Origin: Armatimonadota bacterium
Lineage (GTDB): Bacteria; Armatimonadota; UBA10988
Length of the DNA: 45,072 nucleotides
Assembly (NCBI GenBank): GCA_016183835.1
Contig: JACPDV010000418.1
Location: 1-45,072 of the forward strand
Reading direction: 5' to 3'
In this document: positions 1-45,072 of the stretch, one piece after another
Layout: each line of letters starts with the position of its first letter
Position numbering within the stretch: position 1 is the stretch's first letter
Made by a program: the position numbers and the translations under genes
Notes under the pieces: model-generated
Databases searched by the model: none
Told to the model about the DNA's origin: nothing
What the model saw: the letters and a program-made list of their open reading frames with translations, nothing else

Positions 1-2217
1 CACGCGCACCACCGCCGGATCGAGCCGGCGCGGCTCGACCTCGAGGAAACCCGACGGATGGTCGCCGGCCTGCTCCGCCAGCGCGGGCTGCTCGGCGCCG
101 AGACTCCGGTCGAGGACAGCCTCGCCGTCGCCGTATACGGCAAGTCGATGGGCAACCCGTTCTTCATCGACCAGACGGTGAACGCCCTCCTCGAGCGCGC
201 GGCGCAGACGGGGCGGCCCACCATCGACCACCGCCGCGGGCGGCTGTTGATCCCCGAAGAGGAGCTGCACGACCTGGTGCCGGGGAGTGTGGAGGAGATC
301 CTCCTGGCGCGCATCGACCGGCTCCCCGACGAACCGCGACGGGTGCTCCAGGCGGCCGGCGTGGCCATGATCGGCCGCTACTTCCGCCGCAGCGCGCTCG
401 AGTTCGTCCTCGACGAGACCGCCGCCGACGTGGGTCAGGCGCTGGCCGTGCTGCAGGAGCGCGAGCTCGTCCGGCATGCCGGCGGGCAGGCCGACGACCA
501 GTACTCGTTCGAGCACACCCTCGCCCGCGACGTGGCCTACAACGCCCTCCTCCGCGCCGAGAGGCGCCGCCTCCACGGGCGCGTGGGCGAGTACATCGAG
601 ACCCACTACGCCCACAGCGTGGAGGCCTACGTCGACGACCTGTCGTACCACTTCTACAACTCGGCCTTCCCCGCCAAGGCGCTGGAGTACCTGCCGCAGA
701 GCGCGTCACGCGCGCGCCGGAGCTTCTCCAATCAGCAGGCCATGCTGCATTTCAAGCGGGCGCTGGAGAAGACCGACGAGGTCGACGGCGGGCGGCAGTC
801 GACCGACACCAATCAGCTCCGCCTGTCGCTGCTCAAAGGGCTGGTGGGCGTGCAGGTGCTGGTCGGCGATCGCGAGGCCATCGCTACCGGCCGTGAGCGG
901 CTCGCGCTGGCGCAGCAGATGGGCGATGCCGAGGCGGTCCTCGACGCCTCCTACATGCTCGCCCACAAGCTCACGGAGCTGGGCCAGTTCGAGGAGGCGC
1001 GCTCCTACTTCGGCATGGTGCTGGACGAGTACGAGCGGCGCGAGGACTGGCAGGGGCTGTGCGACACGGAATTCGGGGTCGGCCACTTCCACGCCCAGCA
1101 GGGCCGCTGGGCCGAGGCGCTCGAGCACTTCCAGCGCGCGCTGGAGGTGCAGGTGGAGCGGCTGGCCTTCAATCCGTTCTACCAGTGCGTGGTGAACACC
1201 AACCTGGCCGCCGCGTACGAGGGGCTGAGCCGTTTCCAGGAGGCGCTGCGGGCCTGCGCCGCCTGCGCCGAGCTGCTGCCCAAGCTGCCCGACGACGATC
1301 CCGACCGGATGCGGCTCGAAGCCTACGTGTTCGGCATCACCGGCTCGGCCCACACGCACCTGGGCGAGCTGGAGGAGGCGGTCACCGCCTACCTCCGCAC
1401 CCTGGCCATCGCGCAGGCCACGGGCGAGCGGAACATCGAGGCCGAGGTGCGTTGCGTGTTCGCCCGCGCACTCCTGTGGCTAGGCCGCGTGACCGAGGCG
1501 AGGACGCACCTGGACGAGGCCATCGAGCTGTCGCGCGAGACCGGCAACACCCGCTGGGAGGCTGCCGGGCTGGTGCAGCGCGGCGAGCTGCTGCTCGGCC
1601 TGGGCCGCAACGCCGAAGCCGCCGAGCAGGCCTCTGCCGCCCACGCGGTGACCGAGCAGGTCGGCGAGCTGGCCGTGGCCGGCGAGCTGGGCGTGCTCGA
1701 GGCCCGGCTCGCCCTCGCCGGGGGCCACGCCGCCGTCGCCGCCGAGCGGCTCGAAGCTCTGGCCCGCGAAGCGCAGGAGGGCCACCGGCCGCTCGAGCAC
1801 GCCACGGCCCTGGTCCACCTGGCCGAGGCCGAGCATGCCCGCGGCAGCGCCGACGCCGCGGGACGGCACCTGCACGACGCCCTGGCCCTGTGCCACGAGC
1901 GCGGCCTGCGCATTCTGGAGGCCCGCGCCCGGCTGGTGCAGGCCCGCCTGGCGGCCGAGGAGGAGGCCCTCGCAGCCGTGGAGACGGCGCTCTTCCTGGC
2001 CGGCGCCACGCACACCCCCGAGCTGTTCGCCGCCGCGCTGGGGCTGCGCGCCGAGCTGCAGGCCCCCGCGGATCTGGCGGCGGCCCTGGCCGATCTGGAG
2101 GAGGCCGACGCCCGGCTCGCCGAGCTGCAGCCCCAGTGCGGCGACGAGTTCGTGCGCGCGGTCGAGCAGCGCTACCTCGACCCGGTACGGGAGCGGCTCA
2201 AGGCCGGCACGGGATGA
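1..2217 (+). CDS. STAND-type (AAA_16-like) ATPase/TPR regulator, C-terminal part; 5' end lies outside the window
   Basis: Frame 1 is open from nt 1, with no stop before the ATG at 58, so the gene enters from upstream. GNPFFIDQ, RIDRLPDEPRRVLQAAGV..GRYF and YSFEHTLARDVAY..RRRLH are the helical-lid/winged-helix motifs that follow the P-loop in large ATP-binding LuxR/adenylate-cyclase-type regulators. The remainder is TPR-like A/L/E-rich repeats. Stop TGA is at 2215-2217. Confidence 0.75.
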   Translation, partial: HAHHRRIEPARLDLEETRRMVAGLLRQRGLLGAETPVEDSLAVAVYGKSMGNPFFIDQTVNALLERAAQTGRPTIDHRRGRLLIPEEELHDLVPGSVEEILLARIDRLPDEPRRVLQAAGVAMIGRYFRRSALEFVLDETAADVGQALAVLQERELVRHAGGQADDQYSFEHTLARDVAYNALLRAERRRLHGRVGEYIETHYAHSVEAYVDDLSYHFYNSAFPAKALEYLPQSASRARRSFSNQQAMLHFKRALEKTDEVDGGRQSTDTNQLRLSLLKGLVGVQVLVGDREAIATGRERLALAQQMGDAEAVLDASYMLAHKLTELGQFEEARSYFGMVLDEYERREDWQGLCDTEFGVGHFHAQQGRWAEALEHFQRALEVQVERLAFNPFYQCVVNTNLAAAYEGLSRFQEALRACAACAELLPKLPDDDPDRMRLEAYVFGITGSAHTHLGELEEAVTAYLRTLAIAQATGERNIEAEVRCVFARALLWLGRVTEARTHLDEAIELSRETGNTRWEAAGLVQRGELLLGLGRNAEAAEQASAAHAVTEQVGELAVAGELGVLEARLALAGGHAAVAAERLEALAREAQEGHRPLEHATALVHLAEAEHARGSADAAGRHLHDALALCHERGLRILEARARLVQARLAAEEEALAAVETALFLAGATHTPELFAAALGLRAELQAPADLAAALADLEEADARLAELQPQCGDEFVRAVEQRYLDPVRERLKAGTG

Positions 2218-5180
2218 ACCGGCGCCCCCGCTGCCCACGGTGTCCCGCGGCGCGTCTCCTGGCGGCGCTCCTGGCCGCCGGGCTCGCCGGCCCGGCCGCG
2301 GCGCAGCCGCTGGTCAGGGTGGACGGCGTGGTCGCCCGGAGCGCGCCCGCCGGCAGCCGGCCGGGCTCGCGCGCGGGCACGCGGGTCGAGCTGCTCGCGC
2401 TCCACGGGTCCGCCACGGCGACGGCGCTCACCGATGCCCACGGCGCGTTCCATTTCGAGGCCGTGGCCCCGGGCGACTACCAACTGGAGGCCTCCGGCCC
2501 CGGCGCCGAGGGCGCGCTACGCTTCATCACGGTCGCCCCGGACGGCGACTACACCTGCCGGGTGGTGCTCGCCTCGCACTCGGAAGCGCTCCTTCTGACC
2601 GTCTTCTGGAGCGCTCTGGCCCTGCTGATCGCCGTCGCCGCGTGCGCCACGATCCTGCTCTACGGATTGTCGCGGCGCCACAGCGAGACCTCGGCGCCGC
2701 GCTCGGTGACGGTGGCGGTGGGGCTGTGGGCGGCGGCGTTCGCGCTCTATGCCGTGCTCGCGCCCGACATGCAGCCGCTGCTGCTCGAAGTGGCGGCGCC
2801 GCTCAGCTCGCTCTTGGCGGCGCTGGTGGGCGCCTGCGTGGTGCTGGTGATGGTCGAGCTGCGGCTGCCGCCGCTGGCGGCGGCGCTGGGCTGCCTCTCC
2901 GGGCTGCTGCTGGCGGTGGCCAGCCGCGCCGCGCTGCCGCCCGGCACGCCGATGTGGCTGGGCATCGGTGTGGGCTTGCTGTTCTGGACCACGGCGGCGG
3001 GCACGCTGATCGCGGTGCCGCTGAAGCGCAAGAGCTTCGTCGTGCTGGCCGCCATCCTGGTCGCGATGGTGGATGCCTGGAGCGTGACCTGCGGCCCGAC
3101 CGGGGCCCTGGTGCAGAGCCACGCGCCGGCGGCCGTCCGGCTGGCATCCCTGGGCGTGCTGCCCTGGCCGGTGCTCGGCTCCGACCTGGTGAACGGGGTG
3201 ATCGGATCGGGCGACTTCCTCTTCCTGGCCTGGTTCCTGGCGGCGGCGCAGCGGTTCGACATGGGTGTCGTGCGCAACTTCTGGGCGCTCCTGGCGGCGC
3301 TGAGCACCGGCATCATCCTGGCCCACGTGATGCAGCACACGGGCGTGGTGGCGGTGGGGCTGCCGGCGCTGCCGTTCCTCTGCGTGTTCTTTCTGGCGGC
3401 CAACGCCGGGCAGTTCGAGCTGCTGCCGCGCGAGCGGAAGCAGATTGCCGGCTGCGCCGCGGGCGTCGGCCTGGTCCTGGCGGGCCTGAGCTGGTGGACT
3501 CTGACGCGGCAGCCGGTGGAGCAGGTGGATGTGCGGCTCGACGCCCCTGCGGGCCGGGCCCGGGCGGCGCGGCTGTGGGACCCGGAGGCGCCGGCGGTGG
3601 CTCCGCTGGGGCCGCCCGATGCACACGGCGTGCGGAGTGCCGGCTGCACCGCCGATGTGGATGGGAGGCCGTGCCCGGTGACGGGGTTCCTGGCGGCGCC
3701 CTCCGGCGCGCGGGCGGCGGTGGTGGAGCTGGTGCCGCCCGACAGCTATGCCGCAGCGGCGGCGGGCTGGTGGGCGGCGCGGGGCAAAGCCTGCCTGGCG
3801 ATTGCGGGGCCCGCCGCCGGCCGGGAGCCGTACGACGTGTTCCCCCGTGTGCACGGCTCGTCGCTCTACGCGGCGGGTGCGGCGGCGCTCGCCGGGATGC
3901 AGGTCCTGCGCGGGCAGGCCGGCCTGGTGCCGGTGGCGCTGGTGGGCACCGGCTGGGGCGGCGTGGCGGCGCTCGATCTGGCCGCCGATTGTCCGGACGT
4001 GGCGGCGGTGGTGGCGGCGGGCGCCGGCGACCCGGCCGAGGGCGACGGCGCCGTGGCGCGCGGGCTGGCAGCAGAGTCGGCGGCCACTCGCGAGCGCTGG
4101 CTGGCGCGTTACGGTCCTGCGGGCCGTGCGGCCGGCTTGCAGCGGCCGGTCCTGCTGGTCGCCGCCGCCAACGATCCGGACGCCACCCTGCCATCGGTGG
4201 TCGCCTTGCGCCGGGCACTGGACGGGGGCGGGACGCGGCTGGTGATCCTGCCCAACGCCGACCGCACGGAGCCATCCGGCCGGCCGGCGGCGGCGCAGTG
4301 GCTCGATCAAGCGCTGCGCGGCGCGGCTGGCGCGATCCCGGAGCCGGGGCTCGAGGCGGCCGCCGACGGCGCCCGGCTGCGGCTCACCGCCACCGGCTGC
4401 AGCGCGGCCAACACGGCCTCGGCCACGTTCTACCTGTCTTGCTTCCCCGAGCCGCGCGGCGGCTGGGCGGGCCGCTGGTGGAGCGCGCTCCCGGGCCGCG
4501 TGGAGAGCGGGCGCTGGACGGCGCTGGCGGAGCTGGCCGGGAGCCTGGACCGCATTGCCGCCTTCGTCGAGGTGCGCGGGCGCGACGGGGCGCGGGTCTG
4601 CTCCCTGCCGCTCGTGGCCGGCGCCGCCGACCTTGGTTTGCAGCCCACGGCGGCGGTCTGGCCGAACCCGGTGATCGCCGCCTTCGAGCAGGGCGATGAG
4701 GGCTGGCGGGGCGGGGTGCCCGGCGCCGCCGCGCCGCGCGGCGGGGCGCTCGAGGTGAGCGTGCCGCCGGACCGAGGTGGTGTCCGGCTCACCACCAACC
4801 GCGTGGGCGCGCTCCCCGAGCTGGGTGGCCAGGCCGCCACGCTGGACTTGACGCTGCGTGCGGACGATCGGATCCGCATCGAGGCGTGGATCGTCGAACG
4901 CTTCGGGACTGTCGTAGAACGGCGCTTCGAGGCGCAGGGCGAAGTGTCTGCGGGAGCGCGCCAGACCGTGCGACTGCGGCTCGATCAGTTTCACATGGCC
5001 GACCGCTCCGCCCGGTTGGTCTGGCAGGCCGTGGACACCCTTGAGCTGGGCCTGACCAGGGCCGGCGCCGAGTACGTCGTCGGACTGGAGCCCGGCAGCC
5101 CCGGTCCCAAGTTGCGGCTCGAGCGGATCGCCCTGGCCGGCCCCGGCTACGGCGCGGTGCGGGCGGTGGAGACGAGATGA
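2214..5180 (+). CDS. Multidomain membrane protein: signal peptide, CarboxypepD_reg-like domain, presenilin/SPP-like GxGD polytopic core, degenerate alpha/beta-hydrolase-like domain, C-terminal beta-rich domain
   Basis: ATG 2214 overlaps the upstream stop (ATGA). There is a Sec signal (LLAALLAAGLAGPAAA/QP) and a CarboxypepD_reg-like motif (TDAHGAFHFEAVAPGDYQLEA). About 10 hydrophobic helices carry VAMVDAWSV (D at 3072-3074), VIGSGDFLF (D at 3213-3215) and GLPALPF (3363-3371). These are followed by VALVGTGWGGVAAL ... LLVAAANDPD ... LPNADR. The 1059-2213 part of the track ORF is an R/G/P-rich out-of-frame shadow of the upstream gene. Confidence 0.8.
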   Translation: MNRRPRCPRCPAARLLAALLAAGLAGPAAAQPLVRVDGVVARSAPAGSRPGSRAGTRVELLALHGSATATALTDAHGAFHFEAVAPGDYQLEASGPGAEGALRFITVAPDGDYTCRVVLASHSEALLLTVFWSALALLIAVAACATILLYGLSRRHSETSAPRSVTVAVGLWAAAFALYAVLAPDMQPLLLEVAAPLSSLLAALVGACVVLVMVELRLPPLAAALGCLSGLLLAVASRAALPPGTPMWLGIGVGLLFWTTAAGTLIAVPLKRKSFVVLAAILVAMVDAWSVTCGPTGALVQSHAPAAVRLASLGVLPWPVLGSDLVNGVIGSGDFLFLAWFLAAAQRFDMGVVRNFWALLAALSTGIILAHVMQHTGVVAVGLPALPFLCVFFLAANAGQFELLPRERKQIAGCAAGVGLVLAGLSWWTLTRQPVEQVDVRLDAPAGRARAARLWDPEAPAVAPLGPPDAHGVRSAGCTADVDGRPCPVTGFLAAPSGARAAVVELVPPDSYAAAAAGWWAARGKACLAIAGPAAGREPYDVFPRVHGSSLYAAGAAALAGMQVLRGQAGLVPVALVGTGWGGVAALDLAADCPDVAAVVAAGAGDPAEGDGAVARGLAAESAATRERWLARYGPAGRAAGLQRPVLLVAAANDPDATLPSVVALRRALDGGGTRLVILPNADRTEPSGRPAAAQWLDQALRGAAGAIPEPGLEAAADGARLRLTATGCSAANTASATFYLSCFPEPRGGWAGRWWSALPGRVESGRWTALAELAGSLDRIAAFVEVRGRDGARVCSLPLVAGAADLGLQPTAAVWPNPVIAAFEQGDEGWRGGVPGAAAPRGGALEVSVPPDRGGVRLTTNRVGALPELGGQAATLDLTLRADDRIRIEAWIVERFGTVVERRFEAQGEVSAGARQTVRLRLDQFHMADRSARLVWQAVDTLELGLTRAGAEYVVGLEPGSPGPKLRLERIALAGPGYGAVRAVETR

Positions 5181-6451
5181 GCATCCGGCCGCGGTGGTTT
5201 CTCCTGGCCCTCCCGGCGCTGGCCGCCCTGGCCGTGGGCGATGCGCCGCGTGAGCCTCTGACCATCGTTGTCTGTGGCTTGACGCAGGACTACCTGGAGG
5301 CCTGCGGCTGCGGCGGGCAGACCGCCGGCGGCCTGGCCCGGCGGGTGGGAGTGATCAAGGAGCTGCGCGCCGAGATGCCCGGCCTGGTGCTGATCGACGC
5401 CGGCGACCTGGGCGTCAAGGACCAGACCCTCGCCGTGATCGCCCGCAGTCTGGCCGCGGCGGGGGTCGATGCCGTGGGCATGGCGGGCGGCGACCTGGGC
5501 CGCTACGCCACCCTCGCGGCGGCGGCCAGGCTGCACGCCCTCCCCTTCACCAGCCTCGCCACCCCCGCCCCGCCCGTGCCGGGCGTGGCCGCGCCGCCCG
5601 GCTCGGTGACGATCGAGCGCTCGAGCGGGTGGCGCGTGGGCGTGGTGTCGCTGGCCCACAGCCCCGACTCCGTCAGCACGATGGCGGCCCGTTGTGCCGC
5701 GGAGCTGAAGCGGCTCAAGGCGGCGGGCTGCCAGGTCACCGTCCTCATCTCGCACCTTGGCGATGACTCCATCGACCGGCTGATGGCCACGCTTCAGCCC
5801 CGGCCGGACCTGATCCTGTACGCCACCAGCCAGAACTTCCCCGGCATGCCGGAGGAGCGGGGCGGCTGCTGGTGGGTGCCGATCTCACACCGCGGCCGAT
5901 CGGTGGGCGTGATCAGCGTCAGCGCCGGGGCGGACGGGCTCGACATCAGCGTGGCACAGAGCCTCCTCGCCCGCGGACCCATCGACCCGGTGGTGCAGGG
6001 CTGGGTGGATGGCTACTACCAGACGCTGCGGGCCGGACAGGTGGAGCAGACGGGGGAGCGCCCGGCCGCCAGCTACCCCGCGCCGAGCGAGTGCGAGAAG
6101 TGCCACGCCGCGTCGGTGGCGGCCTGGCGGAAGCACCCCCACGCCCACGCCGTGGAGACGCTCGAGGAACGCGGGCGGGACGTGGCGGCGTGCCTCGTGT
6201 GCCATGCCGAGTCGCTCCGGCGCGACGGACAGCGCCCGCCGCAGAAGGGCGACCGCGGCGTGGAGTGCGCCACCTGCCACCAGGGCCTGGCCGAGCACCT
6301 GAAGGACGCGACGCGGCATCCCACGAGCGCGGCGGAGAAGGACTGCGTGGTCTGCCACAACGCCGAGAACAGCGCCCACTTCACCTTCGCGACGTATCGT
6401 GGTAGCGTAGTGAAGGCCTGCCGCGGCGGCGGTGGAGGAGACGCGAAGTGA
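5177..6451 (+). CDS. Secreted tetra-haem c-type cytochrome with a degenerate 5'-nucleotidase/metallophosphatase-like N-domain
   Basis: ATG 5177 overlaps the upstream stop (ATGA) and is followed by a signal peptide (FLLALPALAALAVG). There are four CxxCH motifs: CEKCH 6092-6106, CLVCH 6191-6205, CATCH 6266-6280 and CVVCH 6344-6358. The N-terminal part (GGLARRVGVIKELRAEMPGLVLIDAGD) resembles the 5'-nucleotidase/SoxB-type fold but lacks the DxH/GNHE metal ligands. Confidence 0.8.
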   Translation: MSIRPRWFLLALPALAALAVGDAPREPLTIVVCGLTQDYLEACGCGGQTAGGLARRVGVIKELRAEMPGLVLIDAGDLGVKDQTLAVIARSLAAAGVDAVGMAGGDLGRYATLAAAARLHALPFTSLATPAPPVPGVAAPPGSVTIERSSGWRVGVVSLAHSPDSVSTMAARCAAELKRLKAAGCQVTVLISHLGDDSIDRLMATLQPRPDLILYATSQNFPGMPEERGGCWWVPISHRGRSVGVISVSAGADGLDISVAQSLLARGPIDPVVQGWVDGYYQTLRAGQVEQTGERPAASYPAPSECEKCHAASVAAWRKHPHAHAVETLEERGRDVAACLVCHAESLRRDGQRPPQKGDRGVECATCHQGLAEHLKDATRHPTSAAEKDCVVCHNAENSAHFTFATYRGSVVKACRGGGGGDAK

Positions 6452-6651
6452 AACGACTGCGCAAGGTCCTGACCTGCCTGCTGCTGGCCCTGCCGCTGCT
6501 CTGCTCGGCCGCGGGCTGCAAGAAGAGCGACAAGGGCTACGACGAGATCGGCGCGCCGGCGGCGGACGTCAACGCCATCCGCCAGGAGTCGCGGGAGCGC
6601 AAGGCGCGCGGCGAGAAGCCCGTCGCGCCCCCAGCGGACGCTCCGAAGTAG
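6448..6651 (+). CDS. Small lipoprotein (67 aa)
   Basis: GTG 6448 overlaps the upstream stop (GTGA). MKRLRKVLTCLLLALPLLCSAAGC is a lipoprotein signal with a lipobox (AAG-C). The tail is rich in charged K/E/R/P residues. Confidence 0.6.
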   Translation: MKRLRKVLTCLLLALPLLCSAAGCKKSDKGYDEIGAPAADVNAIRQESRERKARGEKPVAPPADAPK

Positions 6652-6749
6652 CTCGCCCGCCGCGCCTCGACGCCTGCGCCGGCTGCGGCTGCCCTGAACA
6701 TCGACGCCGCCGGGCGCGTGTGATAGGCTACCGCCAGGAGTCTGAGGCG

Positions 6750-7610
6750 ATGCCGCAAGTCGAGCCGTTGGCATTGGGCGTGATGATGGGTCTCCACGGC
6801 GACCCGCTCGAGTCGTTCAAGAAGCTCCGGGACCTGGGCTTCTCCACCTGCCAGCTCGGCGGACCGCCGGAGAGCTATGTCAGCGGGCCCGACGCCGAGC
6901 GGCTCACCGACCAGTTCCGCGAGGCGCTCGCCGCCACGGGTGTCACCGTCACCTCGGTCTTCATCATGTACAGCGGCCACGTGTGGGACCTGGTGAAGGG
7001 CCCCAACACCATCGGCCTGGTGCCCGCCGACAAGCGCGGCGCGCGGGTGGTGCAGGCGGTGCGGGTGAGCAACTGGGCGCGGAGCGCCGGGATCGACGCG
7101 GTCACCTCGCACATCGGGTTCATCCCCGAAGATCCCGACGACCCGAACTTCCCGCCCTTCGTCGAGACGATGCAAGCGCTGGTGGACTACTTCATCGACA
7201 ACGGGCAGACCTTCGCCTTCGAGACCGGGCAGGAAACCGCCGCCACGCTGGTGCGCACCATCCAGGCCATCGACCGGCACCCCCACGTCGGGATCAACCT
7301 GGACCCGGCCAACCTGCTCCTGTACGGCAAGAACCGGCCGATGGAAGTGGTGGACCTGGTGGCGCCGTACGTCTTCAACACCCACTGCAAGGACGGGCAT
7401 CTGCCCGAGCCGGGCGGCAAGCTGGGCCACGAGGTGGCCCTCGGCGAGGGCGATGTGCGCATACGTGAGCTGATCCCGGCGTTGTACGAGCGCGGCTATC
7501 GCGGCCCGCTGACCATCGAGCGCGAGATCAGCGGCGAGAAGCAGACGCAGGACATCCTGCGGGCCAAGGCGCTGTTGGAGGAGATCCGCGGCAAGCTGCT
7601 GGGCCGCTGA
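6750..7610 (+). CDS. Sugar phosphate isomerase/epimerase (xylose-isomerase-like TIM barrel)
   Basis: ATG 6750 has AGGAG at 6736-6740. Motifs HIGFIPED, FAFETGQE, GINLDPANLLLYG and TIEREI are typical of the AP_endonuc_2/xylose-isomerase-like TIM-barrel family. The track ORF start at 6432 overlaps the two upstream genes and is rejected. Confidence 0.8.
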   Translation: MPQVEPLALGVMMGLHGDPLESFKKLRDLGFSTCQLGGPPESYVSGPDAERLTDQFREALAATGVTVTSVFIMYSGHVWDLVKGPNTIGLVPADKRGARVVQAVRVSNWARSAGIDAVTSHIGFIPEDPDDPNFPPFVETMQALVDYFIDNGQTFAFETGQETAATLVRTIQAIDRHPHVGINLDPANLLLYGKNRPMEVVDLVAPYVFNTHCKDGHLPEPGGKLGHEVALGEGDVRIRELIPALYERGYRGPLTIEREISGEKQTQDILRAKALLEEIRGKLLGR

Positions 7611-7624
7611 CCCGACGCGCGGCC

Positions 7625-7704
7625 GTGTGGCACGGGCAGTCTGCTGCCCGTGTTCGGTCGTCCGCCCGACGGCAGACACGGGCAGTGGACTGCCCGTGCC
7701 ACAC
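7625..7704 (+). repeat. Four-segment inverted-repeat structure (two hairpins sharing the same stem sequence)
   Basis: CACGGGCAG occurs at 7631 and 7677, and CTGCCCGTG at 7644 and 7690. Hairpin 1 is 7631-7652 (9-bp stem, 4-nt loop) and hairpin 2 is 7677-7698 (10-bp stem). The outer 17-nt perfect inverted repeat is 7625-7641 with 7688-7704. It sits in the 161-bp spacer between the isomerase and kinase genes. Confidence 0.85.
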
Positions 7705-7771
7705 CCGGTGGCGGCTCGCGAGCTGAGGGAGCTGCGTCTGTGCTCGGCGGCGGAGTGAAGGAGCTCGACTG

Positions 7772-8836
7772 GTGGCGAACCTGACGAGTGAGTCCGGCAT
7801 CATCAAGACGGCCTGCCATGCCCGCGCCGGCCTGATCGGCAACCCGTCGGACGGGTTCTACGGTAAGACCATCGCCGCGATCGTGCGCAACTGGCGCGCC
7901 ACGGTGCAGATCTGGGCCAGCCCGGAGCTGGTCATTCAGCCCAACCGCACCCACGACCCGCAGCTCTTCGACAGCCTCGGCGAGCTGTTCGTCACCGCCC
8001 AGCGCGAGGGCTACTACGGCGGGCTGCGGCTGCTCTATGCCACCTGCAAGCGGTTCTACGAGGAGACCCAGACGCGTCGGATCCTCCTCCCCGCCGGCAA
8101 CTTCACCGTGCGCTACGAGACCGACATCCCGCGCGGCGTGGGCCTGGCCGGGTCGAGCGCCATCATCACCGCCACCTTCCGCGCCCTGATGGAGTTCTAC
8201 GGTGTGCCCGAGGACGCCTTCGGCAAGCCGGTGCTGCCCAACCTGGTGCGCAGCGTGGAGACCGAGGAGCTGGGCCTCACCGCCGGCCTGCAGGACCGTG
8301 TGATCCAGACCTACGGCGGCTGCGTCTACATGGACTTCGACCGCGAGCGGATGCAGCGCGACGGCCACGGGCTGTACGTGCCGCTCGACCCGATCCAGCT
8401 ACCGCCGCTCTACATCGCCTACATCAGCAACCCGAGCGAGAGCAGCAGCATCCACAGCCCCATCCGCGTGCGCTGGGAGCGCGGCGATCCCGAGGTGGTC
8501 GCCGCTATGCTGCAGTTCGCCTCCTACGCCGAGCAATTCCGCCAGGCCCTGGACGCGGGCGACACCGACGAGCTGGGCGCCCTGATGAACGCCAACTTCG
8601 ACCTCCGCCGCCAGCTCTACGGCGACGAGGTGATCGGCCGCGACTGCCTCCGCATCATCCGCATCGCCCGCGAGTGCGGCGCCAGCTCCACCTTCGCCGG
8701 GAGCGGCGGGGCCATCATCGGCATCTATCGCGACGACCGCCACTTCGACGAGCTGAGCGCCGCCTTCGCCGCCGCCGGCTACCCGGTCGTCAAGGCCCGC
8801 GTGGGCGGCGCCGGCCACGGTGACGGATGCGACTGA
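7772..8836 (+). CDS. GHMP-family sugar-1-kinase, glucuronokinase-like
   Basis: GTG 7772 has GAAGGAG at 7757-7763. The GHMP motif is GVGLAGSSAIITA. ARAGLIGNPSDGFYGKTI, GYYGGLRLL, LQDRVIQTYGG..YMDF, LPPLYIAY and NFDLRRQL..DE line up with what I remember of plant glucuronokinase (GlcAK). Confidence 0.75.
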   Translation: MANLTSESGIIKTACHARAGLIGNPSDGFYGKTIAAIVRNWRATVQIWASPELVIQPNRTHDPQLFDSLGELFVTAQREGYYGGLRLLYATCKRFYEETQTRRILLPAGNFTVRYETDIPRGVGLAGSSAIITATFRALMEFYGVPEDAFGKPVLPNLVRSVETEELGLTAGLQDRVIQTYGGCVYMDFDRERMQRDGHGLYVPLDPIQLPPLYIAYISNPSESSSIHSPIRVRWERGDPEVVAAMLQFASYAEQFRQALDAGDTDELGALMNANFDLRRQLYGDEVIGRDCLRIIRIARECGASSTFAGSGGAIIGIYRDDRHFDELSAAFAAAGYPVVKARVGGAGHGDGCD

Positions 8837-9840
8837 TCGATCGCTACCTGCTCGAGGAGATCGCCACCCCGTTCGTGGTCGGGGTGATGGTGATCCTGGT
8901 CATGCTCCTCGGCGACCAGCTCTACCAGCTCCTCATGCTGGTCATCACCCGCGGCGTCTCCGTGGTGACGGTCAGCCGGCTCCTGCTCTTCAAACTGCCT
9001 AGCATGACGGTGGTGGCCTTGCCCCTGGCCGTGATCCTGGCCACGTCGCTCGGCCTCGGCCGGCTGGTGCGCGAGGGCGAGTGGACCAGCCTGCGCCTCG
9101 GCGGCGCCGGCCTGCGCCGGCTGCTTCGGCCGATTCTCGTCTTCGGCCTGGCCATCACCGCGCTGAGCTGGGTGGTGGGCGAATCCATCGCCCCGCCGGC
9201 CCTGGCGCAGTTCGAGCGGATCCAGACCGAGCTGGCGGTGGCCGACCCGACCATCGTGGTCCAGCCGCAGCGCTGGTTCAAGCCGGGCTCGTCGCGCGCT
9301 TGGTTCTACGTCAACGAGCTCGACCCGCGCACGGGGATCATGCGCAACGTGGTGATCTTCAGCGACGAGCAGAGCGACTACCCGACCGCGCTGTTCGCCC
9401 GCGAGGCGCGGTTCGACCAGGAGAAGTTCTACCTCACCGACGTGGCGCGCCACGTCTGGCGGCCGGACGGCACGCTCCAGCGCGAGGCGACGACGCAGCG
9501 GGTGATCCTCAACGTGGCCCGCCTCTCGCCCCGGCTGGCCGGCTCGGCGCTGAGCACCGACGAGATGTCGGCGTCGCAGATCCGCGAGATGATCGAGCGC
9601 TCCGGGCAGCAGGGCGTCGCGCGGCCCGACCAGGTCCTCGACCTGCACCGCCGTTACGCCGCGCCGGCGGCGTGCCTGGTCCTCGCCCTGCTCTGCGTGC
9701 CGCTCAATCTGCTCACTGCGCGGCGCGGGAGCTTCGCCGGCCTGCGCCGGCTGCTTCGGCCGATTCTCATCTTCGGCCTGGCCATCACCGCGCTGAGCTG
9801 GGTGGTGGGCGAATCCATCGCCCCGCCGCGGAGAACGCCG
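8827..9840 (+). CDS. LptF/LptG (YjgP/YjgQ)-family permease, apparently 3'-truncated and reading in frame into the next gene
   Basis: ATG 8827 overlaps the kinase gene by 10 nt. The MRLIDRYLLEEI start is typical of the family. It is followed by three TM helices, a ~170-aa periplasmic domain and TM4 (RRYAAPAACLVLALLCVPLNLL..RRGSF). The sequence then jumps into a duplicate of the TM3-coding segment (9735-9828). There is no stop codon before 12516, and the expected last TM helices are missing. Confidence 0.65.
9105..9198 (+). repeat. 94-bp direct repeat, copy 1 (codes for LptF/G TM3)
   Basis: It is identical to 9735-9828 except at 9139 (g, versus a at 9769). The offset is exactly 630 bp, which keeps the frame. 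Confidence 0.95.
9735..9828 (+). repeat. 94-bp direct repeat, copy 2 (junction between the permease and heparinase-like genes)
   Basis: It matches 9105-9198 at 93 of 94 positions. It ends 1 nt before the GGAG and 12 nt before the ATG of the heparinase-like lipoprotein gene. Confidence 0.95.
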
Positions 9841-12516
9841 ATGCCCGCCCGTCTCCTCCTCCCCCTCTTCCTCGCCGGCTGCGCCAACGCCACCCTCACC
9901 ACCCACCCGCGGGTCTACTTCGACTCCGCCGGCCTCCAACGCCTCCGCGCGCTCAGCCGGCAGACCGACGCCACCGTCTACGGCTTCGCGCCCGCCGACG
10001 GATGGGCGGCCATCCTCGCCCGGGCCCGCGCCCTCGCCAACGGACCGGCCTACCACTACGAAGTTCAGATCCCGGCCGTCAACAACGAGCACGCCGGCTG
10101 GAAGTGGAGCTACACCCTCTCCGCCACGCCGCCGCCGCGGCACGACGAGTCCCCTCACTACCCGCCCTGGACCGCCCTCTTCCAGGAGCGCGAGGACAGC
10201 ATCTCCACCCGGCTCAAGCTCTTCTCCCTCGCGTACCTGATCACCGGCGAGGACCTGTTCTACCAGAAGGCCCGCGAGATTGCCTTCGACCTGGCCCAGT
10301 GGCCGCAGTGGACCGACCCCAGCTACGGCGGGCTCCCGGCCTGCCTCGACACCGGCCACTGCACCCAGACGATGGGCCTCTTCTACGACTGGTGCTACGA
10401 CAAGCTGGCCCCCGCCGAGCGCGAGCAGTTGCGCGGCGCCATCGTCGACAAGGGCATCCTGGCCCTCACCGCCACCCTGCCGAAGACCGAAGCCCACTGG
10501 AACGGCTGGGGGGTGTTCACCACCGGGCTCGGCGTCGCCGCGCTGGCGCTGGTGGGCGAAGAGGACCGCGCGCCCGGCTGGGTGCAGACTTCCATCGACA
10601 ACGTGAAGACGTACGACGACCTGCAGGGCAGCGACGGCGGCAGCTTCGAGGGGCCGATGTACGGCACCTACGCCGCGGACAGTCTCGCCGCGCTCCTCTT
10701 CGCCCTCGACAGCTCGCAAACCGCCCACGGCCTGAAGGGGCACCCCTTCCTGGCCGGCCTGCCGCGCTTCGCCGTCAACGGCCTCTCGCCCCACGTCAAA
10801 GGCATCGCCACGTTCGGCGACGGCGGTTTCACCGCCGCCTACCCTCGCACCCTGGCCATGCTCGCCGCCGGCGGCGACGAGGCGGCGCGCTACTACCTTC
10901 TGGCTGCCGGCCTGCTGGGCGGCCTGAACGGCATCGACGACTTCCTCTTCAACGGCCCGCTGCTCGCGGCCAAGGAGCTGCCCGGGCCGCCCGCATGGCT
11001 GGGCAGCGACGCCTTCACCGACGTCGGCTACGCGTTCCTCCGCGGCGGCGACGACGATCCGTACCTGGCCTTCAAGTGCGGCCCGGCCACGGTGGCCGTG
11101 GGGCACAACCACTACGACGCCAACAGCTTCCAGATCACCGCCTCCGGCGGCGTGGCGGCGGCCGATCCGGGCTACCGGAGCTACTTCAACCCGCCCATGC
11201 GGCGCTACACCACCAGCACGTTCGGCCACAACACGGTGGTGCTCGACCTCGACAACGCCTACCTCCAGAACCAGGCCGACAGCGTGGCCGGGCACGACCA
11301 GTTCAACCTGGCCGGCGGCCGGCTGATCGAGGCCTTCACCGCGCCCGGCATCGGCTTCCTCACCGGCGAGGCGGCGGCGACCTACAACTCCGCCAACGCC
11401 AAGGTGCTGGACCGCTTCGCCCGCCGCATCGTCGCCATCCCGCCGCACGGCTTCGTGATTCGCGACGAGCTGGCCGCGCCGGCGCCGCACACCTTCAGTT
11501 GGCTGCTCCACGGGCCGAACGGCGCCGAAGTGTCGGCGGCGGCGAACGCCGCCACCCTCGAGCAGGCGCGGGTGGTCCTCCAGGCGGGCGTGTGGTCGCC
11601 GGGCGGTGTGACCTGGCGGTCGGGCACCTACCCGGGCGCGGAGAGCTACGGTCCGTACGCCGCGGCGACCACGGCGCGGCCCGCCACGTCCGCCGCCTTC
11701 ACCGCGGCACTGGTGCCGCGGGCCAACCCGAAGCTGCTGATGAACCCCGGCTTCGAGCGCGATCTGGCCGGCTGGGCCATCCGCTCCGGCGAGGACGGGC
11801 CGCACCACAGGGTGTCCCCCGAGCAGCCGCACTCCGGCACGAAGTGCGGCCGGATCGAGAAGTCGGGCTACTTCTACACCAGCCACTTCGTCCTGCCGCC
11901 CGGCACGAAGTACACGGCCCGGGTCTGGCTGCGGACCGAGGGCGCGGCCAAGGGCGGCGAGATGGTGGTCTACTACTGGCGCGGCGGCACCGCGTTCGCC
12001 AGTGAGCGCACGCCGCCGACGGTGTCCGAGGCCAAGTGGACGCAGCTCACCGTGACCGGCACGGTGCCTGCCGACTGCCAGGAGGTGTGCGTGGCGCTGA
12101 ACTATTTTGACACCGGCGCGGGCTGCTGGGATGACCTGGAGTTCACCCCGGACGCGGCGCCGCAGGCGATGACGCCCGCCCGGATCGAGTCGCTCGGGGC
12201 CGACGCGGCCGACGGCGTCGGCGTGGCGGCGGACGGCTGGACGCACTGGGTGGTGTTCAGGTCTACTGGGCCGGTGGAGACCGACGGGCGGATGGCGGTG
12301 GTGTCGGTCGCGCCGGACGGTCAGGTGGCGCGGGCGCTGCTCGACGGCGGGACGCGGCTGACGTTCGAGGGCAAGCCGGTCCTGCGCAGCACGCAGCGCT
12401 GCACGGCGTCGTTCTGGCGAGGCGCGAAGGGCGTCGAGTCGGCGGTGCAGCTCGATCTGGCGCCGCATGCCGCGGCCATTCGGTGGGAGGCGGTGGGGCT
12501 CGTGGTGGGCGGATGA
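9841..12516 (+). CDS. Heparinase II/III-like (polysaccharide lyase-like) lipoprotein with C-terminal CBM4_9-like domain
   Basis: The internal ATG 9841 has GGAG at 9830-9833. MPARLLLPLFLAGC is a lipobox signal. The heparinase II/III signature is GHNHYDANSFQITASG..DPGY...FGHNTVVLD. The C-terminus (NPGFERDLAGW ... HSG ... WTQLTV) resembles a CBM4_9/galactose-binding-like module. It is in frame with 8827, so the track gives one 1229-aa ORF. Confidence 0.8.
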   Translation: MPARLLLPLFLAGCANATLTTHPRVYFDSAGLQRLRALSRQTDATVYGFAPADGWAAILARARALANGPAYHYEVQIPAVNNEHAGWKWSYTLSATPPPRHDESPHYPPWTALFQEREDSISTRLKLFSLAYLITGEDLFYQKAREIAFDLAQWPQWTDPSYGGLPACLDTGHCTQTMGLFYDWCYDKLAPAEREQLRGAIVDKGILALTATLPKTEAHWNGWGVFTTGLGVAALALVGEEDRAPGWVQTSIDNVKTYDDLQGSDGGSFEGPMYGTYAADSLAALLFALDSSQTAHGLKGHPFLAGLPRFAVNGLSPHVKGIATFGDGGFTAAYPRTLAMLAAGGDEAARYYLLAAGLLGGLNGIDDFLFNGPLLAAKELPGPPAWLGSDAFTDVGYAFLRGGDDDPYLAFKCGPATVAVGHNHYDANSFQITASGGVAAADPGYRSYFNPPMRRYTTSTFGHNTVVLDLDNAYLQNQADSVAGHDQFNLAGGRLIEAFTAPGIGFLTGEAAATYNSANAKVLDRFARRIVAIPPHGFVIRDELAAPAPHTFSWLLHGPNGAEVSAAANAATLEQARVVLQAGVWSPGGVTWRSGTYPGAESYGPYAAATTARPATSAAFTAALVPRANPKLLMNPGFERDLAGWAIRSGEDGPHHRVSPEQPHSGTKCGRIEKSGYFYTSHFVLPPGTKYTARVWLRTEGAAKGGEMVVYYWRGGTAFASERTPPTVSEAKWTQLTVTGTVPADCQEVCVALNYFDTGAGCWDDLEFTPDAAPQAMTPARIESLGADAADGVGVAADGWTHWVVFRSTGPVETDGRMAVVSVAPDGQVARALLDGGTRLTFEGKPVLRSTQRCTASFWRGAKGVESAVQLDLAPHAAAIRWEAVGLVVGG

Positions 12517-12550
12517 GTGCCTCCACGGTGAGCGCGGCCGGATCCGACGG

Positions 12551-12559
12551 TGCTAGAAT
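12551..12559 (+). promoter_or_regulatory. Extended -10 promoter element for the low-GC cassette
   Basis: The element is TGcTAGAAT (TG at 12551-12552, TAGAAT at 12554-12559), 40 nt upstream of ATG 12599. It sits in an otherwise GC-rich 82-bp spacer. No good -35 is present. Confidence 0.4.
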
Positions 12560-12598
12560 GGGCTGGGCTGCCACAGGGGTGACGGCACGGAGCGGGCC

Positions 12599-12844
12599 AT
12601 GCGGATGGAACGGGACGAGGTGCTGGCCGAGAACGCGGCGGGCGTGTTCGGGGAGTACATGAACACGTTCACGGCCCAGGGGATCCGCGTTGACATGTTC
12701 AGGCGCAACGGCGACTTGATCGCCTACGTGAGCCCGGTGGGGAGGCGAAGCGCGGCTGCGGCAATGGACCGGCACGCGCCCAGGATAAAGAAGTACGCCG
12801 AGCAGGAGCACCTTCAGTTGCGCGTGGTCTTCAGCTCGAGGTGA
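12599..12844 (+). CDS. Hypothetical 81-aa protein, first gene of the low-GC cassette
   Basis: ATG 12599 has GGAG at 12589-12592 with a 6-nt spacer, downstream of an extended -10. I recognise no motif. Codon usage is visibly less GC3-biased than in the flanking genes. Confidence 0.5.
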   Translation: MRMERDEVLAENAAGVFGEYMNTFTAQGIRVDMFRRNGDLIAYVSPVGRRSAAAAMDRHAPRIKKYAEQEHLQLRVVFSSR

Positions 12845-12847
12845 CGG

Positions 12848-13690
12848 ATGGCCCGTGTCCGTGTGTCTTTCACCATCCGGCGTACACTGTCGCTCGCGGC
12901 AGGGCTGTACGCCAACGTGGAGCTGGAGTGCTCGCCTGACGACGGGACCGCCACGCTGGCACTGTGGTTCGAGCCCCGGAGCGAAGGCGCCTTCGAGGAG
13001 CAGGAGAGCCAGTCGGAGCGCCTGTTGGTGGAGGCCAACCGCTTCCTGCGGTGGTACCGGTTCGTGACGGGTGAGGCTTCGGTGGTGGAGCTGACGGACG
13101 CCCAAGCCAGTCCGTTCCGGTTCGTGTCCGAGCCGGGCGGCGCTCCCTGGGGCGGGAACGACGGCATCCGGTACGCCGTGCCGGAGCACGCTCCAGCCGC
13201 CAGGACCAAGCCGCTGGCTCAAGTGGAGTCGGAGATCCGGGCCGGTCTGCAATCGGCCGTCGGGCCTCCCGTCTGGCATCTGCTAGTCCTCGACGCCGAC
13301 GTCGCCTTCGCGGAGGGCCGTAATCGCGAGGCCGTCATCTTCTGCTGGAGCGCCATCGAGAGCTGCTTCAACACCACCTTCCGGGATCTCGTTCAGACCA
13401 ACCTCACAGATCTCAACCGCAACGACCGGGACAGCCTCGCGTCCGGCACGGGCCGCGACATCAGCCTCACCAACCGCATGACCGCAGGGCTCCAACTGGC
13501 TGCCGGACAGTCGCTTCACCGGCTGTTGGGTTCCGACTGGGAGCGGCTGCGCGCCAGCTACCGCGTCCGCAACCGGGTGGTCCACGAGGGCGGCGAGCCA
13601 TCGCCGGATGAGGCCGAGCGGTGCCTCGCGGTGACGCGGCGCGTCCTCCGCGAGGTCGAGGCGCTCCGGCCGGCAGCGGACGGGGAGTGA
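12848..13690 (+). CDS. Hypothetical 280-aa protein with a C-terminal HEPN-like domain (Rx4-6H)
   Basis: ATG 12848 lies 3 nt after the upstream stop, with GAGG at 12838-12841. The C-terminal ~150 aa are helical and end in YRVRNRVVHEG (13562-13585), which matches the HEPN Rx4-6H motif. The N-terminal ~125 aa are unassigned. GC is lower than in the neighbouring genes. Confidence 0.65.
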   Translation: MARVRVSFTIRRTLSLAAGLYANVELECSPDDGTATLALWFEPRSEGAFEEQESQSERLLVEANRFLRWYRFVTGEASVVELTDAQASPFRFVSEPGGAPWGGNDGIRYAVPEHAPAARTKPLAQVESEIRAGLQSAVGPPVWHLLVLDADVAFAEGRNREAVIFCWSAIESCFNTTFRDLVQTNLTDLNRNDRDSLASGTGRDISLTNRMTAGLQLAAGQSLHRLLGSDWERLRASYRVRNRVVHEGGEPSPDEAERCLAVTRRVLREVEALRPAADGE

Positions 13691-13710
13691 GCGCCGGGAG
13701 GAGTGCCCCC

Positions 13711-15600
13711 GTGTTCGACCTGTGGCGCATCCACGAACGCCGCGGCGAGCTGATCGCCCGCGCGCAGCACCCGCGCTTCGCCGCCTGGTGGGAGCAGCTC
13801 CTCGCCGACGCGCACCAGCGGGCAGGCGAGACCGTCGAGGTACACGCCGTCGAGCCCGAGGCGCGGGCGAACGAGCTGCTGGCCCTGGCCGGGCGAGCCG
13901 AGGGCCTCGCCTTCGCCGCTGCGCTCACGGGCGACGAGAGCCTTGCCCGCGCCGCCGCCGCGCACCTGGCACCCGTGATCGCCGACGCGTCGCCCTGGAT
14001 GGGTCCCGGCCACCATCGGCACTACCCGGAGCTGAATGCCGACCTGCTCCTTGCCGAGCGCTGCAAGCGCGTCGCCGCAACGCTCTCCTGGGCGGGGCCG
14101 TGGCTGGCTGAGGCGGAGCGCGCCGAGGCCGTTGCCGCGCTGCACGGCCGCGGCGGCGCCGTGATCTGGGAGGACACCCTCCGCGGCGCCTGGTGGAGCA
14201 ACGGCCACAACAGCAACTGGACCGCCGTGCTTAACTCCGGCCTGGCCTTCGCGGCGCTCGGCGTGGCCGAGGAGCATCCCCGGGACTCGGCGGCCTGGCT
14301 GGCGCGAGCCGCCGAGGTGGCCCGGACCATGCTCGACCTCGCCGCCGAGGAGGGCGCCGGGGTCGAGGGGCTGAGCTACTGGACCTACTGCTTCGGCAGC
14401 CTGCTGGACATCGCCGAAGCCCTCGCCGGAGCGGGCGACACCTCGCTCCTCGAGCATCCGTGCTGGCGCAAGGCGGCGGAGTTCCCGCTCTACCTGTCGC
14501 TGCCCGACCTCTCGGGCTGGGCCAACTTCGGCGACTGTGGCGACCACGGGCTCGGCGCGAGCTGGCTCTTTTTCGGCCTGGCCAGCCGCGCCGGCGACCG
14601 GCGCGCGCAGTGGCTGGCGAACCGGATCGCCGGCGATCCGCCGCGGGTCACGTTCCGCGACCTGGTCTTCGCCGACCCCGACCTGCCCGAGGAGCCGCCG
14701 GGCGACCTGCCGCCGTGCCGCCTGTTCAACACCGTCCACCTGGCCGTGCTGCGCTCCGACTGGTCGCCGCAGGCGACGCAGCTCGTGCTCAAAGGCGGCT
14801 CCAACGCCTGGTCGCACTGCCACCTCGACCTCAACAGCTTCATCCTCACCGCCGGCGGCGAGCGGCTGGCGGTGGACCCCGGGCCGTGGCCCTACACCGA
14901 GAGCTACTGGACCAGCGTGGAGCCGCCGCAGTCCACCGCCTGGCACAACACCCTCACCGTGGACGGCGGCGACCAGCGGCAGCCGCCACGCTACCGGATG
15001 AGCTACGACCTGGAGGAGAGCGGCAACGCCTGGTGCCGGCTGAGTGGGTTTGTCGACGGGTCGGACGCGGCGGCGGTGGAGGGCGACGCCACGAGCGCGT
15101 ACGCCGACACGCTGGAGAGCTTCGTCCGCCGGGTGCGCTACCTGAAGCCCGACGTGTTCGTGATCCACGACCGAGTGCGGGTGCGCGAGGTGCGGACGCA
15201 ACGGCACCTGCAGTGGCTCTTGCACGCCTCACGGCCGCTCGACGAGGTGTCCGGCGGCGTGGTGGTGCGGGGTGAGCAGGTGGACCTGTGGGTGCGCCCA
15301 TTGCTGCCCGACGGTTGGGCGGCGAAGCTGCTGGCGGACCGCGTGTCGCCCGGCCGCCCTCCGGTGCACGCCTGGGCGCTGCGGCCGACGTGGTACCACC
15401 TCTGGAACGTCTCGCCGAGCCGCTCGCCCTACCCGCACTGGGACAAGCGTGGGAGCGGACGGCTGTACGGCCCGGAGTACGAGTTCCTGGTGGTCATCGA
15501 GGTAGCACCCGCCGGCGCGGGGCCCCGGTGGACGGCGGAACTAGGGGAGGGAGTGGTGATCCTGCGATCGGGCGGCGAAGTCCGGCATTGCCGCCGGTAG
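13711..15600 (+). CDS. Heparinase II/III-like protein (second paralogue)
   Basis: GTG 13711 has GGGAGGAG at 13696-13703. The motif is SHCHLDLNSFILTAGGERLAVDPG...TAWHNTLTVDGGDQ. The track start at 13621 would overlap the preceding gene. Confidence 0.8.
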   Translation: MFDLWRIHERRGELIARAQHPRFAAWWEQLLADAHQRAGETVEVHAVEPEARANELLALAGRAEGLAFAAALTGDESLARAAAAHLAPVIADASPWMGPGHHRHYPELNADLLLAERCKRVAATLSWAGPWLAEAERAEAVAALHGRGGAVIWEDTLRGAWWSNGHNSNWTAVLNSGLAFAALGVAEEHPRDSAAWLARAAEVARTMLDLAAEEGAGVEGLSYWTYCFGSLLDIAEALAGAGDTSLLEHPCWRKAAEFPLYLSLPDLSGWANFGDCGDHGLGASWLFFGLASRAGDRRAQWLANRIAGDPPRVTFRDLVFADPDLPEEPPGDLPPCRLFNTVHLAVLRSDWSPQATQLVLKGGSNAWSHCHLDLNSFILTAGGERLAVDPGPWPYTESYWTSVEPPQSTAWHNTLTVDGGDQRQPPRYRMSYDLEESGNAWCRLSGFVDGSDAAAVEGDATSAYADTLESFVRRVRYLKPDVFVIHDRVRVREVRTQRHLQWLLHASRPLDEVSGGVVVRGEQVDLWVRPLLPDGWAAKLLADRVSPGRPPVHAWALRPTWYHLWNVSPSRSPYPHWDKRGSGRLYGPEYEFLVVIEVAPAGAGPRWTAELGEGVVILRSGGEVRHCRR

Positions 15601-15670
15601 GGGCGACCGGCAGGTCGCCCGCGCCACCCGCGCGCCTGATCGGACCGGACGGGCGACCTGCCGGTCGCCG
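15601..15670 (+). repeat. Pair of self-complementary 20-mers in inverted orientation (terminator-like hairpins)
   Basis: GGGCGACCGGCAGGTCGCCC (15601-15620) and GGGCGACCTGCCGGTCGCCG (15651-15670) are reverse complements at 19 of 20 positions. Each is itself a 7-bp-stem hairpin. The first starts 1 nt after the heparinase-2 stop, and the second abuts the GGAGGA of the next gene. Confidence 0.8.
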
Positions 15671-15682
15671 GAGGACACAGAC

Positions 15683-18600
15683 ATGAGGCGATGGCTGCAA
15701 CTGACGGCGTGCATGATTGCCGGGCTGGCCGCCACGGTGGCTGCCGCCGAGGGCAACCTGTGGAGCGTGCCGACGGTGGCCGCGGCGCCCGAGGCGCGGG
15801 CGTTGCTCCGGCCGGACGCCTGGCCGGAGGCGTCGGCCCTGACCGGGTTCCAGGGCCTCGCCTCGGGCGAGCTGAGCCGGCTGCAGCCGGTGGTGTGGCT
15901 GGGCCGCGACGCCGCCCGCCTCTACGTCGGCTGGTGCGTGCCACGCGTGCCCGGCGCGCCGCTCGCCGTGCCCGCGCGCAAACGCGACGGCTCGCTCTGG
16001 GAGGACGACTCCATCGAGATCTTCCTCGACCCCGGCGACAGCCACCGGGAGTACTACCAGTTTATCCTCAACGCCGCCGGCGCGATCTTCGACGGCCACG
16101 TGCGTGACGCCGCCTGGAACGCCGACTGCAAGGTCGATACCGTCTCCGATGACTCCGCCTGGAGCGGGATTCTCTCGCTGCCGTTCGCCTCGCTGGGCAC
16201 TCCGCCGCCGGCCGATGGGGCGGTGTGGGGGTTCAACGTCGGCTTCGACCGCAGCCCGGCGCAGCGGCCCGACGCGGGCTGGGGGAGCGAAGAGCCGAAC
16301 CTCACCTGGTCGCCGCTGGAGGCCACGTTCCACGAGCCGGAGGGCTTCGGGCAGGTGCGCTTCGGCAGCGCCGTGCGGCTGACCTCGCTCGGCGCGCCGT
16401 GGTGGCGGCGCTGCTCGCCGAAGGGCGGGCTGGCCCGCGGCACCGCCTCGGTCCGCCTCCAGCGCGAGGGCGGCGCGACCTCGGAGCTGGGCCTGCACGA
16501 CGGCACGCCGCCCGCGCCGCTGTCGCCCGGTCGCTACCAGCTCGCCCTTGAGGCGCGCGACGGCGCCTCGACGCTGGCGCGCTGGAACGGTCGCTTCACC
16601 GCGCTCGCGCAGCTCGAGCCCCGGCTCACCACCAGCGCGGTGGCGCAGACCCTCGACGTGGACGCGCGCTACCAGGATCCACAGCCGCCGGCCCACGCGG
16701 GTGTGGCGGTCTCGCTGCGCGATGCGCGGGGCAAGGTCGTGCGTGCCGGGCGGCTCGAGCTGGCCGGCAACCGCGCCAGGGCCGTGCTGAAGTGGCGCTA
16801 CGCCGAGCTGCCGGCGGGCGCCTACGTGGCGCGGCTCCAGGACGCCGGCCAGCCCGAGATCCTCACCGAGGTGAGCTGGACCCGCCCGGAGCGGCCCGCC
16901 TGGCTCGGCTCGAAGGCCGGGCTGGGGAGCGACGACGTGCCGCTGCGCCCCTGGACGCCGCTGCAGGTGCGCTCCACCCGCCCGCTCCGCCTGGCCTGCT
17001 GGGGCCGTGAGTACGCCTTCGGCCCGTCCGGCCTGCCGGCGGCGGTGCGCTCGGCCGGCCAGGAGCTGCTCGCCGCGCCGGCCGCCTGGGATGCGCGCGT
17101 CGCCGGCAAGGCCGTCGCCTGGCAGGCCGAGCCGCTCGAGGTCACCCACCGCTCCGCCGGTGCGGTGTCGTTCGTCGCGCGCCAGACCGCGCCGGGGTTG
17201 CGGCTGACCACCTTCGGCCGGCTGGAGTTCGACGGCTTCCTCAAGCTCCGCGTGCGGCTGGAGAGCACCGGCGCGCCGGTGGCGCTGAGCCGGCTCGATC
17301 TGCGCGTGCCGTTCCGCCGTGACATCGCCCGGCTGATGCACTACTTCCCCAAACCCTCGGTCTGGACCGGGTTCAACGCCGCCAAGATCAACGCCCGCGC
17401 GGTGCCCGCGGCCGGCTGGCGCTCGCCCTTCACCTACCACGTCTGGGTCGGCGACCAGGCGCGCGGGTTGCAGTGGCTGACCGAAACCGACGAGTTGTGG
17501 CGGCCCGCCGACCCGGAGCGGGCCATCGAGCTGCTGCCCCAGGGCGACCGCGCCACGCTATCCCTCCACGTCATCGGCCGGCCCACGCGGATCGCCGGCC
17601 GACGCGAGTACGTCTTCGCCTTCGACGCCAGCCCGGTCAAGCCATACCCCGCCGACTGGCGCCATTGGCACTACGCGCAGGTGGCCTGGTGGGGCATGGA
17701 GACCGCGCGCCACCCGGCTTTGCGGAAGGACTGCCGCGTCACCTGGCCCGCCCTCGGCAACGTCCGACCCGACGCCGGCACCCTCGAGCTGACCATCGTC
17801 CCGCAGTTCGACTCCACCGCCAAGGGCGAGCTGAACCGCGGCCTGTTCTACCTCGTCTGGCCCGAAGACACCAAACCCGAGCCGGACCAGGGCGCCTGGT
17901 TCTACTGGAACCAGGACGACCACGGCATGCGCGTGGTCTTCCGCGAGGGCGGCAAGTACACCCGCGTCTACGGCGCGCCGTTCGCCTGGAAGCCCGGCGA
18001 GGCACACACCGTGGCCTTCACCTGGGGACCCGAGCAGGCCATCTACGTGGACGGGCAGCGGCTGGCGGCGCAACCGGCCCGCGGCTTGTGCGACGCGCCG
18101 GTGGACCTGGCTCGAGCGGTGCTGCAGATCGGCGACGTCAACAGCGACTTCACAGTCCGCCAAATCCGGATCTCGAATGCCCCCCGCGCCGTGGAAGCCC
18201 TGGACCGCGGCGGCGACCCCATGCAGCCCGACAACGCCACGCTGCTCCTGGACCGGCTCGACACTCTCCGCGACCGCCGCTCACAGCCGCTCCGCTCCGC
18301 GCCGGGCACCTTCGGCGACCTGGACTACGGCGCGGTGGTCACCCCGGGCGGGATCGACATCTCCGGTCCGCGGGAGAGCAGCACCTGGCTCGACTACCTG
18401 AAGCAGGTCGGCGTGATGACCATCGGCATGCACGAGCACTGGGCCGACTTGCAGGGCTTCCCGCGCACCAGTCACACCGCCGAGCTGCGCTCGCTGGTCG
18501 ACGGCATTCACCAGCGCGGGCAGAAGCTGCTCCTCTACGGCTCCTGGCAGCTCGCCGACATCGCGCCCGAGTACCCCGACTTCCACCGCGAGTGCGAGGT

Positions 18601-19480
18601 GCTGGCCCCGGATCGCTTCCTCTACACCCGCGTGCCGAAGCAGGTCGACTACCCCGTCTGCGCCCGCAGCGCCTGGACCGACTTCATGGCCGACGGCATC
18701 GACCAGCTCCTCCGCGACTACCCCATCGACGGCATCTACTCCGACGGGCTCTCGTACCCCGGCGAGTGCAGCAACGGCCTCCACGGCTGCGGCTACACCG
18801 GCGAGGACGGCCAACGGCACGTCACCCTCAACCTCTTCGCCGTGCGCGACGCTATGAAGCGCTTCCGCCGCCTGCTCGACACGCAGGGCAGGCCGATGCT
18901 CTTCATCGCCCACACCTCGGGGCAGATCACCCTGCCCACGCTGGCCTTCGCCGATGCCTACCTCGATGCGGAGCACCTGACCGGCCAGCCGCGCCCGTTC
19001 CGGCTCCCGCTGGACGCGTTCCAGGCGGAGTTCATGGGGCACAACTTCGGCATCCCGGCGTATTTCCTGGTCTACGACTGGAACCAGGGGATGACCACGC
19101 CCGAGGGACTGGCGCTGAGCCTGCTGCACGACGTGGAGGTGCCCTGGTCGTGGGAGCAGATGGCGCCGGTGTGGCAGGTGTGGGACCGGTTCGGCGTGGA
19201 CCAGGCGGAGTTCCTGCCGTACTGGGACCCGGCGGCCTGGTTCGTCTCGGCGCCGGCAGGGGTCAAGGTCAGCGCCTACCGGAAGCCTGACGGCGACATG
19301 CTGGTGGTGGCATCCAACCTCGGCGAACAGGCGGTGGAGGGCGAGATCCGGCTGAAGGCGCGGATCCAGTCGGCGGAAGATGCGCTGACGGCTGAGCCGC
19401 TGGCGGTGGCGGATGGAGCCGTCCACGGGCGGTTCGAACCGTGGCAGGTGAAGCTGATCCGGGTGCGGACGGGTGGATAG
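15683..19480 (+). CDS. Large secreted glycan-active protein: CBM9/DOMON-like N-domain, beta-sandwich and LamG-like modules, C-terminal TIM-barrel-like putative glycoside hydrolase domain
   Basis: ATG 15683 has GGAGGA at 15670-15675, followed by a signal peptide (MIAGLAATVAAAEG). The CBM9-like motif is WEDDSIEIFLDPGDSHREYYQFILNAAG. A LamG-like segment reads GTLELTIVPQF...HTVAFTWGP. The C-terminal region (HEHWADLQGFP, DGIYSDGL, FIAHTSG) looks like a glycosidase barrel. Exact family is not assigned. Confidence 0.7.
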   Translation: MRRWLQLTACMIAGLAATVAAAEGNLWSVPTVAAAPEARALLRPDAWPEASALTGFQGLASGELSRLQPVVWLGRDAARLYVGWCVPRVPGAPLAVPARKRDGSLWEDDSIEIFLDPGDSHREYYQFILNAAGAIFDGHVRDAAWNADCKVDTVSDDSAWSGILSLPFASLGTPPPADGAVWGFNVGFDRSPAQRPDAGWGSEEPNLTWSPLEATFHEPEGFGQVRFGSAVRLTSLGAPWWRRCSPKGGLARGTASVRLQREGGATSELGLHDGTPPAPLSPGRYQLALEARDGASTLARWNGRFTALAQLEPRLTTSAVAQTLDVDARYQDPQPPAHAGVAVSLRDARGKVVRAGRLELAGNRARAVLKWRYAELPAGAYVARLQDAGQPEILTEVSWTRPERPAWLGSKAGLGSDDVPLRPWTPLQVRSTRPLRLACWGREYAFGPSGLPAAVRSAGQELLAAPAAWDARVAGKAVAWQAEPLEVTHRSAGAVSFVARQTAPGLRLTTFGRLEFDGFLKLRVRLESTGAPVALSRLDLRVPFRRDIARLMHYFPKPSVWTGFNAAKINARAVPAAGWRSPFTYHVWVGDQARGLQWLTETDELWRPADPERAIELLPQGDRATLSLHVIGRPTRIAGRREYVFAFDASPVKPYPADWRHWHYAQVAWWGMETARHPALRKDCRVTWPALGNVRPDAGTLELTIVPQFDSTAKGELNRGLFYLVWPEDTKPEPDQGAWFYWNQDDHGMRVVFREGGKYTRVYGAPFAWKPGEAHTVAFTWGPEQAIYVDGQRLAAQPARGLCDAPVDLARAVLQIGDVNSDFTVRQIRISNAPRAVEALDRGGDPMQPDNATLLLDRLDTLRDRRSQPLRSAPGTFGDLDYGAVVTPGGIDISGPRESSTWLDYLKQVGVMTIGMHEHWADLQGFPRTSHTAELRSLVDGIHQRGQKLLLYGSWQLADIAPEYPDFHRECEVLAPDRFLYTRVPKQVDYPVCARSAWTDFMADGIDQLLRDYPIDGIYSDGLSYPGECSNGLHGCGYTGEDGQRHVTLNLFAVRDAMKRFRRLLDTQGRPMLFIAHTSGQITLPTLAFADAYLDAEHLTGQPRPFRLPLDAFQAEFMGHNFGIPAYFLVYDWNQGMTTPEGLALSLLHDVEVPWSWEQMAPVWQVWDRFGVDQAEFLPYWDPAAWFVSAPAGVKVSAYRKPDGDMLVVASNLGEQAVEGEIRLKARIQSAEDALTAEPLAVADGAVHGRFEPWQVKLIRVRTGG

Positions 19481-19537
19481 GCACAGACCCGCCGCCCGAG
19501 TTACAATGCGGCCCCGAGCCAGACCAACCAAGGAGCA

Positions 19538-20587
19538 ATGGTGATGAAGCAGGTCCGTGTCGGCATCGTCGGGATGGGGATCGGACGGCCCAACGCCCAG
19601 GCCATCGCCCGCGACCCGCGTGGCGTGGTCGCCGCCCTGTGCGACCTCGTCCCCGAGCGCATGGACGACTTCGCCAAGGCGCTCCCCGCGCCCGTGCGGC
19701 AGTTCACCGACTACAAAAAGCTGTGCGCCGATCCCGACCTCGACGCGATCTTTGTCGGCACGCCGAACCAGCTCCACGTCCCCATCGCCCTCGAAGCCGT
19801 CAGGAACGGCAAGCACGTGCTCGTCACCAAGCCGCTCTCCGATTCCCTCGCCGCCGCGCGGAAGCTGGTCGAGGCGCAGGAGGCAGCCGGCGTGGTGGGG
19901 ATGATGTCGCTCTCCACGCGGTATGCCAACAACACCCGCTACCTCGGCGCGCTGGCGCAAAAGGGCGACCTGGGCGAGGTCTACTACGCCCGCGCCCGGA
20001 GCGTGCGGCGGGCGGGGATCCCGGCGTGGAACCTGGGCTTCATCACCAAGGGCGGCGGTGCGTTCCGGGACATGGGCGTGCATGTGCTCGACTCGGCCTG
20101 GTGGCTGATGGGCCTGCCGAAGCCGGCGTCGGTGGTCGGTGTGGCGGGGATGAAGTTCGGCCAGCGCGGGCAGGGCTACTGGGACTTCACGCAGCCGCCG
20201 AAGGAGACCTGGTCGAAGTTCGCGGTCGACGACTACGGCGGCGGGTTCATCCGCTTCGAGAACGGCGCGGGGCTGCAAGTGGAGAGCTTCTGGGCGTCGC
20301 ACATGCCGGGCGAGGTGCAGATCGAGCTGTTCGGCACCGAGGCGGGTGCCACGTTGAACCCGCTGAAGCTGTTTCGCACGGTGGGCGGCGCGCCGCAGGA
20401 CGTGACGGTCAACCTGCCCAAGGGGCCCGAGCCGTGGGACAACCTGGCGGGACACTGGCTCGACTGCATCCTGGACGGGGTGCAGTGCGAGGCGCCGCTG
20501 CGGCACGGGATGGTGGTGCAGGAGATGCTCGAGGCGCTGCTCCGGAGCGGGGAGACGGGCAAGGAAGTGCGGGTGAAGGGGGAGTAG
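19538..20587 (+). CDS. Gfo/Idh/MocA-family NAD(P)-dependent oxidoreductase
   Basis: The Rossmann start is VRVGIVGMGIGRP, and the EKP-like motif is VLVTKPL. AAGGAG lies at 19530-19535. The ATG at 19544 (8-nt spacing) is probably a better start than 19538. Confidence 0.85.
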   Translation: MVMKQVRVGIVGMGIGRPNAQAIARDPRGVVAALCDLVPERMDDFAKALPAPVRQFTDYKKLCADPDLDAIFVGTPNQLHVPIALEAVRNGKHVLVTKPLSDSLAAARKLVEAQEAAGVVGMMSLSTRYANNTRYLGALAQKGDLGEVYYARARSVRRAGIPAWNLGFITKGGGAFRDMGVHVLDSAWWLMGLPKPASVVGVAGMKFGQRGQGYWDFTQPPKETWSKFAVDDYGGGFIRFENGAGLQVESFWASHMPGEVQIELFGTEAGATLNPLKLFRTVGGAPQDVTVNLPKGPEPWDNLAGHWLDCILDGVQCEAPLRHGMVVQEMLEALLRSGETGKEVRVKGE

Positions 20588-20594
20588 GCTGGAT

Positions 20595-20624
20595 TTGACA
20601 GACGGCGATCGCGCCAGCTAGACT
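20595..20624 (+). promoter_or_regulatory. Sigma70-like promoter upstream of the frameshifted lipoprotein gene
   Basis: TTGACA (20595-20600), an 18-nt spacer, then TAGACT (20619-20624). Confidence 0.4.
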
Positions 20625-20647
20625 GGACTCGACCTGCTTGAGCTGGC

Positions 20648-22287
20648 GTGATGCTCAGGGGGCGAGGTCCACTCATGGGGCACGGCGCGCGGGTCGTCCT
20701 GACACTCTTGGTCTGTGCGTGTGTGACAGGCTGCGGGCTGTTCAAGCCGGACTATGCCAAGCCGGCGCCGAAGGCGCTGCGGACCTACAAGCCCAAGCCG
20801 GAGCCCGCCTACGAGAAGCCGCATGACCCGTGGGGCGCGGAGTACGCGGCCCAACCCATTCCCCACGGCAAGGACGCTCCCACCGAGCGGGACTACACCG
20901 GCTCGTCGAGCGCGTCGTCCATCGCTTCTACACCGGGTCCTACGAGAAGCTGTCCACCAAGGACCGGCGCTGGGACGCCTCGTCCCGGCGCTTGCTGGGC
21001 ATGTTCGAGCAGTTCCTCAGCAAGCAGCCCGCGCCGTTCGACGCCAAGCCCGCGCTGCCCATCATCGCCGCGCTCGAGCAGGCTGACTGCCCCGATGCCC
21101 TGGTGCGCTGCGTGATGGGTGTCCTGGCCCAGGAGGCCGGGCAAGCGAAGCGGGCTCTGGCCAACCTGGACCGCAGCGACGCGCTGCAGGCCAAGCATCC
21201 CTACCCGCCAGTCTGCATGTGGGTGTCCGGCGGCGCGCGGTTCGAAGCCACCGTCGAGGTCAAGGGCGTGGCTGCGGCCAACGCCGCGTACGAGTTCATC
21301 GCCAAGGGCTGGAACGACTTCGCCGAGGCCCTCGACGAGCCCCGCTCCGAGCCGGGCGAAGAGCGGGTCCTGCTCTCGCTCGCGCAGCGGCCGTTGCGGA
21401 CCTTCGGCGGTGCGCAACGCCTGATGGACGCGCTGGCCAAGCACCCCAAGGCGGACGCGTACGTCGCCGGCGTCCTCCAGGGCCAGAACTACTGGAGCAA
21501 GGTCGTCGGGCACGTGGGCATGAGCAGCCGCAAGGCCGCCGAGAAGCAGGCCGAGTTTGCCGGGTACCTGGCCAATGCGCGCGACGGCCTCACCGCCGCG
21601 TGGAAGCTGCATCCAGCCTTCCCCGAAGCGCCTGGAGTGATGCTGTCGATCACCGCGCTGGGTTACGGCGGGCCGGGCGAGACGCCGCGCACCTGGTTCG
21701 ACCGCGCCGTGGCCGCGCAGTTCGACTACCCGCCTGCCTACGACGGCTTGATCGAGGCCCTGCAGCTCGGCGACGGCGCGCAGCTCAGGCAGTTCGCCGA
21801 GGAGTGCCTGGCCACCGGGCGCTTCGACACCGGCGTGCCCTGGCGCTACTACGAGGCGCTGTACGCGGCCGGCGGGTTCCGCGACGACCAAGCCTACGCC
21901 GGCCTGAAGAGCGTCGTGGCCGGCTACCGGACCGTCGAGCCGGCCAAGGATCGCGACCGCCGCTCCAGGCTGCTGGCCGCAGCCTGCGGCACCGCAAGGT
22001 GGGACGAGGCGGCCGCCCTGTCCAAGAAGCTCGGAGGCAAGCCCGATCTCGATGCGCTGAGGGACGCGCTGGGTGGCGAGCCGGACGATGCCCTGGCCGA
22101 GTTGGATGCACACGCCGCCGGGGTCGCCGCCGATTACGACGCAGCCGTCTCCGCGGCGCAAGGCGGCGACACGGCCAAGGCGGTCAAGCTCCTCACAGCG
22201 TTGGAGGCGGGGCCTGGCTCGGATCGCCTGCACCGCCATGTCCGTGGGATGCTGCAGGGGCTGAAGATCCAGGAAGCTCTGCACTGA
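20648..22287 (+). pseudogene. Lipoprotein gene with an apparent frameshift near 20897-20902 (or a sequencing error)
   Basis: Frame 2 (20648/20651/20675 to about 20899) encodes a lipobox signal (VVLTLLVCACVTGC) plus a P/K-rich linker. After about 20899 that frame degenerates to S/P/R/A shadow sequence. Frame 1 becomes protein-like exactly there (RLVERVVHRFYTGSYEKL...) and runs to the TGA at 22285-22287. The frame-1 N-terminus from GTG 20830 (MGRGVRGPTHSPRQGRSHRAG) looks non-coding. Confidence 0.5.
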
Positions 22288-22308
22288 CCCGGCCGGCGCC
22301 AACTGCGC

Positions 22309-22338
22309 TTGACTCGGGTATGGCGCGCAGACTACACT
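22309..22338 (+). promoter_or_regulatory. Sigma70-like promoter upstream of the lipoprotein gene at 22392
   Basis: TTGACT (22309-22314), an 18-nt spacer, then TACACT (22333-22338). The architecture matches the 20595 candidate. Confidence 0.4.
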
Positions 22339-22391
22339 CGATGCGACCTGCTGGGGGTGGTCCGCACGCTCCCGGGGGATGGGGTACCCTC

Positions 22392-23081
22392 ATGTTACGA
22401 AACCGTTGCGCAACGGCCTGCCTGGTCCTCACTGCACTTCTCGCCGGCTGCAGCAAGCCGGCTCCGCCTCCGCCGAAGCCGTCCACCGCTGCCGCAGTGC
22501 CCGCCGCCGAGCCGCCGGCACCGCCTGTCAAGCTGCCCCTTGAGCCCGGCTTGAGCGCCTGGACGGGCGCCGGCGAGGAGTGGAAGGCCGACAAGGACAC
22601 GGCCGTTCTCACCGTCAAGGGGGGCGCCAACCCGCGACTCAGTGCCACCGCGCAGGCGCAACTCCCCCTCACTCTGAGCGCCGAGTTCGAGTCGCCGGTG
22701 GGCAAGGACGTGCATGGTTCGTACGACGTGTTGCTGCTGCTGGTGGACAAGGCCAGCGGTCAGTACCTGGCCGCTTCGGCGTCGGTCGGTACGAACATCG
22801 TGGGCTGCCAGACCCTGGTCCCCTCCGAAGGGCTCGGCAAGGGCGCGAACTTGGCGACGATCAAGTCGAAGAACCTCCTCGTGGTGGCGGCCGACGCGAA
22901 GAACATCGCGATCTCGTTCAACGGGCTCCCAGTCTACCATCGTGCCCTGCCCCACGACGTCGCCGCCACCGCTCAATGGACGCCCACGCTGGGCGTGGAC
23001 AACTTCAGCAAGGACAGGCTGACCGTGCGGTTCCGGAACGTGACCCTGAAGAAGGAGGGGCCGGCCCCACGCAGGCGGTGA
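22392..23081 (+). CDS. Lipoprotein, possibly with a DUF1080-like/concanavalin-type jelly roll
   Basis: ATG 22392 begins MLRNRCATACLVLTALLAGC, a lipobox signal, followed by a Pro/Ala-rich linker. The C-terminal LTVRFRNVTLKK resembles the usual ending of DUF1080-type domains, which is weak evidence. Confidence 0.6.
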   Translation: MLRNRCATACLVLTALLAGCSKPAPPPPKPSTAAAVPAAEPPAPPVKLPLEPGLSAWTGAGEEWKADKDTAVLTVKGGANPRLSATAQAQLPLTLSAEFESPVGKDVHGSYDVLLLLVDKASGQYLAASASVGTNIVGCQTLVPSEGLGKGANLATIKSKNLLVVAADAKNIAISFNGLPVYHRALPHDVAATAQWTPTLGVDNFSKDRLTVRFRNVTLKKEGPAPRRR

Positions 23082-23084
23082 GCC

Positions 23085-23649
23085 GCCGCGGCGTCGAGGC
23101 CGCCGACGGGCAGCAGTCGTTCGTCGGCTCCGCCGGTAGGCTGGGCGACGGGTACCATGGCGGCGAGGCGCTGTGGATCGAGAACTCCGACCCGAAGACG
23201 TCGGTCAACCGCACGCTCCAGTTCCCCGCCGCCTCCACCCACTGGACCTGGACGGGATCGTCTACAGCTTCCACTTCTACCTGCCGTTCAGCTTCACTTA
23301 CCAGGGGGTGTACCCGGACAAGCCGCCGGTGGTGTACCCGGGGGTGATCGAGGGCGAGCAGTGGGACAAGGAGCGGCTGCGCGAGGCGATGCGGCCGGTG
23401 GCGGACTTCGAGGAGTACTGCAACGTGCCGATCTACATCGGCGAGTTCAGCGCGGCGCGCTGGGCGGCGGAGGGGTCGGCGTACCGCTGGCTGAAGGACG
23501 TGATCGAGGTGTTCGAGGAGCACGGGTGGGACTGGTCGTACCACGCGTACCGTGAATGGGACGGTTGGAGCGTGGAGCACGCGACGGACAAGAACGACCG
23601 GCAGCGGGCCGCGGCGCCGACCGATCAGCAGCAGTTGCTGATAGGGTGA
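23085..23649 (+). pseudogene. Remnant of a CBM-GH5 (cellulase-family) gene: 5'-truncated and frameshifted
   Basis: Frame 1 (about 23236-23649) encodes the C-terminal half of a GH5 barrel: VYSFHFYLPFSFTYQG, IYIGEFS (nucleophile Glu motif) and WDWSYHAYREW. The acid/base NEP half is absent. Frame 2 (about 23085-23235) encodes a CBM-like fragment (GYHGGEALWIENSDPKTSVNRTLQFP) with no start codon or signal peptide, beginning right after the upstream stop. Confidence 0.55.
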
Positions 23650-23682
23650 GTTGCCAGGAACGCGAGGCCGGGCGGCTGGCCG

Positions 23683-24732
23683 CTACCACCCGGCCGCCAA
23701 CAGCGTATCCTCCGCCGCATACACCTCCGCCAGGTCCGGCACGTTCGCCGGCAGGTTCGCCCGCTCCCACGCCACCGTCCTGACCAGTGCCTCCTCCCGC
23801 GCGACCGGCTCAGCGAAGCCCAGCTCCGCCCGGATCCGGGACGAGTCCGCCACGAGATCCTGCGCCGGCGCACCCCCCGACGACAACGCCTCCGGCAACT
23901 GCTCGTCCGGCACCACCACCACCCGCCCGGACCAGCCTGCCGCCGCACCGATCGCCTCCACCCACTCCCGCGTGCTGAGCGCCTGGGTCTCGGCCACGTT
24001 GTAGATCCGGCCCACCGCGCGCTCGTCCGTCACCGCCAGCGCGATCGCCTCGGCCACGTTTTCCACGTAGGCCCGCGTCCAGCGCCACGCCGCCTCGCCC
24101 CCGCCCATCACGATCGCCGGCCGGCCGTCGTCCATCCGCCGGAGGTGCGGTTGGAGCCGGTGCTGGTAGTCGCCCGGGCCGTACACCGCCGGGAGCCGCA
24201 GCACCGTGCCGGGCAGCTCCGGGTCGCCCTGCACCACTCGCTCCACCAGGATCTTGTCGTAGTCGTCGGCCCAGCGGCCCGGGTCGTCCGCGGCGCGCGG
24301 CGGGTCGGCGCGGTAGGGGTAGAGCTTGCTCCGCAGCGGCGAGTCCTCGGTCAGCGGGAGCGGGTCGGGCGGGCCTGTCTCGTTGCCGTGGAGCAGGCCG
24401 TACGCTCGGAACACGTCCTGGCTGCCCACCGCCACCAGCCGCCCGGCCAGCCCGCGGAACACGTCCACCGCCGCGCGCGCATCGGCTTCGCCGAGGGGCA
24501 CCATGTCGAGCACCACGTCGGGTTGGATGCTGCCGAGCCGGCGGGCATAGCCGGGCAGCGCGCGGCGGTCGCCGAGCGTCACGTCCGGCGCGTGGAGATG
24601 CTGCACCTCGGCCGGCAGGCCGCCCGGCGTGTTGCCCCGGTGCAGCACGGTGACGAGGTGACCCAGCGCGGCCAGCCGCCGCACCGCGGCAGCGCCGATG
24701 AACCGCGTGCCCCCGAGCACCAGGACGCGCAT
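23683..24732 (-). CDS. NAD-dependent epimerase/dehydratase (extended SDR)
   Basis: MRVLVLGGTRFIGAAAVRRL is the GxxGxxG Rossmann motif of extended SDRs, and the length (349 aa) fits the family. It is the last gene of a minus-strand run. Confidence 0.8.
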   Translation of the reverse strand: MRVLVLGGTRFIGAAAVRRLAALGHLVTVLHRGNTPGGLPAEVQHLHAPDVTLGDRRALPGYARRLGSIQPDVVLDMVPLGEADARAAVDVFRGLAGRLVAVGSQDVFRAYGLLHGNETGPPDPLPLTEDSPLRSKLYPYRADPPRAADDPGRWADDYDKILVERVVQGDPELPGTVLRLPAVYGPGDYQHRLQPHLRRMDDGRPAIVMGGGEAAWRWTRAYVENVAEAIALAVTDERAVGRIYNVAETQALSTREWVEAIGAAAGWSGRVVVVPDEQLPEALSSGGAPAQDLVADSSRIRAELGFAEPVAREEALVRTVAWERANLPANVPDLAEVYAAEDTLLAAGW

Positions 24733-24744
24733 GGCTCTCCGCCT

Positions 24745-25191
24745 TTACGGCATCACCACGCCGATGGTGAGCAGCAGGTTGGCGTAGATCCGCTGGTCGG
24801 CGGTGGCGATGGTGAGGGCCATGTCGTCGGCGCCGGCGGTGTCGTAGAACGCGAAGCGCTCGATGGGCTCCAGCTCCAGGTCGAGCCCGGCCGCACCGAG
24901 GAGCGCGCGGAACTCCTCCCAGATGGGCGGGTCGGCGGCGAGGGCGTAGGGCCCGCTGGCCGCGTACTGCATCACGGCGGCGGCCTCGACCGGGATGGCG
25001 GTGAGAAGGGCGGCGAGCACGTCGGTGCAGCTCACCAGGCCGGGCGAGAGGTTGAGGTTGACCAGCTCGGCGTTGTCACCCAGCTTGGTGGAGAAGGGGT
25101 AGTTGCCGTCCGCGATGAGCACCTTGGAGCCATGCCCGCCGCGGCCGAGCGCCGCCAGGATGTCGGGGTGGAGGAGGCGGGACTTCAGCAT
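24745..25191 (-). CDS. fucU: RbsD/FucU-family sugar mutarotase (FucU-like)
   Basis: MLKSRLLHPDILAALGRGGHGSKVLIADGNYPF carries the GHG motif of the FucU branch, whereas RbsD has GHTD. The length is 148 aa and the stop is TAA at 24745-24747. Confidence 0.75.
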   Translation of the reverse strand: MLKSRLLHPDILAALGRGGHGSKVLIADGNYPFSTKLGDNAELVNLNLSPGLVSCTDVLAALLTAIPVEAAAVMQYAASGPYALAADPPIWEEFRALLGAAGLDLELEPIERFAFYDTAGADDMALTIATADQRIYANLLLTIGVVMP

Positions 25192-25224
25192 CGGGGCGTA
25201 CCTCGGTGCGGCGCATCATAGCAC

Positions 25225-25340
25225 GGTGGTTGGTGCCTGGTGCTTGGTGTGCGGATCCCGAATGGGGCGGGGAGGGTGTCGCGGCGGGGAGGATCCGGGC
25301 ACCAAGCACCAGGCACCCGGCACCAGGCACCACGCACCGC
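25225..25340. repeat. Inverted arrays of 7-bp tandem repeats forming a long hairpin
   Basis: The plus strand has 4 x GGTGNNN (25225-25252) and 6 x GCACCNN (25299-25340). The best pairing is 25232-25258 with 25291-25317 (27 nt, 2 mismatches, 32-nt loop). It lies between the dehydratase stop (25341) and the fucU-like start (25191). Confidence 0.9.
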
Positions 25341-26486
25341 TCACGCGACCCACCGCCGCAGCCGCTCGACGTCCACGTCGATGCCGAGACCCGGCGCGGT
25401 GGGGACCGCGACCATGGGGCCTTCGCGTTGCGGGAAGTCGGGGATGAGCTGGTCCCTGAGCGGATTCTCGGTGCGGTCGAGTTCGAGCCAGCGGGTGCGC
25501 GGGGTCAGCGCGCCGGGGATGGGCGGGAGCGCGGCCAGGAACTGCAGCGCTGCGGCGAGCCCCACCGCCGCGCCCCAGACGTGCGGCCGGACCTCGATCC
25601 CGAACGTGCGGCCGAGGGCGGCGATCTCCAGCCCGGCCGTGAACCCGCCGCAGGCGCCCAGGTCGGGCTGCGCCAGGTCCACGCAGCGGCGGACGAACAG
25701 CTCGCGGAACCCGTAGCGCGTGAACTCCGCCTCGCCGCCGGCGATGGGCACGCCGTGCGGCCCGAGCACCCGCCGCACCTCGGCGTAGCCTTCGAGGTCC
25801 TCCGGCGGCACCGGCTCCTCGAACCACCAGACGTTCTCCGCGGCGGCGTGGAGCCCTAACTCGATGGCCTCGCGCGCGTTGTAGGCGTGGTTGGCGTCGA
25901 TGGCCAGTGGCAACTCGTGCCCCACGGCGCGACGGACCGCGCGAAGGTTCTCCAGGTCGCGCTCGAGCCCCAAGCCGACCTTCATCTTCAGTCCGCGGAA
26001 GCCCTGGTCCAGGTAGCGCCGCGCCTCGTCGGCCAGCCGGCCGGCCTGCCCTTCGCCGCGCGTGAAGAAGAACCCGGTGGCGTAAGCCTCCACCTCGTCG
26101 CACCAGGCGCCGCCGAGGAGCGTGGCCACGGGCAGGCCCAGAGCGCGGCCCTTGAGGTCCCAGAGCGCGATGTCGAGCCCGCTCAGGCCGGCCACGAAGG
26201 CGCCCTTCTGCCCGAAGTCGCGGCTGCGGTTGTAGAGCTCTTCCCACAGCACGCCGGTGTTCAGCGGGTCGCGGCCGATCAGGCGGGGGCCAAGGAAGTC
26301 GCGCACCACGGCGGCGTTCACCTCGGCGCTGCCGAAGCACTCGCCCCAGCCGACCGAGCCGTCGTCGGCGGTGACGCAGACCAGGCAACAGGTGCGCTCA
26401 CTGTTCCACCACTGGGCGAAGGCGAACGGCTCGGAGAGGGCATGGCGCAGGACGTAGACGTCGACCTGGGAGACCTTCATCACCAC
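25341..26486 (-). CDS. Enolase-superfamily enzyme, mandelate racemase subgroup (probable sugar-acid dehydratase)
   Basis: Motifs include the KxK motif LKMKVG, the metal ligands AIDANHAY, WWFEEPV and IAGGEAEF, plus DLAQPD and RPHVWG. The codons at 26486 and 26483 are GTG, so the ATG at 26480 (MKVSQV) may be the true start. Confidence 0.8.
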   Translation of the reverse strand: MVMKVSQVDVYVLRHALSEPFAFAQWWNSERTCCLVCVTADDGSVGWGECFGSAEVNAAVVRDFLGPRLIGRDPLNTGVLWEELYNRSRDFGQKGAFVAGLSGLDIALWDLKGRALGLPVATLLGGAWCDEVEAYATGFFFTRGEGQAGRLADEARRYLDQGFRGLKMKVGLGLERDLENLRAVRRAVGHELPLAIDANHAYNAREAIELGLHAAAENVWWFEEPVPPEDLEGYAEVRRVLGPHGVPIAGGEAEFTRYGFRELFVRRCVDLAQPDLGACGGFTAGLEIAALGRTFGIEVRPHVWGAAVGLAAALQFLAALPPIPGALTPRTRWLELDRTENPLRDQLIPDFPQREGPMVAVPTAPGLGIDVDVERLRRWVA

Positions 26487-26498
26487 CCCCGGGCGTGG

Positions 26499-27776
26499 CT
26501 AGAGCGCGCCGTTGACGGCCTCGTCCTGCCGGCAGCGGGCCTTGAACCGGCGGTAGACGAGATGGGCAAAGTCGTCGAGCCGGCTGCCCGCCGCGCGGGC
26601 GTCGGCCTCGCGGACCTCCACCAGGTCCACCGGCTGCATCCGATTGAGCGACAGCACCACGTAGTGGTCGCCGGTCTTGTCGAGCTGGAGGTCGAACGCG
26701 CTGAGCCCACGGTTGAGGGCGCGGTTGATGGCCAGAGCGCAGTCGGCGGCGCGGTCCTCGGGGGTGGGTGAGTCGCCCGCGTCCGCCAGCTCCAGCAGCG
26801 TCTCGTCGCCGAGGAGCAGCTCCACCCGCGACGTGCCGTCGGACAGCGGCGTGACGCGCAGCCCGGCGGTGATCCCCCGCGTCACGGCGCGCCGGTCCAC
26901 GGGCAGCTTAAGCGTGTCGCGGATCTGCTTCTCCAGGTACTCAGCGCGCTCATCGCTCCACGGGTGGTCCTGGAAGGCGCCCAGCTCCGCCGGGTTCGGC
27001 CGCTGCCGGTAGAGCCGCTGGAGCCGCTCGAAGGTGGTCACCATGCCCACCGGGTTGTACCCGGCGCGGTAGGCGTAGTAGCAGCCGGCTTTGTCGGCCT
27101 GCTCCTCCTCATCAATGGTGTGACCGTTCTGCAAGGCCAGGTAGACGTACTGCACGATGGCCGCGGCGTGCATCACGTTGACGCCCATGAAGCTGGCGGC
27201 GAGCATGGCGAGGATCTGCTGCTGCTGGTAGCGCTGCATCCGGCGCACCTGCTGACGCAGGTGGTGGTGCGTGTTGTGCGCGCACTCATGCGCCACGACG
27301 CCGGCGATCTCGTCGTCACTCTGGCAGAAATCGAGGATCCCCCGCGTCAAGTAGATGTGACCGCCCCAGGTGGAGAAGGCGTTGATGTCGTCGCTGTCGA
27401 CCAGGTGGAAGGTGAACTGGAAGCTGGGCTCGCCGCCCTCGATGGGCACCTGCTTGGGCCCCACCGCGGCGGCGGCGGTGATCACCCGCCAGCCGATCGC
27501 CTCTACCTGCTTCTGCCGGTCCGGGTCGCGGTAAGGCTTCAGCTCTTTGGCGAAGAAGTCGGCGACCTCTTTGGCGTACTTGCTCTCCTCGGCCTCGCTG
27601 TACCTGGACTGGCCCAGGTCCACCTTCAACTCGATGTCGGGCAGTTTGGCGGTGGGCTTGAGCGCCTGCGGCGTGATGTCTTCGGCCGGGGCGAGCGAGA
27701 GCGCCAGGCAGGCCAGAGCCGCGAGGGCCCAGCCACCCTTCGTCAACCGGGGGAGCCGATGATCGGCGCGACGCAC
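26499..27776 (-). CDS. M48-family Zn metalloprotease, membrane-anchored or secreted
   Basis: The HExxH motif is VAHECAHNTHHH, with the typical surrounding sequence (NAFSTWGGHIYLTRGIL). I favour the GTG start at 27776 (GGAG 6 nt upstream, then RRADHRLPRLTKGGWALAALACLALSLAPA). The track ORF extends to a TTG at 27842. Confidence 0.75.
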   Translation of the reverse strand: MRRADHRLPRLTKGGWALAALACLALSLAPAEDITPQALKPTAKLPDIELKVDLGQSRYSEAEESKYAKEVADFFAKELKPYRDPDRQKQVEAIGWRVITAAAAVGPKQVPIEGGEPSFQFTFHLVDSDDINAFSTWGGHIYLTRGILDFCQSDDEIAGVVAHECAHNTHHHLRQQVRRMQRYQQQQILAMLAASFMGVNVMHAAAIVQYVYLALQNGHTIDEEEQADKAGCYYAYRAGYNPVGMVTTFERLQRLYRQRPNPAELGAFQDHPWSDERAEYLEKQIRDTLKLPVDRRAVTRGITAGLRVTPLSDGTSRVELLLGDETLLELADAGDSPTPEDRAADCALAINRALNRGLSAFDLQLDKTGDHYVVLSLNRMQPVDLVEVREADARAAGSRLDDFAHLVYRRFKARCRQDEAVNGAL

Positions 27777-27855
27777 GGGACGCTCCGCACACCCCTCGGT
27801 GGGTGTGGTCTGCACTGTAGTAAAGACTCGGCGTCTTGGCAAGGGTTCCTGCCGG

Positions 27856-27885
27856 TTGACGCTCCGGCGGCACCGGCGCTACAAT
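27856..27885 (+). promoter_or_regulatory. Sigma70-like promoter directly abutting the PDZ-protein start codon (leaderless or near-leaderless)
   Basis: TTGACG (27856-27861), an 18-nt spacer, then TACAAT (27880-27885). ATG 27894 lies only 8 nt after the -10, and there is no SD. Confidence 0.4.
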
Positions 27886-27893
27886 CCCGCATC

Positions 27894-29603
27894 ATGCGCC
27901 CCGAACCAGGTGCCGCTGAGGGGCCTCAGCGTAAGATCGCCAACCGCCTGGACCGGGTCCGCGGCGCCCGTCCGCCGTCGCTCAGCTCAGACGCTCTGCG
28001 CGGCTTCCCGGTTCGTCCCGCGTTGCTCGGCGCCGCTACCGTGGCGGGCGTGCTGTTGCTCATCGGGCTGGGCTACGGGCTGCTCGCCTGGTGGCTGAGC
28101 GGCCCTCCGCCGGCGCTGGCGAAGGCCGCCGCGACCGGGCTCCACGCGCGGCTGGTGGCGGTCACGCGCGAGCCGACGCACCACTACGTCTACCAACCGG
28201 GCGGTGGGTTCCTGCGCCATCTGCTGGGCGCTCGCGGGCAGCGGCTCGGGCCGCCGGCCATCGCCGCACAGGCCGACGTGCCGGACCCGAGCGTGGTGCT
28301 GTGGATCTGGACCGACCAACCGACGCCAAGGCCGCCCGGCACGGCCGAGGTGCTCGACGAGGGTCACCGGCGCTACGTCAACGGCGCGCTGACGCAGCCC
28401 ATCCGCGCCGGCGCGCTGCCGTGGGGGCACGGCGGGCTCGTCTGGGTGGCGCTGACCAATCTCGATCGCACCGCGACCCGATTGACCTTCGACCTGCAGC
28501 TCGGCGGGCCGGGGCAATCCGTCAGCTTCACCGTGCCGGGACCCATCGAGTCGCCCAACCCGGCCGCCGCGAGCGCGGCCTACCCGCTTGCCGCGGGCGA
28601 TCGCGACGCCGCCGTGCTGCTCCACCAGCTCCGCCCGGTCGAGCCCGCGCAGATGATCGAGCTGCTCAGCCTCGACCAGGCGCCGGAGCCGCACGACCAG
28701 CTCCTGCTCGCCGACTTCACCGCGCGCGAGGCCGGGCAGGCCGAGCTGACGGGCGAGTGGCAGTTCAAGGTCCTCCAGGCTGTCACCGAGCGCGGCGAGC
28801 GGCTCGACACCGTGGCCGACCATGCGGGGCTGCTCTACCTGACCAGCGGGCGCCGGCCCGACGGGTTCGACCGGCTCTACCTCACGGTGCAGGCCGACCG
28901 CATCGAGCGGGGCGCCGCGGCCTCGTTGTTCCGCCGCTTGAAGCTCCCGGCCAAGCCCGGCGACGTGGCCAGTTGGAACCGCGACGCGGCGCCGCCGTTC
29001 CGCGCGGCCAAGCTGACGTGCCTCCAGGGCGCGCGCGTGGACGCCGCCACGCTGCGCCTGAGCCTGGAGTGCCGTGCGCCGCCGGGCAGCGACGTGGTGC
29101 TCTCGTACCTGGCCGGGCTCGATCAGGAGTCACACGCCGTCCGCCCGGGGCGCGACGGGGTGGAGCTGCTGGAGAAGCAGTCCAGTCCGGGCGGGGTGAC
29201 GTGGCGGTGGAGCGTGGACACGAGCCTGGACGGCGATGCCACCGATGCGGCGTTCGCCTTCCAACTGCGCTACCGCGCGGTGGCGGCGACCACCACGGCG
29301 CTGCTGGCGGCGAAGCTGCAGCCGCCGCGGCCGCCCGAGCGGCTGGCGGGACTAGGCGTGGTCTTGCAACCGGTACGCGGCCGCTACCTGGTGGCGCTGG
29401 TGACGCCCGGGAGCGGCGCGGCGGCGGCGGGGCTGAAGGCGGGCGACGAGATCCTGGCGGTGGACGGCCTGCCGCCGGCGCTGCTGCTCCGCGCGGTGCT
29501 GCGCCACGAGCCGGGGCAGCGGGTGCCGGTGCGCTGCCGGCGCGGGCAGGCGGTGGGGACGGTGGGCGTGGCGCTGGACGCGCTGGTGCCGGCGCAGCGG
29601 TAG
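27894..29603 (+). CDS. Single-pass membrane protein with a C-terminal PDZ domain
   Basis: ATG 27894 follows directly after a sigma70-like promoter. There is a TM helix (LLGAATVAGVLLLIGLGYGLLAWWL). The C-terminal PDZ motif is GVVLQPVRGRYLVALVTPGSGAAAAGLKAGDEILAVDG. The track ORF start at 26964 is antisense to the M48 gene. Confidence 0.7.
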   Translation: MRPEPGAAEGPQRKIANRLDRVRGARPPSLSSDALRGFPVRPALLGAATVAGVLLLIGLGYGLLAWWLSGPPPALAKAAATGLHARLVAVTREPTHHYVYQPGGGFLRHLLGARGQRLGPPAIAAQADVPDPSVVLWIWTDQPTPRPPGTAEVLDEGHRRYVNGALTQPIRAGALPWGHGGLVWVALTNLDRTATRLTFDLQLGGPGQSVSFTVPGPIESPNPAAASAAYPLAAGDRDAAVLLHQLRPVEPAQMIELLSLDQAPEPHDQLLLADFTAREAGQAELTGEWQFKVLQAVTERGERLDTVADHAGLLYLTSGRRPDGFDRLYLTVQADRIERGAAASLFRRLKLPAKPGDVASWNRDAAPPFRAAKLTCLQGARVDAATLRLSLECRAPPGSDVVLSYLAGLDQESHAVRPGRDGVELLEKQSSPGGVTWRWSVDTSLDGDATDAAFAFQLRYRAVAATTTALLAAKLQPPRPPERLAGLGVVLQPVRGRYLVALVTPGSGAAAAGLKAGDEILAVDGLPPALLLRAVLRHEPGQRVPVRCRRGQAVGTVGVALDALVPAQR

Positions 29604-29604
29604 G

Positions 29605-30165
29605 TCAGCCGAGCATCCCCACCGATCCGGCGTACTTGAAGATGTCGCCGGCCTCGAGGATGCCGACCACGGCGCCCAGCGGCAGGAGCTTGTGCGTGGT
29701 GCCGCGGGTCAGGTTCTCCAATGTGCCGGCCGCCAGGTCCACGCGCAGCTCGTCGCCGGTGCGCACCTGCTCAACCAGCCGCTCCGCGCACTCGGCGGGC
29801 ACCAGGTAGCCGCCGTTGACGCTGTTGCGGTAGAAGATCCGCGCGTACGACTCCGCCACCACCACGGTGATGCCGGCTTCGGCGAGCGCCAGCGGGGCGT
29901 GCTCGCGCGAGCTGCCGCAGCCGAAGTTGCGCCCGCCCACCACGATCCGATACTCGCTGCTCTCGGCGCCCTCCTCGACGAACGGCACGCCGCCGTCCGG
30001 CAGCCCGGCGCCCTCGGGCGGCACGCCGCACAGCGCATAGCGGCCGAACAGCTTTCGCTCCTCGGGCTTTGAGGGGTCGTAGACCAGGTAGTTGGCCGGG
30101 ATGATCTGGTCGGTGTCGACCTTGTCACCCAGCACGTAGGCCCGGCCCTGGATCAGCTTGTCCAT
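29605..30165 (-). CDS. leuD: 3-isopropylmalate dehydratase small subunit (type-2 LeuD-like)
   Basis: Motifs are MDKLIQGRAYVLGDKVDTDQIIPA, GRNFGCGSSREHAP and ESYARIFYRNSVN. It lies downstream of leuC. Homoaconitase or methylmalate dehydratase specificity cannot be excluded. Confidence 0.8.
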   Translation of the reverse strand: MDKLIQGRAYVLGDKVDTDQIIPANYLVYDPSKPEERKLFGRYALCGVPPEGAGLPDGGVPFVEEGAESSEYRIVVGGRNFGCGSSREHAPLALAEAGITVVVAESYARIFYRNSVNGGYLVPAECAERLVEQVRTGDELRVDLAAGTLENLTRGTTHKLLPLGAVVGILEAGDIFKYAGSVGMLG

Positions 30166-30189
30166 CGCTCGCCTGCCTTCGCCTTTGCA

Positions 30190-30225
30190 CCCCCTCTTTG
30201 CCAAGGAGGGGGCAGGGGGAGGTCC
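30190..30225. repeat. REP-like element copy A (left arm only) in the leuC-leuD spacer
   Basis: CCCCCTCTTTGCCAAGGAGGGGGCAGGGGGAGGTCC matches the left arm of copies C, D and E. It is followed by unrelated GC hairpins (CCGCCCGGACGGGCGG and GGGCGGGGCAAGCCCCGCCC, about 30245-30274). Confidence 0.8.
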
Positions 30226-30308
30226 CGTCATCGGGTCCCTCGAACCGCCCGGACGGGCGGGGCAAGCCCCGCCCCTACGCCGGATGGTCCGCCACCCCGC
30301 GGTCGACC

Positions 30309-31622
30309 CTACCCGAGCATGTCCCGCGGGTCGGTGATGTGGCCGGTCAGGGCGCTGGCGGCGACGGTCAGGGGGCTGGCGAGGTAGACGCCGGCGTCCT
30401 TGTGGCCCATGCGGCCGGGGAAGTTGCGGTTGGTGGCCGAGATGCACGCCAGCGGCTCGTTGAGCCGGCCGAACGTGTCGATCGGCCCGCCCAGGCAGGC
30501 GGCGCAGCTCGCCTGGCCCACGCGACAGCCGGCGCCCTCGAACACCTCGCGCAGCGTCTGCCCGTTGAGCCGCTCGGTGTCGAGCGCCGCCGCCACTTCG
30601 GTGGTGGCGGGCACGATGAAGGTGTCGATCCGCACCTCGCGCCCGGCCAGGATCCGCGCGGCGGCCTGGAAGTCGCTCACCTTGCCGCCCGTGCAGCTTC
30701 CGATGTAGGCCCGGTCGAGCCGCGTGCCGGCCACCTCGCTCACGCACGACTTGTTGTCCGGGCTGTGCGGCCGGGCGACCATCGGCTCCAGGCGGCTCAT
30801 GTCGTAACTCGAGACGTGCACGTAGCCGCCGTCGGCGGTGTCGTACACGGGCTCGAAGTCGGCCTTCGTGCCGGACTTGGCGGTGCGCCGCCGAACGTAG
30901 TCGAAGGTCACCTCGTCGGGCTGCACTACGCCGTTCTTGCCGCCCGCCTCGATGACCATGTTGCAGAGGGTCATCCGGTCCTCGATGGTCAGGCCGGAGA
31001 TGCCCTCGCCCACAAACTCCATGGCGCGATAGGTAGCGCCCTCGGTGCCGATGTCGCCGATCACCGCGAGGATCAGGTCCTTGGCCATCAGGTAGGGCGG
31101 CAGCTCGCCCTCGAACTCGAAGCGCATCGTCTCAGGCACCTTGACCCACAGCTTGCCGGTGCCCATCACGAAGCCGGCCTCGGTGTTGCCGATGCCGGTG
31201 GCGAACTCGCCGAACGCGCCCGCGGTGCAGGTGTGGCTGTCGGTGCCGAGGAGCACCTCGCCGGGCCGGGTGTGGCCCTCCTCGGGGAGGGCGATGTGGC
31301 AGACACCCTTGTAGCGCTCGGTGCCCACGTCGTAGAAGTACGGCAGATCCTGCTCGGCGGCGAACTCGCGGAGGGTGCGCACGTTGCGGTTGGCGTGCTC
31401 GTCGGCGGTGAAGATGTAGTGGTCGGGGATGAGCACCACCTTGTGCCGGTCCCAGACGCGCGCGGCGTCGCCGAAGTGCTCCTTGAACACGCCGATGGTG
31501 CCGGGCCCGCAGACGTCGTGGGTCATCAGGATATCGACATCGATCCAGATCGTCTCCCCCGCGCGGACGCTGTCGCGGCCGGCGTGACGGGCGAGGATCT
31601 GTTCGGTCATGGTGCTTCCCAT
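30309..31622 (-). CDS. leuC: 3-isopropylmalate dehydratase large subunit (type-2 LeuC-like)
   Basis: The sequence contains MTEQILARHAG...DILMTHDVCGP, the aconitase-family Fe-S cysteines (DSHTCTAGA, IGSCTGG, ASCAACLGG) and NRNFPGRMG. The alternative start MTEQ at 31610 is possible. Confidence 0.85.
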   Translation of the reverse strand: MGSTMTEQILARHAGRDSVRAGETIWIDVDILMTHDVCGPGTIGVFKEHFGDAARVWDRHKVVLIPDHYIFTADEHANRNVRTLREFAAEQDLPYFYDVGTERYKGVCHIALPEEGHTRPGEVLLGTDSHTCTAGAFGEFATGIGNTEAGFVMGTGKLWVKVPETMRFEFEGELPPYLMAKDLILAVIGDIGTEGATYRAMEFVGEGISGLTIEDRMTLCNMVIEAGGKNGVVQPDEVTFDYVRRRTAKSGTKADFEPVYDTADGGYVHVSSYDMSRLEPMVARPHSPDNKSCVSEVAGTRLDRAYIGSCTGGKVSDFQAAARILAGREVRIDTFIVPATTEVAAALDTERLNGQTLREVFEGAGCRVGQASCAACLGGPIDTFGRLNEPLACISATNRNFPGRMGHKDAGVYLASPLTVAASALTGHITDPRDMLG

Positions 31623-31643
31623 GCCGGTTCTCCGCTGCTCGGC

Positions 31644-31671
31644 ATTATACGGCGAATCCCCGAACCGGCAA
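31644..31671 (-). promoter_or_regulatory. Sigma70-like promoter of leuC
   Basis: On the minus strand the sequence reads TTGCCG (31671-31666), a 16-nt spacer, then TATAAT (31649-31644). GGAG follows, 7 nt before ATG 31622. Confidence 0.45.
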
Positions 31672-31687
31672 TCGGGGCAGGCTACGG

Positions 31688-31849
31688 GGGAGTGATTGGC
31701 GGCGCCGGGAGCCTTATCTGCTCCTCCCCCTGCGAAGCGGGGGGAGGCGGGAGGGGGGTCCTCCGGCTACCGCGAACCGGCCGGCAACCCCCACCCCGTC
31801 CCTCCCCCGCTTCGCAGGGGAGGGGGCTCCCGAGATTCCAATCACTCCC
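31688..31849. mobile_element. MITE-like palindromic element (copy B, variant core) with 12-bp TIRs and an 8-bp flanking direct repeat
   Basis: The TIRs are GGGAGTGATTGG (31688-31699) and CCAATCACTCCC (31838-31849), a perfect inverted pair. GGCTACGG occurs immediately outside both ends (31680-31687 and 31850-31857). Internal arms CCCCTGCGAAGCGGGG (31727-31742) and CCCCGCTTCGCAGGGG (31805-31820) are exact reverse complements. No ORF for a transposase is present. Confidence 0.7.
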
Positions 31850-31851
31850 GG

Positions 31852-33312
31852 CTACGGCGCCACCAGCGCGGCCACGGGGAAGAGCACCGCGTCGAGGTCC
31901 ACGTCGAGGTTGCGGGCGTGCACCCGGTCGGCCAGCTCGCACGCCGCCGCCGCGCCGACCACCGACGGCGGTGTGCCGGCGGGCAGCAGTTGGCTCACCA
32001 GCGCCGTGCGTGTGAGCGGCAGGTTTGCCATCGTCTCGGTCACCTGCGCCGCGGCGCCGCCCTGCACCGCTGACAGGTACGCCGCGTCCGGGTTCAGCCG
32101 GAGCCAGTGCACCTTCGCCGCCAGCCAGCCCAGGTACGCCGCGGCCACGTGCGGGTGGGCCGGCGACGTCTGGACATGGTCGCGGGCCGTGGCCAGCACC
32201 ATCGCCAGCAGGTTTTCGCGACTCACCGTGGCCTTGAGGAGATGCCCGGCGGCATCGCGCAGGGACCAGTAGTCGGCGGCTTCGTCCGGGTTGAGCAGAT
32301 GTGGCGGCCAGGGGGTCACGCGCCGGCCGGCCTCGCGCGCGAGGCCGGCCGGGAAGGCGTAGCGCACCCGCCCGGCGGCGTCGAGCGCGGGGTAGGCGGC
32401 GGGGAAGCAGTCGTTGCGGTCGGGCTTGCCGTCGCGGTTCACATCCAGGTAGAAGGTGCCCTTGGACCCCAGCAGGCCGCCAAAGATCGGCACTGGGAGG
32501 TTCTCCGCCCAGCCGAGGCGCGCCCAGTCGCACTGGCCGGAGTCGGCATCGTAGCAGGCGTTCGGGCCGTTGCGCCAGTCGCCGCCGAGCGCGGTGGCGG
32601 CGCCGTCGCCCAGCGGGGTCTCCCAGGTGGCCACCCAGGCCACGCCGCGCGCCTCCCGCGAGTACTCGGCGAGGGCCACGATGGCGGCGTTGCCGCCGTT
32701 GCCCCAGCCGAGCACGCCGACGTCGTCGCCGAGCGGTTGCAGCGGCGCGGCCAGGTCGCGGATGGAGCGGCCGTCGGCGTCGATAGCCAACCCCGCGGCG
32801 AAGGCCAGCACGCGGGCGAGCGCCTCGAGGCTCCCGGCGCCGCGGTAATCCAGGGCGCCGCCGCTGGCGAAGCCGGGCCGGCCGCCGCCGGGGAAGCAGA
32901 AGCGCAGCTCGACGAACCCTTCGGCCGCCAGGGGCGCCTCGATCCGGCTCAAGTCGCCGGCGCTCCAGCCGCTCCCCACGTGGACCACCACGGGGGCCTC
33001 GTTGCCGTACCGCCCGGTCTCCGGCACGGCGAGGCGCACGGCCAGCCCGGCCGGCGCGGCGGCGGGGCAGGGCAGGCGGAAATCGATCTCACGCACGCGC
33101 GGGGCGGCGAGGGCGGCGGTGGCCAGGAGGAGCAGGCAGACGCCGGCTGCGCGGCTGCTGGGATACCCCCTCCTTGCCAAGGAGGGGGCAGGGGGAGGTC
33201 CATACCGACTCGCCGAGGAATGGAAGGACTGGACCTCACCCCATCCCTCTCCTTGGCAAGGAGAGGGGGCCGGACGGAAGGGCGCGGGGCGGCGCGGGTC
33301 AGCGCGCGGCAT
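31852..33312 (-). CDS. Secreted alpha/beta-fold-like protein of unknown function; start codon uncertain
   Basis: The ORF runs from ATG 33312, which overlaps the upstream stop by 14 nt. A hydrophobic signal (RAAGVCLLLLATAALAAP) begins only after a REP-like element (33166-33269) that lies inside the ORF. The elbow-like motif is VLGWGNGGNAAIVAL. The stop TAG at 31852-31854 lies inside the duplication flanking the MITE-like element. Confidence 0.6.
   Translation of the reverse strand: MPRADPRRPAPFRPAPSPCQGEGWGEVQSFHSSASRYGPPPAPSLARRGYPSSRAAGVCLLLLATAALAAPRVREIDFRLPCPAAAPAGLAVRLAVPETGRYGNEAPVVVHVGSGWSAGDLSRIEAPLAAEGFVELRFCFPGGGRPGFASGGALDYRGAGSLEALARVLAFAAGLAIDADGRSIRDLAAPLQPLGDDVGVLGWGNGGNAAIVALAEYSREARGVAWVATWETPLGDGAATALGGDWRNGPNACYDADSGQCDWARLGWAENLPVPIFGGLLGSKGTFYLDVNRDGKPDRNDCFPAAYPALDAAGRVRYAFPAGLAREAGRRVTPWPPHLLNPDEAADYWSLRDAAGHLLKATVSRENLLAMVLATARDHVQTSPAHPHVAAAYLGWLAAKVHWLRLNPDAAYLSAVQGGAAAQVTETMANLPLTRTALVSQLLPAGTPPSVVGAAAACELADRVHARNLDVDLDAVLFPVAALVAP
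33166..33269. repeat. REP-like palindromic element copy C
   Basis: The left arm is CCCCCTCCTTGCCAAGGAGGGGGCAGGGGGAGGTCC (33166-33201). After a 29-nt spacer, the right arm is GGACCTCACCCCATCCCTCTCCTTGGCAAGGAGAGGGGG (33231-33269). Each arm contains its own 10-bp-stem hairpin, and the two arms are imperfect reverse complements. Confidence 0.85.
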
Positions 33313-34018
33313 TCAGCTTCCAGTCGAACTTCTGGTAGACCACCTTGTAGTCGCCCGTCACGATCCAGTCGCGGTCGGTGGCGCTGTCGAGGTAATCCTT
33401 GACGAACCCGGTCACCCCGCCGGCGGGGGCGAAATCGTCCTTGTACCAGTCGAAGACCTTGGACAGGAAGAGCTGCCGGCCCGCCGCGTCGATGCGATTG
33501 CGCGTGCCATCGTTGATCCAGGCGCGGGCCGCCGCCTGGAGCTGCGCCTCCATCTTCGAGGCCGTGTAGGCCTCGGACCGGAGCTTCGGGGAGCCGACCG
33601 CGGCGCTGACCAGCGCGGCGTGCACGCGCGCGTCGCCCAGCTTGCGGAGCAGCTCGTTCTCGAGCCGGTCGAGGGTCACGGTCTGGCCCAGGAGCTGGTG
33701 CGTCTCGCGGTCGAAGAAGCCATCGATCCCCGCCACGGTGGTTACCGGCCAATGCTGCCGCACGCCATCGATAACGAACGCGTTGTAGGCGTTGAGGTAG
33801 AAGGCGAGCTTCTCCTGCGCGGTGGCCAGGGCGTCGGGCCGGGTGCTCGCCAGCACCTTCAGGTAGTTGGCGAAGCGGGCGTCCGCGGCGATGCCGGGAT
33901 AGTCCACCAGGCCGTCGCGCACATGCGCGGCGAGCACCTGGGTGAACAGGCTGTGGTCAATCTCCGCCGCCGCCGGCAGCACCAGCGCGAAGACCAGCAA
34001 CCATCCGAAGCGTCTCAT
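33299..34018 (-). CDS. DUF547-domain protein (secreted)
   Basis: I prefer ATG 34018 (MRRFGWLLVFALVLPAAA signal, GAGG 8 nt upstream) over the track start at 34066. FYLNAYNAFVI and DWKLN are typical of DUF547. Confidence 0.75.
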   Translation of the reverse strand: MRRFGWLLVFALVLPAAAEIDHSLFTQVLAAHVRDGLVDYPGIAADARFANYLKVLASTRPDALATAQEKLAFYLNAYNAFVIDGVRQHWPVTTVAGIDGFFDRETHQLLGQTVTLDRLENELLRKLGDARVHAALVSAAVGSPKLRSEAYTASKMEAQLQAAARAWINDGTRNRIDAAGRQLFLSKVFDWYKDDFAPAGGVTGFVKDYLDSATDRDWIVTGDYKVVYQKFDWKLNAAR

Positions 34019-34061
34019 GGCGAATACCTCGCCTCCCGCCGCCACGCGGCGTTTGGACCAG

Positions 34062-34070
34062 ATCATAGCA
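34062..34070 (-). promoter_or_regulatory. Extended -10 element upstream of the DUF547 gene
   Basis: The minus strand reads TGcTATGAT (34070-34062), in a locally AT-richer spacer about 44 nt upstream of ATG 34018. Confidence 0.35.
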
Positions 34071-34166
34071 GGATTGACGTGCCAGAACGCCGGAGTGGTT
34101 CCACTTCGGGGTTAAGGTTCCCTGTCGGGCGGTGCCCGGGGCCGGGCAGACGCCGTAGGGCGGCCG

Positions 34167-34478
34167 CTACCCTTCGGCAGGCGCCGCAGCCGCCGGCAGC
34201 CGCTGATCCAGGATCGCACACACCGAGCGAGCGTGCTCCTCGATGTCGAGGAACACGTGGATGGCCTCGGCATAGGCGAGCATCATGATCGCGCCGAGGA
34301 AGCCATAGACGGCGCCAAAGACACTCACCATCACACCCTGAGCCGCACCCTTCGGCCCGCCGAGCACGAGCATCAGCACGCCGCCGAGGATCGACAGCAC
34401 CCCCAGCGCGGCAATGATGTACGCGACCACGCGAAGGATCCTCGCGATTGTGCGGAGAGCTTCGTAGCGCTTCTGCAT
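34167..34478 (-). CDS. Small membrane protein (103 aa, 2-3 TM)
   Basis: ATG 34478 is preceded by GGAGGAGGAG. Hydrophobic helices are VVAYIIAALGVLSILGGVLMLVLGG and VMVSVFGAVYGFLGAIMMLAYA. The upstream part of the 206-aa track ORF is R/P/S-rich shadow sequence. Confidence 0.6.
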   Translation of the reverse strand: MQKRYEALRTIARILRVVAYIIAALGVLSILGGVLMLVLGGPKGAAQGVMVSVFGAVYGFLGAIMMLAYAEAIHVFLDIEEHARSVCAILDQRLPAAAAPAEG

Positions 34479-34614
34479 GACTTGCTCCTCCTCCTGCCCC
34501 TGCGTGGCGTCGGTCCACCCACCACATGGTTCTGTGCGGCCGTACGGCCACCTCCTCGGCACCGCGCCGAGGTCCCCGCCGCCGTCCGCCGAACTGCCCC
34601 GCACGGAGAACGCC

Positions 34615-35874
34615 ATGTGCCCGCTCCTCCCGCTCACCCTCCTTGCCGCCACGCCCAACCTCTTTCCCGACCCGCCGGGCGGCACGGCGAGCATCACCGT
34701 GGGGCAGGCCGAGGGCGACCTCCGCGGCAGCGACCAGCGAGCCATCCAGGGCGCCATCGAGTACGTCGCCGGCCTCGGCGGCGGCACGGTGTACCTGCTC
34801 CCCGGCGTCTACACCCTCTCCGACAGCGTCCATCTCCGCTCGCACGTGAACCTGGTCGGCCGCGGCGAGGGCGTCGTCCTGCGGCAGGAGGACGGGTGGC
34901 AGGTGCCGCTGACCACCGACGGCGACTACGGCGAGGCGCAGGTCAGTGTGGCCGAGCCTGGGCGCTGGCGGGTGGGGATGGGCATCGCCGTGGCCGACGA
35001 CGCCAACGGCGGGTTCCTCACCACCGTCACCACCGTGGCGGGCATCGACGGGCACGGTCTGCGCCTGACCCGCCGCATCCACGGCGGCGACCTGCTGATG
35101 ACCCGCCACGCCTGGGCGGCGCACGCCTTCCCGCCCATCGCCGGGAGCGAGGTCGAGGATGTGCGGATCGAGAACGTCACGGTCGAGGGCAACAAGGCGC
35201 GCACTCCGGCGCTGAACGGCTGCGTGGGCGGCGGGATCTACACCTTCCGCAGCCGCGACGTGCGGATCGTGGGCTGCACGGTGCGCGACTACCACGGCGA
35301 CGGGATCTCGTTCCAGACCAGCTTCGACGTGACGGTGGAGCGGTGCGAGGTCTCTGGCTGCACCAACCTGGGTCTGCACCCGGGCTCGGGCAGCCAGCGC
35401 CCGCGGATCCGCGAGTGCTTCAGCCATCACAACGACGACATCGGCCTGTTCGTCTGCTGGCGCGTGCGGGGCGGCGAGTTCGCCGGCAACCGCATCGAGG
35501 ACAACGGCGGGCAGGGAATCAGCATCGGTCACAAGGACACGGACAACCTCTTCGAGCACAACCGGATCCTGCGCAACGGGCAGCACGGCGTGCTCTTCCG
35601 CAACGAGCCGGTGGAGCTGGCCGCGCACCGGAACACGCTCCGCGACAACGTGATCGAGGACAACGGGACGCGGACGGACGGCGGCTGCGGGATCCGCGTG
35701 GAGGGCGCCACGCAGGACCTGGTCTTCGAGCGCAACACGATTCGCTGCACGGCTGGCGGGAAGCAGCGGACCGGGATCTGGATCGGGCCGCAGGCGGAGC
35801 GAATCAGGACGGAGGCGAACGTGTTCGAGGGGGACGTGGAGTCGGAAGTCAAGCGGGCCGCGCCCGGCGGCTGA
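34615..35874 (+). CDS. Right-handed parallel beta-helix protein (pectate-lyase-3/NosD-like)
   Basis: ATG 34615 has GGAG at 34605-34608. The N-terminus DQRAIQGAIEYVAGLGGGTVYLLPGVYTL is typical of this family. It is followed by repeated ~22-aa beta-helix coils (NVTVEGN, VRIVGCTVRD, VTVERCEVSGC, NRIEDNGGQGISIG, NRILRNG, NVIEDNG). Confidence 0.75.
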   Translation: MCPLLPLTLLAATPNLFPDPPGGTASITVGQAEGDLRGSDQRAIQGAIEYVAGLGGGTVYLLPGVYTLSDSVHLRSHVNLVGRGEGVVLRQEDGWQVPLTTDGDYGEAQVSVAEPGRWRVGMGIAVADDANGGFLTTVTTVAGIDGHGLRLTRRIHGGDLLMTRHAWAAHAFPPIAGSEVEDVRIENVTVEGNKARTPALNGCVGGGIYTFRSRDVRIVGCTVRDYHGDGISFQTSFDVTVERCEVSGCTNLGLHPGSGSQRPRIRECFSHHNDDIGLFVCWRVRGGEFAGNRIEDNGGQGISIGHKDTDNLFEHNRILRNGQHGVLFRNEPVELAAHRNTLRDNVIEDNGTRTDGGCGIRVEGATQDLVFERNTIRCTAGGKQRTGIWIGPQAERIRTEANVFEGDVESEVKRAAPGG

Positions 35875-35928
35875 AGCCGCGGTGACCATGCCGGCCGTGC
35901 CCGGCGGCTGAAGCCGCGGCAACCATGC
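35862..35928 (+). repeat. Tandem duplication of a 30-mer (37-bp period) spanning the stop codon of the beta-helix gene
   Basis: GCCCGGCGGCTGAAGCCGCGGTGACCATGC (35862-35891) and GCCCGGCGGCTGAAGCCGCGGCAACCATGC (35899-35928) match at 28 of 30 positions. Confidence 0.85.
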
Positions 35929-36023
35929 GAAGTCCACCTTCGTGGACTCGGAGTCGGGAGACCCACAGAGAGGTCCGGGCGGCTGCGAGCCGAAACTGCC
36001 TGACAAGCTGGAGGGGACAAGCC

Positions 36024-38666
36024 ATGCCCCGGCCGCTGCTCGCCTGCCTCCTCGCCTGCCTGCCGCTCGCCGCCGAGCCGCGGGGCGAGGTGCTCCCGGT
36101 ACTCCGCTGCCCTCCGGTCGCGCAGCCGCCAACGATCGACGGCCGGCTCGATGATCCCTGCTGGACGCAGGCCGTCGTCAGCGGGCCGTTTGTCACCCCG
36201 TCCGGCGCCGCCGCGACGTACGTCACCACCGTCCGGCTGGCCCATGATGCCGCCAAGTTCTATCTGGCCGTGGAGTGCGCCGACCCGGATCCCGGCAAGC
36301 TGGTCTCCGCCCACACGCAGCGCGACAGCGACGTCTACCTCGACGACTGCGTGGAGGTGTTCGTCGACGGCGATCTCGACTTCCGCACCTACCACCATTT
36401 CCTGGTCAACCCCGGCAACGTCCAGCGCGACGAATCCGGCGACCTGGAGGGCAGCCCGCAGTACGACGTGGGCTGGAACCAGGTCTGGCCCTCGGCCACC
36501 CGCCGCACGGACAAGGGTTGGGTGGTGGAGCTGGCGCTGCCGCTCGCCCCGTTGGGGATCCCCCTCACGCCCGAGCCGGTGATCGGGCTGAACGTCTGCC
36601 GCAGCTCGGCCACCGGCGGGCTGTCGTGCCTGGCGCCGACCCACGGCGGGTTCCACGATCCGCACCGCCACGCGATGGTGGTGCTGGCGCAGGGCGCCGC
36701 GCCCGTGGCGGTGGAGCCGGGCGGCCTTGAGCCGCTGCTCGACGCCTCGCCCGGGCGGCACGAGGCGACGCTCGCCGCGCCGTCCGGGCTGAAGGCCGAA
36801 TGGCGCACCTACACCGGGCGCGGGCTGCGCACCAGCACGTTCGTCACGCAGCCGGGGTCGGCGTTGAGCTGGGACCTGGGCGGCGCCGGCAGCCTCAACC
36901 TCTGCCTGATCCTGCGCGATGCCGCCGGGCAGGTGGTGGCGGTGCACAACGTGGTGGTGCAGGTGCCGCTGGTGTACAACGTGGCGCTGGGCCACCGGCT
37001 GCCCGCGCCGAGCTGGCTGAGCCTGTGGTGGGCCGAGTCGATGCACAAGGTGATGCCCGACAGGACCGCCCCGCCGGATCGCGACGAGGCCGCCGAGATG
37101 AGCTGCGCGGGCAACGAGGTCGAGGCCTGCCAGGTGGTCGTCCGAGCGCAGGGCGGCGCGAGCGTCACGGTCGAGCCGCCGCTCTTCCGCGGGCCGCGGG
37201 CGAGCATCCCGGCCGGTCGGGTGCGGCTGTACCGCGTGGCCTGCGTGAACGTGGACGAGCCGACCGACGCCTACGGCGGCACCGGTCGCTACCCGGACCC
37301 GCTGCTGCCGGTGACCGGGTCGGTGCCGGTGGCCGAGGGCGAGAACACGGTGCTCTGGGTCCAGGTGAGCGTGCCGAAGAGACAGCCGCGGGGCCGTTAC
37401 GAGGGCGCCCTGGTGCTGCGCGCCGAGGGGAAGGAGCCGGTGCGGGTGCCGATCCGCCTCCGGGTCTACGGCTTCGACCTCACCGACGAGACCCACACCG
37501 CCACCGCCTACGGCCTGGGGCCCGACTGGGAGTACCTCCACGTCTCCGACCGGGCGCAGCAGGAGGAGGTCTTCGTCAAGTACCTCCAGGCCTTCCGGGA
37601 GCACCGGCTGTCGCCCTACGAGCCGTTCGCCTTCCACCCCATGCGCTACGAACTGCTCGGCCAGGGCGAGGCGATCACCGTCTCGCACGATTTTGCCGAC
37701 TTCGACCAGGCGGCGGCGCGGTACCTGGACGAGTGGAAGCTGAACGGCTTCAACTTCCCGGCCATGCCGGGGTCCATCGCCGGCCACGAGCGCTTCACGC
37801 CCGAGTACAACCGGCTCCACAAGCTGATCTACGGGCCGATGACCGAGCACCTGCGCGAGAAGGGCTGGCTCTCGAAGGCGTATTCGTACTGGTACGACGA
37901 GCCCGAAGAGGCGGCGTATCCGTACGTGGTGGCGGGGATGGACCTGCTCGGCCGCGACTGCCCCGGGCTGACGCGCCTGATCACCGAGCAGATCGAGCCG
38001 GGGCTGGTGGGGCACGTCGACCTGTGGTGCCCCGTGCTCTCGAACTATCAGCCGAAACTGGCGCCGGAGCGGCAGCAGCGCGGCGAGTTGGTGTGGTGGT
38101 ACGTCTGCACGGGGCCGCGCTCGCCGTATCCCAACAACTTCATCGACCATCCGGGACTCCATCACCGCATCCGGTTCTGGATGATGGAGAAGTACGGCGT
38201 GACCGGCTCGCTCTACTGGGCCACCACCTACTGGCGCGGGAAGGACTCGAAGCTGCGGAACCCGTGGGAGGCCGGCATGTCGGTGAGTCCCGACGGCGGC
38301 TACTGGGGCAACGGCGACGGCATGCTGCTCTACCCGGCCTGCGGCGAGCCGGCGGCGGCGCCGTGCCTGGACGGGCCGGTGGTCACGCAGCGGATCGAGA
38401 TCCTGCGCGACGGGCTGGAAGACCGGGAGTACTTCTGGTCGCTGCGGCAGCTCGTGGCGCGGGCGTTGCGGATGGGCGGGCGGGCCACCGGACGGGGCCG
38501 CAGCACGCGGGTCAGCCAGGCGCTGAGCGCGGCCTACGAGGCGCTGGGGTCGCCGGACCGGCTGGCCGAGAGCTTGACGCAGTTCGACCACGACCCGGCG
38601 CACCTGCTGGCCGAGCGGGCGGCGATGGCGGAGGCCCTCGAGGCATTGACGCCGGCGCTGCGGTGA
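36024..38666 (+). CDS. Secreted CBM9/DOMON-like plus DUF4091-like (GH123-related) glycan-active protein
   Basis: ATG 36024 has GGAGGGG at 36010-36016, then a signal peptide (LLACLLACLPLAA). The CBM9-like motif is IDGRLDDPCW...DDCVEVFVDGD...YHHFLVNP. The C-terminal WWYVCTGPRSPYPNNFIDHPGLHHRIRFWMMEKYGVTGSLYWATTYW is characteristic of DUF4091. Confidence 0.75.
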   Translation: MPRPLLACLLACLPLAAEPRGEVLPVLRCPPVAQPPTIDGRLDDPCWTQAVVSGPFVTPSGAAATYVTTVRLAHDAAKFYLAVECADPDPGKLVSAHTQRDSDVYLDDCVEVFVDGDLDFRTYHHFLVNPGNVQRDESGDLEGSPQYDVGWNQVWPSATRRTDKGWVVELALPLAPLGIPLTPEPVIGLNVCRSSATGGLSCLAPTHGGFHDPHRHAMVVLAQGAAPVAVEPGGLEPLLDASPGRHEATLAAPSGLKAEWRTYTGRGLRTSTFVTQPGSALSWDLGGAGSLNLCLILRDAAGQVVAVHNVVVQVPLVYNVALGHRLPAPSWLSLWWAESMHKVMPDRTAPPDRDEAAEMSCAGNEVEACQVVVRAQGGASVTVEPPLFRGPRASIPAGRVRLYRVACVNVDEPTDAYGGTGRYPDPLLPVTGSVPVAEGENTVLWVQVSVPKRQPRGRYEGALVLRAEGKEPVRVPIRLRVYGFDLTDETHTATAYGLGPDWEYLHVSDRAQQEEVFVKYLQAFREHRLSPYEPFAFHPMRYELLGQGEAITVSHDFADFDQAAARYLDEWKLNGFNFPAMPGSIAGHERFTPEYNRLHKLIYGPMTEHLREKGWLSKAYSYWYDEPEEAAYPYVVAGMDLLGRDCPGLTRLITEQIEPGLVGHVDLWCPVLSNYQPKLAPERQQRGELVWWYVCTGPRSPYPNNFIDHPGLHHRIRFWMMEKYGVTGSLYWATTYWRGKDSKLRNPWEAGMSVSPDGGYWGNGDGMLLYPACGEPAAAPCLDGPVVTQRIEILRDGLEDREYFWSLRQLVARALRMGGRATGRGRSTRVSQALSAAYEALGSPDRLAESLTQFDHDPAHLLAERAAMAEALEALTPALR

Positions 38667-38808
38667 GCCGGCGGGTTAGGCGTTCGTTCAGGGTGCGGCA
38701 AGGGTGCGTTTACACCGGCGCGGCCGGCGCGTGGCAGACTCCTCTCAGGGGGTCTGTGCCGCGGGTTCGATCGCGCCGGCGGATCGGCCCGTGGCAAGGT
38801 GGGTCACG

Positions 38809-39603
38809 ATGGATGCTGCGACGATGACGGTGACACCGCTGGGCGTCGGACGCGCCTTCGCTCGGCGGCTGCGCAACAGCAACTTCGTCATCGAGGGGGC
38901 CGAGGGGCTGCGCATCCTCCTGGACTGCGGCTTCACCGCCCCGGCGGCGCTGGACGACCTCGGGCTGTTCGAGAGCATCAACGTCCTGCTCATCACCCAC
39001 TGCCACATGGACCACATCGGCGGGCTGGAGGAGTTCCTCCTGCGGCGGCATCTCCGCGGCGGGCCCAGCCCCGGGCTGGTGGCGCCCGACGAGGTGGTCG
39101 AGCAGCTCAACACCATCTTCGGGCCGAGCCTGCGCTGGGTCGGCCGGCAGGGCCCCTTCGACGTGGTCGGCCGGCGGCGCGGCACGGCGCACCTGCTCCA
39201 GCACCCGATGGAGCCCAATGGCGATTACTTCCTCACGCGCCTGGCGTTCAACGGGGTGGTCTACCTGATCCGCGCGTTCGCCACCAACCATGTCTGGCAC
39301 ATGCCCACCTACGGCTACCAGATCGTGCGCGAGGGCCCCGACTCGCGCAGCGCCGTGCTCATCTCCGGCGACACGGCGGAGCCGATCTCGGCGCGTGACC
39401 TGGCCGAGGACAGTGACGTGGTGTTCCACGACGTGGGCGACGATCCGGTGCATGCCACGGTGCAGTCCGTGGCCGACTCGTTCCGCGGCAGCCGCGTGGT
39501 GCTCTACGGCTACCACTACGCGGACGACCTCGGCGATGCCCCGTTCGATCTGGCGCGCGAGGGGGTGAGGTTCGAGGTCACGCCGCGGAAGGTGGTGTGC
39601 TGA
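38809..39603 (+). CDS. MBL-fold metallo-hydrolase
   Basis: The HxHxDH motif is LLITHCHMDHIGG, followed by later His/Asp ligands (ATNHVWH, GDTAE, FHDVGDD). ATG 38824 is an alternative start. Confidence 0.75.
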   Translation: MDAATMTVTPLGVGRAFARRLRNSNFVIEGAEGLRILLDCGFTAPAALDDLGLFESINVLLITHCHMDHIGGLEEFLLRRHLRGGPSPGLVAPDEVVEQLNTIFGPSLRWVGRQGPFDVVGRRRGTAHLLQHPMEPNGDYFLTRLAFNGVVYLIRAFATNHVWHMPTYGYQIVREGPDSRSAVLISGDTAEPISARDLAEDSDVVFHDVGDDPVHATVQSVADSFRGSRVVLYGYHYADDLGDAPFDLAREGVRFEVTPRKVVC

Positions 39604-39633
39604 GGGTCAGACGGCCCGGTCGCGCCGTCGGAA

Positions 39634-39728
39634 CCCCCTCCTCGCCAAGGAGGGGGCAGGGGGAGGTCCAGTCAACCCACCCTGTCGGTCTAGACCTCAC
39701 CCCAGCCCTCGCCTTGGCAAGGAGAGGG
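39634..39728. repeat. REP-like palindromic element copy D
   Basis: The left arm is 39634-39669 (CCCCCTCCTCGCCAAGGAGGGGGCAGGGGGAGGTCC) and the right arm is 39693-39728 (GACCTCACCCCAGCCCTCGCCTTGGCAAGGAGAGGG). It lies between the convergent MBL and URO-D genes. Confidence 0.85.
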
Positions 39729-39760
39729 AGCCGGAGCAGTGCGGCGCCGGACGCCCACCA

Positions 39761-40843
39761 TCACACAGCCAGCATCTCCCGCCGCCGCTCCACGTAGTAG
39801 AGGTAGTCCTCGTACGCGATGTCCGGCGGCAGGAAGTGGTCCACCATCGGGATGAACCCGCCCTCGCGCACCAGCGGCTCGAGCCGGCGCAGCTCGGCAT
39901 CGATCTCATCCCGCCCGGCCGCCACCGCGCGCTTGTCCACCCCGCCCATCATCGCCATCCGCGGGTGGCGGCGGCGCAGGTCCACCGGGTCTGAGCCGGC
40001 CGCGATCTCGAACGGATGCGCCCCGTCGATCCCCGCCTCCAGCCAGATCGGGAGCAGCTCGTCCACCCGCCCGTCGCTGTCCACCATGATCAGCTTCACC
40101 CCGTGCTCGCGCAGGTGCGACACCAGCTCCGCGTAGGCGGGGAGCATCAGCCGGCGGACGATCGCCGGCGACACCAGCGAGGCGCTCTTGTACGCCATGT
40201 CCTCCCAGATCTGGACGAAGTCGAGCGCCCCGGTGGCCAGCACCCGAGCCAGCACGTCCTTGGCGAACCGCACCCGGTCGCGAATCATCCGCTCCACCAG
40301 CGCCGGCTGCTCGTAGTAGGCGAGGCACAGGTTCTCGACCCCCATCAGCCCGCGCGGGAAGCCGAAAAAGGCGGGGAAGTGCACCCCCACGATCTCGCCC
40401 CGCCAGCGCCGCCAGCGCAGCTCCTCGTCGAAATCGGCCGGGTAGCGCGCCGGGTCGGTGCCGTCGAGCCGGGGGAGCAGCGCTTCGTAGTCGGCCTCGG
40501 TCTCCACCGGGAAGCGGATGAACTGCGGGATGGTGCGCATCCGCTTCTGCTGACGGAAGACCACGCCCTGGCCGTCGGAGACGGTCAGCTCGGTCTCGCT
40601 CTCCTCGAGCACGCGCGTCTCGAAGGGCGGAAACAGCTCGGTCTGGATGGGCAGCCAGTTGACGTTGAAGCTGCGGTCCAGACGGAGATAGTCCTCCAGG
40701 TGGCGGAGCCCTGTGACCCAGCGCGGGAGGCCCTCGTGGTGCCAGCGCTGGAGGGTCTCGTCCCACACGCCCATGTCCATCAGCGGCACCCGGTCCACCG
40801 GCTCGAAGGCCAGGCAGGCGAGGAAGCGCTCGCGCTCGGTCAT
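39761..40843 (-). CDS. Uroporphyrinogen-decarboxylase (URO-D)-family protein of unknown specificity
   Basis: The protein starts at ATG 40843 (MTERERFLACLAFEPVDRVPLMDMG), which overlaps the upstream stop (ATGA). The (beta/alpha)8 URO-D/MtaA-like pattern includes IWEDMAYK, IMVDSDG and GAHPFE. The upper part of the 748-aa track ORF is an out-of-frame shadow of the next gene. Confidence 0.7.
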   Translation of the reverse strand: MTERERFLACLAFEPVDRVPLMDMGVWDETLQRWHHEGLPRWVTGLRHLEDYLRLDRSFNVNWLPIQTELFPPFETRVLEESETELTVSDGQGVVFRQQKRMRTIPQFIRFPVETEADYEALLPRLDGTDPARYPADFDEELRWRRWRGEIVGVHFPAFFGFPRGLMGVENLCLAYYEQPALVERMIRDRVRFAKDVLARVLATGALDFVQIWEDMAYKSASLVSPAIVRRLMLPAYAELVSHLREHGVKLIMVDSDGRVDELLPIWLEAGIDGAHPFEIAAGSDPVDLRRRHPRMAMMGGVDKRAVAAGRDEIDAELRRLEPLVREGGFIPMVDHFLPPDIAYEDYLYYVERRREMLAV

Positions 40844-41946
40844 CGCCCCAGCTCCTCTCTGGCGATCGTGAGCCAGGTCTCGATCCGGCCGACGAACTCC
40901 TCCTCGCTGCCCAATGGCGTGAGGCCCGAGGTGCCGAGCGCCCAGTCGCGACCGTTCATCACCGCGGCCAGCTCGCGGAGCTTCGCGCGCATCGCCGGCG
41001 GCTTGTCCACCAGCACGTCGTTCGGGTGTACAAAGCGGTAGAAGTGCTTGGAGGCCGGCACGTGCTTGACGGTCTCCGCGGGGTCGGTCCAGGGGCTGAT
41101 CTCGAAGTGGTTGAGGGTCTTCACGCGCAGCATGTACTGCTGCACCGGCGCCTGGTTGCCGCACGAGTGGATCGAGCCGAGGCCGCCGTGGTGCTCCTCG
41201 ATCATCAGGTAGTACGGGAGCAGGAACTCCTCGAAGATGTGCGGGGAGATGTACGGGACGTAGATCCAGTCGTCGGCGACGCCGGTGGGGCCGACCTTCT
41301 CGCCGAGGTGGCGTGCGCGAGCGTCGTACCAGCGGCAGCGCTCCTCGACCAGCCGGCGCATCAGCGCGTGGACGAACTCCGGGCGCTCCACGGTGTCCAT
41401 GAGGAAGCCCTCCAGCCCGCGGAGCTGGATGGCCAGGTCGAGGCAGCCGCGGTTCCAGATGGGGAAGCCGATGTCGAGGCGCCCGGCGGCCAGCTCCACG
41501 AGGTCGTCGTACCAGCGGAGCATGCGGGGCATCCAGCCGGAAGTGTAGAAGTCGATGGGCGGGAGGTGGCGCAGGTCGGGATCGCTGCGCATGGGGTGTG
41601 CGGTATCGAGCAGCGGCACGCCGTTCGGCTGCACGCCCAGGCTCATGCCGAAAAAGGTGTACTCGGGGTAGTGCCCCAGCCAGGCGGGCACGTGGCGGCT
41701 GATCCGGGTGTCGTCCGGCACGCGGTCGAAGAACCAGAGCTTCTGGCGCAGCACCTGGGCCAGGTGGAACTCGGGGTCGCTGAAGTAGCGCCGCGCGTCG
41801 TAGCCGCAGAGGACGGTCCAGCCGATGGGGTCTTCCATCCCCACACCGATCCAGGGCTTGCCGCCGCGAGCCTGGTTGCGGTCCGAGGCCTCGGCCGTCA
41901 GCACTTCGTCGATGAGCACATCCACCCGGGTGTCGTACGTCCGCAT
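40840..41946 (-). CDS. URO-D-family protein, second divergent paralogue
   Basis: It has a similar length and barrel-like pattern (DWIYVPYISPHIFEEFLLPYY, IHSCGN, FEISPWTD). It is overlapped by the downstream paralogue in a 4-nt ATGA junction. Confidence 0.6.
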   Translation of the reverse strand: MRTYDTRVDVLIDEVLTAEASDRNQARGGKPWIGVGMEDPIGWTVLCGYDARRYFSDPEFHLAQVLRQKLWFFDRVPDDTRISRHVPAWLGHYPEYTFFGMSLGVQPNGVPLLDTAHPMRSDPDLRHLPPIDFYTSGWMPRMLRWYDDLVELAAGRLDIGFPIWNRGCLDLAIQLRGLEGFLMDTVERPEFVHALMRRLVEERCRWYDARARHLGEKVGPTGVADDWIYVPYISPHIFEEFLLPYYLMIEEHHGGLGSIHSCGNQAPVQQYMLRVKTLNHFEISPWTDPAETVKHVPASKHFYRFVHPNDVLVDKPPAMRAKLRELAAVMNGRDWALGTSGLTPLGSEEEFVGRIETWLTIAREELGR

Positions 41947-42049
41947 CTGCCTGCCCCGCGTCCCACTGCCGGCGAGGGTTGGCCGCGGGCGAGCGAATGC
42001 CTTCCACTCATGCGGCGCGAAGCGCCGCGCCGGTGGGTCACGTTGGCGC

Positions 42050-42078
42050 TTGCCATCCTGTCAAAATGACGGTATGCT
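42050..42078 (+). promoter_or_regulatory. Sigma70-like promoter of the AAA+/PD-(D/E)xK gene
   Basis: TTGCCA (42050-42055), a 17-nt spacer, then TATGCT (42073-42078). ATG 42089 lies 10 nt after the -10, implying a very short or absent leader. Confidence 0.35.
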
Positions 42079-42088
42079 CTCTGTCATT

Positions 42089-43309
42089 ATGACGGTGTAC
42101 CTGGCGCGCGAGCTGTCTCCCCGCTTGGAGCGAGCCCTCCGAGCGCTGCCGGTCGTGGTGCTCTCGGGCATGCGGCAGACCGGCAAGAGCACCCTATTGG
42201 AGAACGAGCCGGCCTTGGTTGCGGGTCGTCAGTATCGAACGCTGGACGATTACGACACACTGGCGGCGGCTCAGGCGGATCCGCGTGCTCTCCTCGACAG
42301 CGCCACCATCCTCGATGAAGTGCAGCGCTGCCCGGAGCTGCTCCTGGCGATCAAGCGGTGCGTCGACCAGGACCGGCAGCCGGGGCAGTTCGTCCTGTCT
42401 GGTTCGGCAAACCTGGCGCTGCTCGGGCACGTGGCCGAGACACTGGCCGGCCGCGCCGGGTACTTCACCCTTTATCCCATGACCCGCCGGGAGCGGCGGG
42501 GCTGGACGGGGGAGGCGCCGTTCATCACCCGCTTCCTCGACTCTCCGATGGCGCCGGCCGGCGTGGCCGAACCCGTGGGGGAGGGCGAGGTCTTGGCCGG
42601 CGGGCTGCCGCCGGCCTGTCTCGGCCCGGCCGACGCTGCGGCGGAGTGGTTCCGCGCGTACGTGCAGACCTATGTCGAACGCGACGTGCGCCAGCTCTCG
42701 CAGGTCACCGACTTGGTGGCGTTCCGCACGCTGGTGCAGTTGGCGGCCCTCCGCACCGGGCAGGTGCTCTCCATCAGCGGCGTCGCGCGCGACGCGCGGC
42801 TCACGGCCGAGACCGCCGGCCGCTGGTTGGGCCTGCTGGAGACGACGTTCCTCATCCGCCGCCTGCCCCCGTTCCTGAAGAACCGCAGCACGCGCCTCGT
42901 CAAGTCACCCAAGCTCCATTTCACCGACAGCGGTCTGGCGGCGCACCTGAGCGGGGTCACGGGCCTCCAGCCCGGCCGCGACGACCTGCTCCGCGGCGCC
43001 CTGTTCGAGACCTACGTGACGCAGAACCTGGCGGCGCTGCTGGAAGCCCACCGCCCCGACGCCCAACTGGCCTACTGGCACGAGCAGGGACGGCACGAGG
43101 TGGACCTGGTGATCGAGGACGGCCGGCAGGTGGTGGCCATCGAGGTCAAGGCTGCCACCCGCTGGACCGATCGTGACCTCTCCGGCCTGCGGGCCTTCCT
43201 CGACCGCACGCCGGCCTGCGTCGCCGCCGTACTGGCCCACAACGGCACCACCGCCGGCCGGCTGGGCGAGCGGCTGTGGGCCATTCCGATGGGCCACCTG
43301 CTCTCCTGA
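42089..43309 (+). CDS. AAA+ ATPase with C-terminal PD-(D/E)xK nuclease-like domain (AAA_14/DUF4143 type)
   Basis: The Walker A motif is LSGMRQTGKST and the Walker B-like motif is ATILDEVQ. The C-terminus reads HEVDLVIEDGRQVVAIEVKA (D...ExK). ATG 42089 (MTVYLAREL) lies just after a promoter-like TTGCCA-17-TATGCT, and ATG 42074 is an alternative start. The 5' part has visibly lower GC (about 58-63% per line). Confidence 0.75.
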   Translation: MTVYLARELSPRLERALRALPVVVLSGMRQTGKSTLLENEPALVAGRQYRTLDDYDTLAAAQADPRALLDSATILDEVQRCPELLLAIKRCVDQDRQPGQFVLSGSANLALLGHVAETLAGRAGYFTLYPMTRRERRGWTGEAPFITRFLDSPMAPAGVAEPVGEGEVLAGGLPPACLGPADAAAEWFRAYVQTYVERDVRQLSQVTDLVAFRTLVQLAALRTGQVLSISGVARDARLTAETAGRWLGLLETTFLIRRLPPFLKNRSTRLVKSPKLHFTDSGLAAHLSGVTGLQPGRDDLLRGALFETYVTQNLAALLEAHRPDAQLAYWHEQGRHEVDLVIEDGRQVVAIEVKAATRWTDRDLSGLRAFLDRTPACVAAVLAHNGTTAGRLGERLWAIPMGHLLS

Positions 43310-43319
43310 CCGGCACACG

Positions 43320-44438
43320 TCATCGCCTGGCCGCGCCGCCCGCGCGCAGCCGCTGCGCGTTCCACTTGCCCTGCTCCATCGGGCGGGCGATCTTGGGGTC
43401 GATCTGACCCGGCGGCCAGACGCCGTGGGAGCATTCGCAGAGCTGCCAGGAGCGGTCGAAGACCTGCACCGTGCTCCCCTCGGCGCCGGCGGCGCAGGCC
43501 AGTCCGGCGATCATGTGGTCTGGTCCGCCGAGCAGGATCACCTCGGTGGGCCCGGCGCCGTCGTCCACCAGGCAGGCGAACAGGAGCGCCTTCGTGTCGC
43601 AGTCGCCCCAGCCCGCGGAGAGCGCCTCGAGCGGCGGGAGCACGCCGCCCACGAACCGCCCGCGCACCGCCTCGGGCACCTGCTTGTAGGGCAGCTCCTG
43701 CACCAACGACAGCGCGGCGCGGACGAAGTCCCCGGCGCCGGTGGCCGCGTGCAACTGCCGTGCCACCTCGCGCATCCGCGGCCGGTTCCAGCGCCACAGG
43801 GTGGGCATGTCGGTGACCACCGTGTGCGCGTCCTTGTAGGCGAAGCCGCGCTCCAGGAGCTTGCGCCGGTGGGCCTCCTCCTGCGCGCGGAGATCGGCCT
43901 GCATGGCGGCGTCGGCCTCGGCTTTGAGGCGCGCCATCTCGGCGGGGTCGCGCGCCTGCTCGGCGGTGTAGGAGATGGAGCGCCGCGCCTCGAACTGCTG
44001 CGGCTTGAGGAGCTGCGGGTCACAGCCGAACTCCTGCTGCGAGGCGGCCAGCCCGGCCCGCGGGAAGCTCAGCCGGCAGGTGCGCTTGACGCGGTCGAAG
44101 TCGGTCCAGGTGAAGCTGCACTGGGTCATGCCAGTCTCGCTAGGGCGGGGCGTGGGCTTCGTCGGCTTGGATCTGGGCGATGGCCGGGTGGGCTTGGCGG
44201 GCAGCTCGGGCGGCGCGGCGGGCTTGGGCGGGACGCAGCCGGACACGAGGACGCCGAAGACGCACACGAGCCACGTCGTTGCCCCAGTGCGCCGTGCGCC
44301 ACCCCCTCCTTGCCAAGGAGGGGGCAGGGGGAGGTCCAGTCCAAGCTCGCCGGGGAAGCCCGTGGACTGGACCTCACCCCAGCCCTCTCCTTGGCAAGGA
44401 GCGGGGGCCGGACTTGCCACGACCCGCGCTTCCGCCAT
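43320..44438 (-). CDS. Lipoprotein with a transglutaminase-like/papain-fold Cys core; start codon uncertain
   Basis: The ORF starts at ATG 44438, immediately adjacent to the upstream stop. The lipobox signal (RRTGATTWLVCVFGVLVSGC) appears only after REP-like element E (44302-44407), which lies inside the ORF. A P/K-rich linker follows. GWGDCDTKALLFACLV ... GGPDHMIAG resembles a Cys-His core. Confidence 0.55.
   Translation of the reverse strand: MAEARVVASPAPAPCQGEGWGEVQSTGFPGELGLDLPLPPPWQGGGGARRTGATTWLVCVFGVLVSGCVPPKPAAPPELPAKPTRPSPRSKPTKPTPRPSETGMTQCSFTWTDFDRVKRTCRLSFPRAGLAASQQEFGCDPQLLKPQQFEARRSISYTAEQARDPAEMARLKAEADAAMQADLRAQEEAHRRKLLERGFAYKDAHTVVTDMPTLWRWNRPRMREVARQLHAATGAGDFVRAALSLVQELPYKQVPEAVRGRFVGGVLPPLEALSAGWGDCDTKALLFACLVDDGAGPTEVILLGGPDHMIAGLACAAGAEGSTVQVFDRSWQLCECSHGVWPPGQIDPKIARPMEQGKWNAQRLRAGGAARR
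44302..44407. repeat. REP-like palindromic element copy E
   Basis: The left arm is 44302-44337 and the right arm is 44369-44407 (GGACCTCACCCCAGCCCTCTCCTTGGCAAGGAGCGGGGG). The spacer extends the stem (AGTCCA...TGGACT). Confidence 0.85.
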
Positions 44439-45072
44439 TCACGGCTCCCGCGGCTTCGGCGGCCTGAACTCGGCCCGTGGGGTGAGCGCCAGCCGGGCGA
44501 TCTGCAGCGCCGGCGCGTCGCCCGTCCAGCCCACCGGCAGGTCGTACCACGCCCGCAGCGTCACTGCCGTGCCCGTGTCCTTGGTGGTAAACGGCATCAT
44601 CGCGAACATGCCGCCCGCTCCCGGCGTGCCCGGCATCGCGATCAGGCTGGTCGACCTCACCCCGAGCAGGTCCACGAGCACCCGCGCGTGCCGCTCCGGC
44701 GTGCTGAAGTTCCAGAGGTAGGCGCTCAGCACGTACTCGGTGTCGGGCTGCAGCGCCACGCCGCGCCAGTACTGCCCCACGGGCGCCCCGTCCACGCCCG
44801 GCCGGGCGACCATCACGCGAGCGTCCGGAAACGGCCGGACCGGCGGCTCGACGAACGCCGGGCCGACCCGGGTCCAGCCCTCGGCGGTCTGCAGCCGGCC
44901 CGCGGCGTCCGGCTCCGAAGCCTGCTCGAAGTCGCCGTTGGCCGCCAGGTCGGCCACTTCGGTCCCCGGCTGTACCTGGCTCAGCGGCCACCAGCGCCCG
45001 CCGTTGACCGTGTAGTGCATCTCGGCGTCGGTGTTCTCCAGGTTGTCGGCGATCACCACCCAGCCCTGCGCG
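44439..45072 (-). CDS. Secreted protein fragment with a CBM4_9/galactose-binding-like domain; 5' end lies outside the window
   Basis: The reading frame stays open to the window end (AQGW precedes the GTG at 45059). NGDFEQA...GW and YVLSAYLW are typical of CBM4_9-like jelly rolls. The stop TGA is at 44439-44441. Confidence 0.6.
   Translation of the reverse strand, partial: AQGWVVIADNLENTDAEMHYTVNGGRWWPLSQVQPGTEVADLAANGDFEQASEPDAAGRLQTAEGWTRVGPAFVEPPVRPFPDARVMVARPGVDGAPVGQYWRGVALQPDTEYVLSAYLWNFSTPERHARVLVDLLGVRSTSLIAMPGTPGAGGMFAMMPFTTKDTGTAVTLRAWYDLPVGWTGDAPALQIARLALTPRAEFRPPKPREP

Follow-up and report, generated by a model that had tools for sequence, protein, structure and literature searches.

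Is the membrane core of a large Armatimonadota protein a bacterial member of the presenilin/signal peptide peptidase (SPP) class of intramembrane proteases? To our knowledge, presenilin/SPP-type (MEROPS A22) proteases have been characterized in eukaryotes and archaea, and the GxGD proteases discussed in bacteria are the type IV prepilin peptidases. The question is raised by a gene near one end of a 45,072-nucleotide stretch of DNA (the window), whose product was originally predicted, from the DNA alone, to hold a presenilin/SPP-like GxGD core among several other domains. Translation of positions 2214-5180 of the forward strand reproduced every gene and motif coordinate of that prediction. The product is a single-chain, multi-domain inner-membrane protein, and its features and those of the neighboring genes are as follows.

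1-2217, forward strand: 3' part of the upstream gene, cut by the window start; TPR/MalT-like region (profile and orthologues)
2214-5180, forward strand: the whole gene, one ORF of 988 aa plus stop
2214-2306, forward strand: Sec-type signal peptide, aa 1-31 (...LAGPAAA/QP), from sequence, with a hydrophobic segment at aa 12-31
2307-2573, forward strand: CarboxypepD_reg-type beta-sandwich, aa 32-120 (Pfam PF13620; seven beta-strands at aa 34-120 in the model)
2577-3509, forward strand: ten-helix membrane core, aa 122-432 (hydropathy and AlphaFold model)
3072-3074, forward strand: codon of D287, the first putative catalytic Asp, in TM6 (VAMV-D-AWSV-TC-GPT); conserved in 125/126 relatives
3204-3215, forward strand: G331-S-G-D334, the GxGD motif; G331 and D334 each 126/126
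3363-3371, forward strand: P384-A-L, the PAL motif, aa 384-386, directly before TM9; P 124/126, L 115/126
3621-4316, forward strand: pseudo-esterase with an alpha/beta-hydrolase fold of the CE7 acetyl-xylan-esterase/dienelactone-hydrolase (DLH) type, aa 470-701 (profile, Foldseek, model secondary structure)
3951-3953, forward strand: codon of G580 at the nucleophile-elbow position (G-T-G-W-G-G for the expected G-x-S-x-G; CE7 alignment)
4347-4622, forward strand: first C-terminal beta-sandwich, aa 712-803 (model secondary structure, block pLDDT ~57-89)
4671-5165, forward strand: second C-terminal beta-sandwich, aa 820-984 (model secondary structure and homologue alignment)
5177-6451, forward strand: downstream gene for a secreted 424-aa protein with four CxxCH heme motifs and a cytochrome c554/c7-like C-terminus
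6448-6651, forward strand: 67-aa lipoprotein (lipobox LLCSAAG-C), conserved in loci L001 and L002

At the N-terminus, the predicted Sec signal can be read from the sequence and an equivalent N-terminus aligns in all full-length homologues; the domain that follows is therefore periplasmic. That domain was expected to be a CarboxypepD_reg-like sandwich, and PF13620 indeed matches aa 54-119 (E 4.4e-8, 33.8 bits against a cut-off of 32.3), and no other Pfam domain in the 988-aa protein passes its curated cut-off. At the other end the original prediction placed a single beta-rich domain. The region is beta-rich, but the model resolves it into two beta-sandwiches (aa 712-803 and 820-984), the second of which contains a conserved TN-x-V-x-x-L motif and conserved W937, V940 and D941.

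The domain between the membrane core and these sandwiches had been described as a catalytically dead alpha/beta hydrolase, a view upheld by both fold and residues. A profile of the C-terminal region matched cephalosporin C deacetylase in the PDB (E 5.8e-8), and Foldseek returned target-normalized TM-scores of 0.74 for 4ao7, 0.67 for DLH and ~0.6 for CE7 esterases. Over aa ~470-701 the domain therefore shares fold and profile with CE7 acetyl xylan esterase/cephalosporin C deacetylase and with dienelactone hydrolases. These enzymes have a nucleophile Ser, whereas the family consensus VGdGwGG falls on the deacetylase TGGSQGG with Gly at the Ser position. In nine homologues the nucleophile column reads G/G/G/G/E/G/A/G/G (Gly in 7/9, Glu or Ala in 2/9) and never holds Ser or Cys. 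The catalytic His position is variable, with Arg in the 988-aa protein and His in only about half of the homologues. A Ser-His-Asp triad was thus not found in the 988-aa protein or, at the nucleophile column, in the nine homologues. Judged by its aligned residues, the alpha/beta domain is confirmed to be catalytically dead.

In the membrane core, hydropathy and the AlphaFold model alike give 10 TM helices, in agreement with the predicted ten-helix arrangement with Asp residues on the sixth and seventh helices and PAL at the ninth. The AlphaFold (AF2) model of this region is confident (pLDDT 89.5, pTM 0.86). VDAWSV begins at aa 286, the D334 codon lies at 3213-3215, and the motifs are spaced by 47 aa (D287 to D334) and 50 aa (D334 to P384). 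In the model GSGD lies where a beta-hairpin (aa 315-319 and 326-331) meets the N-terminal start of TM7. According to the model and to positive-inside counts, the two Asp residues sit on adjacent helices (TM6 and TM7) within the membrane and, together with PAL, at the same periplasmic membrane face. Based on the sequence and the helix limits of the model, the predicted cytoplasmic loops hold 12 Arg+Lys and the periplasmic loops 2. From this model we infer an SPP-like topology of the core with its active site toward the periplasm. The modeled order of TM6, short helix, beta-hairpin, GxGD/TM7, TM8 and PAL/TM9 parallels that of substrate-bound presenilin-1, which has TM6a and a beta-strand before GxGD.

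Conservation of these residues was counted after MAFFT alignment of 126 relatives, drawn from a library that had been clustered at 50% identity. D287 is kept in 125 of the 126, G331 and D334 in all, P384 in 124 and L386 in 115. Nine full-length homologues show no change at D287, G331, D334 or P384. Orthologues and distant relatives thus retain both Asp residues and PAL, and this near-complete conservation indicates that the motifs reflect more than chance. Positions next to the Asp residues are freer. The residue before the second Asp is G in 79 relatives, A in 21, T in 12 and S in 9; GxAD or GPPD replaces GxGD in some relatives (GPPD in some Gaiellaceae). Before the first Asp the family has mainly A (45), V (37) or I (19) and never predominantly Tyr; the YD motif of A22 enzymes was accordingly not found at this Asp, which is preceded by V in the 988-aa protein and by [A/V/I] in the family.

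A library of 1.84 billion representatives yielded 220 clusters of the core family at E ≤ 1e-3, and the genomes of the core family that have been placed to date are all bacterial MAGs. Standalone relatives of ~250-320 aa with roughly 9 TM helices occur in Armatimonadota, Gaiellaceae, Bacillota and other MAGs. In most of them the Asp helix is preceded by four helices and the PAL helix is followed by an extra one, and their helix count therefore differs from the 5+4 of A22. Of the 10 helices of the 988-aa protein, 5 come ahead of the Asp helix; TM1 is specific to the fusion subfamily, and TM2-TM10 match the ~9-TM standalone family. The domain combination had been called unfamiliar, and its rarity is borne out: Armatimonadota MAGs alone yielded the fusion.

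The relationship of the core to A22 proteases was examined by profile comparison. The 988-aa protein itself gave no match to the curated Pfam models of the A22 class, which comprises PF01080, PF04258 and PF06550 (archaeal SPP/PSH-type), and no NCBIfam match, even at E up to 10. A profile of 37 family sequences searched against 177,635 PDB sequences matched only presenilin-1 and presenilin-2 (E 0.004-0.005), with GxGD and PAL both in register and GSGD placed on GLGD. By hhalign the family profile aligned with the presenilin-1 C-terminal fragment from GxGD through PAL (88% probability, E 3e-6) and with an SPPL2A fragment (63%, E 7e-5), where GSGD falls on GFGD, PAL is aligned and R-F-D, 13-15 residues after the Asp, is aligned as well. 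Sub-threshold Pfam matches in 116 members included 16 to this class (10 Presenilin and 6 Peptidase_A22B, best E 3.7e-4), while other membrane families recurred in at most 2 of the 116 among the families listed (in a second scan, the best 25 of 47). The N-terminal half behaves differently. The region from the first Asp to the N-terminus gave no significant presenilin profile match: hhalign returned 0.3% for the core family against a presenilin N-terminal-fragment profile, a narrow one of 30 animal-only sequences, and likewise 0.3% against a TM5-TM6 presenilin fragment; with so narrow a profile this comparison is a weak one. Only the G-P...V-E piece after the first Asp aligns in these comparisons. 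At the level of sequence profiles, homology to A22 is shown to be detectable in the GxGD-to-PAL half.

For the modeled core, the eight best Foldseek matches in the PDB are all presenilin-1 in gamma-secretase, with probabilities of 0.77-1.00 (1.00 for the first four) and TM-scores that are low (0.32-0.39, with large rmsd). Among viral predicted structures (BFVD) the best match is a Megaviridae (giant-virus) signal peptide peptidase with a TM-score of 0.34. Neither profile nor fold searches assigned the TM region to an unrelated family; their recurrent and top matches are presenilin and SPP, which together with the motif conservation supports the proposed presenilin/SPP-like GxGD core. The more specific resemblance to archaeal PSH that had been suggested did not hold, as PSH entries were absent from the profile search and the solved PSH structure, like that of SPPL2A, was not among the best 50 Foldseek matches.

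How closely does the core follow the known systems? With presenilin-1/2 (PF01080, MEROPS A22A) it shares an aligned GxGD-F-x-F at the start of a helix, PALP ~50 residues later and an Asp in the preceding helix with a conserved G-P after it; presenilin-1 gives the top structural matches, and the short helix and beta-strand before its GxGD also appear in the model. Presenilin differs in its opposite orientation, since the TM6-TM7 loop of the core is predicted to be periplasmic and is short, lacking the long cytosolic loop. The core also has VD rather than YD, an extra helix after the PAL helix and a dissimilar N-terminal half, and its ectodomains are covalently fused whereas presenilin has separate partners. 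With SPP/SPPL (PF04258, A22B; SPPL2A, PDB 9k92) the core would share its orientation, with the N-terminus out and an exoplasmic active site, which implies N-in/C-out substrates; GxGD, R-F-D at +13 to +15 and PAL of SPPL2A all align with the core family. SPPL2 proteases, too, have an accessory domain (PA), which lies on the luminal side. SPPL2A is nevertheless a weaker match, with the 63% hhalign probability and 9k92 outside the best 50 Foldseek matches. The accessory domains also differ, being CarboxypepD_reg, pseudo-esterase and beta-sandwiches here, and TM10 is additional. Archaeal PSH (structure PDB 4HYG) is a precedent for the standalone relatives, which differ in being bacterial and in mostly having four rather than five helices before the Asp helix. 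The PSH enzyme MCMJR1 is a GxGD diaspartyl protease of ~300 aa with 9 TM helices and needs no partner subunits for its activity (PMC2947513). Nicastrin and the PDZ domains of RseP-type site-2 proteases offer only a conceptual analogy, that of an exoplasmic filter over an intramembrane protease. Nicastrin, too, is a catalytically dead hydrolase fold, but it is a separate subunit, and neither it nor the PDZ domains have a sequence or fold relation to the dead CE7/DLH-type domain that forms part of the same polypeptide here. No nicastrin, APH-1 or PEN-2 partners were evident for the fusion.

The fusion gene is tightly embedded among its neighbors. Its start ATG shares ATGA (2214-2217) with the stop of the upstream gene, its stop shares ATGA (5177-5180) with the start of the downstream gene and the lipoprotein gene is translationally coupled to the cytochrome gene (GTGA, 6448-6451); 4-bp start/stop overlaps thus link the upstream, fusion, cytochrome and lipoprotein genes. 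Full-length orthologues of the truncated upstream gene encode a double zinc ribbon, a class III nucleotidyl cyclase, AAA_16 (STAND NTPase) and TPR. The pairing of cyclase-STAND-TPR gene and fusion is kept in the examined Armatimonadota loci L001, L002, L005, L006, L008 and L009, and in the loci examined the fusion subfamily always lies directly downstream of the cyclase-STAND-TPR gene. This also holds for a short 440-aa form that has neither the C-terminal domains nor the cytochrome neighbor. Orthologues of the 424-aa cytochrome lie directly downstream of the fusion in L001, L002 and L004.

The explanation of the whole that we favor, with modest confidence, is that the core is a divergent homologue of presenilin/signal-peptide-peptidase (GxGD, MEROPS A22-type) proteases. 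In this explanation D287 (TM6) and D334 (GxGD, TM7) would form the catalytic dyad and PAL on TM9 would complete the active site, with dyad and PAL at the periplasmic helix ends. The orientation would be that of signal peptide peptidase and opposite to that of presenilin, and the enzyme should therefore cut N-in/C-out TM segments such as signal peptides, signal anchors and type II membrane proteins. The core is probably catalytically active as an intramembrane protease. The CarboxypepD_reg sandwich, the dead esterase and the two beta-sandwiches would all be periplasmic; their likeliest role is that of built-in modules for binding or gating, by which substrates are selected or admitted. We advance such gating of substrates by the ectodomains tentatively. 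The fusion may work as one module with the cytoplasmic cyclase-STAND-TPR protein, the cytochrome and the lipoprotein, either processing or clearing the N-in/C-out signal sequences of its neighbors' products or releasing a fragment that is sensed by the TPR/STAND protein. A functional link to the cyclase, suggested by gene order alone, is somewhat doubtful. The fusion may, as the original prediction suggested, be a device for regulated intramembrane proteolysis. A farther-reaching version would make the fusion a single-polypeptide bacterial counterpart of gamma-secretase/SPPL2 with a dead-hydrolase lid and a released cytoplasmic fragment that is read by the co-translated cyclase-STAND-TPR protein. 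Here the nicastrin-like lid would measure or bind periplasmic ligands or substrate ectodomains, the intramembrane cut would couple a periplasmic event, possibly redox-related via the multiheme cytochrome, to cyclic-nucleotide signaling, and the several hundred standalone relatives would form an unrecognized bacterial presenilin/SPP-type clade. We regard this version as quite unlikely.

The same protease chemistry could instead serve a housekeeping role, as a general signal-peptide peptidase or in membrane quality control, where it would remove spent signal peptides or orphan TM segments without any regulated signaling link to the cyclase. The standalone relatives (~250-320 aa) in Armatimonadota, Gaiellaceae, Bacillota and other MAGs do adjoin housekeeping-like genes (neighbors read by eye resemble ribulose-phosphate epimerase and leucyl-tRNA synthetase, and one upstream ORF resembles uracil-DNA glycosylase), and an SPP-like orientation fits N-in/C-out signal peptides. 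We nevertheless consider this role unlikely, as the fusion always adjoins the cyclase-STAND-TPR gene, even in the 440-aa short form, the two genes overlap by 4 bp in the window, and large dedicated ectodomains would be unexpected in a general scavenger.

A different possibility is a core with the fold and motifs of presenilin that works not as a protease but as a channel, transporter or scaffold. Its conserved Asp residues would then hold an ion or the head group of a lipid, and the whole protein would be a periplasmic binding or sensor platform. Consistent with this, A22 sequence similarity is confined to half of the core, the TM-scores are low and the fused esterase domain has no nucleophile, a loss which shows that catalysis can be lost within this protein. 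However, it is precisely the A22 set (both Asp residues, the Gly at -3, and the Pro and Leu of PAL) that is most strongly constrained, and its members occupy the expected helices at a single membrane face. In a pseudo-enzyme some catalytic residues should have disappeared from some lineages, whereas the Asp residues persist in 125/126 and 126/126 relatives; we find this alternative very unlikely. Least probable by far, and in our view almost certainly wrong, is assignment of the core not to the presenilin/SPP branch but to the type IV prepilin/preflagellin peptidases (MEROPS A24, PF01478). A24 enzymes are well-known bacterial GxGD proteases with two Asp residues, but no Peptidase_A24 match to the 988-aa protein was obtained even at E up to 10, nor is A24 among the recurrent families listed for 116 relatives (in the second scan, the best 25 of 47). 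The conserved PAL and the GxGD-to-PAL spacing match presenilin and SPPL2A instead, and the operon holds no pilin or archaellin genes; pilin genes were likewise not found around the fusion in the examined loci.

Taken together, the core points to an unannotated bacterial branch of the presenilin/SPP protease class, a family that keeps the Asp/GxGD/PAL signature yet is invisible to current Pfam and NCBIfam models. Within it, an Armatimonadota-specific subfamily has the core fused to periplasmic modules, including a pseudo-esterase, and hard-wired beside a cyclase-STAND gene. If active, the core would extend the A22 protease class to bacteria, provide small, partner-free and possibly tractable models for the presenilin/SPP mechanism and offer a natural test case for ectodomain gating of an intramembrane protease. 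Such activity would also suggest that, in phyla with few cultured members, a means of clearing signal peptides or of regulated proteolysis has been missing from the picture.

Translation of positions 2214-5180 (+) of the window, which has a G+C content of ~72%, gives a single 988-aa protein. The gene overlaps both neighbours, its ATG lying over the upstream stop codon (ATGA, 2214-2217) and its stop codon over the downstream start (ATGA, 5177-5180). Ten helices are found in the membrane region both by hydropathy and in the AlphaFold2 model computed for residues 117-440. In this confident model (mean pLDDT 89.5, pTM 0.86), derived from a 37-sequence alignment, helix 6 holds D287, GSGD (G331 to D334) lies where a short beta-hairpin meets helix 7, and PAL (P384 to L386) directly precedes helix 9. 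The original prediction had read these motifs as the core of a presenilin/SPP-like GxGD intramembrane protease, and all of its coordinates proved correct (D287 codon, 3072-3074; GSGD, 3204-3215; D334 codon, 3213-3215; PAL, 3363-3371), as did the motif spacings of 47 and 50 residues. Scans of the whole window for tRNA and Rfam families returned no matches.

An exhaustive HMMER search of 1.84 billion cluster representatives with the membrane region retrieved 220 proteins at E ≤ 1e-3, about 10 of which are full-length fusions of 940-1020 aa and most of the others standalone membrane proteins of 250-320 aa. When 126 of the 220 were aligned, D287 was kept in 125, G331 and D334 each in all 126, P384 in 124 and L386 in 115, with G, A, T or S at the position preceding D334. 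These five columns are the most conserved of the family, which indicates that the motifs are under strong selection and rules out a chance pattern. A word-indexed homologue search, too insensitive for a phyletic survey, found three homologues with the whole protein and ten with the family profile.

The sole Pfam match of the whole protein is CarboxypepD_reg, leaving the membrane core unrecognised. NCBIfam gave no matches for the window protein or for 37 relatives, and a search of PDB sequences with the whole protein gave just a non-significant match to NOMO2 through the CarboxypepD_reg domain. When a profile of the 37 relatives was searched against all PDB chain sequences, presenilin-1 and presenilin-2 were the only matches (E 0.004-0.005), with GxGD and PAL in register. 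Aligned by hhalign, the same profile matched a presenilin-1 fragment taken from the PDB-search output with 88% probability (E 3e-6) and the SPPL2A sequence (PDB 9k92) with 63% (E 7e-5), the latter alignment also pairing an R-F-D located 13-15 residues past the catalytic Asp. Among 116 relatives scanned singly against Pfam, sub-threshold matches to Presenilin occurred in 10 and to Peptidase_A22B in 6; no other membrane family appeared in more than 2 of the 116 among the matches listed. By Foldseek, the eight best PDB matches of the core model are all presenilin-1 of gamma-secretase structures, with probabilities of 0.77-1.00 (the first four 1.00), and among viral predicted structures a Megaviridae signal peptide peptidase ranks first. 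The TM-scores of these fold matches are just 0.34-0.39. The order of elements in the model (TM6, short helix, beta-hairpin, GxGD/TM7, TM8, PAL/TM9) resembles that of substrate-bound presenilin-1, with its TM6a and beta-strand before GxGD. We conclude that the membrane core belongs to the GxGD presenilin/SPP superfamily as a divergent branch outside any described family.

Against a presenilin N-terminal-fragment profile, the N-terminal half gives no significant match. This profile is narrow and animal-only; its query, a PDB-derived presenilin-2 fragment, retrieved exon-sized N-terminal fragments only. The TM5-TM6 presenilin fragment alone likewise shows no similarity to the family, so that the first-Asp half stays unmatched. 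The structures of archaeal PSH and SPPL2A are absent from the top 50 Foldseek matches of the core model. Whereas A22 enzymes have a Tyr before the first Asp, the window protein has Val and its family A, V or I. The standalone relatives begin at TM2 of the window protein, and by a rough hydropathy count most have four helices ahead of the one with the Asp and a single helix beyond the PAL helix; the family's nine helices are thus laid out unlike those of A22 enzymes.

The window protein has a Sec-type signal peptide at its N-terminus, and applying the helix limits of the model to the sequence gives 12 Arg and Lys residues in the predicted cytoplasmic loops versus 2 in the periplasmic loops. From these, the modelled topology has the N-terminal sandwich, the loop between TM6 and TM7 and all that follows TM10 in the periplasm. 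The predicted topology also puts D287 (in the C-terminal part of TM6), D334 (at the start of TM7) and PAL (at the start of TM9) toward the periplasmic face. Signal peptide peptidase has its active site oriented in this way and presenilin in the opposite one, which predicts N-in/C-out substrates for the putative protease.

Pfam delimits the CarboxypepD_reg beta-sandwich to residues 54-119. In a moderate-quality full-length model, built from nine sequences (pLDDT 69.6), the membrane region is followed by an alpha/beta domain at about residues 470-701 and two beta-sandwiches (residues 712-803 and 820-984), the latter two having no family assignment. Foldseek pairs the alpha/beta domain with esterases, with a target-normalised TM-score of 0.74 for 4ao7, 0.67 for dienelactone hydrolase and ~0.6 for CE7 acetyl xylan esterases, and a profile of the C-terminal region matches cephalosporin C deacetylase (E 5.8e-8). 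Alignment of the family's G-D-G-W-G-G to G-G-S-Q-G-G shows the nucleophile Ser replaced by Gly. Because this column is Ser or Cys in none of the nine homologues and at the catalytic His position (PNADR in the window protein) only about half of them carry His, the esterase domain is, as judged from sequence, a pseudo-enzyme throughout the fusion subfamily. This agrees with the earlier view of a catalytically dead alpha/beta-hydrolase domain.

The genes surrounding the fusion are as follows.

Window 1-2217 (+) (TPR end only), also L001 1173-4856 and L009 247-4263 (two other fusion loci): upstream cyclase-STAND-TPR gene
Window 5177-6451 (+): secreted 424-aa protein with four C-terminal CxxCH haem-binding motifs and Cytochrome_C554 / C7 matches
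Window 6448-6651 (+): 67-aa lipoprotein ORF, signal LLCSAAG-C, conserved AGCKK-DDWG-EIGAPAADVN, in translational coupling with the cytochrome gene
Window 6750-7610 (+): xylose-isomerase-like TIM-barrel gene (AP_endonuc_2), following the cassette in the window and two related loci
Window 7772-8836 (+): GHMP-kinase gene, next after the AP_endonuc_2 gene

Wherever the DNA flanking a fusion locus is long enough, the fusion gene lies directly 3' of a gene for a large cytoplasmic protein of 1,200-1,340 aa comprised of a double zinc ribbon, a class III nucleotidyl cyclase, an AAA_16/STAND NTPase and TPRs. The pairing extends to a 440-aa form devoid of the C-terminal domains. Directly downstream, most loci encode a c554/c7-like secreted protein of ~425 aa with four CxxCH motifs; the N-terminal two-thirds (~290 aa) of the window's copy has no Pfam match. 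The ~67-aa lipoprotein, which belongs to no Pfam family, follows the cytochrome gene in three loci (the window and two related ones), and in the window the cyclase-STAND-TPR, fusion, cytochrome and lipoprotein genes are coupled by 4-bp overlaps. The AP_endonuc_2 and GHMP-kinase genes look like ordinary metabolic genes.

In a 1,229-aa ORF farther along (8827-12516, +), an LptF/LptG permease (aa 6-305) is followed by a DUF4962 / heparinase II/III-like region. At the junction is a 94-nt direct repeat of 99% identity (9105-9198 and 9735-9828, 630 nt apart), and a lipoprotein-like signal, MPARLLLPLFLAGC, follows the second copy. Either a misassembly or a recent duplication giving a chimeric reading frame may account for this ORF.

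A survey of one genome per GTDB species, searched with the alignment of full-length homologues and biased toward relatives sharing the search peptides GDFLFLA and GLPALPF, placed all full-length fusions in Armatimonadota / Fimbriimonadaceae MAGs, and shorter relatives in Armatimonadota, Gaiellaceae/Thermoleophilia, candidate division WS1, Hebobacteria and Bacillota MAGs. Standalone relatives of ~247 aa from Gaiellaceae/Thermoleophilia MAGs (L035 5680-6423 and other Gaiellaceae loci within L011-L070) have G-P-P-D in place of GxGD and retain the first Asp and GLPALPF. Pro-Pro before a catalytic Asp would be out of the ordinary in the presenilin/SPP protease class.

Most likely, the core would act as an SPP-oriented intramembrane aspartyl protease. 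A non-catalytic protein with a presenilin fold, set beside aspartates kept in nearly every aligned relative, is rather improbable. Membership in the A24 prepilin peptidases is more improbable by far: no listed match supports it, and we rejected this identity from Pfam scans of the window protein and its relatives. The neighbours of the standalone relatives, read by eye, are ORFs resembling housekeeping genes, and a protease with a purely housekeeping role, in signal-peptide clearance or quality control, is conceivable, if unlikely, for a family whose fusion members keep a constant signalling neighbour.

For the SPP-oriented protease, the conserved periplasmic modules may bind or gate substrates, which would resemble nicastrin or the RseP PDZ domains in concept though not in ancestry. 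The cytochrome and the lipoprotein, co-transcribed with the fusion, provide the nearest candidate substrates in their N-in/C-out signal sequences. That the fusion gene is invariably paired with the cyclase-STAND-TPR gene tentatively suggests a pathway common to both proteins.

In the literature searched we found neither a description of a bacterial presenilin/SPP family nor an explicit statement that none exists, and an earlier in-silico mention is possible. What appears new is a bacterial family that carries the A22 signature, goes unrecognised by current models and has a helix layout shifted relative to A22, and that in Armatimonadota shows a multi-domain architecture with a fixed signalling neighbour.

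Follow-up and report, generated by a model that had tools for sequence, protein, structure and literature searches.

We describe a two-gene cassette in an Armatimonadota genome that would encode a new family of HEPN ribonucleases (RNases) together with a dedicated small partner protein, forming a toxin–antitoxin-like or abortive-infection-like pair; we place the probability of this reading at slightly better than even, roughly 55%. HEPN RNases are the executioners in many toxin–antitoxin, abortive-infection and CRISPR-accessory systems, and the informative part of such systems is how each RNase is restrained. Here, a canonical catalytic motif occurs alongside an N-terminal module and a partner protein, neither of which looks like a known regulator, in a family with hundreds of members from poorly studied soil and freshwater phyla. 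Neither protein is in the curated family libraries that we searched (Pfam, NCBIfam, PADLOC and PHROGs) and the architecture is therefore not there either, in agreement with the initial annotation, which had considered it possibly undescribed. Literature searches likewise returned no description of this family.

The cassette lies in a window of 45,072 nt (positions 1–45,072 of contig JACPDV010000418.1, assembly GCA_016183835.1) in a context of glycan utilisation, between two heparinase-like genes that had been read as paralogues; indeed, each of them carries a Hepar_II_III_C domain and their products share 30% identity across 373 aa (E=3e-19). The two open reading frames (ORFs) of 81 and 280 codons, 3 nt apart, and the GGAG and GAGG sites 6 nt upstream of their start codons were borne out in the sequence (Table 1). 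The position of GAGG within the small gene fits an operon and possibly translational coupling. The letters of the proposed extended −10 element are present upstream of the small gene, but a sigma-70 consensus scan of positions 12200–14000 gave no paired −35/−10 site, so that its promoter role is only putative.

Table 1. Features of the two-gene cassette (positions in the window)
Feature	Position	Strand	Basis or remark
TGCTAGAAT, possible extended −10	12551–12559	+	Upstream of small gene; letters present
Ribosome-binding site GGAG	12589–12592	+	6 nt 5′ of small-gene ATG, read from sequence
Small gene, 81 aa	12599–12844	+	ORF
Ribosome-binding site GAGG	12838–12841	+	Within small-gene 3′ end, 6 nt 5′ of large-gene ATG
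Large gene, 280 aa, two-domain product	12848–13690	+	ORF; named hypothetical protein HYU66_17520
N-terminal alpha/beta module, residues 1–95	12848–13132	+	AF2 secondary structure, conservation
HEPN-type all-helical domain, residues 123–271	13214–13660	+	AF2 helices, Foldseek, sub-threshold profile matches
Predicted RNase active site R241-N242-R-V-V-H246 (Rx4H, polar after R)	13568–13585	+	

Both ORFs are genuine genes. High-GC DNA yields many spurious long ORFs, and the minus strand of this contig has a mirror ORF of 1229 aa as well as ORFs overlapping the cassette, so that chance open frames or annotation noise had to be considered. However, in-frame composition is of the coding type in both genes (GC3 0.86–0.90 versus GC2 0.44–0.51), structure predictions for both proteins are confident, homologous pairs are present in 40+ genomes, and each protein has homologues in the hundreds, which are spread over five phyla and have conserved motifs. 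The homologue data refute the chance reading, the probability of which is practically nil.

The AlphaFold2 (AF2) model of the 280-aa protein (pLDDT 79, pTM 0.77) places helices at residues 123–135, 142–155, 159–185, 191–199, 207–219, 223–247 and 253–271, which agrees with the all-helical C-terminal half read initially from the sequence. The model has the up-down four-helix bundle of HEPN proteins, with an insert between core helices 2 and 3 (core helices 142–155, 159–185, 223–247 and 253–271; insert 191–199 and 207–219). The motif RVRNRVVH, encoded at 13562–13585, had been noted as fitting the HEPN signature in its usual position, and the model supports this: R241-N242-x3-H246 ends the penultimate helix (223–247) and is followed by a loop (248–252) and the final helix. 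The published definition of HEPN places the motif at this point, where the penultimate core helix ends (PMC3710099). R241, N242 and H246 are invariant across 45 full-length members, and with distant relatives included all 113 sequences have R, 112 have H and 107 have N. HEPN domains have a second conserved acidic residue in their N-terminal part, often within Ex3[KR]. Candidates for it here are D149, present in 106/121 sequences, and E161, present in 97/121. An Ex3[KR]-type arrangement, E156-x3-R160, occurs in the window protein, with E156 in just 37 of 122 sequences.

Foldseek comparison of the model returned HEPN proteins as the top PDB matches (2hsb, 2q00, TtCsm6 (5fsh), the sacsin HEPN domain (3o10), 1wol and 1o3u), with probabilities of up to 1.00, the best E value at 0.03 for 2hsb (target-normalised TM 0.63) and TM 0.66–0.68 for 2q00; AbiV was a weak structural match at rank 48, and viral structures gave no match. 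By sequence, the 280-aa protein had no Pfam, NCBIfam or PADLOC match at E<=1, a scan of PHROGs found neither protein, and PDB searches with the single protein, with the 45-member profile and with the profile including distant relatives gave chance matches only. The absence of a HEPN profile match to the window protein and the modest best Foldseek E value were counted against the HEPN assignment. Sub-threshold Pfam matches occurred among the 45 members, to HEPN_RiboL-PSP in six (best 0.045) and to HEPN in three. The family profile finds the distant relative P0120 at E=4.6e-10, and P0120 in turn comes just below the Pfam HEPN threshold (E=4.6e-4, 20.8 bits; cut-off 22) and matches the PADLOC Csx1/Csm6 model over its HEPN half (E=1.5e-7), which makes the HEPN homology transitive. 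An exhaustive profile search at E<1e-3 gave 307 representatives. Next to distant relatives of the HEPN module lie genes for a serine recombinase, an IS1595 transposase and a PIN protein. The presence of a HEPN-type domain with a canonical motif in the 280-aa protein is thus well supported by the model and by sequence comparison, and the protein is probably an RNA-cutting HEPN enzyme, an activity predicted from the motif.

The N-terminal part of the same protein had been described as beta-rich, which holds for its 4–5 strands but leaves out a conserved 27-residue helix (48–74) and a disordered stretch (101–117) in the AF2 model. The module comprises a beta-meander (2–41), the long helix with N64...Y70-R71, and an E81-L-T segment. 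N64 is present in 105/107 and R71 in 106/108 sequences, so that this helix is conserved like the catalytic motif, even where the N termini of distant relatives otherwise differ; because helix 48–74 is common to distant, longer relatives, it belongs to a conserved core rather than to an accessory element. Residues 1–120 gave no CARF match by sequence or fold, and the searches revealed neither SAVED nor any other known sensor domain.

Structure prediction for the small protein, which was based on database proteins, gave a compact alpha/beta fold for the 81-aa protein (b-a-b-b-b-a-b, pLDDT 85.8) without a disordered tail. Its homologues form 329 clusters at 90% identity, all unnamed, with invariant G18, Y20, T23 and F34. 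It had no Pfam, NCBIfam or PADLOC match, no match to a PDB sequence and no significant structural neighbour in Foldseek; resemblances to GNAT fragments, AcrVA5 and the PscP switch domain (all E>=0.05) were treated as noise. Its fold does not match a nucleotidyltransferase, and sequence searches detected no HTH, RHH, AbrB or Phd DNA-binding domain; the hallmark of type II antitoxins, a DNA-binding domain with a labile toxin-binding region, is accordingly absent. Because a three-strand meander, a long helix and a strand occur in the small protein as well as in the N-terminal module, the former was compared with the latter as a possible paralogue or mimic, which was rejected (hhalign probability 0.1%). 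The lack of an antitoxin fold, and of acid/base complementarity between the two partners, was counted against a toxin–antitoxin reading. We propose that the 81-aa protein is an inhibitor or regulator of the HEPN protein.

The family was found in at least 41 of 185,579 species genomes, a lower bound obtained with one peptide pattern, spanning Planctomycetota, Armatimonadota, Myxococcota, Terriglobia and Sericytochromatia (five bacterial phyla). In 38 of the 41, and in all four close metagenomic relatives, the small gene immediately precedes the large one on the same strand. In 28 intact pairs the start of the large gene follows the stop of the small gene at a median distance of 10 nt (−4 to 49), with three pairs overlapping. 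The pairwise identities of the small and large proteins correlate (r=0.80), and no third gene is conserved across loci. The 81-aa protein is therefore a dedicated, co-inherited partner of the 280-aa protein, which upholds the two-gene partnership first suggested from this single locus; an upstream small gene, one operon and co-inheritance are also the arrangement of type II toxin–antitoxin pairs.

Within this distribution, similarity mostly tracks taxonomy. Synteny is conserved in Isosphaeraceae, where eight loci have common neighbours, and at four Capsulimonadaceae/Armatimonadales loci (L021, L023, L031 and L046), whose neighbours include an M3 oligopeptidase called directly downstream of the pair. 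The 148 neighbouring proteins fall into 126 Pfam families of at most four members each; those listed are mostly housekeeping (DnaE, GroEL, AccA and 6PGD among them) and differ between lineages. Defence or mobility genes were not enriched among these neighbours and no defence island was seen; no plasmid, phage or viral-contig copies were found, and the PADLOC search that had been proposed gave no match in PADLOC-DB v2 for either protein. The synteny, the taxonomic signal, the housekeeping neighbours and the missing mobile-element and PADLOC matches, together with a small protein that is well folded and lacks antitoxin hallmarks, speak for a stably inherited cellular RNase that would act in RNA processing, RNA turnover or stress response and be neither selfish nor defensive. 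Its small partner would then be a subunit for regulation or specificity, a cofactor and not an inhibitor. The housekeeping neighbours, the missing mobile-element copies and the synteny within two families were correspondingly counted against the toxin–antitoxin reading.

Several features of the same loci speak against a cellular RNase. The distribution is very patchy, genomic position varies by lineage, two genomes carry two copies each, and a Terriglobia copy shares 75% identity with Tepidisphaeraceae copies, across phyla. Furthermore, some copies are decayed: the gene at L023 is split by an insertion sequence, truncated remnants are present in L038 and L040, and frameshifted copies occur in L047 and L048 (Illumina assemblies). 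We noted that variable neighbours, duplicate and decayed copies, the cross-phylum copy, the recombinase, transposase and PIN genes beside distant relatives and mildly atypical codons are traits of the kind seen in conflict systems. Disrupted large genes outnumber disrupted small ones by about 11:3, as expected from gene length alone, so that decay does not mark the large gene as the toxin; preferential decay of the large gene, which we had considered, is indistinguishable from this length effect or from long-read indel errors. The pattern of synteny and taxonomy suits a stable cellular function and a domesticated toxin–antitoxin pair equally. We regard a cellular RNase as unlikely; if the protein were such a housekeeping enzyme, the finding would amount only to the annotation of a new protein family.

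We favour a toxin–antitoxin-like module, which the pair probably is, and from which a mechanism can be outlined. The cassette would act as a free-standing two-gene operon, with both proteins made from one transcript. The 280-aa product would be a metal-independent HEPN endoribonuclease with the predicted active site R241/N242/H246, which, as in other HEPN enzymes, is probably formed jointly by the two subunits of a homodimer, and with its HEPN domain fused to the family-specific alpha/beta module whose conserved core includes the N64/Y70/R71 helix. The 81-aa protein most likely binds the RNase and holds it inactive, in the manner of a type II antitoxin or an immunity subunit. If stress or phage infection removed or displaced this partner, the released RNase could then cut cellular or invader RNA and stop growth. 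RNase activity, the assignment of toxin and inhibitor, the trigger and any role in phage defence are inferred.

Alternatively, the protein could be a signal-gated effector in the manner of Csm6/Csx1, with the N-terminal module, the small protein or both as the sensor and a ligand or phage component activating the RNase. The match of distant relatives to the Csx1/Csm6 HEPN half, TtCsm6 among the top structural matches, a helix as conserved as the catalytic motif and a small protein that is compact and not of the disordered-antitoxin type are consistent with such gating. Against it stand the lack of a detectable sensor domain, the absence of cas or cyclase families among the 25 most frequent Pfam families of the 148 neighbours, and the tight coupling of a small upstream to a large downstream gene, which is the classic antitoxin–toxin order (PMC3710099); we consider this alternative quite unlikely. 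Bolder still, and in our view unlikely, is a new form of HEPN gating, tentatively put forward here, in which the N-terminal module with its N64/Y70/R71 helix and the 80-aa partner would jointly act as a sensor or lock, unrelated to MNT, CARF, SAVED and classical antitoxins, and drive stress- or phage-triggered RNA degradation in Planctomycetota, Armatimonadota and myxobacteria.

Comparison with characterized systems places the toxin–antitoxin-like pair among HEPN proteins but apart from each described group. As in the HEPN superfamily (Anantharaman et al. 2013, PMC3710099), the domain is all-helical with an Rx4H motif bearing N after R at the end of the penultimate core helix, and the cassette has two genes with the smaller one first; the largely conserved acidic residues upstream (D149 and E161) may be counterparts of the superfamily's second acidic position. 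It differs in that no profile matches at threshold, the N-terminal module is family-specific and the partner belongs to no known family. The small upstream gene tightly coupled to a downstream HEPN RNase gene recalls HepT/MntA (HEPN/MNT), and a HEPN dimer would be expected for the toxin in both. However, the partner here has 81 aa and lacks a nucleotidyltransferase fold or motif, and the HEPN protein, at 280 aa with an extra N-terminal module, is not DUF86, so neutralisation by AMPylation is not expected. HepT/MntA is a type VII toxin–antitoxin system, and Csm6/Csx1 are CARF-HEPN effectors of type III CRISPR–Cas. The latter are the closest HEPN flavour by sequence, through the distant relatives, with TtCsm6 as a structural match, and may share the layout of a regulatory N terminus and a C-terminal HEPN domain; the present family differs by lacking CARF, by having no cas genes among its frequent neighbour families and by its separate small partner gene.

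RnlA/RnlB and LsoA/LsoB would be similar in combining a HEPN RNase toxin with a non-enzymatic antitoxin that has no classical DNA-binding architecture. There, the antitoxin gene follows the toxin gene and the toxin is built of three domains (NTD/NRD/DBD), whereas the partner gene is upstream here and no sequence or structural match was found. ApeA and AbiV, abortive-infection systems of one protein or a small operon for which RNA cleavage is proposed, likewise join an N-terminal non-HEPN module to a C-terminal HEPN domain, but the family described here matches no HEPN_Apea or Abi-family profile, has a dedicated, apparently obligatory upstream partner and lacks a defence-island context.

The cassette had initially been described as low in GC with A/T-ending codons and as horizontally acquired. 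The low GC is real but mild: 0.689 compared with a contig mean of 0.719 (sd 0.025), at the 11.5th percentile of equal-sized windows, with 4 of 21 60-nt lines at <=63% GC versus 9.5% contig-wide (Mann–Whitney p=0.03). AT-ending codons make up 13.6% versus 7.1%, and the codon adaptation index is below that usual for the contig (z=−2.7 and −1.9 for the small and large genes, respectively), with equally atypical codon usage in two further genes of the contig. Recent horizontal acquisition may have occurred, but this deviation is mild, and around the cassette no direct or inverted repeats, tRNA, Rfam element or mobility genes mark an insertion. A metagenome scan with heparinase 2, aimed at an empty site between the two heparinase genes, gave one weak locus.

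Should the partner turn out to be an inhibitor or sensor, the pair would represent a new control mechanism for HEPN enzymes and a candidate defence or addiction module in lineages with almost no characterized systems. One cultured bacterium, Chondromyces apiculatus DSM 436, carries the pair at a locus on NZ_ASRX01000014.1 (about 4.6–17.3 kb), which makes the question testable.

The window spans the whole of a 45,072-bp contig from an Armatimonadetes MAG and carries the two tightly packed ORFs that the initial annotation had read between two heparinase-like genes, deposited as HYU66_17515 (81 aa) and the hypothetical protein HYU66_17520 (280 aa). Codon-position analysis gave GC3 of 0.86-0.90 against GC2 of 0.44-0.51 in both, a signature typical of the genome, indicating that both are real genes. 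When the region around the cassette was scanned for sigma-70 promoters, no matching -35 and -10 boxes turned up. A hairpin resembling a terminator (stem of 7 bp and T-rich tail, 12844-12862) spans the junction of the two genes and is probably due to chance, with 0.4 expected in shuffled sequence.

Features of the cassette (window coordinates) and parts of the large protein (residues)
Feature	Position	Strand	Basis
Small gene (81 aa)	12599-12844	+	ORF
Large gene (280 aa)	12848-13690	+	ORF; 3 nt after small gene
GGAG	12589-12592	+	6 nt 5' of small-gene ATG
GAGG	12838-12841	+	6 nt 5' of large-gene ATG
TGCTAGAAT, candidate promoter element	12551-12559	+	read from sequence
N-terminal beta-meander and 27-residue helix	helix 48-74		AF2 model
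Disordered stretch	101-117		AF2 model
All-helical domain	123-271		AF2 model

No match to the large protein came from Pfam, NCBIfam, PADLOC, PHROGs or the sequences in the PDB. A word-indexed search recovered only four relatives; an exhaustive profile search recovered 307 representatives at E<1e-3, 60 of them at E<1e-30. The AF2 model (pLDDT 79, pTM 0.77) divides into three parts, and the top Foldseek matches in the PDB were all HEPN proteins (AF_0298 (2hsb), SSO 2q00, Thermus thermophilus Csm6, sacsin HEPN, 1wol and 1o3u), with target-normalised TM-scores of 0.63-0.68 and a best E-value of only 0.03. In the model, R241-N242-x3-H246 closes the penultimate helix and is followed at once by the loop into the final helix; the HEPN definition places Rx4-6H at the end of the penultimate helix and expects a polar residue after the arginine (PMC3710099). 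All three residues are invariant among 45 full-length members, and with distant relatives included (113 sequences) R241 is kept in 113, N242 in 107 and H246 in 112. Known HEPN families are linked to it by sequence, though only indirectly: family members match HEPN_RiboL-PSP and HEPN below threshold, and the family profile reaches a distant relative (P0120, E=4.6e-10) that itself matches Pfam HEPN slightly below threshold and, at 1.5e-7, the HEPN portion of PADLOC's Csx1/Csm6 model. We conclude that the large protein carries a predicted RNase domain of the HEPN superfamily, as first proposed from its Rx4-6H signature, in a family outside every curated model searched.

The N-terminal helix is conserved on par with the catalytic residues (N64 in 105 of 107 sequences, R71 in 106 of 108), and both residues persist in distant relatives of 430-560 aa whose N-termini otherwise differ; the helix therefore belongs to the functional core. 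It is absent from the HEPN definition of PMC3710099. Distant relatives of 428-558 aa (loci L051 1733-4104, L052 703-3797 and L055 5001-6677) have the NRxxxxYR helix and HEPN module in common, have no 80-aa partner, and look like a wider uncharacterised HEPN clade. One of them is translationally coupled to an uncharacterised 330-aa ORF; others have a serine recombinase with an AAA_25 gene alongside, or an IS1595 transposase and a PIN gene nearby.

Directly upstream of the large gene, each of the four close relatives carries an ORF of 80-85 aa. Scanning a single genome for each species gave 41 loci, in Planctomycetota (Isosphaeraceae, Gemmataceae, Pirellulales, Phycisphaerales, Tepidisphaeraceae), Armatimonadota, Myxococcota (including the cultured Chondromyces apiculatus DSM 436), Terriglobia and Sericytochromatia. 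The pairing seen at the outset holds in 38 of them, where the small homologue is the next gene upstream, in the same orientation; of the other three, one (L027) falls at a contig end and two (L038, L040) are truncated remnants. Among 28 intact pairs the median gap is 10 nt (range -4 to 49), pairwise identities of the two proteins correlate (r=0.80), and no third conserved gene was found across loci. The small-protein family comprises 329 clusters at 90% identity, every one unnamed. The modelled small protein is a compact b-a-b-b-b-a-b domain (pLDDT 85.8) that has no structural neighbour at a significant score. It shows neither nucleotidyltransferase nor DNA-binding features, and no similarity between it and the large protein could be detected. 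HEPN toxin modules are of a well-known kind; the cassette joins a HEPN family that is new, an additional N-terminal module that is conserved, and a partner with no recognised fold, all three absent from the curated libraries and literature searched, which bears out the earlier suspicion of an undescribed architecture. In two predicted proteins from the representative search (P0071, 297 aa; P0109, 131 aa), the small partner's N-terminal part is joined to a portion of the HEPN protein; these are either artefacts of a frameshift or deletion, or else uncommon natural fusions of the two genes.

Neighbours of the pair are highly diverse, the 148 proteins falling into 126 Pfam families, and are mostly housekeeping proteins. 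Defence and mobility genes are not enriched among them, and no copies were found on plasmids, phages or viral contigs. In the reading with the best support, to which we give a probability of roughly 0.55, the pair is a HEPN endoRNase controlled by a dedicated co-translated small partner, and would have a toxin-antitoxin- or abortive-infection-like function. An inhibitor model is favoured by the small-first gene order, by how tightly the genes are coupled and by conservation of the catalytic motif. Two rivals stay alive because the partner is folded and resembles no antitoxin, synteny is stable and defence context is absent: a cellular RNase with a regulatory subunit, which we consider unlikely, and, less likely still, a Csm6-like signal-gated effector whose sensor would be the N-terminal module, the small partner or both.

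The horizontal acquisition proposed initially leaned on low GC, which is genuine but modest: 0.689 where the contig averages 0.719 (sd 0.025, equal-sized windows), the 11.5th percentile. Lines of 60 nt at or below 63% GC make up 4 of 21 in the cassette versus 9.5% contig-wide (p=0.03). Codon adaptation indices are 0.53 (small gene) and 0.59 (large gene), against 0.72±0.07 in 21 reference genes; a score as low as that of the large gene occurs in only 3.4% of random windows of 280 codons, and A/T-ending codons reach 13.6% versus 7.1%. Such a composition would fit either a foreign origin or low expression and demonstrates neither; the flanks hold no repeats, tRNA or Rfam elements. Similarity of copies largely tracks taxonomy, and the pair keeps its synteny among Isosphaeraceae and across the four Capsulimonadaceae/Armatimonadales loci. 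Pointing the other way are a very patchy distribution, two copies each in two genomes, decayed copies (an IS-split gene in L023; frameshifted copies in Illumina assemblies) and a Terriglobia large protein (L012, from a MAG) 71-75% identical to Tepidisphaeraceae copies (L016, L018, L044; Planctomycetota), as close as these are to one another, through either cross-phylum transfer or a binning error. The cassette may have been acquired horizontally in recent times. Broken large genes exceed broken small ones in the ratio of gene lengths, so decay is uninformative on toxicity. An insertion of ~1 kb, bearing a tract that codes for heptapeptide repeats and, on the other strand, transposase-like ORFs, splits the HEPN gene of L023 (4608-6834, Capsulimonadaceae chromosome OZ241338.1) into an N-terminal fragment (~4876-5055) and the rest from ~6073; the small gene is undamaged.

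The cassette lies in glycan-utilisation surroundings, a co-directional run (GH123-like, GFO/IDH/MocA, epimerase, MR/MLE), and not in a defence island. Both flanking genes contain the heparinase II/III C-terminal domain and are distant paralogues (30% identity over 373 aa, E=3e-19). Codon usage is as atypical as in the cassette at 6432-7610, encoding a xylose-isomerase-like TIM-barrel protein, and at 26964-29603 (CAI 0.58 and 0.53; 15-16% A/T-ending codons). The upstream heparinase-like gene is fused in frame to an LptF/LptG permease in a 1229-aa ORF (8827-12516). The permease part covers Pfam profile positions 1-303 of 353; in place of its C-terminus stands a 94-nt direct repeat (9105-9198 and 9735-9828, 99% identical, 630 nt apart), followed by a lipoprotein-type signal peptide (MPARLLLPLFLAGC) whose ATG at 9841 is probably the true heparinase start. 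The fusion reflects either a chimeric assembly or a genuine rearrangement mediated by duplication.
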